A stretch of DNA of 64,000 nt from the NCBI GenBank assembly GCA_002633005.1, contig NMRA01000055.1:641856-705855 (forward strand). The letters run 5' to 3'. Below the pieces are notes generated by a model. That model was not told the origin of the DNA. It saw nothing but the letters and a program-made list of their open reading frames with translations, and ran no database searches. The position numbers were made by a program, and so were the translations under genes. Every line of letters begins with the position of its first letter. Position 1 is the stretch's first letter. Below are positions 1 to 64,000 of the stretch, piece by piece. Source of the stretch: Phoronis australis. Its lineage: Eukaryota; Animalia; Phoronida.

Positions 1-107
1 CCCCCATTGGGTGCTATGCGCATCTACAATCGTGGTTCAGTTTGCGCAAATGCTTCCAGCCGGACAAAATGTTGGGCCCCCCTTGTGATATCCTAGATCC
101 GCCACTG
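1..107. mobile_element. Right end of a MITE/hAT-type element truncated by the window edge
   Basis: Ends CCCCCC...CTAGATCCGCCACTG at 107, the same terminus type as ...GTAGATCCGCCCCTG (49945) and ...AAATCCGCTACTG (62746). Confidence 0.55.
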
Positions 108-1324
108 TTATCAACCAGGCCACTCTGCCTCCTCTAAATCACTTATACGTTGGAACCATGTTCCTCGTTTCACGAACTTTGTCACTAATTCTCGGTGTAC
201 AGTCTACATTGTGTACTAAGTACCCAAATTATTATGAATTTACTGAATGAAATCAAAATTTGATTACCACTATGTAGCTAAAGTACACCACCATATGCAT
301 ACATGTATACATGTATACATGCATACATGTATACCCATCTATTCTACAATTTACATGCCTAGGTTCCTGGCAGACCACTGCTCTTTAATTAAATCGATGA
401 TTGAAATCCCTTAAAAACTGATTAATTTTGTTGCCCAATGTCAGCTTACTTTTTAGTGGATTTAATTTTCCGGTTTACTGTTTTTTACGAAGACGTAGAT
501 AGACGTTTCTTTCTGGATTTTAAATAGCGTAGTACTTGTACTTCAAGTTTTAGCGTTTTGGCTTCTCTACAAAAAGTTAAACCGATAAGGTTTTTTTGTT
601 TCGTTTTGTTTTGTTTTGATACCCATCGTGTTTTCTATGAAGAAGCAAAATAATTAGGGAATCACCGACTTCGTTTTTTAGCTATTTTAGCTCAAACACC
701 CGGCCGTCACATAAGAATGTGAGAATGGACCTTCTCCGTTCTCATCAATTTCAAGATCACAATGACCCCGCTGCATTTCACTAGAGACTGATTGTGTCAT
801 GTTCTTGGAATTGCAAAATAGATTTAGTTGATGTGAATAACCTAAGACGTGAAGGTTCTTGAATTTCAATTAGTCGTTTGAATTAAGGCACAGCAACACG
901 CGATGTCTACACTTGCGTTTGCCTATTGTTTAGTATGACATCATTGTAAAATTTAATGTCTCGCGCAATTCGTCACGCTAACTAAAACTGCAGGTGATGA
1001 CTGCAATGGTTCAGCGTAAGGACCATGCGCACGCCTAGCACAACGTGTACCAGACCGCCTGCAATTATTTTTTAACCAAAATTAGACACAAAATCACCAT
1101 TTTTCAAATTGAATAATCTGATTTTGAAATTAAAACTCATGTTCAAATATTTCATAAATAAACCATTGTCGTAAAACAGCGACTGCTCTACGGTTATTTG
1201 TCAAACTGTCACGGCGTAGAACCCCCATAACGTGAACCTCCTTAAAAGGACGATATCGAAACATGAGGCATAACGGAAATTACGTAAAACTTTTCGAATA
1301 TCTGGTCTTGTGAGATGGTCAGTC

Positions 1325-1332
1325 TATAAAAG
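1325..1332 (+). promoter_or_regulatory. Candidate TATA box of the small secreted-peptide gene
   Basis: TATAAAAG, followed within ~90 bp by donor-like sites (CA|GTAAGT ~1379, GAG|GTAATC ~1414), consistent with a short non-coding first exon. Confidence 0.35.
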
Positions 1333-2051
1333 TTGACACAAATAATCTTGTCTTCAGACTATAACTTTGGTTACCACAGTAAGTGCTGCATCAGGTCTAG
1401 AGAAAATTCAGAGGTAATCTTTTCTATTCATCCGTTAGAGTTGTTGTAGTTTTTGTCATGGCGATATTTTGTCTTAATGAACATTCATTTTCAGATAACC
1501 AATTTACACTAAAACGTGTGAATGTTGCTTCTATTTTCATCTTTTCGTGTATGTTTTCGCTGTGTAAATCACAGACTTACATAAACATAAACATGAATAC
1601 ATCTATGTTTTCAATCGTCAAAACATTACAAGAATCATTGTGATTTTTTCGCGAGACAAAATCTAAAAAGCTCAATCTCGAATGACGAAACGTAAAGCTA
1701 AACATGCTGTATGTGCGGCAATTGAATGTACTTTTCAAAGGGGCTACATGCAAATCATGTCATGACAAGATAGTGGCCATTTTGCCCCCCTCCTAATTCG
1801 CCACTGTTTATCTGGATGAAGACAGGATGTTGTCAATTAAATTAAAACTTTGTGAAGACGGAACAGCTTTTAGTGCGTTTGACGGGTTGGAAATACAGTA
1901 TTTTCCACGCTCTAAGGAAAACAGCAAACCTGTTTAAGATTTCCAACAGTACAACACAGCGCAGTGTGTGTTAGTTTTCAGTTACTTGCTCTTGATAAAA
2001 AACGAGCCTTCAACTAATTTTAAAACCATTTCACTCAACTGCAGATCACCC

Positions 2052-3888
2052 ATGTCCAAGGCCGCCCTCTTCATCGTCTTGCTGGTGACGTTCGCTGCCA
2101 TCTTGACAGTAGAGTAAGTGACTGACTAATCACTTCAGTGTCTACGGTAAAGTTTCTTCAAATTAGAACACAATAAAGAGGAAAATTAAAGTGTTGTTTT
2201 ATCAAATTAAAAAGATAAACAGTAAGACAATTTTATTGGTTACTTGAAAATTGTGTATGGTAATCAGCGATGAAATTTTGAATATATTTGGCAATACAGT
2301 GAGCGTTTCAAAAATAAAAACTATCTATTTTGGCCATAATTTGTGTTCGAATGTGAGGAATGTTTACCGTACTACGCGATAATATACGATGAATGATAAA
2401 AGATCGAACTTGAGATGGTGTTTGCATTGACATTTGGTGAACAGTGGCCGGCCGGCTGCTTGAATAAAAGTCTCAATAGAAACTCAGCTACACACCAAAT
2501 TTCCAGCGCATTTGTGAATTTAAAGAAATCGGCTGATTTTCTTTTTCTCTGCTACTTTGTCTCAATGTACTACGTCTAGTTTTAGTTTTGATACAGACCG
2601 AGAGTAAATGTTCCCTTGCCTTTTCTAACATATTGCCATGCATGGCCACGACATTAATTCAGACTTTTTTCATTAAATTTACTTTATATTTTACAATAAA
2701 AATAAGTGACAGAAGATATATAAAATTAGTGATTTTTCGGAGTAAACAAAATCTACGAATGAGTTGGAGATTTAGGGATCATACTTGTCAGTGCCTATTG
2801 GCACTGTTTCATGCAACTGGGCATAGAAGAGCTAATATGGTCCAATTGTTTGGAACTAGCAGTCGTTTTAAAGTTCGGACTTGGCAACGTCACGACGGAA
2901 GTCAAGATTCGCAACAACCTTGGTGCAGGGATTACTTTACTAAACGTATTCTGTGCCGTAAGATTTATTAATTCTATAAGAAAAATACTTCCAAAAATTT
3001 CATTTCTCTCTCTCAAAAGGTCATTTCCGCCGACATTTTTTATAATTGTGTAGAATACGCCAGTTTAAGAGAGCACAGCATCCCTCCGGAACTGGGGGTT
3101 CGACAGCTGTGTTTGAATGGTGAATCAATCTGACGCGGCATTCACTGGTCAACGTGCCCCTCATGTTGACATTCAAATATCTGGAGGTTGAGCACTGAGC
3201 CTTGGGCACACTAAGTGTGACTCTTGCAAGCTCAACCGAAGTAAGCCCTCGCCCTCTCAGCCCTCCCTCCCCCTACCCCTCCCTCCCCCCTCCCTCCCCC
3301 CTNGCCCTTTCTCTGAAGTACACCAACTGCAATGAAGGGGACAAATTGATTTTCTTTTTAGTGTCACGCAGGCCTCTGACTTCAAAGGCGACAGCCCCGG
3401 ACGAGAAGCTGTATACAAGCGCGACTCCGCCGTGCGATCCTCGTTGAAGGGCGATAGCGCCATAGATCAAGAATCCTACGCAGAAGGGGGTTAAAGCTAT
3501 TATTGATCATGTGCATTTTCTAATTTCAAAAATGTGCATTGACTTCTGCGTAATAAAAACGCTTAAAATGAAGGAGAGAGGTTCATTGAACGTTGCTTCG
3601 CTGTTTGACATTTATACTCTACTCGTCATAACGCTACCAAGGAGTGTACTGAGTACAATATATATATAATGTTAGTAAACACCTTAATGCGACATTTTGA
3701 TGTGGGATTGTCATTAATTTCGTATTTTCCTATCAAAATAGACTCTTCGAGCTTGATCTTCTGTGAAACAAGAGAAACTCAAAGTGCATCACTAACGATA
3801 TGTTTCTAGCGGTGCTGACCAGTTTCATTCACGGTACAACGAGACAACGACCACAAGGGGTATACGCAATAGCCTTCAGAATTGTTAA
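2052..3888 (+). CDS. Putative small secreted peptide/protein (spliced; signal-peptide exon 2052-2113, probable next exon from 3810)
   Basis: Acceptor ...caactgcag|2045, ATG at 2052 encoding MSKAALFIVLLVTFAAILTV (classic signal peptide), donor GA|GTAAGT at 2114. A phase-compatible acceptor with branch point (actaac...tgtttctag|3810) continues D-GADQFHSRYNETTTTRGIRNSLQNC* (stop 3888). The first exon is well supported; the 3' structure is uncertain. Confidence 0.45.
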
Positions 3889-6405
3889 AAAAGTGTTGAT
3901 ACGGCATCCTTTAAAATTCCCCTCGAATTAAAAAGTTTAAAAGTGACCAATTTTCATAATTTTTGTCACAAAGAAATATTTTACAAACGTACAGAGAACT
4001 AAGCGTATAAAGTAAGTAGGTAAGGATTGACACAAAGTGACATTTGAAAGTAATCCGTCGGCCAAAACTCTTAAGTAAAGAGAGCATCACTATTCACCAC
4101 AAGTACATTTATTAGAAAAAATGGCAAAGTTATGATAGAACTCCTGTTTATTGAGGTACAACCCTACGAGCAATAGCTTAATGAGAATTTTTTTTCACGC
4201 AATAATCATAATTTAGCAGTAGGAAGAGATGTGGGACTATTACGGTTAAGAAACTATTTAACGCAATTTTTTAAACTTGACATGGATTGGGCTACTTTAA
4301 GTTCCAGTTGTAAAGTATTCCATGAAACCGAACCGGCAATAATTGGAGTTTTCCTAAATTATTGCGGGGAAATATATTCTCAGTAGTAGTTCTGAGAGAA
4401 GATGTATCATGTTTCGAATACACTCCATCAGCTAAGTCACTAATACAAAGTAGAAAAAACAACAGCCCAATACAATGCCTTGTAGTACACCACCATGTTT
4501 GGCGTACCCAATTGGCGATTCGTAAAAAAACAACCGCATCCACACGACCTCTGTAGGTTCTATATAAGAGATCCGACTGAAACAAACTATACACTGTTCC
4601 ACTCAGTATTCCATACATACGAAATTTAATAACAGTTCCTGCGATTATATTACCCGCAACAGCGCAGTGTCTTTGATGCGAAAAAGCAGAATGTGTGGTG
4701 CGCAAACTTGAACTCAATTTTCCGGCAGTGGCTGCACATGCACGGTTCCGGTCGCCGGATCAACCGACTAATGCAATTGATTGGTCTGTAATCCGCAATC
4801 AATGAGATGTCTTACCAGAATGACCGGACGAAATGGTGAAGACAATCAGTCGTTGGTTTACGCCATTGCCTTGCTTTACTACAAGCAGCGTTCCCTTGTG
4901 ATTTCAGAACTGATTCCAGAGACATGGTATGAATTTTTACAAGAATGATCACTAATCTGTTGTCCGTCAGTGATGCAATCGAACCCCGCCCAACAAATTC
5001 TGTAGCCCCTAGAGTCAGTAGACAGGCCCTGAAAAGATATCTCGGCAGAGCATAGACAGGGGCTTTAACACTGCCATTGGTTAATGAAGAACAATCTGGG
5101 CTTGGTAATTAAGCAAAGGTCACCCCAATGCCAGTTTGGTGAAACTCAGAATCCCAGCTAATTTGTGTGCCAATGACACACGCAATTTTCCGGGTAGCCT
5201 TAAGTTTGCGTGAAAAATATTGGGATATTTTCACAAAAGAATGTCATCATATGTGTCCAGTGGAAAGTTCTGTCCCGAGTGAGTCGGAGGATGAGCATTG
5301 CCTTTCTTTGCACTTAAACTGAAACAGGCTCGTTTCCAGCGGAAACTCCTAGCCGAGACGCCGCGAAATCATTGTGCTTTTTCTACGACTGTTTGTGTTC
5401 CAGTCAGTCAGAAACCCAAGCTTCCGCAAAAATAGTGCCAAGTACTGTCGACATAATTATGTTTCATAGGCTGTTCCTTGTGGTCACCATCCACTGGGCT
5501 CGTTGATTTCCGCAATAAGAACCACACGTGTCAGTTCACAGGCCGGATTGACAAGACTTCTAACAAATATCTTTACCGGTAATTGAAAATCTTTGATTTC
5601 ATCTAGGTTGCTTCCTGACACTGGGCTGTTAAAAGGATATCAAAATCCGGTTTAGGTCCATTAACAATACCAAAAAGGACTTTCCCACCCAGTTCTCAGA
5701 AACAAAATAATGCTCTCTAACCCTCGACAACCCTCAAAAGCTTGGAGGAAAATTTGTAAACTCGTTTCAAAATTTGCTAAATGGACAAGCGTGACCTACT
5801 CTTCTAGCGAATTACACGGCAACTGTTGGAAAAGACGACCCACCAAGGACTATCAAATTTCTAAGGTAGGGAGCATTGGTTTTTAGTCGACTCCTGTCTT
5901 TGATTCTTCAACATTGACGCCAATGATGCATTATCAGATGACAGAACGAGGATTAGTTGAAACCATCAGAACAAGGTTTGGTATCCTTTTCACTATTTTG
6001 TTTGTTATTTGAGCAAAATGGCCTTTGACATATGACTGAGATTTTTAAATACTTAATAAGACTTGGAAATTCCTCGAGTTGCGTGAATCGCTTTCAAATC
6101 TCAGTTCAGTGCTTTCTTTACTGGTGTTACGGATGCAGTATTAACTGTTGAATACAACTGGTACTGAGGTAAGCCATGTGCGAGCTGCGGAGTTTATGTC
6201 TTTGATCACTTGATGAGAAATGTAAAATAATATTAATATATCCGCCGACTTAACTCAACTATTGATGGTGGGTTGTTCAGTTACACCGATACTCAAAAAT
6301 AACCAAACCCGAATTAGTGTCCAGTTCACTTCTACAATGAAAATTTTGGCTTATTGTTATCAGTTCAAGACTCTTTCTTTGAATTTATTTTCTCAACAGG
6401 AAGAT

Positions 6406-6945
6406 ATGGATAGAAAGGTTCTAGTTGAAAATATTTTGACGTGTGCAATTTGCAAGAAAACCTTTGAGGCACCGGTTGCGTTGCCGTGTACGCATACTTT
6501 TTGCAAAGACTGCATTTCTGACTACGTGAGGTCGCTGAGACCCTGCACTACTTTCCCGTGTCCCACCTGCAATCGGGTACATACGGCGCCAAACAATAGT
6601 GATGGATGGGAGCGCAACATTGTTATGGAGCACTTGCTACGTCAGTACCTGCGAAAGAAGAATAAGCAACCCCACGGCAGCAATCCGGACATGCGCAGCT
6701 CTCTACCAATTCAAATTTTTGTGAAGACACTCTCTGGGAAAACCATTAGGATCCCTGTGCGGCTTTCCGACAGTGTCTACGCCCTGAAGGAAAAAATTGA
6801 AGATCGAGAAGGCGTGCCGTGTCATGAACAGCGTCTCATTCATCAAGGGAAACAACTCGAAGACGGTAGAATACTTTCCGAGTATGGAATAGAGAAGAAT
6901 GCTAATATCAACCTAGTTCTTCGCTTGCTTGGAAGCAAAATATAA
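6406..6945 (+). CDS. RING-HC (C3HC4, TRIM-like) finger + C-terminal ubiquitin-like domain protein, 179 aa; putative E3 ligase
   Basis: Acceptor tttctcaacag|6400 and ATG at 6406; upstream donor GAG|GTAAGC at 6169. RING motif CAIC-x11-CTH-x2-CKDC-x15-CPTC, then [13 protein letters not shown]...[21 protein letters not shown]...[10 protein letters not shown] (6709-6942), about 44/76 identical to ubiquitin by manual alignment. Confidence 0.9.
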
Positions 6946-8780
6946 GTGCGTGCTTTCAGCTTACCATGTGAAGATACCTACGAATATTTTCCTACTCGTT
7001 TAAATTTTAGAACTTTTCTTTTAATGTACTAATTCAAAGACCCATCCGTAAGTCAGTCTGTAGGATGACTGATAAAGGGCTTCGTGACGACGGGTGTTGA
7101 GCAAAAATAGAGATCCACTTATCCCAAATTTCACAAGCAACCTTTTTCAAATGGTATCTACCGTCTTGTATAATGAGTATGCCTGTTCAATTCGATACAT
7201 TTCTTCGTTTTTTCAGAGCAATATCTAAAAACATGAACGAACAGGTTTGCCGACAGAAGTTTCGCAGTTTTACCGCTTTCAAGGGTACTTTTGCGTGTAA
7301 GTTATATACCGTATAAGGGCATATTTAGGTCCATGCGACTATATCCGAAATCATGCGTTTTTAAAAAAAATTATTTACTGAAATGTCGTATCACATGTAG
7401 GCGCATATGCCTAAGTTTCGCTTATAGGCGCAGATGTGCTTGGAACGACCACTGACAAAAAGAAGAAAAATTTTCCAGGTGATGTATCATTCCACAAATA
7501 AATAGGTTTGCGTGATAGAAATATTTTTCTGTTGTAAAATTTAACTGAAATAAACGTTTTTACATGAAGAAAGTCAAAATAATGATAAAAAGAGCCGAAA
7601 AAAGGAGAAACTGGAAATCAAATAAGAAATAAAAAGAGGGAAATTCCAAGTCGTGATAACTTGCTCTGGATGTAGGGACATGCATTGCCATGGAGGAAAG
7701 AGAATAATTCAACCCGTGCGAAGCATTTTAGGCGACTTGGTTTGATCACGTTCCCTAATTAGGCTCACACGTGACGATTTATGTAACTAGCGAGAACAGA
7801 TTTCAGCTAGCTGTTGCAAGTTTGATTTTGATGTTTCATATTCGTAAATGATGAAGTTGCAGCGGTTTTTGTAGTGTAGTAGGGGTAATGGAAGGGGTAT
7901 AATGATAGCGATTATACAATTTTTTACGATTATTCAAAAAAAAAAAATATATCGTATCGCAAAAATGTAAGTAAAATAGTTTCTGTTTTTAATTTGATTC
8001 TACTTGCATAGCTGACACGCCTAAGTAACCGGAAAATTCTTCGATGGTGAAATTCGCTTAGACTCGAGACTCGACGTCATGATGTGAAATTCCACGTCCG
8101 CATTTTGTCCTAAAACGTTGGCATGTTTTCAGAGTAGCCAGACTGTACGGGTGATCTCACCAATCCTTACAAATAGAGGTCGTTTTTCGCAAGTTTACTA
8201 TCATATGTCACAAATCGAAAATAATACAGAAACTTCCACTTCGTTATTTAATACTCACATAAAACCTTTATGCAAAAATGAATCTTCTTTAATTTGAAGA
8301 AATACTACACTTTGTCCGCCTTAAAATTACTAACGGACCGCAAAAAGGCTTCAAAGACTTTCAAAATTGACAACGAGCTGGTGTCGCAGTGGTAATCTAA
8401 TGGGCTGCAAACAGGAAGATTTCAAGACCGAATCTCAATGAGATCTCTATCATTTCGCAAAAATAAACGAAGTTTAAAAAGTCCAGTCGTTACCATGTCA
8501 GAGGTCAATATTGAGAATTGGTGACTCCGAAACATTGAACGCGGGCGAGTTTATAACTTCATAATTTGTCCAAGTCAGTCAATAGTTACTTACAAAACCG
8601 GTAACGTTCATTCACAACCCGTGCTCATTTCAGCCGGTATATGGCAACAGACACACTTAATTGAGACGGTTGATACCACAGCTCACGAGTATGAATCTGA
8701 CGTTAACAAAAACTGTGCAAGATATTTCATACAGTTAATTAACAGCAAAGGATAGTCAGTAATGGATCTGAAACTAATTT

Positions 8781-9387
8781 GTGAAGACTCCAGTGAAGAC
8801 TGTTCAGTGAAGACTATTCAGTGAAGACTAAGGCAGTGAAGACTATTCAGTCAAGGCTATTCAGTGAGGACAATTCAGTGAGGACTATTCAGTGAATACT
8901 TTTCAGTGAAGACTATTCAATGTAAACTGTTCAGTGAGGACTATTCAGTGAATACTTTTCAGTGAAGACTATTCAATGTAAACTATTCAGTGAGGACTAT
9001 TCAGTGAAGACTATTCAGTGAAGACTATTCGATGAACACTATTCCGTGAAGACTATTCATTGAGGACTATTCAGTAAGGACCATTCAGTGAGGACCATTC
9101 AGTGAGGACCATTCAGTGAGGACCATTCAGTGAGGACCATTCAGTGAGGACCATTCAGTGAGGACTATTCAGTGAAGACTATTCAGTGAAGACTTTTAAG
9201 TGAAGACTATTCAGTGAGGACAATTCAGTGAGGACCATTCAGTGAGGACCATTCAGTGAGGACCATTCAGTAAGGACTATTCAGTGAAGACTATTCAGTG
9301 AAGACTTTTAAGTGAAGACTATTCAGTGAGGACCATTCAGTGAGGACTATTATTCAGTGAGGACTATTATTCAGTGAGGACTATTCA
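8781..9387. repeat. 14-bp minisatellite (TTCAGTGA[A/G]GAC[T/C]A)n, ~43 copies
   Basis: Directly visible tandem array with variant units and higher-order duplicated blocks; no unique spacers. Confidence 0.95.
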
Positions 9388-10109
9388 AAAAGTTCATGAT
9401 ATCGAGTTACAACAGTATGCACTATAACACAAAATTATTTTAGTTGCTCCCAAGATGGATTTTTACTAAACGAGTTGGTGATCTCACTACACTCAACTAT
9501 TGTCTCTGCCATCTCACAATTACTTTTACTAAACCTCACTCGACTGTCGACTAACTATCGTTACATTTCTGTTTCACTAAAATTACGTTGAATGGCACAT
9601 TATTTACGCGTATTTTCATATTCCGTTTAATTATTTTATGTAGTGTTTAGTTGTCTAGCCATTTTAGCTTTAGCAGTGTTACAAGACGGCTATTTCATGC
9701 TAACAAGATTTGCACGCCAGTTTACGAGAAAGCGTATACCGTTTACCCCAAAGTATCCAGCGAAGTCCTCGGCACATCAAAAGGCTTGGTGGAGCCGGCA
9801 CGCGCGGATTGAAGGGAGCTACACACCAGTCATGCACTTGGCTGAACGTGCTGGGCGAGATAAATGCAGTCGTAAACCAACACGCATGTTTAGCGCACGA
9901 GTTTCAAAGTCAAAAACCGAATAATAATTAAGTCAAAAAACTAAAATCACTGTTTTTAAAATTGAAAAGTAAATATTAATCGTCTTTGAATTTTTAAAAT
10001 CGAGGCATTAGGGATCAAGTTGGTATCTATACATCCTGATGCCCCCAAACCACCACTAGTGCAGGAAGGTTCATTTCGGTCTTACCTTTTGTCTAAACTG
10101 TAAATGGTG

Positions 10110-10455
10110 ACATTTGTAAATTTTTGCTTTATTTTAAATTTCGATTTATTTCATTTCTCATATATTTTTTATTGTCCGTATCTTTACAACTATTTTGTTT
10201 GGTGAAAAAGACTTGGCTTACGTTTTCATTTCACTGTGTACCCCCGCTAAATAAAGATTACTCTATTCTATTCTTTTCTCTCCCCATTTATAAATTTTTG
10301 TTGTATTTTAAATTTAAATTTATTTATTTACTACAATCATTTCTTTTCTTGACTATAACTTTAAAACTATGTTGGTTGGTGGAAAAGCCCCGACTTACGT
10401 TTTCATTTCACTGTGTACCCCCACTAAATAAAGATTGCTCTATTCCATTCTCTTC
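10110..10455 (+). repeat. Diverged tandem duplication, ~177-bp period
   Basis: CTTACGTTTTCATTTCACTGTGTACCCC(C)xCTAAATAAAGATT occurs twice (CACTGTG at 10232 and 10409). The 135-aa ORF over it merely repeats this unit. Confidence 0.8.
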
Positions 10456-11310
10456 CTCGGGGTGGATTCAGGCACCATCCAACATTAACTATGTAAATAA
10501 TGAACATTCACATTCCATTTTTGTTCAATGATTCAGCAGCTTTGGCACTGAACAACTATCATTTAGGAATATTGTTTTATACATTTATTAGCAGACATGT
10601 CCATTGTTCATTAATATTTCTACAGACAACAAATAATTTTGACAATACTACAGACCTAAGAACCAGAGTCCTAGTACAAGCCAATTTGGATTTATTTAAC
10701 ACTTCAAAACCAGACACACGACCATCCATGCGTGCAGTGAGGCCCACGCGCCCACAACCCCCACAGTAAAACTCGCATACATAAGTCCGATCCCTCTTAT
10801 CAGGGCAAGGCGACATGAAAATCCTAAAAGTACTGTACTTTTACGATTTTCATGAAACTAAAATTCACATATTAAGAAATATGGAACACCGTTTTTGATA
10901 TTTTATCTCGAATATTTAATCAAACGAAATTTACCCAGCTCTTGATACCATTGTTTTCCTGTGAATGGACATTTCCTTGTCATTAAATTTTACTATGAAC
11001 ACCTGGCACCTGACCCAATTAACTTAACAGGTATGCATACAACCAAAAATCAAATTCTGCTGCCTTTCAACCAATATATACTGTTACTGACTGTCAAAAT
11101 TTACAGCTTTGAAGATACATGTATTTGGCATGGATAAGGCCCGTCCTACATAACCATAAAGGCAAATGTCATAAACACAACGTTTTTTGATAATTATACT
11201 TTTCAATTACCCATCTTGAACTAAAAACAACACTGACTGTGGGGACAACTGGACGCTTCACTCATCCTACTAATTTAAAGTTGTACCTTGGTTTTACTCA
11301 AATGTTTCAC

Positions 11311-11430
11311 ATATAGGTAATAGCTGATCATAGGGGTCTCGCATTTTCTGAACCAATTTTCTCCACCAAATAAGGGGCATTAAATTGGTTCACAAAATCC
11401 AGGACCCCTGTAAGTGACTATTGCCATATA
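11311..11430. repeat. Imperfect inverted repeat / foldback (MITE-like hairpin)
   Basis: GGGGTC...ATTTTCTGAACCAATTT pairs with AAATTGGTTCACAAAAT...GACCCC; outer ATATAGGTAATAG pairs with CTATTGCCATATA. Confidence 0.6.
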
Positions 11431-12101
11431 AGTACACAAAACTAACAATCCATAAATACACTCAACTTCACCTATAAGAAATGCCAGATGCAGAATCTAG
11501 TTCTAAATAATGACAAGAAATTGACAGTTCTCTGATCAAGGAGAGACAGAATCTAACAGGAACCAATTACACGTGGGAGGTGATAATTACCCTTCTGAAT
11601 GTCAGACTAATTTCAAACTTACATAAGCCTTAGTCACGGAGAGACAAAATTGGCACCAGGAATAGGCTGAACTTCTAAGAGCCAATTAGTGATTAGTTGG
11701 CATAAATTTAAAAGCAGAAATTCATCCAAGTCTCTATCACGCTAATTACATGTGCAGGCCATTATTTTAATGCCATATGCAGCGCCACCACAATTTAGTA
11801 CTTTTTGGATGGTGTGGTACGGTGGAACCTTTTTAATGGTTAGCGAGTTTGCCCGTCTGCACTTCTACACGATATATCCCATGGATGTAGTGGTCAGGAG
11901 TTCAGATTGCTTGTATGTCGCGCTTCGCCACCTCAAACTTGGTTCATTGCCATTTGATGTCCGGTGTCTTTCTCATGAGAAGTGACTTAAGACGGAAATC
12001 TGGTCTGACGGTCCCACTTCAAAGTAGTCAAACAAATGTTTAGTCTGATGCAATTGGGAGCACATTACTGCATAAAAATAAATTGCACATAAATTACAAT
12101 G

Positions 12102-12107
12102 TTTATT
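12102..12107 (-). terminator. Candidate polyadenylation signal (AATAAA) of TRAPPC12
   Basis: TTTATT on the plus strand, ~340 bp downstream of the TRAPPC12 stop codon. Confidence 0.4.
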
Positions 12108-12445
12108 GAGACATATATACACATGGCCATAGGCCCCAAGTATATCCCCAGTAAGTAACGGTTATTCTTATCTAAAGTGAGTTTCAATTATTTTTTAAGA
12201 AAGAGTTATGTGGAGCATAAGACCAAATCTCTGTCTTAAGTCTTAAGTAATCTTCATGAAATAGACCCCCGTGCTTCCAATGACACCAGAATGCAATGCA
12301 ACACAGTGAATAAAATATCTAGCTCTTTAGTAAGATAAATGGTGTAATTGTCTTTTCAAAACCTCCTTAGGGCGTCTTTAACCAAGCCACAGGGATGTTC
12401 TATCTGCAGTATGGTAAATGATGTAATTATCTGTTCAAAACTTTC

Positions 12446-15400
12446 CTAGGCCATCTTTAAACAAGCTACATTGAAGTTATCTCCCTTGTATTTGCTGACA
12501 AGGTCCAATAACGTCTGCTTCTTATGCATGGCTCTTGATGACTCGAGTTCGTATAGAGTGCTAAGATTAAATAGCACACCCTCCTGCAGGTATTTTTGGG
12601 GGTTGCGGTGAACTAGCGTCTCGAGGGACATCAACGCCTCGTTCAGTCGTCCCATGTAGAGGGAGCACACCGCCATATTGTTGATTGCCTGAAATGGAAA
12701 AATATAAACATTTGCTGACGCTTGCTCAAACTTTGACTTCACATCAGTGAAAGTACTTGCTTGCAGAAATAAGTGTCCCAGGGCTTGATTTGGCAACCTG
12801 CAGCTTGCTGATGCGATCTCAAATTAAGTTTCAATGGGCTGGTAGAAATTCCATGTCTGCCATGAAGTAATGGAAATTTCATGAGTTGCAACCAAGTCAG
12901 CATAAGTCAGACAAATAAGAGTTCAGAATATGTGGGGAGTGGCAAGAGTTGAACAGAATATCAGTATTGACTGCAAACGACAGTTTATAACCATATACCA
13001 TTGGCAACCAGGCTTCGTCAGGATTCTCATGCTGGCGCATGTGGGGGCTTCCTTGTTCTAGCAAGCTCAGCTGCCACTTGGAGACCACGTAATTCTGCCA
13101 AGTCGCATTTATTGAGTTGGTGTTATGCTCGGCATCGAGTCATATCTCTCTCCACTTTGAGACGATCACATTTGGGGTCGAAATTTAAACAAAAATTGAA
13201 TTTTCTTAATTTCGGAGCTTCAGCAATTTTCACGTTCATGATATTTCTCAAATATCAGACACTGCATCTGTCTGAGATTGACTTCGCATAAAATTTTTCA
13301 AAACGGCTGCTAATGACATAACGTTGTCACGTGACCCCATAGTGTGTTACATCAAAATCTATGCTGCTTGGTCGTTGACTATAATTCTTCAATTTGGGAT
13401 AGACAATATTACTCGATTAATTTTCTAAAATTCGGTACAAGTTCTGACCTTAAAGCAAAAATTGTTCACTGTCCCTAACTGTTGAATTTTTTACGGTAAT
13501 TTGAAAGATCCTGTAACGTGAAAAACAACTTCATTCCACAAACACTATTAACACCCAATTACCAACCGTCCCTAAGAATAACTGCGCTAGGCACTAATTA
13601 AACCATCATTGTCACGCATGGCTCAGGAAGCTAACCCTACACCAGAGATGTGAGATACATGCATGCATTTCTTGTAATGCAAGGTGATATCCTGCGAAGA
13701 CTTATCAAGTTATCACACCAAACATGCGTGACAGTACATTGACGATCACACCCTGATAACATCAGGCAATGAACACAATGGTTAGGCAAAATTACTTGCT
13801 TTAACATGGCTCCCATTTGACTGATGAAAAATGCATATGGGTAAAAGCTCACGAAAACTCATTTTTAATTTTACAGTACAAAGAACCCCCTCTCCTCCAT
13901 TTTTCAAGTCATATCGCGATACCGTTGGCAAAGTGATTAGCAAAAATTGTTATACGTCTACTTTTTGCCAAAAAATAACTTGTGGGAAATAGTAATTACA
14001 TTCTCAAAAAAAATCTCAAAGACATGGAAAATGAGAGAAGGCAGCGCAGCCTAGTGAGATAAGTGAAAACTTCCTTTACTCAAGCTCATGGGTTTGAGTT
14101 CCACTGGGGCACACTGCCAGACCCTTGAGTCAGGTATCTAGCTCCTCAACTCAATTACCTTGCTCCTCAGCTCGATGTTAACAATATATTTAATCAAATA
14201 TCAAAATGGCTTCAGCTAATCAGTACAATGGGCCCTTCTGAGTAGCCTTTGCACATCTGATACAATCTGCACCAGACCACCTGCAATTGTTTTTTATAAA
14301 ATGGAAAATGAGCTTAATGCTATTGACAGCCACTCCATCTGGTGGAGAAAGTACTGATTGCAGCAGATGAAACAAAAATAGTTTATGTTGAGCATACGTC
14401 CAGTGACTAACTGCGTGCCATGTGTTTGCTAAGCTCAGATTCCAGACATAAAAAGAAGAGTAGATAGGTAAAAAAATTGCTTATTGTGACGTCACAATGG
14501 ATGCAAACATGAAGTGAAACCTCTGGAAAAATGAGCACGACATGTATGGGTGACGGATCAATATTTTACTCAAAACCAAAATCCTTCACAAGTTTTTATG
14601 TCCCCTGACCTAACCCCAACATACACATCAGTGAGCTTTGGAAAACAAAGTGAAATTTTGCAGAGAAAAATTAAATCGTTAAAAGCAATGTCATGGAAAA
14701 ACCAATGTTAGAAGAAAGATGAATAAACGGCAAGTAAAGAGTTTAATGGTTGGTTATGTAGGAACCTAGAAAAATATCCAAAATTGGCAAACTTTAGAAA
14801 ATCATATCTCAGAAATGGCCGATTTGTTTCATATGAAACTTTCAGATACTACACTTCAAGCATTGTTCTCCAAAACAGTATTATTATTGTTTTTAAAATG
14901 ATCTGCTTTTACAAAAGGGGCTGTTGAAACCACAGACTAACACTACATGGACCGCCAAGTCTGTATTTTTTCAATGGACGAAATTTGTGATCTTACGCCG
15001 TGATGTTGCTATTCACTAGAGACACCTCGCAGACATAGCATGCTTTACTTCTGGCAAGTACGTCGTCTGCTACACTGGACAGTAAAGTAGATGCGAGAAT
15101 TTCCTCATCCCAATACACTAACCGGAAGCGGAGTTTGCTATGTTTAGAGGGGGGCGCTTCCTCTAGGATATTTTGCAAGGAAATGTCAGAGCTGCGAATC
15201 TGTTGTCTATAATCTATTTTGAAACACAGGACAATACATCATCATACACTCATCATTTTGTGCTTCATTTTATGGTTAATTATATTTTATTTCACTATTT
15301 GCATTAACTATTTCTCCAACAAAGACGAAATGTCCCATAGTTTCTGTGTTTACTAATTGTTGTTCAACTGGTGTTGAACTGTTAAACAAAAAACAAATAC

Positions 15401-18400
15401 TCATAACCCTCTTTATGAACGTATGGCAAAATTACGTTTGCAATAAGCTAATGGCCAAGATTGGGCAACTATGAAACATGCCTAGTGATGTCCAGGTCAC
15501 AGCTTTAAATCATACATGATGGACGGCCTATGGCAGAACGCAACAATGAAGTGGTTTGTTATACGGGCGGCTCTAAACTGGAAAATGGCCATACAGGTGC
15601 TGGAGTCTATTTTCCAAGCCTCCCTGTTGCAGATGCAGAAAACTGGATATCGCTAGGCAATCTTGCCACGGTGTTTCACGCTGAGACCACTGCAATTAAT
15701 AGAGCTGCTCAACTGGCACAACAATATAACACTGAGCTTGGCAATTGGCCAATTACCATCTTTTCAGATAGCCAGGCAGCAATAAAAGCCCTAAAGAAAC
15801 CAAGGGTTAACTCTTGTTGTGTTTATGCTTGTATTAATGAGCTTAACAAGCTTGCAATTGAAAGAATCGTCAATATACACTGGGAAAGGGCCCATGTGGG
15901 AATTGATGGCAATGTAAATGCAGACAGACTAGCAAAGATAGGAGCCAGCGTTCTGCATTTTGTGCCTGAGCCTGCTATCCCGGTATATTACGGATGCTGC
16001 AAGATGAGTATACGCAACTGGGTACATACCCAGTCAGCAGCCCAGTGGGCATCACTTAACTCCTGCAGAGAGACCAAGGAGAATTTCCCCAACGTGATCA
16101 AACCAAAAGGTTCAAAAAACCTTCTGAGTCTAGATAGACTGGGCATAAGACATGTACGTCATTCAAATTTTGACGGGCCACTGTAACCTAGCCCGACACA
16201 GACACATTACTGGGCATATGGGGAGCTCTGTGTGTCCTGAGTGTGGTACTGACGTAGAATCTCCTAAACACCTGGTAGAGTCTTGCCAAGCTTTTTATAG
16301 GCTAAGGAGCAACCTACTGGATGGCACTGTTACATGCCTACAACATATAGTGCATGGCAACAAATGCAAACATCTGTCCGCTTTCTTAAAAGAGACAGGC
16401 AGACTTGAAAACTCCCTTCACGAAGAACCATAATGGGCTCTCATGCTTTTAGCTCAGGTGTTTGATGCAATGGGCCCAACCATGAGGCCTGCACACATTT
16501 GATGCACCGCAAATGACATCAGGCCACCTGCACTGTTTTTTTATGAACATATGGTAAAATTACACCAATTTCAAAAAAACTGATTGCCAGAACTGCCCAC
16601 AATCATTTGAAAATTTTCAAAAAAATTGTCTGATGTTGCTAAACTACAGAGCCAGAAAATAATGAGGCATTATTTTAGTGTAACTTATCACGTCTTGAAA
16701 AATTGAATCATATGCCACATTGCCTTACTTTGACGAGAGCTTTTAAGAAATCATGAAAGGTGTCAACTTACCACAGCATTCTCAGGGTCAAGATCAACTG
16801 CATCTTTGAAGTTCTGCCTCGCTTCCTCAAAATTATCAAGTCCCATTGACAGGAAACCCCTACAATTTGTCTTATCAACTATACGACGAAACCAACAAAA
16901 ACAAACATAACAATTTCGAAAACCTTTTTAAGTCTGGTCAGCACGCCACCTGTGGTCACATGAATATAAGTCTGAAAAGATTTCTTCCCCAACCAGGACT
17001 CAAACCCGGGATCTTCTGCTAACCCTACTGATGTTCTAGTCCACGGAGCCATCGGCACTACTGGACGAATACAGATATCCAATCAGAAGGTACAGTATTT
17101 GAGTCCCGGTTGGGGTAGAATTCTTTTCAGACTTACATAAGGTCACATGTGGCTAACAGGTGGCGTGCTGACCAGATTTAAAAATTTTTGAGATATACAT
17201 TTCCACGTCAGTTTAAGAATTTCGTATTTATAAACAAAAAAATTAATAATTATATACAGTAAAACAAGCATAGGTTGAATTTGACACGACCGAGAGATTT
17301 TATCCAGATAATGTGAAATTTGAACCTGAAAGGCCAAGTGTACTGTGGAAACTTCGTTCGAGTTTAGTAAAATAAAAGTTGCCCACGTCCGATTCATGCG
17401 AGTTAAACTTTAGTTCACTTCCTGAGTGTAAAATGAACACAATGAATGACGAAATATGTAAACTATTCGACTTTTTATGACCAAGTCTAAAAATTATTAT
17501 TCTACCCAATAACTGATGTTTCCTGGTTGATGAAACTTTTTAAACGTTATGTAGGACCTTAGAGAAATGGCTAAATTTGGCTACCTTCGGATCATCATTT
17601 CTCAGAATTGGCCGATCGAATTAATGTGTAGCTTCCACATACTATACTAAAGACATTGTTTTCAAAAACACTCTGTAATATGGATTGTTTTTAAAATGTT
17701 CCAATTTTATATGAGGGACTATAAAAATTGGGCTTTTGAAAAAAATCAAAAGTTGTATAAAACGAAAACGAAATAATACTTTAGAAAATTTTAACAAGGT
17801 TATCGAGATTTTATAAATCGACATTTATCAAACGAAACTTGGTCGTGTTTTTCATTCTTCGTCTGGCTATAAATGGACGTTTTTTTCTCACTAAATTTTG
17901 CCAAAAAGACATGGTCATGCGACCCAAGTGGTTGCAGTTTGGCATGAAGTAAAAAATCAAATTCTTTGTGATCTCTCTGCTTTCAGAAAACGCATACTGT
18001 TACTGAGTTCTGTTTAGAAATTTGGCTTAACGCACAGTTGTCGAGTGACAAGGGCTCGCATGCCCTTAAAATAAAGTAGCGTTTTTAAGACATGCTCACT
18101 TGTTAATTAAGCTATTGCACTTGTCTTCGGTTCTAGCGCTGTCCACTAATTTGTCAGAAGATGCAAAACATGTTGTCGATGTTGAAACATCACCTATCTG
18201 AAAGGAAAAAACAGCCAATTAGTGGTGGAACACATGACGTCAATGAAAAATTAGGAACTATATATAAGTATAATTACCGTGGCTAATTCTTCAAATTTTT
18301 TCTCACAAAAGTGAAAAACAAATATACTTTTGTAATAAACAAAGAATGATTGCACTGCTTACAAAAGAGTTTAAAGCCATCTGTTGGCCACATCACGGGG

Positions 18401-21400
18401 TTGTTTTATGACAGCTGTACATTCATCAACTTTTCTTTAAAATGAGAGTAATGTTTCCCAACGCTTTACTTTTTTGAGAAATTTGAAGAGAAAAACTACA
18501 CTTGCCATACTGTGTTGCAAACAGGGAAAGAATTATGATAAAAAGAGTGAAATATTACTTGCACATTTGAGAAAAATAAATTCCATTAAAAAAAACCCTT
18601 AAAGCATCACACCGCGTGACTACGAACAGTTTGTTTTACAAATGAATAAACGGGTTAAGGAATTGAATTTATGCTTCGTGCTTGTGAATGGCACTCAAGA
18701 ATGGCATCAAGGGTATATCACGTGCCTCCTTTAGAGACTGAAAGATGTTGAACACCAATAAGTGTAAAATTATAACATTCAGATGGTAGATACAACAGTT
18801 AACATCATTCTAGTATGTGCTACCAACAGTCAACACAGTGTTGAAGCTGCAACGGTCCAAATTCAACAGGTGGCGTCTTTGACATCGTAAATCACTAAAT
18901 ATGGGTTTCTAGCCTTTATAACTCGAAAAACATTTGGTGCTGAAAAGGTTTTAACCAACCTGCAAATAGACCCTCCCCATGGCACTCCACAGAGCTGCTG
19001 CGTTAGGTTTGTCCTTGATAATCAACTGGTGAAGTACCTCCACAGCCAGGTGGTAGTCCTGGAGACAGACAGACCGTACAACTAACGGCAATTAGTATTG
19101 ATAACTACGAGCAATTCTCTCGTTTTGCAACAAAATAATTGCCAAAATGGTAACAAAGGCCAATTACTTTGCCACAACTAGAGAAAAGCAAAATGCTGTT
19201 TTAGGACATCTTACCTACAAAGTACAAACTCTGCAAGCAAAACTAAAATTTTCCTTTATTAAAATCTTTATTTTTGTGCAGAACTTTAATTGAAAAAATA
19301 GAATTTCACATGTCGACTACATGCTTTAGTGCCCCACAAAACTACAATGCTACCATACAAACAACTAGTGAAAGAATGCATAATCAGCCTTACTGTGCAT
19401 ATTCACAAAAAAATGAATTTCCCAGACGAAAAGTTAATTTCCAGGCATCTGCAGAACCAGATTTTGGATACATCCAGTGAAAATTCTTCAGTTTGGGACA
19501 GGGGCAATTTAATTTTGACAAATTTCTCAACAAAACTGATTTTTCAGGAAAATTTACATTCATTTGTTTTATGTGGCCTAGCTATTCCCAAACAACATTT
19601 GGTAAAATTTTGAGCATTTTGCTACAAAGTAGCAAGCCTCTGAAAAATAGAAATATTTAGAGAAGTTATTTTTGTCCCAAACTGAAGATTTTTTTACCGC
19701 ATTTCTACGAATTACCGAAACTTTGCATAAACGGTGGACAAAACTAATGGTCGAAATGTCCCTTTTTCAATTTTCATAGGATTCCAAAATGTTGTAAATT
19801 TCAACAGTTTTTAAAGACAATGCCTCATGGCAACTAAGTTCAAAGGAAGCCTTCTTTTGAACTATTAGATGTGTTGGTGACCACGATAGTCCCAACAATA
19901 CCTGAACACTGGCAACATCTGAAAACACCATTTAATCACTCAAACTTATGCGCGTGAAATGACGTGTTAAGCAGCCTTTTGGCACTATATTGCGACACTG
20001 TGAGAACAAAAGGCCAAACAAACTTAAACTGAATGTCAGTCTGAATAGAACTGCATACTAGGCTTCTCCTGGCGACTTAGACCATTAGGGTCTGGGCTAT
20101 ACAGAATCCATAAGAGGTACTAAAACAATAATCTTCTCAGCCAAGACCATAAACCCTTTGTTAAGCTGTCCAACTGGGAAAGTTGCATGGCTAAGAGCAA
20201 CCTTCACAAAGAATTACTTTCACTGACCTTGCATATGAATTTCAAAAGGCTTATTGTGTCATGGTTTAAAATTCTAAGCCACTATGGGGACTAGTTACCC
20301 CCCAAGCCCAAAATGGATGTATATCAGTCAATAAACCTAACAGACATTCATTACATGATGTGTGCTATGTAAAACATTTACATGCAAAAACGTACTCATC
20401 AGCCAACCGGACTTACTTTTAAAAACAGGAGACAGTTCACCACTGAATAGAGAACTTGAATCTCTCTTTTTTCCCACAATTCCCTAGACACTATAAAACA
20501 GGAAACCATTAGTACATTTCAAAACATGTCATTTCATCAAGTATCATGTTAAGGAACTAGTTCTGTTGCATTGCAATGGTAACATGTTGAAACAACCAAA
20601 AACCTCCCCGTTGGTTTCAACTGCAGACGACAGTGGTTTCAAATCGAGGCTAAATCCAGATATCAGTCTAGTCCATTGAAAAACATTCCCACACTCTTTT
20701 GTCTGGCATCACGAACCACAGGCCAATTATCTACCATGGTTCAAAGAGTCCCTAAAACCATCCATAAACAGAGAACCGAAACCTAACCCCTTTATTTTGG
20801 CTCATTTTTATCATATTTCTTCCGGAAAAGTGATCCTAACACAACTTTTTACAACAAATTCAATACCAGAAGCTAAACAGTTAGGAAAAAAACAGGTCAT
20901 ACGGTGCTGAGCCATGATATATCAATTTAGTTCAACCAGAGTGGTTCACTAGCTTGAAGCCATTGCCAATGCAGCTCTAGTTGCTCTGCTCCATTCAAAA
21001 GGTTCTTAGATCAGATTTCCTGATAAACCGGCATCTGGACAACAGCAGGACTTGTACAAATCGAGAGATGAAGTACAAGGTGTTGTGATATAGGCCTAGT
21101 TTCTAATTAACATTTTCTCCGTTTGCTGTGGGAAATAAGTGAAAACAAGTCCTGTTAAGTTATTAGCTTACATTGTCGACTTTCCGCTGACAGCTCAATT
21201 AGACTTCCATCTTCAGCAAAACCACTAGACAAATTGCCGATTACCTAGCAAATCAGAAAATAACCACTTTATGAAAAGTTTCGAAGTTGGGATTTTCGAT
21301 AGCTGAATTCTCACGCTTAAACCCCACCGAAAATTGTTCCCGAACCTAGAAATCACTTCTAGAGTGAGTGAACAATTCCATAAACTAATCTGAAAGTCAC

Positions 21401-24400
21401 AGAACATTTAAAGGGAACAGAATTTGCAAGATTTCTGATCGTGAAAACTTAAGACTCTGTAACAATAACAATGACATCTACGAAAAACATGATTTAACAG
21501 ACGAGAAAAAACACGGTCACAAGATTACAAATGGTTGCCAATGGGCAAGCAAAATGTTTCTGTAGCCAGCAAGGGTATTAAAAATACGTGCTTACTGGAG
21601 TTCAAACTAGAATTCAATGATGTTTAATTCAGTTTTATTGATCCTTGGTTATGAAAGTAGGCAGTTACCTTAAGATAGAAATGTTTTCAAAAAGTAAACA
21701 AAAAACCTCGTGACCAGTGGACCCGTGGCTTGAGTCAGGAATTCCATCTTAGGCTCTACACTACTATCTCATCTCAGCAAAAGTACAGCGTGTCAGTTCT
21801 TGAGATAATTTTCATACATTATCTCTAAACCAAGACGTGCTAAAGTTACATAGTAAAATCTTTATTCAGTAACTGTGAAGTGGATTAAGTCATAACTTCC
21901 GACTTAAACTTTAAGTCACATTTTACGGAGCAGACACCAAGACTTAAAATAAACGGAAAAACTTGTTACCTTGGTAACAACGGCATGCAGGTAATAGAGA
22001 CGGTCCAGAGACTCCGTGGCTTTGGCAAGGTGTGACGGAAGTTCGGCGTGTATCAGTCGCATACAGAACGGCACCATACTACCTGAGAATGGAGTGAGGT
22101 GACCCTTGTAGATCACATAATGAATACAGAAAAATCTCACCAATTTCGCACAAAAATAATTGCCAAAGTTGATCTTCTTTCATTTCCCAAAGGTTTCTAA
22201 CATTGCAGTGAATAGCCACAATTTTTCAGAATCATTGCCAGAGGTTCGGGAACAGTAAGTAACATCATATCTCAAAAATGGCTGATCACATTCATTAAAC
22301 TTTCAGATAAAATATGCTTTGCTGTTCTGCAAAATGCTGCTAGGAATTGTTCTTAGAATGTTTCACTAAATTTGTGCCACAGGCAATCAAAAAATTACAA
22401 TCTGTTCACAAAAACTCAAAAGTTGCATAAGACACAAACAAAATGATAATTCAAAAAACTGAAATTACAGTCTTTTGAGATTTCACCTCAAACATTTATA
22501 TCAAATGAAATTTGGCCATGCTATTGACATTGTTACTTTGCTATGAAATTCTTATTTATTAGCTGAATTTTATCAATAAGACATGTTCATGTGACCCAAT
22601 TAACGACAGGTTGGTAAAAAGTACAAAATCAAATTATACAGAAAAAAAATCTGTAATGCTTTGTGGATATTTGCCTAAATTCATACACTTGTGGACAAGG
22701 CCCAACATGACCAAGACTGCTTACTGAAATATGTCCTCCGACAAATCAGTGGGGTAATTAGAAATCACCATAATGCCTTACTTTACAGTGGCCCTTGTAA
22801 TTCCCCACAATCAATATCAATTGGATTCTGTGATGACAGATAATGGATTTACAACTGTCTGGAAAATTGCAGGAACTCCTCTTCTACAGATGCAAATGAG
22901 TTTCCTAGTTGACATCTGATCCGCTGTCAATTAGTAGCATAGTCGTTATTGACTGTCAACAAAAGTATTTCTAATTAGCAGTGCCTTTATGCAAGCGTTC
23001 CACTCAAAACTCAGGTAATATGCTTAATTCACTTTTCACTAAAACCGCTGTCAGAAATTGTATTTAACATGTTCCATTTTTGCACGAGGCACTACCAAAA
23101 ATAGCCATTATTATATGATTTTTGTGAAAAAAAATTTAAAGTTGAATAAAATGAAAACAAAAAGAGGATTTAAAAAACAGTAACTGGGTTTTTGAGCTTC
23201 TTTCTTGAACATTGATATCATACAAAATTTGGTAATTTATCTTGATGTTTTGCTATGAATGTACCAGTCACTTTTTTTGATAAATTATACTAAATTAGCA
23301 TGATCACATGACCTTAGCTATGCCAGACTGGAACATCGGTCATCAAATTCTACAGAATTTCTGCTTTCAGTACGGTTTTGCCGCGTTACTTTGAAGATAT
23401 TTGGTTAAATGCATATACTTGTCCATGAGATCTTACATATTTTTATTAAGCACACATGTGATCATTCCCACTGAACAACTGCAGGACCAAAATGTGTGTG
23501 AAATGCAAATGACTTCAATACAGGCTGAATACCTTTGCGGCCCGGGTACAGCTCAGGGTAGAATTCGTAGTAAAGATCTGGCCGGTCAAAGTTCCCAAAG
23601 GCAGCGCACTCAGATTCTGCGAGACCGTACTGTCGTACCTTAGCCAACAACGCAATGCGTACGAACCATATCTGAAACAAAACCCACAACACATATTAAT
23701 TACTTACTCACCAGCGAGAGAAAAGTATGTCTACGTTGGTCAATTATGAACAATTAATTATTGAAGGGGTCTAAGGGTACGTGAGATATACAGAGGGGGA
23801 CCTGGGAGGATATTTCAGGCAGCAAGATCATCAAAACAATTTTTAATTAATGAATGTTAAAATTCTTCAATTTGGAAAAAAATCACAAATTCAAGACACA
23901 ATATGGTGGACAAGAGGAATTTTATTTTCTCAATTTGCCATAAAAGACAGACAGAACTAAATTAAATCAATACATTTTCATGTACAAGTTCTGTAACAAA
24001 GCTACCACCAAACATTGTTTTGAAAAAATGTGGTTACCATAATAATGTCAGAAACCCACAAAAAATGAAAAAAGCAATCTTGGCAATTATTTTTTCCTGA
24101 AATTGGTGAGATTTTACCGCATCATTTTTATTTTTATTACTACACTGGTAAAAAGTGTTTTGATCATTTAATCTTTTGAGGACATTCCAAATTATCATCA
24201 TTTTCATAAGCGTACAAAACGAATACTTTTGCCGTACCCATCCCTCCAAAAATGGACATTTTGTATGACAATAACTATTATTCTTTAATATTCAATACTG
24301 GTGTTTGTCTATAAACTGACTTCAAATAAAAAGCATATTTTTGATAAACTATCCAATGCATGTATTTGTGAGGAAACAAAGCAAACAAGAGCAACAAAGG

Positions 24401-27400
24401 TAAGCGTAAAAAACTAAAATTGCCACTAGGGGGCACACCGGTAGTCAGATCCGTCCGAAAGTTCGCACATGCCGTCCCATTCATGAATGGAACATATGTG
24501 TCAAATTTCATGAACGTATGTCAAAGGGTTTTGGAGATAGAGCAGCGGACGCCGGACGCCGCCCGGACGGACGGCCGGACGGCCGGACAGAGATGACGGC
24601 ATAATGCGTCCACATATAAATATGTGGGCCCATAAAAATCAATGTTGAACTCAGCCTTTTCACAGTCTTATTTTTATAACTTCAAAGGTGTATCTTTTAT
24701 ACACCAAAATGTTTACTTTTCCAGAGAGCTTAGACAGCATACACCAAAGAAAATTCATTCATTCAGAACTGCTTGTATGTTGCTGACTAAGACATCTGCT
24801 CTACTTTTCAAAATGATACAAAATGAAGTCAAACCTGCCCCTGGCCATATGCACTATTAATTTCTCAGTTAACAAAAATTCTAGAATAGCTGTCTTACAG
24901 CTATGAAGGTTGAAGATTACCCCAAGCAAAATGTGTATCATAAAAGATAAAATAATCGAGTAAAAAATAAGCCATCCTGCTGTATACATCTATTGGGGAT
25001 ATTGTCATTCACTAAGTTTCTGGTCAAAGCACAAAAAGTGTCAGCAGTAAAACCACCTAAACAGGAAATGGAAAGGAGGTGACTGTCTACTGAGCGTGCT
25101 CATAGGCTTTCCTGATTGGTGCACATGTGTAACAAAGCGCATTGCTCGAATGAGCTAGCATGGCTATATTAACAGCAGGTATTGCATTGCTCGACTCAGC
25201 ACACGCAACTACATGGTCAGTACTACAGGGTGTGATGTGGCTAAATACTTCACAGGGAAACTGACAAACAGACAAAGAGAAGTGCGTGAGTAATCAGAGT
25301 TGGAGAACAACTGAGACAATTAGACACAGTTGAATGGTGCAATAACCGCATTTGTCTATCATATAAAGGTGGAAGGCTGCCTTGTGTCATGTGCTCGTTA
25401 ATTAGTTGTTGGCTACATTAGATCACAGAAGTAACACCTCAACATACAAGGAAGACTCGGCCAGCAAGGCAACTGATCGTACGCTACAAGACGTCGTAGT
25501 ATAGCAATAAGTGCTTAAGTGTTAACAACATAAAAAGCACCGACTTTAAAAAGAAAAAACAGAGCCAGGAAAATCTGCACCATCAGCTGTTTGGAAGAAC
25601 TTTGGGTAGAAAATAAAAACAATTAGCATACCCCGTAATTTCAATTGTTTCTACAAGAAACAAACTTCTTATAAAGGAGTTGGATATCCGTAACGACATT
25701 GGCCATTGGGAATGATGTCCTTCAACCTCTCATCTGCAGACCATGGAGATTACAGCGAAACCTTCAACACATCAAACTGCACATTGGCGACCATTACTCC
25801 CCTGTTGTGCAACATTCATTATCAAGTGTTCACGATAGTCATGGCAATTTTCTGTCTCGTCGGCATCGGCAGCAACGCCGTGGTCATGACCATATATGGC
25901 CAGAAGCTTAAACGCAACAGCAACTCCGCCGTCAATCTTTTCATTGTGGCACTGGCGGTAATTGACTTGACGGTTTCGTCATTTATCATACCCTTCACAA
26001 CTTGTTACGAGCTCTTCTTGGTTGAAAACATTTATGTGTGTCAAGTAATGCAATTCCTGACGCATGCTTCGTCATTCGGGTCCATTCTCACCTTTGGCGG
26101 AATTGCCATAGAGCGATATTTAGCATCATGCCAACCGCACTTCTATCGCAACTTCTCTAAGACGACATCAAAAGTCATTCTCACTGCCATTGTGATTTTG
26201 TCGTTTCTTTTCTCCATCCCTTCGCCGTTTAAGCAAAGCATGCAGATATTCAACGGCAGATACATCTGTTTCGTGAACGACAGTTTGCCACTATCGTACC
26301 CATATGGCCTGTTCATGATTGTTGTGTTTTTTATGGTCATGTTTTCAAGTCTGGTGCTATACGCGTTTGTCTACGCAACTATCCTCAAGATCATGTTCAA
26401 CAAGAGGAAAAAAGTCGTACCGAAGCCAGCAAAGATAGGTTCAAAGGTAGGCAAAATAATTTTATTTAAAAGGGTCATGATTTCAAACACACACCAGTTA
26501 ATTCAGAAATACTAAAGGCTGTTGCAGACAATGAAGCCTTGGATGCGCGTAGTCTACATGTGGCTTATATGGCATCTGCCAAAGCCTACATTAACACTGC
26601 TTGATTTACTACGGTAATCTCTAAATTATGACCACTCCAACATTAAGGCCACCAAAAATTATTCACCATTTCCAATTACTTTCCTCTCAATAAAGTAAAT
26701 ACGAATGGTAACCAACTCGTGGCGAATTTTTCTCTCTCATGAGCAGTCATGCTAACACGTAATGCTGAAGCAGCATTTGTTCCTTCGCTTAAAATGGGTT
26801 TGTTGGCGATCTCAGTGGCGAGGAAAATTTACGACATCCGACAATGTCATTGTGCACTTTATCCCAATGCGGTCATATTTAGCTGACTTGTCGCATGAAC
26901 ATGTTAGGTAAGCTAAATGCGAGTTAATTTGGCAAAGAAGCAAATTAACTAAATGAGTAATCGAAAATTCCTAACAGTGGGTTATTTTGCTACGAACAAT
27001 GTACCTTTATTAAAAATGAAATCTCGACTTAAAAACAGGTGATAACATATTTTTATAATCTCTGATATTTTTTCTTTCAGAATATGTACAGTTTTATTAG
27101 TTGACACAGCCTATTTTTTGATACATGAGTTAGAATGAAAGTGACTAAATAAGATTTGTGATAACCTTAAGTGAAACGGCCTAACATTTCGGACAGTATC
27201 ATCTTCCAATTGTGTGGTGTAGAAAATTTTACTACGCTACTGAAGGTCATCGCCTCAAATGTCTGGCCATTTTATTTCAATATACCGGGAACAACATGTC
27301 TCTTTGCTACCTCTCATCTTGGTTTTTATTTTATCTTATCTTGGAAATGGCAACTATATCTTTTCCACATTTAAACTTCCATTTTGTCTCGTTTTGCTGG

Positions 27401-30400
27401 CTAAAAATGAAAATCAAATTAAATAGGCCTTATAATCACTCATAAAATTGGTCTCATAAATAACCCTTACCGTCACAGGATTCAATTCCCATTATCAACT
27501 CAAGTCACACTCATTACGTGCAGGTGCCAATTTTGAAATCACAATTTCTTAAGTCATTTCGATGTTCTTGTTGGTAACATCAACAGAATCCTATCACAGT
27601 AAAGGATATTATGATACCAGTTTATTAGTCGAGTAAACGTCAAAATTTGATTCTCTTTGTTTTTAGTCAGTTAAACAGGGCCAAATGCAACTGCATGAAA
27701 TCTAAATGCTCTGATTTTCATATACTTATCTGTCAATTCATCCATCCATGTCTCCACTGGCAGTCATGACTCATAAACTTGATGACAGCCTCAGTCCCAC
27801 ATGTCAATTTAAAAACTTGAACATCCTGTAGACACATTTACTGAACGTTGCAGTGATAAAGTAAGTATTTGAAACTCAAGAGATAGAAAATCCCAAATGA
27901 GACCGTCTCATTATGCAGACGGTGTCTCAGTTTTCAGTTCTTCACTTTAAAACACTTTTAAAATCGTTATTTATTCCTTCTCTGGAATTGTTCATCTTTC
28001 ACTGACAAATCAAGTTGACGTTTATGAATTAAAAACTTTGAGTTTGTCTCACTAATTTGAAACAAATGTGAATACTTGATAATTAAGTATAATTTAAGTA
28101 TAATTTAAGAATCAAGATGTCTTAAAATTAGACATTCCTACAGCCTCCGTGAGAAATGATTTCCTAAATTATTAAAACTGACCATCTTGTGTTTCTCTGT
28201 GAGAAGCTGAATGAACCACACTATAATGGGAATATTGACACTTAAAATCCCAGTTTTGGAAATAATTGATTACGATGAGAAATAAACAACACACTGATAT
28301 GACATTGTGAGTCACTTTCAAATTACCACAGTCCTCTGGGTACATGCCTTCCTTTATTTGCCTAAAAGCAACAATAAACCTATATTCAGCCATGGAAAAA
28401 AATTAATTATTAGATCACTAGGTGCCACTATAAAATTGATCTCAACTTGTTTCTAACTCAGATGAAAAGTAATTTTATCTTACTCAGATGAACATTAATT
28501 TTTGGTGTTGCTGAGGACAAAGCTCAGTGACACCTAGTGACAACTTGTAGAGACTATTTTCAACCAATCAACGGACTAAAAGCTAATTCCAAACCCAGAA
28601 ACCACACCTATTTTGACCACGGAACATTTTGTGATCAATATCATCAAATGTAAGCCTTACAAATAAAAATTAATTTTTTGTCACGCAAGGTCTGAGACTT
28701 GACAGATCATAAAATCATCAAAAAAATACCTGCAAATGCAAAATTTTTACACGTCCTCATAGTTTGTAACATCAAAGGGAATGATTGTTTTTTGTTGGTC
28801 AGAATTCTTGAATTTGGGATGGTCAACATTGCCTTTTTCTAAAATTTTGTAGAAGTTCTGGTGTTGAGAAAAATGAATAAATTTTCAATGCCCAAACAGG
28901 AGATTTTTTTACCACACGCAGAAACTTTTAAACATTTTCAATTTTAAACCTGCTTACTCGAGACGTAACTTAGGACACTGATATGGGCATCATTAGGGCC
29001 TTATTTCGTCTTCAAAAAGATGAATAGTTTTACTCAATGGCAATATGTCCAAAATGTCAGGAAAGTGTGTCTAGGATTTTAAAGGCCTTTCAGCCACAGG
29101 ACAAGGCTGTCAAAAATCAACCCTTCCATTATTTAAAGAGTGTTGAAGTCTTTTTTATTTTAATGTTGACAGTGGAATTCTTGACATGCTTCTGTAGTTA
29201 ATGGAATAAAGAAACAGAATTTACGCCCAAAAATCTTAATACTGGACATCACAACTGCAATTTCCGTGAAAAATTACGTTGTTTCCGAGCTAGTCATACG
29301 ATTACAAATATCCGGGCATTAATTTTACGTTAAAAAATATTCTATAATCAACAAGGATACTAAAAATAAATAGGGCTATGAGTTTACTATGAATACTTGA
29401 AAAAACTGGTAAAGAAATTCAATCCTTAGTAACGAAGGTATTCTAGTACGCCAGGCAGAGATGTTTTAACAACTGAATCAACCGTAAAATGAGACTAATT
29501 ACACTTCACATTTTTAATCAATCTGTAATTTCATCACAAATAATATATTTCAGCTTCCTGAGCAGACGACAGTTGGCAACAAAAGAATAACAGAAGGAGG
29601 TTCAACGAAGCACGCGTGGAGACAGAATAAACAGCGTGTTGCTCGGAACGAATATGAGGAGGCCTACTCCAGCATGGCAGAGGTAGAAACAAGGGAAGTC
29701 AAGGCTAGTGGAGACCCATTGGTTTTCAACAAGGGTGGCAAATCGAGCATAAAGAAACAGCCCGAGACGAGCAACACGGATTGGAATGGAATTCTCCAGG
29801 AGGCCAGCTCAAGTGTTTTCAATAAGCAGTTAAAGAACGCAAACACGGCTTGGCACCAATCACCCACGCAAGGCACAAGTCAGCAAATGAAACCCGGTCG
29901 TAGGAATGCTATTTATGATCTACACATGCACTCGGCAAATTTGCAGAAGGATTCCATGACCAACAAAGTGCAGGGAGACACAGCAGCTCGTTCTCTGAGT
30001 CACTTGCGCACAGCAACCATGCTTTTCGGCGTCACCGCTGTTTACGGACTATCCTGGACCCCTTACGGTCTGGAGACACTCGGCGTGATACCATTCTTTC
30101 CCGTCACTGGCTACTGGTTTTATTTCAACAACTGCTCAAATGCCTTCGTTTACAGTCTTGCAAAGAAGTCATTCCGGCGTGACGTCAAGAAACTTTGGGA
30201 AGATGGAATACAGTCCATTTTGTGCTATCGCTCTTAACAAGATTTTGCAAAGATTGAAAAAAGGTGCAATGCAGTCGTTGTTTTTCAATACTGACTAATT
30301 TATAAAACATTTGAATACCATTTTTAATCAAAATAAAAGATGAATGTACTTATTTTGAAAAATGTTGATTATGCGTATGGTTTTTGTTATAGCGTTTTAA

Positions 30401-33400
30401 AATAACAGCGTGCTACATCAAGTATTATATTGATATCCTACTAGTGAATTGAGGCAGGGAAAGAGAGATCTCGAAGTTATTGGCGTGCTTTTCAGAAGGT
30501 CAAATTGCGTTTTCTAGTTTGACACTGTTTGACCTACTTTAACAATGGCTGCCAAATGTTTTCCTATCTCCTAGCAAACATGATGGGGTTGAAAATGAGG
30601 GGCATCAAAAGACAGCAGTAAAGAACCAATTTCAAATGATTTAACTCCTTGAGCCTAAGTTCAATAACTGCCACTGCATAGTCATTATTCACTAAACACA
30701 ATCTGCCAACGCAAAGTGGAACTTCTGGAAGGGCTCAAATATAATACGTATACAGAGTTTTTGAGCATTTTTCAAGCACGGAAATCAACATAATACGCTG
30801 CTTTTCAAAAAACGACAATTTTTGTTGAAGGATCATTTAGCAGCAAATCTTTTTGCCTACCATAAATCTCACCAATTTTCCACAAAAATAATTGCCTGAA
30901 TTGTCCTATTCATTCTAAACATTGTCAAGAATGACCAAAATTTTTCAAGATGCTGTTTGATGTGCTACAGAAATTGAACATAGAAAAAGCATTTTAATAT
31001 GGCGAGGCTTCTTCTCTTTGACAAAAAAATGAGAAAATAAAATTCCACTTAGTCCAAAATTGACAAGATCTTGCTGTAATACTGCACTTAATTTAATTTC
31101 AAATTATTTTTTTTTTGATTTCATTCACAATTTTCTTTACAACTTCCACCAAGCTCCACAAAACTCCACAAAATCATTTGACCTACCGTATTCGTTAAGT
31201 TCAGAATGACATTAATTTATACAAAAAAAAACCACTTTCCAGGGAATCCCTGAGGAAAAGAACACAATGGCTTAAGACATTTGCTACTCACATTCCACTG
31301 TCAGATGAGATGAAAATAGACATTGACAGTAAAAGCTTAGGAAATGCAGACAGTCAACAAAAACAATAGGATGCTTTTATAAAATTGTTAACATTCTCAG
31401 AAAACAATGTCCACTGGGTATTAGGAGCACATTGATCTATATGGTATATTGAGTATTCCTATCTCTGAAATGACAACAAGGATACATGTTTTCAAAGTTC
31501 TGAGTCACTATTGCGAATCTTAGGGCTTGTTTGAAATCTGAGGCCATGTTTAAAAAGCCGGGGTGGGTTCCAGCATATATAGCGAATGATTCAAATAGTA
31601 TTACATGGCAAAACTGTTTACAGTTTCTCACAGCGGAAGCAAAAAGGCAAATTATGACGGAAAAGGACTAATTACTAGTCAACAAAAACAAGAATGAGTA
31701 ACTAATCATGTAGAATAAATTATTTCCAAATTCACAGAAAGGAAGGTTTGGATCTCAAAACATGGTGTACCAATTGACTCGTATTTAGATTTTCGTCAAG
31801 GGTTACCACTGGAATGCATTTTCACCTGCGTTGACAGTAAAACTCGGTGCTAGGAGCAAACTCAACAGTATAAGTGAGCGAAATTCAAGTTAGCCGTAAG
31901 AGTAAATGTTTTCAATCTAAAAAGGCAATAAAACAGAACTTTCTGTCAATAAACAACTTTTAACTTAAGCCCCATGTGTATATAGAAAACAGTCCCATCT
32001 TGTTCCTTACTCAAATTAGAAAGAGTTTCTAGGGTTGAAAGAAACGGGAAATTCATTACTCATCTGTTTGTGATGGCGAGTAAATTTCAGTCACCAAGGT
32101 AGCACAGCCATCGGGGGACTCCAGATGATTTATTGTAACCAATTATTGACATTCAGGTGTTTTTAGCTCAGGAGACCCAGGTATATGGGCTGAGTAAATT
32201 AGTAAAACAAATTGAGAACGTTTTGGATAAGTACGCGTGAGTGGATGAAGCAAGTCTTGTCATAGCGCAGTATAGAAGACGGTAAAACATTTTAAAATCC
32301 GGCAAAACCGTAGCATTCAGGGATGAAGACAAATGGTACACAAGGCCTTTTCATACCAACTTATTCAAAACTACAAAAGGGAATGATGTGAGAAAATGAA
32401 AAAAGGAAGAGAAAATAGGAACAGATAGAGGTACTGGCTCATGTGGCTCAGGTCTTTATTAAGAGCTCTGTTCTCGTGGGTGTTCAATCTTTCGATCTCC
32501 TGCTAAATGTGTTATCAATATTCTCTTCAGCACACAGACCATACCGTTATCATTGCTATGGTCACGTCACATGAAATGTCCGCCACTGAAAACAAGGAAC
32601 TGTCGCAAATGTTTTTATACTGTTCATTGAGATGTGTGTGGAAAGGACAGCCGGTCTCGCTTATCACTAGCGGATTCTGACACGGGGCGAGTTAACTTTA
32701 GACACGAAAACCTCATGAAAAAGTAAAATCACACAGGACTTTACAAGATGTTGCCATGTAATACAAGCAAAACACGTGATCGCACTAGCTTCCTTTGCGA
32801 GATTCTTGCATCCATGGAATTCAGAATGGGTACGAAGATGGAGGACTGCACACCATCGACACCGTTCAGATGAAAACATTTCAACTGATACATTTATTTT
32901 ATTGAACAGTGCAGCTCCACAGTCAGACACTACCCGCCGACTCCGTCACTGTCTTCATGTGATATAATTGCAGAGCACGCGACACATTTCACGTGCACTT
33001 TAAAATCTGAAGGTTAAACCTCAATGAATGACAATAATGCAATCCAAAACGTATCAAATAACAAGACAAACTTCAACATTTTGTAAAATCAAACAGACAT
33101 AAATGAGCGTGCATGAAGCAACATCTAAAAACCAAAATGCAATGGGCACTCAGTCCACTTCAACAATTAGTTTCCGCTGACCAGCGTCCACAATGAAGTT
33201 AGAAAAGCTATAGCCTACCTGCAGACTAGCAGAGCTGTGTTGTACAGGGGTGTGCCCTTGACCTACCCCCTGGCCATGTAGGGCTAGTAGACGGCTAGTT
33301 AGGTCAATGGCAGCGCGATAACACTCTGCACTCTGGCGAGAAAATAGAAAGTTAAAACATGTGTTCACTTTAATTTATAGACAAGACCTTGACTGTGTTA

Positions 33401-36400
33401 ATGAACACTTACAGGACTGATGATTGACCTTTATGAAAATGTTTATTTGCCATTGATAAACAATTAGGGACCAGAGCAGGACTTCATCTACAGGGTGTCC
33501 AGGACATCCAATTGGACACCGTGCCTCAAATTTAGATATCTTAGTTAGGACGGCCTGTTAAGCATTTGGACACCTACGTAAAGTAAGCGTGGCTGTCTCT
33601 CTTGTCATGGTAGTGCCAACTACGGGGACTCCTTGGCTTGTTCAGAAGAAAAGAAGCTGGTCTCAAAACGATGCAAGATACGGAAAATTTATTACAGCAC
33701 AACCATGTCTCCACAGTAACATACCACACTATAACAGCAATTTGAGCTGGGGTCATAAAAACGCTGACATTTATTATTGGTCATGGACACCCTAAGAAAT
33801 TGAGAGCCCATTATGGGCACCCTATTTTCGAAATCCTGCATAAACCCCTGGATCAGACATTTTTTCATATGCCAATGAAGGAAAGACGTTTCCACACAAT
33901 TTCTTATTAATCATCAAATATACCGCATTCATTCACATTGACGCCCACATTTGGCAACACGCCAACTGCAATTTTTTAGAAATTTCACTTTTAAGCGGCC
34001 ATGTAGTTTATCAATAGGAACATTCAACATACAACTCTTCCACATTGTGAGAGCGTCTTTCACTTGACTCAACTTTTAATTCTGGTGTGCACGATGGGCC
34101 GAGTTGACAGGCATGAAACGCTATTTCTTTCATTCACAGAGATTTTGAGATGCTACACGTTTTTATAAATCGCTTGAATAGATCACTATACAACAATGGC
34201 AATTTGACGACATCATAATCATAAAGAATTAATAAAAACTATGAGAAGCATCCCACTGCAATGAATCCATAGAAGAATGCAGAACATTATTCACTAACTA
34301 CGCTATCGCCATCTAGTGACAAGGCATATTTCATCATGTCGCCAGTCTGTTTCATGAAAAGGGACTAAAGTCTTTTTGTTTAAAAAAACAAATATTTGGT
34401 ATTAAGCTCCCAATTGCCAAATTTTAGTTTAGTTTAGTAATTATGAACACATAGTTGCCTGGAAATAACTTGAACAAATTTTCTCCAAAAGTAACATTGA
34501 TGGACATACTATCGGATACTTTAATTCTTTTGTAAATTAAAAAGTGAGTTTTAGCTACTTTTCATAAATAGTTGTGTACTGCGTAAGACCAAATTTCTGC
34601 CTTAAGTCACATTCAGTGAAACATACCCCTGGCATTGTGCACTTGTCTCAACAAAATTACATAATATGGCCTCTTACTTTCTAGAATAATTTTCGGGTGC
34701 CTCAAATTTAAAAATGCCAAATCAAACAAAAGGAAAGCCTCATCTCGGCTTACACTTACAATGAGTCTTTTCAGGCCAGCTTCATCAGGGGTCACCGTGT
34801 CAGCGGTGAGTACGCTACGCTTTACAGCCTCTTGTTCACCCATGAAACGGTACACGAGGTCTTTGACTGGATCACCCTAGAAAAAACAAGGCTGTGTACA
34901 ATACAAGACCACTACACATCACCCCATAAGTTGCGTCAGCAGCCTTCTACTCACAAACCGAAACAAACTCAGCCCGAACTAATGAATACTCAACAGGTTA
35001 CATGTCTTTTCAACTAGCACACTTTTCAATTTGGCTAAATCTCGACAAAACAAGACAAGTGACGCTCCATGCACTTTGTGGAAAGGGCAACAACTTGCCT
35101 TTCAAGTTCATAAACACAAAAAATAATTAGCAACTAGGAACAACAAACAACGTCACACTAAACTCTGGTCTAACGAAAGTTCACCAAAAATACCATTCTA
35201 TTACAGCAAAGATTAGAAAATAGCTGCCAGATAATTCTGCCCAGAAGTGCATCTACAATCGGCACTCTCAGACAGAGATCTGTCAGGATGTCTATCTAGT
35301 TTATTACGATAACTAACAGTACTATGACCAGGTTAAAGCAAGTTACTGAATACACATCCAAGAGGTCCATTTAAATGAAAAGTGAAACGCCAGACAGTGG
35401 CTACAAACCCTCATCCATCACAAAACCATATTTTTTGTTCAAACCACTTACTCTTATGAAATTGGTCTCAAATTGACCCAGAGTAAAATTGATAGATGAC
35501 TTTTAAAAGGGCTTTAAACAAGTGACTATTCACGAATGCTTGAAATCAGGCTCTGCAACTTAACGCGACACTTTACATGCGCAACATGGTCTCAGCAAGT
35601 AATAAACTGTCAGAAATTTGGACCTATGCACCACACAACTGTCTCCGAAAAATAATCGATGTGTCAATTTAAATATGACTTGAGCAAAAATGCAAAGCCT
35701 CCGACAGCACATACATAGCTGCTAGTTACTGAGAAAATTTTTTTATAAATCATTTCTAGACTGCGATGTGCTCACAATTACTTTTACTAAACCTTTTTTC
35801 GGCAAATGTGATGTGAGAGCATAAGACAAAGTATCTTTTAAGTCTTAAGTTACTTTCAAGAAATAAGTCCCTGTTTATAGCTAAATATTGCCAGCAAATA
35901 TGTTTTTGGCCGTAAATATGATATTAAGTCCCTTCAGTATCTTTCAATTAGTATACAGTGTATGGGGCTGTTGAAGAGAGGGTAGAAGGTTTTAAGGCAA
36001 CTTGAATAGGTGATGTTAAGAAAATTGATAATGACAATTGATCATATGTACTTGAGGAATATGCAACACTCAAAGAGCGGAATTTGAACAAAATGCTGTG
36101 AAGCTTTTTATACTGTAATAGTTTAGTATTCATAAAACATTTCCTCTGGGATCTAGTCCAAGCCATTATCAATCGCTGTAAAAATTTTCCAATTATGGAC
36201 AGTCTCTAGAATTTGGGACATGGAAAGTATCGTAGAAATTTAATTTCCTTCATTTTGAAATTTGGGACGAAGGCAATTTTGGCATTCACATTATATTTTT
36301 CAAATTCCGGACAAAGGGTTTTCAATCTACGGAGACTTCATTGAAAACAAGGCTAAACTTTTTTTTGACAGCTTGATACAGAGTCGCTTGTAGTGTAGAA

Positions 36401-39400
36401 ACAATTTCCTTTCTTCAGTTGTGCAACTTTATAGCAAAACACTGTCTGAGAGATATAAAAACATACAAATTATAACACTAGCAACATTTCTTTGGCCGAA
36501 ATGTGTCATTTTCAACATAGCGAATGATGGTATTTTCTACTATTTCTTCCTTAGTTATTTTTAGGCCATGTTGGTGTACAAAATGGTCTTGAATGGACCC
36601 GCCCTGCAACTGCATGACAACTGTTGTGAGAGAGAACACACCGTGTGTCCAATGTAACGCTGTTCACGAGAACGAGGACGAAGACGTTTTTGTCCAAATA
36701 ACATGTGAATTGGTAAACATTATTACATTTGGCCACTGGTCATAATCTTTCATGACGGGTTGTTTTTCATGACAAGGTGACGTGACTTTATATAATAATA
36801 ATAAATAACTACATTCAATCTATCACAAGGTTTGACCACCTTAACGTTATCCCTTACATGTTCGTAACTCAGATAGTTATTAGACATACAGTTCTTATTA
36901 TGATACACGTTCTTAGTGGTACTAGTACTAGATTCAGTGTCAACATGATAGTCAAACCTATGAAGCACCTAACGTGTTTATCAACAAAAGAATTAGTATT
37001 TACCATTGTTAACTAAAACTTGTCTTATAATGTAAAAGGACACCAAGAAAACGCAACTTTTCACAGATAGTTAATACATACATGAACTTTAACATAGAAT
37101 TGAATTCAAGCACGATCTGAAGGGAGGGTAATTTCCTGTCTTATCAGTCATTCCTGAATTTGGGATATCCAGTATTGTTTATTTCTAGAATTTGGGATGT
37201 GCTATGCCCTTGAGCAAAATAATTAATTTTTCACTGTCCCAAATGGGAAAATATTTAGCGTATATGAGGATTTGTTTGTTATTTCACACATTCTGATCAT
37301 TCAGCATGCATAAAATCACACAGTTAAAATGACTGGTGCTTGGTAATATGACTATTACCGTAAGACATCCTATCATATCATACCGTGGCGAGCTTAATTG
37401 CTTTGATCAAATTTTGCGACATGTCAGATTCATGAAATAAAGCAAGTTAGTACTACGGTCGCATCTGGTTAGAATAGAGCTCACAGTAATTGTTATTTTT
37501 GGTTGAATGAACCATGTATTCTTACTTCAGAACCTCTCAACATAAGTTGGACTCTATTTCTTGCACATGGCTACTTGATGCCAAAATATGTTAAAACCAT
37601 TTTAAATTTTACATACAATCAAAGGCGAGTCAACAAAGGAACGTTACACATACTCTCTTGAATGTGGGTATAAGCTAATGAATGACCAAAGAAATTTGAC
37701 TAACTTCGAAACATCATATCTCAGAAATGGCTGATCAGGTTTAAATGAAACTATTCTTTACGCACCGCGCTCTAAAATACAGCAAGGGATTGTTATTGAA
37801 CCGTTCCTCTCCTGCATGAGAGGTTAGCAAAAACAGGACTTTCATGATTCTCCAGAAAAAATCGAGTAACTTCCATAAAAGGAAAACAAAACAATGTTTT
37901 AGGAAGAGCTCATCTTGAAAATTCATTTCAAATTGACACCATTATTTTACCATCAATCCACGTACTTTTCTTTTTTGCTAAATATTATTAAAAATATGGT
38001 CATGTGACCCAATTCATGGCGTATTGGTAAAAAGTGAAGAATCAAATTTTACAGGTCAATTACTTTTAGAAAATAATACTGACTGTTAAAATCAACAATT
38101 CCATATGTATTTGGCTAATTAGAAGGATTTGACAAGAAGGTCCTACAGAACCTTAAAATCATTATCTGAAAACATTTTTGTTCAAAAACTGCGTAATATC
38201 ATTATTGTCCAACATTACCCTCTAGACAAATCACTATCTACCTGAAGCTAATTAATTAATTCTGCCTTTAGGTACTTATCATAATGTCCTGCACATCTTC
38301 CAGCTCCAATGCACACATATCAATTATGCCCCAGTTCCAATTAGAACACAGTAATTAATATAAAGTGCACATTATGAGCCAGGTGGAAATCACAAGAATA
38401 CTGACAATAACAACATTATTTTCCTTTTTGCTATTGCTCGTTGTCGTATTTGCTACATACGTATAAGCTTGGATATAAGGATTCGTTTTCTGGGGTAATT
38501 CCCGTACCATTATTGTATTGTTTTATACCTGTGTTGCAATAAAAAACGTAACAAAAATGAAACAACAACAACACTCATTGAGTGAACAGTACAGGAGACA
38601 ATGCTCTTCATAGGATTTTGAAAAGCCTACCAATTTTTTTTAGTAAGATTCCATAAAGTACCAATGGCATAGACAAGAATTGCAATTGTCCAACGAGGAG
38701 TGGAGAAAATGACTTATCGCAAGGACTTTGAGTGACGCAGCATTCTTGACACACTTTTGTTTCCAAGCTGCCATTGTACCCGCCAAACAAAACATTGCTG
38801 GGCAAAAGTTATTGTTACTTGGCGAAATTTCGCCAAGTATGTTGCTCTGCCACTAAGTTTGTTACTTGGCGGAATTCTTCGGCCAAGTATGTTGTTTTTT
38901 TTTTTGTTTGTTCGCACCATACAGGTCGCAATTTTCGTCCGATCATCACGAAATTTACACATAACACGTACTTCCGGAAGTACTGGAAGCCTATTGTTTT
39001 TCGTCAAAATTGGATCCAAGATGGCGGCTGTGGCGGCCATTCTGTTTTCATTTAAAGGTTCAAATGCTTCTGGAGGCTACAATTTTTTATGTAAAAGGCT
39101 AAGAATCGGCACAGTAAATGGACCGGAAGTTTTCTACAAGTATACCGGAAATTGTTAACATCCGGTTAAAGATGGAGGAAATATCGGCGATCGCGCATGC
39201 GCACCTCGATTTTGGCCTAAAAACGTTTTCTCCTGTAGAGGGCGCATTATAAGGCCAATTCCTTCGAAGTTTTACGGATATTAGCTTTTAATGACATGCT
39301 ATTATATCAACCCAAAAAACCGGAAGTTGCTTACAAGATGGCGGATCTTGGGCATGTTGACCCATTTTCAGTCGTACTTAGGTGCCATTTAAACGTTAGA

Positions 39401-42400
39401 AAAAAATGGCGTGAATTTTTGCATAAGGATTCTGTAAGATATACTCTTTCAAATGAACTGTAAAAATTTTTTTCTCAGACTTACCTTTTTCGAGATATTT
39501 GACTTTAAATTTCTTTAAAAAAGGCAAAATTTCATTTTTTTCGAAAAAATTAACGGAATTGTGTGATACTATAATTTAGATAGAGTTTTGAACGGGCTTT
39601 CAGAAGATATTTTCCATTTTCCGCTACCACATCTACTTTTTGAGTTATTTGAGATTTTCTGATAACGCTGTTCCTTTGTTGAGCGCTCTTGCTACATTGA
39701 TGTTGGTTTAGCTTCTATTGAACTAGACTGTAGCCTATTTCTTATTGATTTATGACATCTAAATTCGTCACATGAATGCTACGATGTTGCTCATCATCTC
39801 CACCATCACCATCATCACATTTATCATCTTCGTCATCATCTCCGACGTCGTCTTTTCTTCAGTTAATTTCGCCAAGTGTCGCTCAAGACTGTAGCCTATC
39901 TCTTAGTGATTTCTGACATCTACGTTCGTCATATGAATGATATCATAACTTGCATTGTCCACCATCGTCACCATCGTCATCATACCTGTCATCTTCGTCA
40001 TCATCTCTGTCGTCGTCTTTTCTGGTCATCTCTAACGTAGTCTTTTTGGTTAATTTCGCCAAGTTTCGCTCCTCAGAGCGCTTTCATTTGTTTGTCGACT
40101 TTTTGCAAAGGGGTGATGCTTGTGATTGGTCAATTTAAATGTTATTAAATGAATTCTGATGCATGCACAAAGTATGGCTATGGAAGTAAACTAATGACTA
40201 GCTGATGAAACAGTGTATGCCGTGATATCCATAGGTAGTTAACATGTACGTTGTACGTCATTACAATATCTTACAACCAACTCAAAGACCTACACAGGCG
40301 ATGTTGCACAGAGGATCCCTTTACGCAAAGGCACAGCATGAATACCAGTGTGGTTACCGAAAAATGACACAAAAAAATAAAAACATGTAATTAACAAAGA
40401 AATATTTAAATGTTTTCAGCACATTTTTGTCGGAACACTACCTCAAGTGGTGCTTTACAAACACAATCCATGCACATGAAACTATACATTTTGATAAAAA
40501 CAACCATACGGTTCTGCAAATTTGATTTCGGCTAAGTGTATTAATCTGATCAATTGGCGCAGGAATCAGGTGGTGTTCTTGAAAAATAATTGCTCATTCA
40601 TTACAAACATAATTGATTGTTAGCAAGTAGACTTGGAACACCCGATACTTTTAATTCAGAAAATTATCACGGCAATTAAAAATTGCTGAAGGCATTTGAC
40701 TGTTTTTGCTAACATATAAAGCATACACAAATAAAAATATATCTGCAAATGTCAAAAATCAGATAATGTAGCACGAATTCAAAAATGTAATAGTTTTTTC
40801 CAAATAACGGAAACAGGTAGACTCACATAAAAATCAAAGAGGCAGGCCAGAATGGAGACTCCCTCTTCCCAAACTGGTTTCACTGGAACAGCCCATAAGA
40901 ATTTTTACAAGTTGTTGAAGTGGAAATAAGGTGTAAAAACGCATTCAGCATAAAACAATTGAGAACATCTGACAAACTACTCTCTAATGTTGTGAGAGAA
41001 TAAAAGCACCTTTCACTTGACCCGATTTTATGACCTGATTTCACATTTTGGTAAAAAAGACAGGAACTAATTTCTCTTGTTCAGAGACATTTCGCATTTT
41101 TGCATTTCATTGTATGTACCATTTGAATATCCCACACTACACCAGAGGTATTTTGACAACATGACGGTCGCAAAGAGTTTATCAAAAAATGTGAAACCTC
41201 TGTTTCCTTAATCTTTGTCTACCGAAAAGGAATGAACTATAGATGGCGCTGAACATTGTCCACCACGTACTCTATCACCATCTTGTGACGAAGCACATTC
41301 CATTATGTCGCCATTACATGGGAAACTAGACATTATCACCTACAGTTATATCACATTAGCACTTAAGCACTGCTACCCACACATCTCTTTAATTGTTTAC
41401 GTCTCTAGAGGATGCCACAACCATATTCAGATTAGTCATGGCACGGTTACCTAGATGCTAAAACGCTGCGAACGATTCGCATTGTGCCCCAAAGGAGGCG
41501 GTATGACCTCATGATAGAGCCATTGTTTACTATTCTAAGTCAAAGCTTTAATCTCCACAAGCCACTTTTTTCTCAGTTCAATTTCACACGGCGCATGCAT
41601 ACTATGCTAAATTCTCACCAAACTAGGAATAAATAATTTATTTATTTATTATTAATGTAATATTTACAATGAGGGTAGCCCCATCAGTTCACACTGCTTT
41701 CCATGGGGGCCCTCAATTGACAAAATTGACCTATTTTCAGTTTTCAAAGGCTTCCAGCATTGTTGTGAATGTCCACAATTTCTCAAGACATTGTTCGACA
41801 GTAGCTATAGAATAGGGCTTTAAAATAATCTATTTGATGCTACTTATTAAGTTATTTGATATGAAAAACAATAGATTTCACATGTCCATGCCAAATTGTA
41901 CTCTAAATTGGTGATATTGTACAAATATTAAATTTTAACTGGTTCTGAACTGGTCTGTGCCCAGCAGTTGGCACCAGGTGGCACTGGGTAAAAAGAAAGA
42001 AGAGGAAGGATTCCGAAACATTTAATCAGACACCAGGTGGCGTTGGAGACAAAAATAATGATCCCGACTCAGTGGCTAGAGCATTTGCTTGGTTAGCAGT
42101 TGCAGGGTTCGAGTTCCGGTCGGGGGCAGAAATCTTTTCAGTCTTATGTTCAGTACGTCACGTGATGTGGCCCACCAGTGGCATACAGACCAGACTTAAA
42201 ATATTTGTGAACAATAAAAATAAACAATAAATGATAATCTTACCATGGGTTCATCCATGCAGACGACTGGCATAGTCAGCTGTTCTTTGTCCACGAAGAA
42301 AGTTCCTGGAGTACTTGTAGCCATGGAAACGAGTACCTGCCTCGTTGTTTCACTCGGTATCCATGCGTCGTGCATTCGATCCGTGTCGGACATGTTAAGA

Positions 42401-45216
42401 CCTCCGCTAAACACACCAGAGGCATCTTTAAATGTGTGGATCAAGTTGTCTGGTGTAGATATCCCCTCTTGACCAATAGGTGGGGTAATTATACCTAGAA
42501 CGACAAGCATGATACATAAAACAGAGACATATACAATACAATTAACTAACTGCATGTCAGAATACATCCTGTTTAGAAAGTATTGAGATATGTTGCTCAC
42601 AAACATAGAGAGAAGGAATCAAACTCTCCAGCTCTAACTGAAATAGAAAATCTTGAGACTAACTTTCCTACTATATTAAACCAACTTTACATAATTTATT
42701 TAATCACAAACAATTACACAATGTTGATCGCCTATTCAATGCCAAACGTATAAACTTCCTTGTTAATTCAATCACTTAAAAGGTTTTGAATTGCTATCAA
42801 GTAGCATGATTTCAAAAGAAATAGTCCTGAGATCTGAATAAGCCTCAAATTTCATTAAAAAGTGAAATTCATCATAGTAATATAATATTTTATGTGCAAA
42901 TGGCATCCACATTCTACAATCAAGATGATTTGCACAACAAAATCTTGTCATGGATGGTAAAATCTCACCAATTTAGGACACAATATGGCCTACAGCTGAA
43001 ATTTCTAATTCTTTTTCATATAAAATATAAAGCAGCATGTTCAAGTTTCGTATGATATGTAACTATCACACAAAATTTTGAAAATTTTTGGGCCACCACA
43101 ACCTTGACAAACGAGAAAAAGTGGCAATTTTTAGCAATTATTTTGGTCCAAAATAGGTGAAATTTTACCGTATGTCCACAAACACGAGTTGTAAGTCAAA
43201 TTTATGACTCAGAATGTGGACTCAAGCACATTTAATTTCCACAAACACAATACAGGAGTGCCACTAACAAGCAATGCGGTGACACCTTTTGAGTAACTGG
43301 CACATCACAGCCTTAATGAACGAATACAATGAAAGACACAAAAAGCCCTTGGGGAATATATGGCAATAGGAAACATTCTACATACAGTTTTATACCACTG
43401 TGAGAGCAAAAAAAGCACCTTTCGCTACACTCAATTTACAATTCTGGTGTGACATGACCAAAATGCAACTTCTTGAATTCACGGCCATTTGAGACGTTGG
43501 ACATTTTTGTGTAAATTGTTTGAAAATCCCCACTGCACATCACGGGCGATTTCATGGCATCATGGTTGCAAGGAATTTATAAAAAAACACTTGGAAAAGT
43601 CCCACTTCATTGAACACATAAAAGATTGCCGGAGCTAACTACCAACAACCATGATGCCATGCGGCAAAAAGGGGAATTTTATCATGTCGCCGCTTTATCG
43701 GAAAATTGCTATGTACAAAGGGCAATACAGAGCCAAGAAGCAATATGCCTTTCAACAGCTGCAGTCAATTTCCTGATTTATTATTAGTAACGCCATCTGC
43801 CAAACTCAAAAGTAAATACCGCCAAAGCAACATAAATAAATAATTTACGGTTGCTGAAATAAGACATTATGTTTGTGAAAACTTTCAAATGGCTCATTAG
43901 CACAATACACAATTAACTACCAAACCTGTGTCAATGAACGAAGGTGTAGTTTCCTTGTAGCTTCCCGAAGAAGGAAGACCGATATGAATAGGCGATGGCG
44001 GGGCAATAGGGCCCGGGTCTCCACTCGGGTGACGCTGAGGTACGGCAATGGGAGACGACTCCGGAGCCTGATTGGCCTGTTCATCGCTGGCCGTGAAAGA
44101 CTCAAACACTTCCACTTCAGCTTGTGTCTGAGACGTGTTGGTGAGAAGCTTCTTGACCCCTTCATCCTCTGGCAACTAAAGGACATTAATAGACACATTG
44201 TAAAGAGCATTAATAGACACATTGTAGTCCTATCAGTTCATGGACAAAATGTAGTTAGCACACTCAACCAGTGGTAGTTAATTTTTTAGTATTCAATAAA
44301 GACAAGTTTTGTAACCATTGATGGGTTTTATGTTACCATGACTCATCAGATTACGTGGGCATCAATCAACATATGCCCTTTCCTCAAAACTTGGTGATTG
44401 GGATTTTTAATATTCTTTTGCACACAGCATACAGCATACAAACTGTAACCAACACTCTATACTCTATGCATGTCACCGTCACTCAAGTTTTTAAAACGGA
44501 CATGTCTAATAAAATTTGAGAACAAATTGTAATACTTTGATGCACACCTGTGTTTCACCTTCCCCAGGTTCTGCTTCTGATTGGAACGACACCTCTATCT
44601 CTGCAGAACAACGAGAAATTGACCGTAGCACTTTGGCATCTGTATCTAATGGAGGCACTATACTATCCTGATGTTGGCAGAATGACTGCTCCACTTCGTT
44701 ATTATCCAAAGAATTGTCCACAGATGGCGCACCTTGCTGTTGTGTTATTGCTTCAGTCGTAACCTGAGGGACAATACTATCAAAAAAGTCGGCCCCATTA
44801 TCTGAGCTCGGTGCTTCAGAGGCAAAGTATTTAGATATATCTTGGTTGGCACCACTTTCTGATACGTCTGTAGTGATGCCACCTTGCGACGGAATGCTCT
44901 GAACATTGACGCCACTAAGTGGCGCTCCTTCACCTTGTGAAGATTTGGTTGGAGGTTCAGTATAAGTTTCGACATGTTCCGTAGACTCTATATCTCCTCC
45001 TAAACTTAATTCATCCATCGTTTGGTCCAACGTTGGCATGGCAGTAGGTTGTTGAGGTTCTGGATCTTGGTCACTGACCAGATCCAGGATATCCTCTGTT
45101 GATGGAGATATTGCTATGGAGACCAGAGTTGAAGGGTCAGGGTGTGCCTCAGAGGACATATCTGGGATGACAGAGGACTGCCCTTCACTAACATTTGCTT
45201 GACTTGGCTCTTCCAT
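12446..45216 (-). CDS. TRAPPC12: Trafficking protein particle complex subunit 12 (TTC15), ~775 aa, 13 coding exons
   Basis: Exons (minus): 45216-44548, 44175-43926, 42494-42244, 34876-34760, 33332-33219, 23671-23533, 22082-21970, 21244-21172, 20490-20417, 19058-18960, 18197-18100, 16859-16772, 12688-12446. All introns are GT-AG with consistent phases; total 2328 nt. Diagnostic peptides: [82 protein letters not shown] repeats, [20 protein letters not shown]. Long acidic low-complexity N-terminus. Confidence 0.95.
14750..14950 (+). repeat. Member of an abundant interspersed repeat family
   Basis: Core GTTATGTAGGA..TAGA.AAA...ATCATATCTCAGAAATGGC recurs at ~17545, ~22260, ~37710 and, inverted, ~59430-59505. 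A second family core GGTAAAATCTCACCAATTT..CA.AAAATAATTGCC recurs at ~22135, 24080-24120(-), 30860, 42955, 43130-43170(-), 54200-54245(-) and 61320-61365(-). Confidence 0.7.
15436..16539 (+). mobile_element. 5'-truncated non-LTR retrotransposon relic (RNase H + C-terminal CCHC zinc knuckle; LOA/R1/I-group type) in the last TRAPPC12 intron
   Basis: ORF 15530-16186: YT(G)[47 protein letters not shown] (RNase HI fold). Frameshifted continuation 16152-16433: [23 protein letters not shown]. Flanked by a 24-bp direct repeat with 2 mismatches (15412-15435 / 16540-16563). Confidence 0.85.
16920..17190. mobile_element. Two tRNA-derived SINE-like copies in inverted (head-to-head) orientation
   Basis: Minus copy ~17060->16920 has A-box-like TGGCTCCGTGG and B-box-like GGTTTGAGTCC. 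Plus copy ~17083-17190. Shared body ATCTTTTCAGACTTA...ACAGGTGGCGTGCTGACCAGA[C/T]TTAAAA. A third copy lies at 42060-42205. Confidence 0.65.
24384..24638 (-). mobile_element. Short Helentron-associated/DINE-1-like non-autonomous element
   Basis: (GGAC)n-type microsatellite at ~24547-24590 next to a terminal palindrome CCACATAT-AA-ATATGTGG and an A-run end; AACAAGAG at the other end. Confidence 0.6.
25712..30237 (+). CDS. Class A (rhodopsin-like) GPCR, peptide-receptor-like orphan, ~472 aa, 2 coding exons, nested antisense in TRAPPC12 intron 5
   Basis: Exon 25712-26446 (TM1-TM5: [35 protein letters not shown]), donor AAG|GTAGGC. Exon 29554-30237 after tatttcag, phase 0 and in frame (long ICL3, TM6 [17 protein letters not shown]7 [11 protein letters not shown], helix 8 FRRDVKKL). 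N-terminal N-glycosylation sequons NLS, NTS, NCT. TATATAAA at ~25360. Confidence 0.92.
28415..28540. repeat. Small MITE-like element with 15-bp inverted termini
   Basis: TCACTAGGTGCCACT ... AGTGACACCTAGTGA (14/15 complementary), inside the GPCR intron. Confidence 0.45.
33990..34340 (+). repeat. Member of a third interspersed repeat family (~350 bp)
   Basis: TGTGAGAG...CTTTCACTTGAC.C.A.TTT.A..ATGTCGCC also occurs at ~40990-41330 and ~43400-43700. Confidence 0.55.
38809..40093 (+). mobile_element. Helentron-associated (HINE/DINE-1-like) non-autonomous element, ~1.3 kb
   Basis: 5' palindromic sub-terminal repeat ACTTGGCGAAAT/TTCGCCAAGT (38817-38838, duplicated), (TTTG) tract, internal tandem duplication, 3' sub-terminal ATTTCGCCAAGT (40053-40064), then hairpin CGCTC-CTCA-GAGCG and a T-rich end. 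Confidence 0.75.
42060..42205 (+). mobile_element. tRNA-derived SINE-like element
   Basis: A-box-like CTCAGTGGCTAGAGCA, B-box GGTTCGAGTTCC, and a body shared with the copies at 16920-17190. Confidence 0.65.
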
Positions 45217-45223
45217 AGCAGAG

Positions 45224-45930
45224 CTGAAAATAAAGTAACTGTAATTAAGTCAATTCATTTATATTTGAAGTAAATAATCAATTAAATTAAATAGATTTTA
45301 AAAGACACTGGTACAAACTCCTTGCTAAGAAGCATCAGAAACATACAGTTGATTGTTTTTTTCACAAGGCTCTTTTGGAAACAACAATTTTCTCAGCAGG
45401 ATTTTGCATCAAAAAGGCCTAGCTGGCTGGCTAAGTTGGCGACTGTCACCGTCACAGTCAAGAGGCGTCACCGCAACTGTTTTAAATGCATACTTCTGCA
45501 CATTTATCGTCAAATTCCATACTTGGCAAACAAATGGCAAACAAACCTAGGTGATAACTAGAAGCGCAGCTCTTTAGACGTACTTCAGAACACCATCAAA
45601 ACAACATTTTGTAATTGTAGTTTAACCAGCATGTGTAAACGTCATCAAATACTGTGTGCACAGACGAGCCGAATATAATTAGGGATAGTCTATCATGTTT
45701 TAAAACAAAGTAACAATTAGAAAGATATTGGTGTCGAGTTTTTACAGAATTTTAGAATTTACTATATTAATTATGCTTTTCTAAGCAGTTTTAATGGATA
45801 AAAATTCTTTAGACTTTTTGTAGAAAATAATTACACACTTAATGTACCCTTCCAAAAAATGAAATTGCCTGTCCTGCTGTCGCATGTAAGTCTTTACCGG
45901 TGTCGTAAATAAGATAACTTCCGCCCAAGA
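45224..45930. promoter_or_regulatory. Putative bidirectional promoter / 5' UTR region of TRAPPC12 and EIPR1
   Basis: Divergent ATGs at 45216(-) and 45931(+). The TRAPPC12 ATG exon has an acceptor at 45224-45226, so a non-coding first exon must lie further upstream, most simply in this interval. ETS-like ACTTCCGCCC at 45917-45926. Confidence 0.7.
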
Positions 45931-48900
45931 ATGGACGACGATGCTCCCGTTATTTACGGTTTAGAATTTCAGGTATGTTGAGAAAGGGGATTCCTGAATA
46001 CTAGTAAAACTTAAGGTACTGGTGGATCTTGTAGAAAATTTTGACTTCATCGGAAATTTGCAAAATCCATTCTGGATTTTATGAGGGGTGTAGCGCAGTC
46101 AAGTCAGCCAGCTGGCAGAGTGTATACTATACTATCTATAGGCAATTAAACCGCTCTGGACGTCGCGGGCATACAGAGGCGATAGTACATCCAAATAAAA
46201 AGTTACAAGAAGTCCAAGGGACACAAATCTAACAAATCTTTCCATGCTATTTTGCAAGAGTCACCTGCCACATCACGCGTTTCTCTCAGTCTCGCGCTAG
46301 CCTTTGCCTAACTCACGTGACTCAGTTGAATTATTTTGTGGTTATCGCGTGCGCGGTGAAAAAGTTAATGGTGACCAAAAAAGTGGAATTGGAATTCTTT
46401 GCCAAAGTCACCTTAATTCTCATTGCTATGCTTCATCGAAGATATGTGTAGAAGCAGAAAGGATCGCTGAAGAAAGTAAGTGCCTTTTTAAGTGATACTT
46501 TTAAGAGTAGAATGTATTTTTGACGAGGTGAAAACTTTTAACCTGTGAGCGGATTTCTCCTCAGGGCTCGACGCTATTAAAATTGCCAGGTCGCATTTTG
46601 CGACCTAGCCAAAATCCCAGGTCGCATTTTCAAAATCCAGCTCGCATTCGTAAATGCCAGGTCGCAAAATTTTCCCGCCATTTTAACGCGCCAAAATAGA
46701 TTTTTTAGATCATCGAGAAAATAGATTATGCTCTTACCTGCAGCGTTAAATACTCACAAATTTCGTATCTCAAAATTGACTTCATTCATTCTTCACGACC
46801 GCCATTGAAAGTCTCTAGAGCGCAAGGCAAGTTGCCGGCATGAAAGTTGAATCAGTGCTCTCTAACTGACTTGTGCATTCGAGTAGCTAAATTTGCGATG
46901 TGAAAAGGGAGAAAATGCCCGTTGAAAAAGTATCCGGGATTTTGTTAGATCTGGTCTGCTACTGGCCGTCATCAAAGTCGTTAACGAATCAAACTAACTC
47001 GGGTAATCGCGAGTTTGCTCTTCAATACCTTCCAAGGTACGGGAAAAATAGGTCAGTCGCAAAACGACACGCACGTCACTAGTGTTAACTTTTTTTCCGA
47101 GGTATAAAACAAAGCCGGTATTTGGTTTTTACGTATTGTGAAAAGACGTTTTTGAAAACTGAAGTTGTGTAAAATGAAAGTGACACACACCATACAGAGG
47201 CGGATCTACGGGGGGGTTCAGGGGGTTTAAACCCCCCCCTCGGGCCAGGACCCAAAAATTAAAAAAACAAAACAAAAACGTCTCCAGCAAAACAAAAACG
47301 CCGGCACCACCAGCGTGTGTAAACCCCAAGTAAACCAACCTGCAAAAAAATGAGGGGGGGGTTCACTCTGAAAATATATTTTTTGCATTGTGAATTGCTG
47401 TTATGAAAATCAACGCGTTTCGAGTCTTCGTGGCTCATCGACAAAACCCCGGAGATCAATTGTGCGCGCGCTTCCGACGACACTTCTGAAGTAGCCAAGC
47501 ATTTTAGATGGATCCACCGCTGAAAGAGCAGCTCTATAGCTGATTTCTTTAGATAACTAGCTTCTTTACTCTAAGATATGTTTTGATTTGATTAGGGAAA
47601 TACTGTGGTGCCCCAACCCTGATATTCAGGCGAATTGACGTGCAACGTTTTTACCTCATCTGTCATGCCGTGTCATCGTATTACACCCCACACGTTTGAA
47701 ACTCGAATTTGAGTGGTGTACAGTAAAGTTGTCTTGCGCAATATCATACGGTGTACATGTACATGTAATACTTTTGAAAAAAAAATTGTTTTCCGAAGAA
47801 TTGCTATTGTGGCGGGCGCCGTGGTCTGGTCGCGAGTCTGTTTGAAGATGCACTCTAACAAGTTTTGTCTATACAAGGAATGACCAAGGGGGCACTCACA
47901 TTGACAAAGTGACCGCATTCGCGAACAGTTTACAGTACCAGAAATTGCGGGGAGCCTGTATTTTCACAACAAAGTCTTGCGGGACTCGTGCGATGTTCAA
48001 TGGGCCTCCTAAGGAGCCCTAGTGCCGACCTCAACACCTACCGTCTTTCTACCTGCAATAAGCACCACTGCCGTTTTCTATACTGGGAATTTCCGCAGAA
48101 AGGCCCAACCGACGAAACGCCCATGCTCATGGGCATTTATTTGATGTTTGTACTTCGGGTTTCAAGCGTTCAGACACTGGGACGTTTATTTCGAAAATTG
48201 CAAGAGATGCAAATGGGTCCTGGGATACATCGTCAAGGTTTGAAGTAGTCCATGATGAACGGATCAAATTTAGTTGCGCATGCTGTAAGTCTTTTGAATG
48301 GACTTGGTAACCTCAGGGGGCTTAGTGCCAACTGAGCTGCGAAACGAGATGCTGACATTGTAGAGGCGTACAAGCTCATTGACACAGCAGTTGACGAAGT
48401 GCAAGCGTTGGGAACAAACGTCGAAGATGTCTGGGTAGAATGGTTCCAAGAGCAGCAAACCATTGGATCCGATATACAGATTCCTCGGCAGTCCAGACAA
48501 CAGCAGGATAGGACTAACGTTCCTGGAGAAATACCTACGTAATAAGTTATGATTCTACACAGTTTGTACATAATGTCGGTTTTTATACTTGTGTACAATG
48601 AAAACGAAATAGAAATTATTTTTGGTCATGCCAAATTTACCCAATACAGCAGAGGGTCTACGAGCGCACAAAAACTGATTCTGGTTTGTATTTCCACTTG
48701 GCTCTATCTGCTTCATATCCAAAATTGATTTCACGTAGTGCGTAGTTAAATTTGTTCTCAATACTTGTTTCTTCCAGTGAGTACTACAGAACGGTGCGAA
48801 AACCCTTCCTAGACAACCTCTCGCAGCAGTTGACGACCAGATGTATAAAATACATGTATGAGCAACCACTGGGCATTAAAAAGTGTCTAGAGAGAAGTTT

Positions 48901-51900
48901 TCAATTCAAACTTTTTTGCATAGTACACTTTAGGTCTCGCGAGGGACCAGGCCAGCTTGATTTGTGTAGATAGTGAGTTTCAGTGTACTTCTGGTTCCTC
49001 GGCGAACTAGTCTTGTGATGTTTTTTTACCAAAGTGTGCTTTGTAAAACTATCTATCTCAGCCAGTACTGTTTGGTCCCGCCACAGATCAACTATGTTTA
49101 TAGGGATAATAAGCACAGGTGTACTTTTGGTCTCGTGACGGACCAGGCCTTTTTGTGTACTCTCAGTGTACACCTGGTCCCTCTGCGAACTGGTCCTGTT
49201 TATATTTTCACCACGATGTACAGAATGTTTTGGTTTCTTGAAACTGTTTTCAGCTGATTCGTTTCCAGATACATTTGACGTTTTTCAATTGTGGTCAACG
49301 TGATTCAGCTTAATGAAGTGATACCTAATTGTTTATTGTCGCTTTTAATAATATACTATGAGCTGAGAGCACCATCGTTTGCCAGTTTTTCTCATAATTA
49401 GACAGAACACATGTTTATTTCCAGACTAACAGTACAGGTCTTCGTTCTTAAACAACTTGAGGCTGCTGTTACGCGATCATCTGTTATTCAATGTTTTACT
49501 CCCCGTCGGGTGCTCCTTATGCTCTTGAATATTTGGTAGTTGTCTAACCCCCCACACACACCACACTTTTTCATATACGACTTTTCGTATGCTAAAAAGG
49601 TGTGTATAAGCAGATGTTCCAACAAAAATTTTTGCTGGTGGCGTAATTCATACCCAGATGTGCACAAATATGATTTCACGAAACTTGTGAGCCACGTTCA
49701 TGCGACGAAATCGAGAAGGGTTTTAAATTATCTTAAGAAAAACTCAAGAGACATGTTATTAGTGCCAGAAACTTACCAGGATGCATGGAAATTTCACTAT
49801 TTGGCTACAAAAACAAAAAAATGGTCTTACACGGAGGGGGGAAACCCCCCTCCCGACCTCCCCCCTCTCGGCGCCACGTGCCTCGGATTCGACCTTTGCG
49901 GGAATCCTAAACCCCCCCCTTACTGAAAACGTAGATCCGCCCCTGCCATATAAGCTGCGTGTCAATTTTAAACCACACGCGGTCGTTTGTAGTGCGCAAT
50001 GATGGGCGCTAGCTTGAACTGTGGGCGCTTAATTGGAAATTCTCAAAATTTAAGGGGGGACTTTTACTAGATCAGTGAGCGCATATTATGAAACACTTTA
50101 AAGGTAGGGAGTAGGCTTGTGCGTGAGCATAGTCGTTACCCTCAGTGTTTGCGGTAATAAGATATTAAAACGCTGCAATGGTAAGAAACGTTATAATGAT
50201 ACGGTTTTACGAGGCAAACTCCATCTGGTAGGGGTGGGTTTCTGGATATCGTTACCACCTACATTGTACCCTTTTTAGCCACCCGGAATGATTTTGTTTA
50301 ACTGCCCGCTTCAGCCGGAACAAGGTTGTTTCTACAGGAGTCTGAACATTTTACGGCGACGGTGGTTCGGGGAGCGAAAAGTTGCCGGGGGATGTATAAA
50401 GAGAAGAATGAAAAGTTCGCTAACTTGAACCACAATTTCGCATCTAGGGCCAGTTTAGTTGCATTAGCTGGCTACGGGCATATAATACAGGGTTTACAGA
50501 ACATCGACCTCGGGAAACATCGGAACAGGATAACGTTAGTCTGGGTTATATCGGTCCCGGGACTTTGGGTCTTTTATAACCGCTGGGAATCTGAGCTCAT
50601 TTTCAAAAAAAAACAGAGCCAAGCCGGTATACTCTTTCATTTAGGACTGTCGTTGTTCTTTGAAGTGGTGCGCAGACGTGAGTTCACGCACTTGAACCGC
50701 TGGAGTAGGCCTACACTTTACGTTGGCAACAACGTGTGAAAGACAAATCATATTTCGGGCACGTAGCCCCAGAGACAAGTAAAGGGTTTGAGAATTTCTT
50801 GGCAACTGAAAGTAAAGACGTGACCGTCGTTTGGCGATTAATAAGGTTGTCATTTTCACTTTGGCTGTCTTAATACGATAAAAGGAGAAGCACATCTCAG
50901 TCTAAGTCACGATTGTCTGCCCTGCTTGCGCGCTAACGGTGCCGCAGTGCGATATCAGGGATATTGTCGTGGATATTTGGCACATGTAATAAGGACATCT
51001 TATGCGAAAAATAAGCATTTTTGTCCACCACAAAGTTTGGTAAGTTGATCACTTAAGAATTAATAGAAACACCATTGTTTTGTGAAGTTTTATCACGTGT
51101 AAGCAGTGGCCCTAAACTTTCTTCATTCGGCGAATCCGGGAATTTACAAAAGTGGCCGAAAGTGTTAGCCAATGAAACGCGTCAAAGATCGATTCTGCAT
51201 ATCCCATGTTCACGCGACTTGCTTACAAGTCATTGGGAGGCCTGTTCTCGGTTATTGTTCTTTTGAACTTGTATTTGGCAACAACCAAATAACGGTCGGA
51301 TTAACAAGAGCTGCTTTGTTTTTGCCAGGTATCTGTTGAGAAGTGTAAAGACTCAGCTTGCATTCATTGGAAATTCCAGGTCGCATTTTGCGACTTTATA
51401 CGAGCTGACAAAAATCTCAGCTCGCATTTCCAAATTTCAGGTCGCAAATGCGACCTGCAGCTCGTTAGCTTTATTAGGCCATCTATGTCTTTAATTCCTT
51501 CCAACTTGAACAATTTATAATCTAACTTGTAACCGAGCAGTCCTTCATTCAGTTCCCCAAATCGCTAACTGACCAGTTTTACACTGTTCACGCCAGGGGA
51601 TATGAGGTCATATCTCCTAATGCTAAGTAGAGGCAGTTGCACTGTCTATGTAGGTAATATGGACACAGGCGATAGTATACCCCCATAAAAAGATCATTTC
51701 AAGATACAGCGAATGACATCGAATGGAACATGCATTATACGCATTGAGACAATTTAATCAGGGTAATTCGAACATGTCCATGAAAATCTGTGGAGGTCTA
51801 CTTGAGCTTCCCTTGCTGAATGTCATTTTGAGGAAGTTACGCGAAATCACGCTAGTTCACAAGCAAAAAGTCAAAGGGACACAAATTCCTCCGGATATCT

Positions 51901-54900
51901 TCACATGCTACTTTTTGCAAGTGTCAGCCACCAGGTCACATACTCTGCTCAGTCTTGTGCTTAATGTTATGGCCTAACTCTCGTGACATCTATATAATAC
52001 TTAGTGCTTATCACGTGTGGGGGGAAAAGTTAATGGTGATCAAAAATGTGGAGTTGGGATTCTTCACCAAAGTCATATTAATATCAGTAGACCTGCTTCA
52101 TCGAGGATATGTGTGGAGCCAGAAATGATTGCTTAAGAAAGTAAGGGCATTTTTAAGTGACACTTTAAGTGTAAAATGTATTTTTGGTGAGGTGAAAACC
52201 TCTTAGTTGGTGACTGGATATGGACTACTGCCCGTTTAACATATACAGGATGAGATTTGTACAGAAACTGAAAGGATTATTGTAGCCCCTCAAGTCACCC
52301 ACCCGAAGGACTTTCAAGCTTATATGGACATCTTCGGAGGTCTCAACTGGCACCAGTAGAGACTGTAGTCATCCCTATAGGGCCTCTATACCCTGGACGG
52401 TAGTCATTCCCATTGGCCCTCCATGCCCTGAAGCTTTTTTGTGAATTATGCCTCATACTAATTAAACCATCAAAGTCATGCTGCTGTGAGTACCTTTTGG
52501 GCATAGACGGACACCTTTGGAGGCCACTGCTGTTTTTTACTATTTCTAGTTCATACAAATACTCCCACGATCAATTTCAAATAGTCCTTCGTTCAGTTGT
52601 CCAAATCGGCTACTGGCCATTTTTTACACTGCTTCTGCCAGGGTGTATGAGTGGGAAAACTCTACATGTCTCCAGGTGTGGTACCACATTTTATGAACTA
52701 AATTCCAATCTGCACATAGGCTTTCTCTATGGATTAAGCTCATTGAAAGACATGAGATGTTGTCAAAATCTTGACGCCTTCATGGTTTGCGTTAACTTGA
52801 CTTTTTGTACCAAGGTAATGAATGCCAGCAATTCCTCCGTTGCCAAATTTTGTCATTTAAAGATTGATAAGTGTTGTGTGTTCATATATTCTTTGCACAT
52901 AGTCCTGTCTTTTGTACCAATTTCTTCACATTTTATGTCAGTCACTGTCACCTGTGCTACTGTTCTAATTGTTGAACTGTTTTTTGCATTGATATCAAAT
53001 AAACATTGTATAACTATTGCTACTGAAACAGCGAGACAGACATATATGATGATATTTAATTCATACTTGAACTTTAATTTACAATCTATGCTCATCTGAA
53101 CAGTATGGGACATGCATGGACACGTTTTCAAGTTTTGTTACCCCCAATTCAAGTTGTCTCAATTACTTTTGGTTAATTTTGAAAATTTCTTATGTCTGTC
53201 TAAGGCTAGGTCATTAACAGCTGTCAGCGCAGAGACGGACTCCATACACTTTTTTGTTGGCACGCAATCCTTGAAGAATGATAATCAGGTAACGACTTTC
53301 TATTGGAGAATGCGTCATTCTTAACAGTTTTACTCTGGGTCGATGTAGAGTTGGGTTGGATGGCATTCCGAGTTCTCTGGAATTGTGCTGCGTACTGTAA
53401 AATCTCAGAAATTTTGGACAAAAATATTTTCCAAAGTAGCATTTTTTTATTTTTCAAGGGTTAGTTGTTGTGAATGCCCGCAATGCTTTGAAATATTGTC
53501 TGTTGGTAGCTATGGTACATAATTTAGATATGGAAAACCATCATTCAAGTACTGTATAACAAAATCAATATAAAGTTTCACCTGTCCACCATATTGTATC
53601 ATAAAATGCTAGGATTTTACCAGATACTCATAAAGAATTGGGTAATTGTCCCTACATAAGTTATGTGTATGCTGTCATTTTTTAGGCTGGCGTAGTAGCC
53701 TACTATTGCTTAGGCATGGTATCCTTGTTTTATAGTCTTGTCAATGATTACTAACTGTGCACTCTCTGTGTCCAGTGTTCAATACTGAAAATTCAGGAGT
53801 TACCAGTAAATGTTTACTTTTTGCCGTTCATCTCGCGTACTGGCGTATGGTGTCATACTATTGCTTGGGCATAGTATGCTGGTTTTATATTCTTGAGTAG
53901 AAACTGTGCACTTTCTGTGTCTAGTGTTCTACGCCGAAAGTACAGGGAAAATTAAAATTTGATTTTTGGCATCCATCTTGCATACCATAAAATCACACCG
54001 ATTTACCGGTAAGACACAATAAAACGCCAGGCAAGTGTCACTGAAATTTTATTTTATCATTTTTCCGAGAAACATACACAACACCAAATTCAAAGATTTT
54101 CCATATTCAGTATTTGTACCATCAGCAATCATCAGACAAAGTTTTGAAAAATTGTAGGAATTCACAACACTGTTAGAAGTCCTTGAGAATGAAAAAAGCG
54201 TCATTTTTGGCAATTATTTTTGTCTGAATTTGGTGAGATTTTAACAGTTGAGTTAGAACACGTGTCTACACCAGTTAGTCATATATGAGAGTCTTACATG
54301 AAAAATAGACAGGGCTTTAAAGAGTAACTCTGTCCCAAAATACGACGGCTATGAGATAAGAAAATAGACAAACAGCAGCGCCGCGGTCAACACTGGACGC
54401 AGTTAGTTAATCCTAGAACGGAAAGAATGATACCATAATTTCTGTGTTTATTCGTATTCTCTGGTAAGTTCTGTTTTTTTTTGCCATTGCCGCTCTGTAT
54501 TTGATGATTTGTATTAATTTTTTGTGCACATTAACAGAATAGAATTACTGTTTTTGGCATTATCATTTTGACTAAGTTATGAATTTCTATTTGCATACTT
54601 AGAGAATTCACAGTCGTTCTATGATATCCCATACTCTTTTCTAGGTTTGTTGCCTTAGGTAGGTGCACCAGATTAAATGATTGTTGTTTTATGTACGTGC
54701 ACCATATCACATGATACTTGTCTTCTGTAGGTGCATCAGATCAACTTTGATGAGGAGAACAACGTCATAGACAAGGTGGTGTTCTCACACAGAGTCGGCG
54801 AGATCTGGCACATTAGTAGCTCACCCGCAGATAAAGATGTATTCGCTACGTGTTTCAATAAAAGTAAGTCTTAGAAAAAAAGACGTTTCTCCATTAATTA

Positions 54901-57900
54901 AAAATCCACTTAATACTAACAAGGATAAAATTATGTTGTCAGTACTTCTAAAGACTACTTTAAATGGTAGCATTTTAAAGATTTGCATGCTTCTAACTAT
55001 GCTAATGTATATAGCAGAAACTAAGCGACAATGCTATTTTAACATGTGGTAATCTATGCTAAACAAAGTGGAGTTGTATTCGCTGACAATTTGTAAATGT
55101 GAAAACAAAAATTCAGGCAAGTAGGTGACCTTTGCACTAATGACGTACGTCGTGGGGTCATGTGGCCCGCATCATGCAGTGTTATTCACTAGCCTAACCA
55201 TAGTTACTGGACACGGTTCAATGATTTGCTGCATAGTGTACGAAAGCCTTCCTTCAACAGTTTTTTATTGTTTTCCACCGCCATTTTAGATATTGTATAA
55301 TTTAGTGTGTCAATCAATCTCCTTAGCTTCAGACTCCAAGGCAGAAATGCAGGCTGCCCTCTGGAGGTTGCCAGCAGAGTATAGTACATCTGACCTTGAT
55401 GATGGCTCCTCGAGCATTCCATCCTTAGAACTGCTCACAAGTCTAGGCTCACCTGATTACGGAGATTGTAAATGGTTGGTATTTACTTTAAATCACTTTT
55501 TTCAATATGAAAGAATGTTGGAAATTGTTATGAATGGTTTTGCTTATTGATTCCCAACTTGGTTGTTTTGATGGTTGCTTGCTGACACGGACAAACGCAC
55601 ACTTTTTGAAAACGTTAATGCATTTACCGGTACCAAAAATTGGAATAAAGTTATTAGTACACAGTCAACGATTTTCGTATCTAGTTAAGGTTTTTGGCCT
55701 TCTCTCTGAGGCCTTTCTCAAACTAATGATGACCTCAGAGGCTGGGACGTGCGTATGATATATCCAGTCAAATGAACTTGTGTCATCAACTATTTACCAA
55801 AAAAGAAATTCAAAGTCAGAAGCTTCTAAATCCGCTTTGAAGGAATTTATAATTTTATAAGTCACTAACTTTTTTTCCAGGTTGCTATGTTCAAAGACTT
55901 GACAAATTTCTCAGATAAGTCTCTAATGATTTATCATGAATGTTTGCCAATTTCCTTTATAGCAATATTTGCCAATTGAAAACTATCAGAACTAGTTGTG
56001 ATAACTTTGAGGTCATTTTTATGCACCAAAAAATTATGGTCGCATATTGTCAGCATATTAGCCGTTCATTTTTCGTTGTTACCTTCTCTTAATAATCTCA
56101 AGAGTTAAATGATAAATCATGAAATTAGGCACAAACTTATACGGCAAACATTGACGGGCACCAGTCAATTTTCAGAAGGATTTTACTACCATGACACCCA
56201 TGTTGGTCATTTTAATTTTCAATGAGATATTCCTCGTAATTTTTCTTTGAATATGAATTGCTGCATTTTGCCACAGCTTGGCACAAAGGTACATTCCTGT
56301 TGTCAGCATTTGTTAATGTTTATGTTTGCAGTGTTCTTTGGCAGCCTGTTGATGGAGGTAATCATGTTGTGTTACTGGCCGATAACAACATACTGATGTA
56401 TGATATAAACGCGGGGGCCGAAAATGCCAAGGTGAGCAAATTAAGTGAGAAATAGACTGTATGCCCAATCTATACAGTAGATAATAATAACAACAGATAT
56501 GAAGCCCTTATCGATTCTCATGAATAACTATTATAATTATAAGACGGCGACGAGACCTGGAGAATCACACCATTATCTTTGCCACCGATTCCATGGCAGT
56601 GTTGATGAAAGTTCAATCTGGAAACCTCCCAGCCAACTGGGGTGTCTTCCGATCACGCCACCCTCATCATGTGGTGATTTGGTCTTTCGTACCTGCCCAT
56701 GCCGGTGTCTTGATTAATGAGCGTGCAGATTACCTCGCTGGCTCATGCACCACCAACCAACCCCTCTACTTATATTCGGTTGACGTTAAGCTGCTGGCTC
56801 GCAAACGCTACCTCGAGCAGACTGCATCCCAGCTGGCTGAATTCAATGATGGCAGCCGCCTGCTCGAAGCCGGTATTATTTATGGCCATGCTGCAAAGAG
56901 TCACAAGAAGGGCCGTGCCCGAGTGCTGTCTAATCAAATGCTTACAGGCAACGTCAGCCCTGGAGTTCTGCGCCTTCTGCTGTCACGGGGATGGTCTGGG
57001 GAGGGGATTAATGCACCAGCATATCCCCAATGATCCTGTCCGTGACAGGTATTACAGACGGCGACGAGTGCCAATCCCTGTGTTTTTTCCTGAAGGTCAC
57101 ATATTTTCCAGTCCCACGGGGCTTTTGGGCACACGATTTTGTCAATCAAATTTGTATTTGGCTCATGTTTTAACGACAGAAGACTCTAGATTAAATTTTC
57201 TTTTCGTTCAGCTCACGGCTTCGACTGCGCTAGAGGTCAAAGGTCAACCAAAGTTCAGCACAGGTCGGTGGAATCCTCATCACAGCTGTACACATATAGC
57301 CACTGCCAACGACACGACAATAAGAGGCTGGGACACACGCAATATGGAGTTAGTACTTTTATTAGTCCAATTTTAATATCTAAACGAATTTGCGATATTT
57401 CATTGTTGTAGTGACCATTACTAGATGATGTTTACTCTCTTGTGACTAACTGAGGTGTTTTGTATTTCCTAATGGATGAAAACACCCAGATACATAACTA
57501 TTAAGATTGTGAGTTCAAGGCTCAGTCTTCATAAGGCAATTATTCAGAAACCCTATTTGGATTTCTTCTGTATTCCTCACAGAAATGGGTCTATCTCAGT
57601 CTACTTTAATGTGGTAAATGTTGCTTTTATTACTAATTGTAGAACACGTACAGTACAAGTCTAAAGTAATGGTCATAACGACTAAATCTGTTCTCAGCAA
57701 AAATGGAGGGTAACAACTAATGTGGGGACAAAACTCAAATTACAGCGTGGCTTAGCCACATTACTAACTTCCCTGTTAATTCCCCTCCATTTTAAGTCAT
57801 GAGGGAAGATTACTCTGACAATGAATTCGGCTTCCGCCCAGCCATCATGACAGGGAATTGTGGGTGATTTTTTCTGAATACTTTTGGCTGGTACTGCGCC

Positions 57901-60900
57901 ATAAAAGAATACCAAATCTGTACTGGATCTTTATTGTTTCCGCTAAGGAATGTCCCTGGGGAGTTCTACTGCAATTTCAAGTCATTGTCAAATATCCTGA
58001 ATTTTTATTCAAACTGGCGTCTTGTGTCAGATTTGGGATTCAGATACGGAACAGTTGTTCCTGGACCCTGTGCAGCGCAAGGATTTTTCACTCTGTTCAT
58101 CCACAATATTTCTTTGCCATTTCCAGACAGGTCTACACAATAGAGAACGCTCACGGTCAGGTGGTACGTGACCTTGACTTCAACCCCAACAAGCAGTACT
58201 ACCTTGCCAGTTGTGGCGACGATTGTAAGACAAAGTTCTGGGATGTGCGTAACAATACCGAGCCTGTCATGGTGCTGTCCGATCATTCTCATTGGTGAGT
58301 CATCTATTGACTTTACCTGGCTGCATGTCTAGTGGTACTGCCATGTTCAGGGTAGGGAAATCGGGGCAAAACAGTACATGGGGCAAACCGTTACCCCACT
58401 TTGCCTCAATGACTCCTGTTAAGTCTTTCCTCTTCTTTCGCCGCAAGACAAACATAGTTTTGCTAATTCGTCACCTAACAAGCATGCAGTATGGTGAACA
58501 AATAAAATTTCATATTGTCAATTTTTTTAACAAAACTAAAAGAAATTTAGTCTGTCATAAGCTTGATTTGTTACGTGCAGAGGCCATAAACAGCAATTGA
58601 TGAAGTTTGCAAGTCTCTGAAGAACGGAAAAGTGACCATTTTGTTGGGTAATTATTTGTGTGCAAAACGAGACCTGAAAAATTACCGTACATATTAGACA
58701 GATGTGTACTACACTCACTATTATTATTCGTCATCAAGACAGACTATAAGTATTTATAAATTATTCAATTTTGAACTTTCAATAAGCAAACTGGATTTCA
58801 AGGCTTAGTGCAGTAGTCTGGAACTAACAGGAGTAGTAGTATTATGTACCATTCTCCTGGACTGTTAAAACCAAGAAATTTCCAATATCACGTTCGATTA
58901 AACTTGACAAGCAAGTCTATTGTTTTGGTACACAATGCTGTGGTTGTAGGTGGATCAGAGCTTAAAGTCACACAAAGTAATCAGCAGGCAAAAAATAAGT
59001 CTTAATTTCTATGAAAGTCAGCTGCTTTTTCTCCGAAACTTTTTTGGTGATAATATTTCATACAAAATGTATCATCTTCACAACATTTGTTGAACGTCAT
59101 GTGGACATAGTATTTTTAAATATCGGCCACTAATTAGGTCGTGTGAGCTTGCTTGTTTAGAAAACTTTAGCAAAAAAGGAAGGTACATTCATAGCAAAAC
59201 AACAGGGTCAATAACATGACCAAATTTTGTATGATAGAAACGTTCAAGACAAAATCTCAAAAATGCTGTTCTAGTACCGTTTTTGCTTTATCTATTTTTT
59301 CATAAAAATCATAAAAGTCCTATTGTTAAAGCTGTTCATTCAAAAGTGAAACATTTTAAAAACAATTATATCTAAATGCATTTTTCGAAACAGTGTATAA
59401 AGCATAATATTGCAGTTTCATGTGCATCCAATCAGCCATTTCTGAGATATGATTTTCCAAAGTTGGCCAAAATTGGACGTTTTTCTAAGGTCCTACATAA
59501 CTTTAGGAACTTGCATATATTTCGCACTATTCTCCATTATCTGCCAGTGTAGCCAGGATTTGAACCAGTCTCTTTGAGGGGTAAACCACTGCGTTATCCG
59601 GTCTCCTCTAGCTCCACTTACTGCACTATAACTTGACAAAAGGCCCCTTTATTGTAGTACTTATTTGCCCTTATTTGATTTCCAGGGTTTGGTCCGTCCG
59701 CTTCAACCACTTCCATGATCAGTTAGTGCTGACCTCTAGTAGCGATAGCCGAGTTATTCTGACCAGTACCGTGTCCATCTCATCAGAGCCGTTTGGCCAC
59801 CTGGTGGAAGACGACGAAGATAGCGACGGAAGTGAGAACGAGCGAGAAAAGTATGTGTTCTCTCTTTGACTCGTGCTCTCCACTTCACAATTAATGAATA
59901 AATGTTCAGCCTTGTAGTTATTAGCACCGCACAGCTTAGAAATTTTATATTAGCCGAGTAATTAGCAGTTATGAGTTTATTTTCAGAGGCCTACCTTGCA
60001 CTTTTGGTATGTAGTGTAAGACCAATTATTTGACTTAAGCCTCAAGCCACTTTTCCTGTGGCCTACCTTGCACTTTTGGTATGTAGTGTAAGACCAATTA
60101 TTTGACTTAAGCCTCAAACCACTTTTCCTGTGGCCTACCTTGCACTTTTGGTATGTAGTGTAAGACCAATTATTTGACTTAAGCCTCAAGCCACTTTTCC
60201 TGTGGTTTCAACTATTTTTTCACTGCTTTAAATTACCAAGTTTGTTTATAAATCAAATCACACATGTGGCATTTTTTTGAAGTAGTGACTTGTCGATGTG
60301 ACAGATATTATTGACCGGTTTGTTTATGGTAATGCGCAGTAAAATTTCTTCAGTTTGGAACACAATATCATGGTGAAATTATGGAGATTTATTCCAAAAC
60401 TTCTCACCGAAAGTGAAGTGTACGCATTGCTTAATTACCAAAATGTGCTACCTACAGCTGACTGCATAACTTACATATAAGTAACGTATATTTTTTTTCT
60501 TGGGACATTTTATAGCAATGAAATAAACATAGGCCTGGCTGGAATTGGTTGATTGGGGGGGCATATGACATAGTTTTGCACCCGATTAAAGCCACATGAG
60601 AATTTCAACCTCCTTTATTGTTTTACATCTTTCCCGTAGATTCCCAGTGATTGCTCCTCAGTCCACATTTTTTCTTGTCTTTCCCAAACTTTCCTTAATT
60701 TTTCCCACGTCTGAGGGAACAAGTGGCTAAGGTTTCTCTTCTAACTGTGTTTTGTTTTGCCAACACAGGAAAGACGAACTGTGCGAAGACAGAGTTCTGG
60801 CCAAGTATGAACAACATGAAGATAGCGTTTACGCGGCCGAGTGGTCAGCGGCAGATCCGTGGTTATTCGCTTCTCTCAGTTTTGATGGACGTTTAGTTAT

Positions 60901-60943
60901 CAATCGTGTGCCGCGAGCAGAAAAGTACAAGATATTGTTATGA
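45931..60943 (+). CDS. EIPR1: EARP and GARP complex-interacting protein 1 (TSSC1), WD40 protein, ~383 aa, 9 coding exons
   Basis: Exons: 45931-45972, 53205-53288, 54731-54863, 55327-55474, 56332-56431, 57212-57348, 58127-58294, 59686-59850, 60769-60943. GT-AG introns with consistent phases; 1152 nt. Peptides: [100 protein letters not shown]. Confidence 0.97.
47195..49945 (+). mobile_element. hAT-superfamily DNA transposon (hAT5-like, 5-bp TSD), 2.75 kb, with a degenerate transposase
   Basis: TIRs CAGAGGCGGATCTACG / CGTAGATCCGCCCCTG (15/16 match); CCATA flanks both ends; internal transposase relic. Confidence 0.85.
48252..48841 (+). pseudogene. Degenerate hAT transposase fragment (THAP12/P52rIPK-like), split by an intron
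   Basis: [32 protein letters not shown]...WFQE...[20 protein letters not shown] | intron 48539-48777 (GT..cttccag) | [21 protein letters not shown]. Contains an in-frame stop. Confidence 0.75.
51863..52200 (+). repeat. Diverged direct repeat of 46205-46540
   Basis: Colinear blocks AAGGGACACAAAT, AAAAGTTAATGGTGA.CAAAAA.GTGGA, TGCTTCATCGA.GATATGTGT, AAGAAAGTAAG and GAGGTGAAAAC occur in both copies. Confidence 0.8.
56555..57055 (+). mobile_element. Young 5'-truncated non-LTR retrotransposon (C-terminal half of RNase H) in EIPR1 intron 5
   Basis: Open frame ...[32 protein letters not shown]... to a stop at 57033. Perfect 13-bp direct repeat AGACGGCGACGAG at 56542-56554 and 57056-57068. GC-richer than the flanks. 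Confidence 0.85.
59988..60205. repeat. 72-bp tandem triplication in EIPR1 intron 8
   Basis: Units start at 59988, 60060 and 60132; one substitution among the copies. Confidence 0.95.
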
Positions 60944-62593
60944 CAGACTACTGTGATGGCAATAGTTGGTGGATAACGTATGATTACCATACCAGGGTTG
61001 CGTATCGTAACTAGACTCTTATGGCGAGAAATCTTGGATTGTGGAACGGAAACAGTGTGTTTATGTGGAGCTCTCTCCCGCAATTCAACATTCCGGTCTT
61101 GTCGACGAACCATTTCATTACTGGTGTACTGTAGTAGGGTTAAGTTTTGCCAATTTAGGACACAATGTGACTGACGAGCCAAATTTTAGTTTTATGTAAA
61201 GTATAAGTAGTTCCAAATTAATGATTTTATATGCTCAAGTTCTGTACTAAATCAATCACCAGACAATATTTTGAAAATTTGTGAGCATACAGAACAACCT
61301 TACAACCCTTAAGAAATGTCAATTTTGGCTATTATTTTGTTCGAAATCGGTGAGATATTACCACAGGTTTGCGACATTACTCACAAAACATCAGCTTTAC
61401 ACTAGGTTGATTGTGCATGGCCGTTGTCAATCTTGCAAGATTTTACTGTTATGGAATACACCCTGGTACTGAGTTGTGTAACACAAAACAACTTTTGATT
61501 GTTTGATATCAAAAATATCGATCAACAATTACTAGTGGTGTGATGCCATTGTTGTTGTCCCTCCGTTTATTTTGTGTAATAGAGACCTGGACATTACTAA
61601 CTGGTTATTGTTATTTTGTATAAATTGCTTCTGTTGTAAATAAATCAGTGTAGAAAAAAGGGAAATAGTGACGTAAAAATGTAGGATTGTATAAAATCCC
61701 AGACAGTAACTGTTTGTATAGCAAATGACAGTTACGTCAAAATATTGTTTGATCATTGCCAAGGTATCACACACTAAACAACTTTATCGGATTGGTGAGT
61801 CAAATATCGTGTGAATTTCATGAAATGCACGTGACTGCAAGTCCACATAACCATCATTCTGAGGATGAGCGCAATCATTGACCTAAATGGTCAACTTATT
61901 GTAAATACTCTGACCGTGAATTTTTCCTGATAAATTCCAACATATATTCTGCAATGGTGGGCACTAATTGTTAAAGGTAAAAACAATTCACGCCGGCGGT
62001 AGATTAGAGCCACCATAGTGGGGCCTAAGACATCCTTACTCTTGAGACTTGGTGAATATACTGTAAGACTATGTCTTATTTGTGACTTTTTGAACACATT
62101 TTATTTTCATCAAACATTTTAGATATAGAGTATATAGACTTTTTGTTTCCAACAGAACAACATAAACTAAAAAAACTTTTTGAAAGACGAATCAATTTTC
62201 AGTACTCGCACCATGGGCCCGTGCTGTGGCGCCATAGTATTGAAAGATGGCATTCTTTGGCTGTGTAAACTGCTCTTTTATTGTTCTTCGTGTCGACGAT
62301 TGTCGTTTGGTTTCTGTAAAGAGAAGTACAAAAACAAAGAATTTGACCAAATGACAAAAATAATAATTGATGAAGGCAGCATACGTACTGTGCCAACAAC
62401 ATAAGGTTACATTATGTAGTCTAGATTTAGACTATTCACCACTTGTTCTTAGGGGAAAGTAGTTTTCTGACTCTGGACAGCAAGGACGTATTTTTCTTGC
62501 CAATACCTGGCTTTGATTTGAATTTGCATTCGGCAGAAGAATTAGTCCAAGATTTGAAATTATTCCGAGTTACAGCTGCCTTTCGCCGTATTT

Positions 62594-62746
62594 CAGGGGC
62601 GGATCCAGGATTTTGAGTTAAGGGGGGCCAGGGCACAGCATTAGCCATTGCCCGTCAGACATTCGCACTCCCCAACTGCCAAATGCAATCTGAGACAATT
62701 TTAGGGGGGGACATGCCCCCCTTGGCCCCCTCTAAATCCGCTACTG
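62594..62746. mobile_element. 153-bp MITE of the 5-bp-TSD hAT-like family
   Basis: CAGGGGCGGATCCAG ... TAAATCCGCTACTG, flanked on both sides by TATTT. Confidence 0.8.
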
Positions 62747-64000
62747 TATTTAGTTGACTAGCACTACAGGAGGTCCATCGAAACTGGACCGTCTACTACG
62801 GTGGCAGCGCTAAAATGTTGGCCAGTGATTTTTTGTTCACAAAATGGACGGGAACCTAAACTGGTTGGTACATATACGTATAAGGGATACCGTAGTACCA
62901 ACTAAGTGAAGCATAGCATAAAGATTGGAGCATTTCAGTTCTTCGTATGACTATGCAAAACTATATTTTGATTAGACTACGGTACATTTGTGTCAGTATA
63001 TTCATGTGCTTTGTTGAACGCAACGTTCCACTTGTTTTTAATGGCCTTAATGGATAAACGTTCTATTAGGCGGCAGGTTGATCTCAGTCGCGTCTAGATC
63101 ATGTACTCTGGCATATTTTGAGTATCGTTCACTGTGCCAAGTATGCGCGTATTACCGCCCATGCGCCAGAATGCGAAATTGCACCTATATCCGGAATCAA
63201 GTGCTTACACAAAATCACAAAGTTGAAAAGTGTACTAGAGAAACTTGACTTAAACATCAGGGCCCAGTTACATAAAAGTTATACGCCGTATAGCAGCAAT
63301 TACGTCGCATTATCACGCGTCACGTTTTTATTGTTGAACAATGCACCTGATGTCATGCAACACTCAAACTTATCGAGCGGATAACTTTTGAAGCTTTATG
63401 GTGCTATATAGGTTACATGAGAAGTACAAAATATGAAGAAAATGAGTAGCAAAAACGAATTTGTGTATGAACGCGAGGGATTATCGTCCACACTACTAAG
63501 TGAAACATAGGAGCACTGATGCGCCTATATGCGAAACCAGAGCAAAATACGCTTTGAAAAACGTCATCACTTCCAAGTATGGGCATGAGCCTATATACAT
63601 GCGAATACGGAATGCGCAAAAATCCATTTTCATTTTTTACTCATTAGCGAAATAGTTACCAACAGGAACCTCAAACCACCAGCAACTCAAAAGAAAAACG
63701 CTTTAGAGTTTATTGTTGTTGGCCAACCCTGTGACTAGAACTTGCGAATTCTAAAGTGGCGCGTGTAGGCTTTGCTTGCGACTTGAGTTTCTAGTGGAAA
63801 TGGAATTCTATCATACCGATAACAAAATTAGAGTAAACTTAGCAGGAATAGTTCGATTTTCTTTTTAGCCTGCTCAACCTGGCGAAATGCAACTTGTTTT
63901 GATTGTCGATTTTGATGAGGGCCTAAATCATTGCGCCTGTGTGGCATTACTGTCTTGTGCTTATCGTAGTGTTAAATAAAGGCGATGCATCATTCAGTAA

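What the first reader, a model, noticed from the sequence alone, without database searches (positions are those of the whole stretch)
6406..6945. Compact RING E3 fused to a non-conjugatable ubiquitin mimic
Seen: a 179-aa protein consisting only of a TRIM-type C3HC4 RING (no B-box or coiled coil) and a C-terminal domain ~58% identical to ubiquitin, all in one exon. The Ub domain keeps the L8/I44/V70 patch and lysines equivalent to K6, K11, K27, K29, K48 and K63. It ends LRLLGSKI instead of LRLRGG, and the S65 position is Ala. Established: the di-Gly is needed for E1 activation and conjugation, and known UBL-bearing RING-type ligases such as Parkin and UHRF1 carry the UBL N-terminally. Inference: a RING-then-Ub architecture that could act as a built-in chain primer (self-ubiquitinating scaffold), a proteasome/UBD adaptor or a DUB decoy. 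It may be a recent exon-shuffled or retro-derived immunity gene. This is the best candidate for an undescribed protein here.
Basis: partly seen in the sequence, partly recalled or inferred. Interest (0 to 1): 0.75.

Follow-up and report, generated by a model that had tools for sequence, protein, structure and literature searches.

The report
TRIM-type RING ligase with built-in ubiquitin
An invertebrate animal genome holds an intact small reading frame that joins a ubiquitin-ligase (RING) domain to a ubiquitin copy lacking the tail needed to attach it to other proteins; it would likely seed ubiquitin chains on itself, but no transcript was seen and similar layouts occur elsewhere.

Summary
Observation confirmed. 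6406-6945 (+) is an intact 179-aa ORF: C3HC4 RING (aa 13-55) and a ubiquitin-like domain (UBL, aa 102-177; 44/76 identical to ubiquitin; ends LRLLGSKI). A splice acceptor lies 6 nt before the ATG, so an upstream exon is likely; the nearest good donor adds at most 10 codons. The RING resembles TRIM2/3/56 RINGs with both flanking helices, but has Asn at the linchpin (10 of 193 related RINGs), as in TRIM8, which prefers UBE2N and K63 chains. The UBL's substitutions are more conservative than neutral drift (7 of 5000 simulations). Best reading (0.35): a likely self-priming K63-chain seed whose primer cannot be cut off. Against: no full read on the ORF in three RNA libraries (no positive control), no orthologue, and Q62/E64 changed next to K63. 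RING-then-UBL is not unprecedented: PRC1 RING-RAWUL proteins, an unnamed shrimp protein, two ESM Atlas clusters (order unknown) and giant-virus entries. This scan reported the same layout before in a Pandoravirus (e1-624303, unchecked). Five paper searches found no description of an animal RING fused to near-canonical ubiquitin. New variant of a known kind; interest 0.42.

The parts
6169..6399 (+). Candidate intron before the coding exon: donor GAG|GTAAGC at 6169, pyrimidine tract and CAG acceptor ending at 6399
   Evidence: Sequence. Of GT donors scoring 5 or more of 6 between 1300 and 6340, three were found (4012, 4020, 6169); each has an in-frame stop within 8 codons upstream and no Met. 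No spliced read seen.
6406..6945 (+). RING-UBL coding sequence, 179 aa (P0001)
   Evidence: GC 46%, GC3 49%, like other coding exons of the window (43-48% GC) and above its flanks (36-38%)
6412..6435 (+). Predicted helix before the RING (aa 3-10), TRIM-type dimer helix position
   Evidence: AlphaFold2 model with alignment A1; alignment A2
6442..6570 (+). C3HC4 RING, all 8 zinc ligands (C13 C16 C28 H30 C33 C36 C52 C55), I15 and P53
   Evidence: best PDB sequence matches TRIM2, TRIM3, TRIM56, TRIM25 RINGs
6571..6573 (+). Asn56 at the linchpin position
   Evidence: Arg 134, Lys 21, Asn 10 of 193 RING copies in 144 of 206 retrieved proteins
6607..6663 (+). Predicted helices after the RING (aa 68-86), matching the TRIM post-RING 'xNxx' helix
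   Evidence: (pLDDT about 55-65 here)
6664..6708 (+). Predicted flexible linker (aa 87-101)
   Evidence: pLDDT under 50 for aa 87-97
6709..6942 (+). Ubiquitin-like domain (aa 102-177) plus Lys-Ile; K48 and K63 equivalents at aa 149 and 164; no Gly-Gly
   Evidence: model matches ubiquitin chains at about 1 A rmsd

Best explanation
The ORF encodes a TRIM2/3-like RING domain fused to a diverged ubiquitin copy without the C-terminal Gly-Gly, and it likely acts as a pre-primed ligase that would use UBE2N/UBE2V (Ubc13/Uev) to build K63-linked chains on its own ubiquitin domain. Shown: the two domains, intact zinc ligands, Asn linchpin, kept K63 and L8/I44/V70, lost Gly-Gly, conservative substitutions in the UBL. 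Inferred: (1) the Asn linchpin restricts it to UBE2N, as shown for TRIM8; (2) the UBL is the acceptor and replaces the priming mono-ubiquitination that TRIM21 needs, probably in trans between RING dimers; (3) because the UBL is joined through its N-terminus, deubiquitinases, which cut after Gly76, can trim the chain but cannot remove the primer; (4) loss of Gly-Gly stops E1 from charging the fusion and attaching it to other proteins; (5) the anchored chains serve as a signalling or recruitment platform, expressed in tissues or conditions not sampled. Origin (inferred): a lineage-specific fusion of a TRIM RING exon with a ubiquitin unit in place of the B-box.
For: Domains and residues. RING closest to TRIM RINGs: 40-52% to six hits tested, against 30-35% to the shrimp RINGs; TRIM2/3/56/25 head the PDB list; two named relatives are mollusc TRIM2/3-like. 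Asn linchpin is rare among relatives, 10 of 193; TRIM8's Asn56 linchpin makes it UBE2N/K63-selective (PMC13769585, abstract and passages). Ub-RING TRIM21 fusions are elongated with K63 chains by Ube2N/Ube2V2, first in trans (PMC7900206 sections 7-8). C-terminal ubiquitin fusions with Gly-Gly get conjugated to cellular proteins, with harmful effects (PMC9703124 passage), which explains why the tail would be lost. Constraint on the UBL: 16 of 17 core positions still hydrophobic; mean BLOSUM of changes 0.22 against -0.75 under neutrality, reached by 7 of 5000. Both domains are predicted at pLDDT above 90.
Against: No full read over the ORF in about 35 million reads from three libraries; the only signal is about 35 bases at the start of the UBL in X1 and X2, likely a cross-match from ubiquitin mRNA (no positive-control exon was laid). 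Residues around K63 changed: Q62E, E64N, S65A; Ube2N contacts ubiquitin S57 and Q62, and only S57 is kept. With a list fixed regardless of outcome, named functional surface residues are not significantly more conserved than other non-core ones (20/32 against 13/28, p 0.16; lysines 6/7, p 0.12), so K63 retention alone says little. No substrate-binding or clustering domain (no B-box, coiled coil, SPRY or NHL). The TRIM21 precedent has ubiquitin at the N-terminus, not the C-terminus. No orthologue, so no dN/dS. TRAF6 and RNF20/Bre1 also have Asn there, and Bre1/RNF20 were solved with Rad6/UBE2A, so Asn does not fix the E2.
Confidence: 0.35

Rival explanations
1. The UBL is a built-in degron or shuttle: it is extended through K29/K48 (UFD-like) or bound by proteasome and other ubiquitin-binding receptors, making a short-lived ligase that drags RING-bound partners, such as TRIM relatives it heterodimerises with, to degradation.
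For: K29, K48, L8, I44, V70 kept. Non-cleavable ubiquitin fusions are degraded through K29 and K48 (PMC9703124 passages; shown there for N-terminal fusions). Changes cluster next to K63 rather than K48. In PRC1 the C-terminal UBL is a separate domain behind the RING (PMC2447854 abstract).
Against: H68N and I36V alter the edges of the binding patches. The UFD data concern N-terminal fusions. An Asn linchpin works poorly with UBE2D enzymes in TRIM8.
Confidence: 0.25
2. A once-functional or barely expressed lineage-specific gene that is now silent or close to it; the conserved look is inherited from earlier selection.
For: No full read on the ORF or any splice joint to it in three RNA runs. No orthologue. 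Repeats lie 430 nt upstream and 500 nt downstream. F45H in the UBL core.
Against: Intact 179-codon frame, 8 of 8 zinc ligands, a strong splice acceptor and coding-like GC. About 19% of each run was read, tissues are unknown, and no control exon was laid.
Confidence: 0.17
3. It is the last exon of a larger protein whose upstream coding exons supply a substrate-binding domain.
For: A strong acceptor at 6399 is open in phase 0 into the ATG. Earlier unchecked notes describe TRIM RING exons spliced to other exons in this genome (e1-10581467, e1-10416361; there the RING is upstream).
Against: The three strong donors within 5 kb give at most 8 open codons without Met. The ATG sits where TRIM relatives start, about 12 residues before the first Cys, and TRIM RINGs are N-terminal. 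tblastn found no other RING or ubiquitin segment in the window. Weaker or more distant donors and other phases were not excluded.
Confidence: 0.1
4. A deubiquitinase decoy or trap: the UBL binds the ubiquitin pocket of a viral or transposon deubiquitinase without being cleaved, and the RING ubiquitinates the bound enzyme.
For: The tail L71-R72-L73-L74-G75-S76 keeps part of the deubiquitinase-binding tail but not the cleavage site. Unchecked notes report many retrotransposons with USP domains in this genome (e1-10594107, e1-10581489, e1-10640573).
Against: No binding data. R74L removes a contact that many deubiquitinases use (recalled). The transposon notes were not checked here.
Confidence: 0.08

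Closest known systems
TRIM2/TRIM3/TRIM56-type RING domains (PDB 8a38, 8amr, 5jw7) and invertebrate TRIM2/3-like proteins
   Same: C3HC4 RING with flanking helices; best sequence matches
   Different: No B-box, coiled coil or NHL/SPRY; Asn instead of the usual Arg linchpin; ubiquitin copy in place of the B-box
TRIM8 RING (PMC13769585; abstract, introduction and passages read)
   Same: TRIM-type RING with Asn directly after the last zinc Cys; the paper shows UBE2N/K63 selectivity
   Different: TRIM8 is a full RBCC protein with no UBL; orthology is not claimed; TRIM8's acidic residues before the RING are not matched one for one
Mono-ubiquitinated TRIM21 RING / engineered Ub-RING (PDB 7bbd; PMC7900206, abstract and sections 7-8 read)
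   Same: A RING carrying a fused ubiquitin that serves as K63 acceptor
   Different: Engineered or enzymatic, N-terminal, wild-type ubiquitin; here genome-encoded, C-terminal and 58% identical
PRC1 RING-RAWUL proteins (RING1A/B, BMI1; PMC2447854, abstract read)
   Same: N-terminal RING plus C-terminal ubiquitin-fold domain
   Different: RAWUL was found only by remote similarity; no RAWUL Pfam hit here; the UBL here is close to ubiquitin itself
Penaeus indicus XP_063602172.1 (P0146, uncharacterised RING-RING-UBL)
   Same: RING then UBL with near-identical spacing; 27% over 169 aa
   Different: Two RINGs of another type (rank 159 and 170 of 185 by tree distance); UBL 29% to ubiquitin and 29% to this one, with Gly-Gly plus a tail; likely an independent fusion
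Giant-virus RING/ubiquitin proteins (Barrevirus A0A3G4ZQ93 'Ring and ubiquitin domain protein'; Pandoravirus S4W2T1, A0A2U7U9H8, A0A4D6EIW4, A0A4D6EGT9)
   Same: Foldseek hits; the Pandoravirus ones align over 174-186 columns at 20-26% identity; an earlier unchecked note describes a Pandoravirus RING-ubiquitin fusion without Gly-Gly
   Different: Sequences not seen here and domain order not verified; the named relatives of this RING are animal TRIM-like proteins, and it has a host splice acceptor
OASL (PMC6019448, abstract read)
   Same: Ubiquitin-like domains used as a mimic of K63 polyubiquitin in innate immunity
   Different: Two tandem UBLs on an OAS-like domain; no RING

Membership tests
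TRIM/RBCC | N-terminal RING | tested here: met
TRIM/RBCC | One or two B-boxes | tested here: not met
   no zf-B_box hit at E<=0.01; only 46 residues lie between RING and UBL
TRIM/RBCC | Coiled coil | tested here: not met
   only short helices at aa 68-86, then a loop; no TRIM_CC hit
RING-HC E3 ligase | C3HC4 zinc ligands in cross-brace spacing | tested here: met
   8 of 8, invariant in A2
RING-HC E3 ligase | E2-contact hydrophobic residues (Ile after the first Cys pair start, Pro in the last CPxC) | tested here: met
   I15 and P53, matching TRIM8 I17 and P53
RING-HC E3 ligase | Arg linchpin | tested here: not met
   Asn56; 30 of 66 human TRIM RINGs also lack Arg, and TRIM8 is active with Asn, so this does not exclude activity
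RING-HC E3 ligase | RING dimerisation through a four-helix bundle | tested here: inconclusive
   flanking helices predicted; the complex job gave no verdict
RING-HC E3 ligase | Ubiquitin transfer activity | not testable with these tools
   needs an in vitro assay
Conjugatable ubiquitin / type I modifier | Beta-grasp fold close to ubiquitin | tested here: met
Conjugatable ubiquitin / type I modifier | C-terminal Gly-Gly after Arg74 | tested here: not met
   L74-G75-S76-K-I
PRC1 RING-RAWUL | RAWUL domain | tested here: not met
   not among the 11 Pfam families hit at E<=0.01
Pandoravirus RING-ubiquitin family (earlier unchecked note) | Ends in Gly-Asp; sequence kinship | tested here: not met
   ends Gly-Ser-Lys-Ile; no look-alike by sequence in the scan's index or in viral contigs; only fold-level hits

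The most novel reading that the evidence does not exclude
A genome-encoded, permanently primed K63-chain seed: an Asn-linchpin RING restricted to UBE2N carries its own acceptor ubiquitin that no deubiquitinase can remove and no E1 can charge, so making the protein alone would switch on anchored K63 signalling, without the priming step that TRIM21 and TRIM5 need. The same design would have arisen independently in this animal, a shrimp and giant viruses.
Probability: 0.22. Interest if true: 0.72.

Novelty: new variant of a known kind. Interest (0 to 1): 0.42.

Why it matters
RING-anchored K63 chains are the activation signal of antiviral TRIMs, and their start depends on a separate priming ubiquitin. 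A natural RING that carries its primer would be a living counterpart of the engineered Ub-RING constructs and would test whether priming can be hard-wired. Repeated independent RING-ubiquitin fusions (this animal, a shrimp, possibly giant viruses) would mark an undescribed convergent design. If the gene is silent or the UBL is only a degron, it is one more lineage-specific TRIM-derived shuffle of modest interest.

Tried and rejected
No whole genome is held, so paralogues, the host's own ubiquitin genes and synteny could not be examined. Run search: no RNA holder was listed; three raw-read runs and one contig set with the same species label were offered and laid. Only 4700-7600 was laid, so exons further upstream and a positive-control exon were not examined. 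Homologue searches: one search gave 21 proteins, all ubiquitin-only by Pfam; (aa 1-100) gave none; (profile A1, biased to the RING) gave 59, none with PF00240; one search listed the best 150 of 4082, of which 88 were RING-only, 60 ubiquitin-only, 1 both (P0146) and 1 neither. The exact sequence is not in the protein collection. Viral contigs: none with P0001; 11 ubiquitin loci, none with an in-frame RING. Metagenome contigs: 0 of 29 loci held both domains. Single-sequence AlphaFold failed (pLDDT 41); the alignment-based model was used, although A1 misplaces the relatives' post-RING helix. RING homodimer prediction: no verdict (score 0.02, alignment not used); not used as evidence. The RING tree had weak support near the query (0.31) and names no donor. 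The '14 of 14 functional residues kept, 0 of 5000' figure is rejected because I chose that list after seeing the alignment; the fair version is not significant. The 226-aa ORF from ATG 6265 is rejected as likely read-through of the intron's pyrimidine tract. Giant-virus origin was considered and not favoured: the named relatives of the RING are animal TRIM-like proteins, there is a splice acceptor, and GC is host-like. NEDD8 origin was considered: R72 and the QIFVK/LEDGR motifs are ubiquitin-type (NEDD8's Ala72 is recalled, not tested). Paper searches for the architecture: searches gave 0 papers; two searches gave listings with no matching title; the Pandoravirus preprint 10.1101/2023.12.02.569716 had no RING-ubiquitin fusion in the 4 passages shown.

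Full report
Observation. Window 6406-6945 (+) is an open frame of 179 codons. Pfam finds a C3HC4 RING at aa 13-55 and ubiquitin at aa 104-174, and nothing else but related models. An alignment-based AlphaFold2 model gives both domains pLDDT above 90, with a low-confidence linker at aa 87-97, and the UBL matches ubiquitin chains at about 1 A rmsd.

Gene structure. A pyrimidine tract and CAG end at 6399, six bases before the ATG, so the coding exon is likely preceded by an intron. Three strong donors lie between 1300 and 6340 (4012, 4020, 6169); in phase with the ORF each has a stop within 8 codons and no Met, so the nearest candidate exon is non-coding. The ATG lies where TRIM relatives begin. 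Weaker or distant donors are not excluded. No second RING or ubiquitin segment is in the window. Coding GC (46%) is like other exons here (43-48%) and above the flanks (36-38%). The window is from an animal: spliced genes, a rhodopsin-family GPCR and RNase H remnants; earlier notes call the genome an invertebrate (unchecked). No whole genome was available.

Is it under constraint? With no orthologue, I compared the UBL with ubiquitin. Sixteen of 17 buried positions (textbook list, recalled) are still hydrophobic; the exception is F45H. The 32 substitutions have a mean BLOSUM62 of 0.22. Random mutation of the UBL DNA to 32 changed residues gave a mean of -0.75; 7 of 5000 runs reached 0.22, 1003 had no stop, and 142 kept both frame and core. 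The fold has therefore been under selection at some time. The surface tells less: named functional residues are 20/32 identical against 13/28 for other non-core residues (p 0.16), and 6 of 7 lysines has p 0.12. An apparently stronger figure used a list chosen after the fact and is discarded.

Expression. Three raw RNA runs with the same species label (about 35 million reads, 18-19% of each run) and one contig set were laid on 4700-7600. Depth was zero across the ORF except for 0.26 and 0.10 in two adjacent bins in X1 and X2. That equals about 35 bases across the bin border at 6736/6737, at the most ubiquitin-like stretch, and is likely a partial match from ubiquitin mRNA (inference). No splice joint touched the ORF. 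Reads did cover repeats at 5670-5970 and 7440-7600, at 90-99% identity. No single-copy control exon was laid and the tissues are unknown, so this shows no detectable expression in these samples, not silence.

Relatives. No full-length relative was found: searches (21 hits, all ubiquitin only; none; 59 hits, all RING without ubiquitin; 150 listed of 4082: 88 RING only, 60 ubiquitin only, 1 both, 1 neither), viral contigs and metagenome contigs (0 of 29 loci with both). The RING's nearest solved relatives are TRIM2, TRIM3, TRIM56 and TRIM25, and the two named RING clusters among those looked up are mollusc TRIM2/3-like proteins. The one protein with both domains, P0146, is an uncharacterised Penaeus indicus RING-RING-UBL. 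It aligns collinearly (27% over 169 aa), but its UBL is 29% identical to ubiquitin and to this UBL, and its RINGs rank 159 and 170 of 185 by tree distance, so it is likely an independent fusion. The ESM Atlas lists two unnamed clusters of 156-158 aa with ubiquitin in 84-88% and a RING family in 29-37% of members (scores 0.92 and 0.89; 162 and 150 shared features, under the 170 typical of one family; order and taxa not given). Foldseek against viral models finds a Barrevirus 'Ring and ubiquitin domain protein' and four Pandoravirus proteins aligned over 174-186 columns; an earlier unchecked note of this scan describes a Pandoravirus RING-ubiquitin fusion without Gly-Gly (e1-624303). I could not see those sequences.

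Mechanism. The residue after the last zinc Cys is Asn56; among 193 RING copies in 144 of 206 retrieved proteins it is Arg in 134, Lys in 21 and Asn in 10. For TRIM8, an Asn at this place contacts ubiquitin but not the E2, so the RING works with UBE2N and makes K63 chains, and N56R restores UBE2D activity (PMC13769585, abstract, introduction and passages). The same paper notes other Asn RINGs with other arrangements or E2s (TRAF6, RNF20/Bre1). The general importance of the linchpin is in PMC12326332 (passages). TRIM21 RING carrying a fused ubiquitin is elongated by Ube2N/Ube2V2 on K63, first in trans by a RING dimer (PMC7900206, abstract and sections 7-8). Put together, the likeliest job of this protein is to be its own primed substrate for K63 chains. 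Two points follow from ubiquitin chemistry: the UBL is attached by its N-terminus, so enzymes that cut after Gly76 cannot release it; and a C-terminal ubiquitin with Gly-Gly would be charged and attached to other proteins, which is harmful in engineered fusions (PMC9703124, passages), so losing the tail is the expected change. Against this reading, Q62, which Ube2N contacts, is Glu, E64 is Asn, there is no domain to bind a target or cluster RINGs, and nothing was assayed. The degron or shuttle reading (K29 and K48 kept) is nearly as good. Silence, a longer gene and a deubiquitinase decoy are the other rivals.

Comparison with known systems. It is not a TRIM (no B-box or coiled coil), not a conjugatable ubiquitin (no Gly-Gly) and not a PRC1 RING-RAWUL protein (no RAWUL hit), though PRC1 proteins show that RING followed by a ubiquitin fold is an established order (PMC2447854, abstract). 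It would work like mono-ubiquitinated TRIM21/TRIM8 RING, or as a ubiquitin mimic like OASL's UBLs (PMC6019448, abstract). Searches found no paper on an animal RING fused to a near-canonical C-terminal ubiquitin; the library is partial and no supplements were read.

Verdict. A real, intact and once-constrained RING-ubiquitin fusion, apparently lineage-specific, of a layout that recurs unnamed elsewhere. New variant of a known kind. The Asn linchpin plus built-in acceptor gives a sharp, cheap test, but the lack of transcripts and orthologues keeps interest at 0.42.

Noticed in passing
window 1325-3494 (+): Likely small secreted-peptide gene: TATA box at 1325, donor at 1414, signal-peptide exon 2052-2113, last exon from 3362; the spliced product is 64 aa with a Lys-Arg site and ends Gly-Gly. 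Possibly a neuropeptide-type precursor; no search was run.
   Followed up: partly
window 5670-5970 and 7440-7600: Dispersed repeats flanking the RING-UBL gene, covered by RNA reads of other copies at 90-99% identity; a few reads join 5668/5672 to 5970 on opposite strands, hinting at inverted ends, though no clear terminal repeat was found locally.
   Followed up: partly
window 8791-9387: Tandem array of a 14-bp unit, about 42 copies, 86% matches.
   Followed up: no
window 10111-10455 and 59980-60205: A 177-bp two-copy tandem duplication and a 72-bp three-copy repeat.
   Followed up: no
window 15530-16186 and 56593-57033 (+): RNase H-like frames, likely remnants of retrotransposons.
   Followed up: no
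window 16913-17196: Nested inverted repeats (41 and 55 nt arms), MITE-like, with a partial copy near 42123-42201.
   Followed up: no
window 25712-26515 and 29674-30237 (+): Rhodopsin-family GPCR exon (PF00001); the second ORF looks like its last helices but had no Pfam hit.
   Followed up: no
P0146 (XP_063602172.1): Uncharacterised shrimp RING-RING-UBL protein whose UBL keeps Gly-Gly followed by a 9-residue tail, so it could be processed and conjugated, unlike this one.
   Followed up: partly
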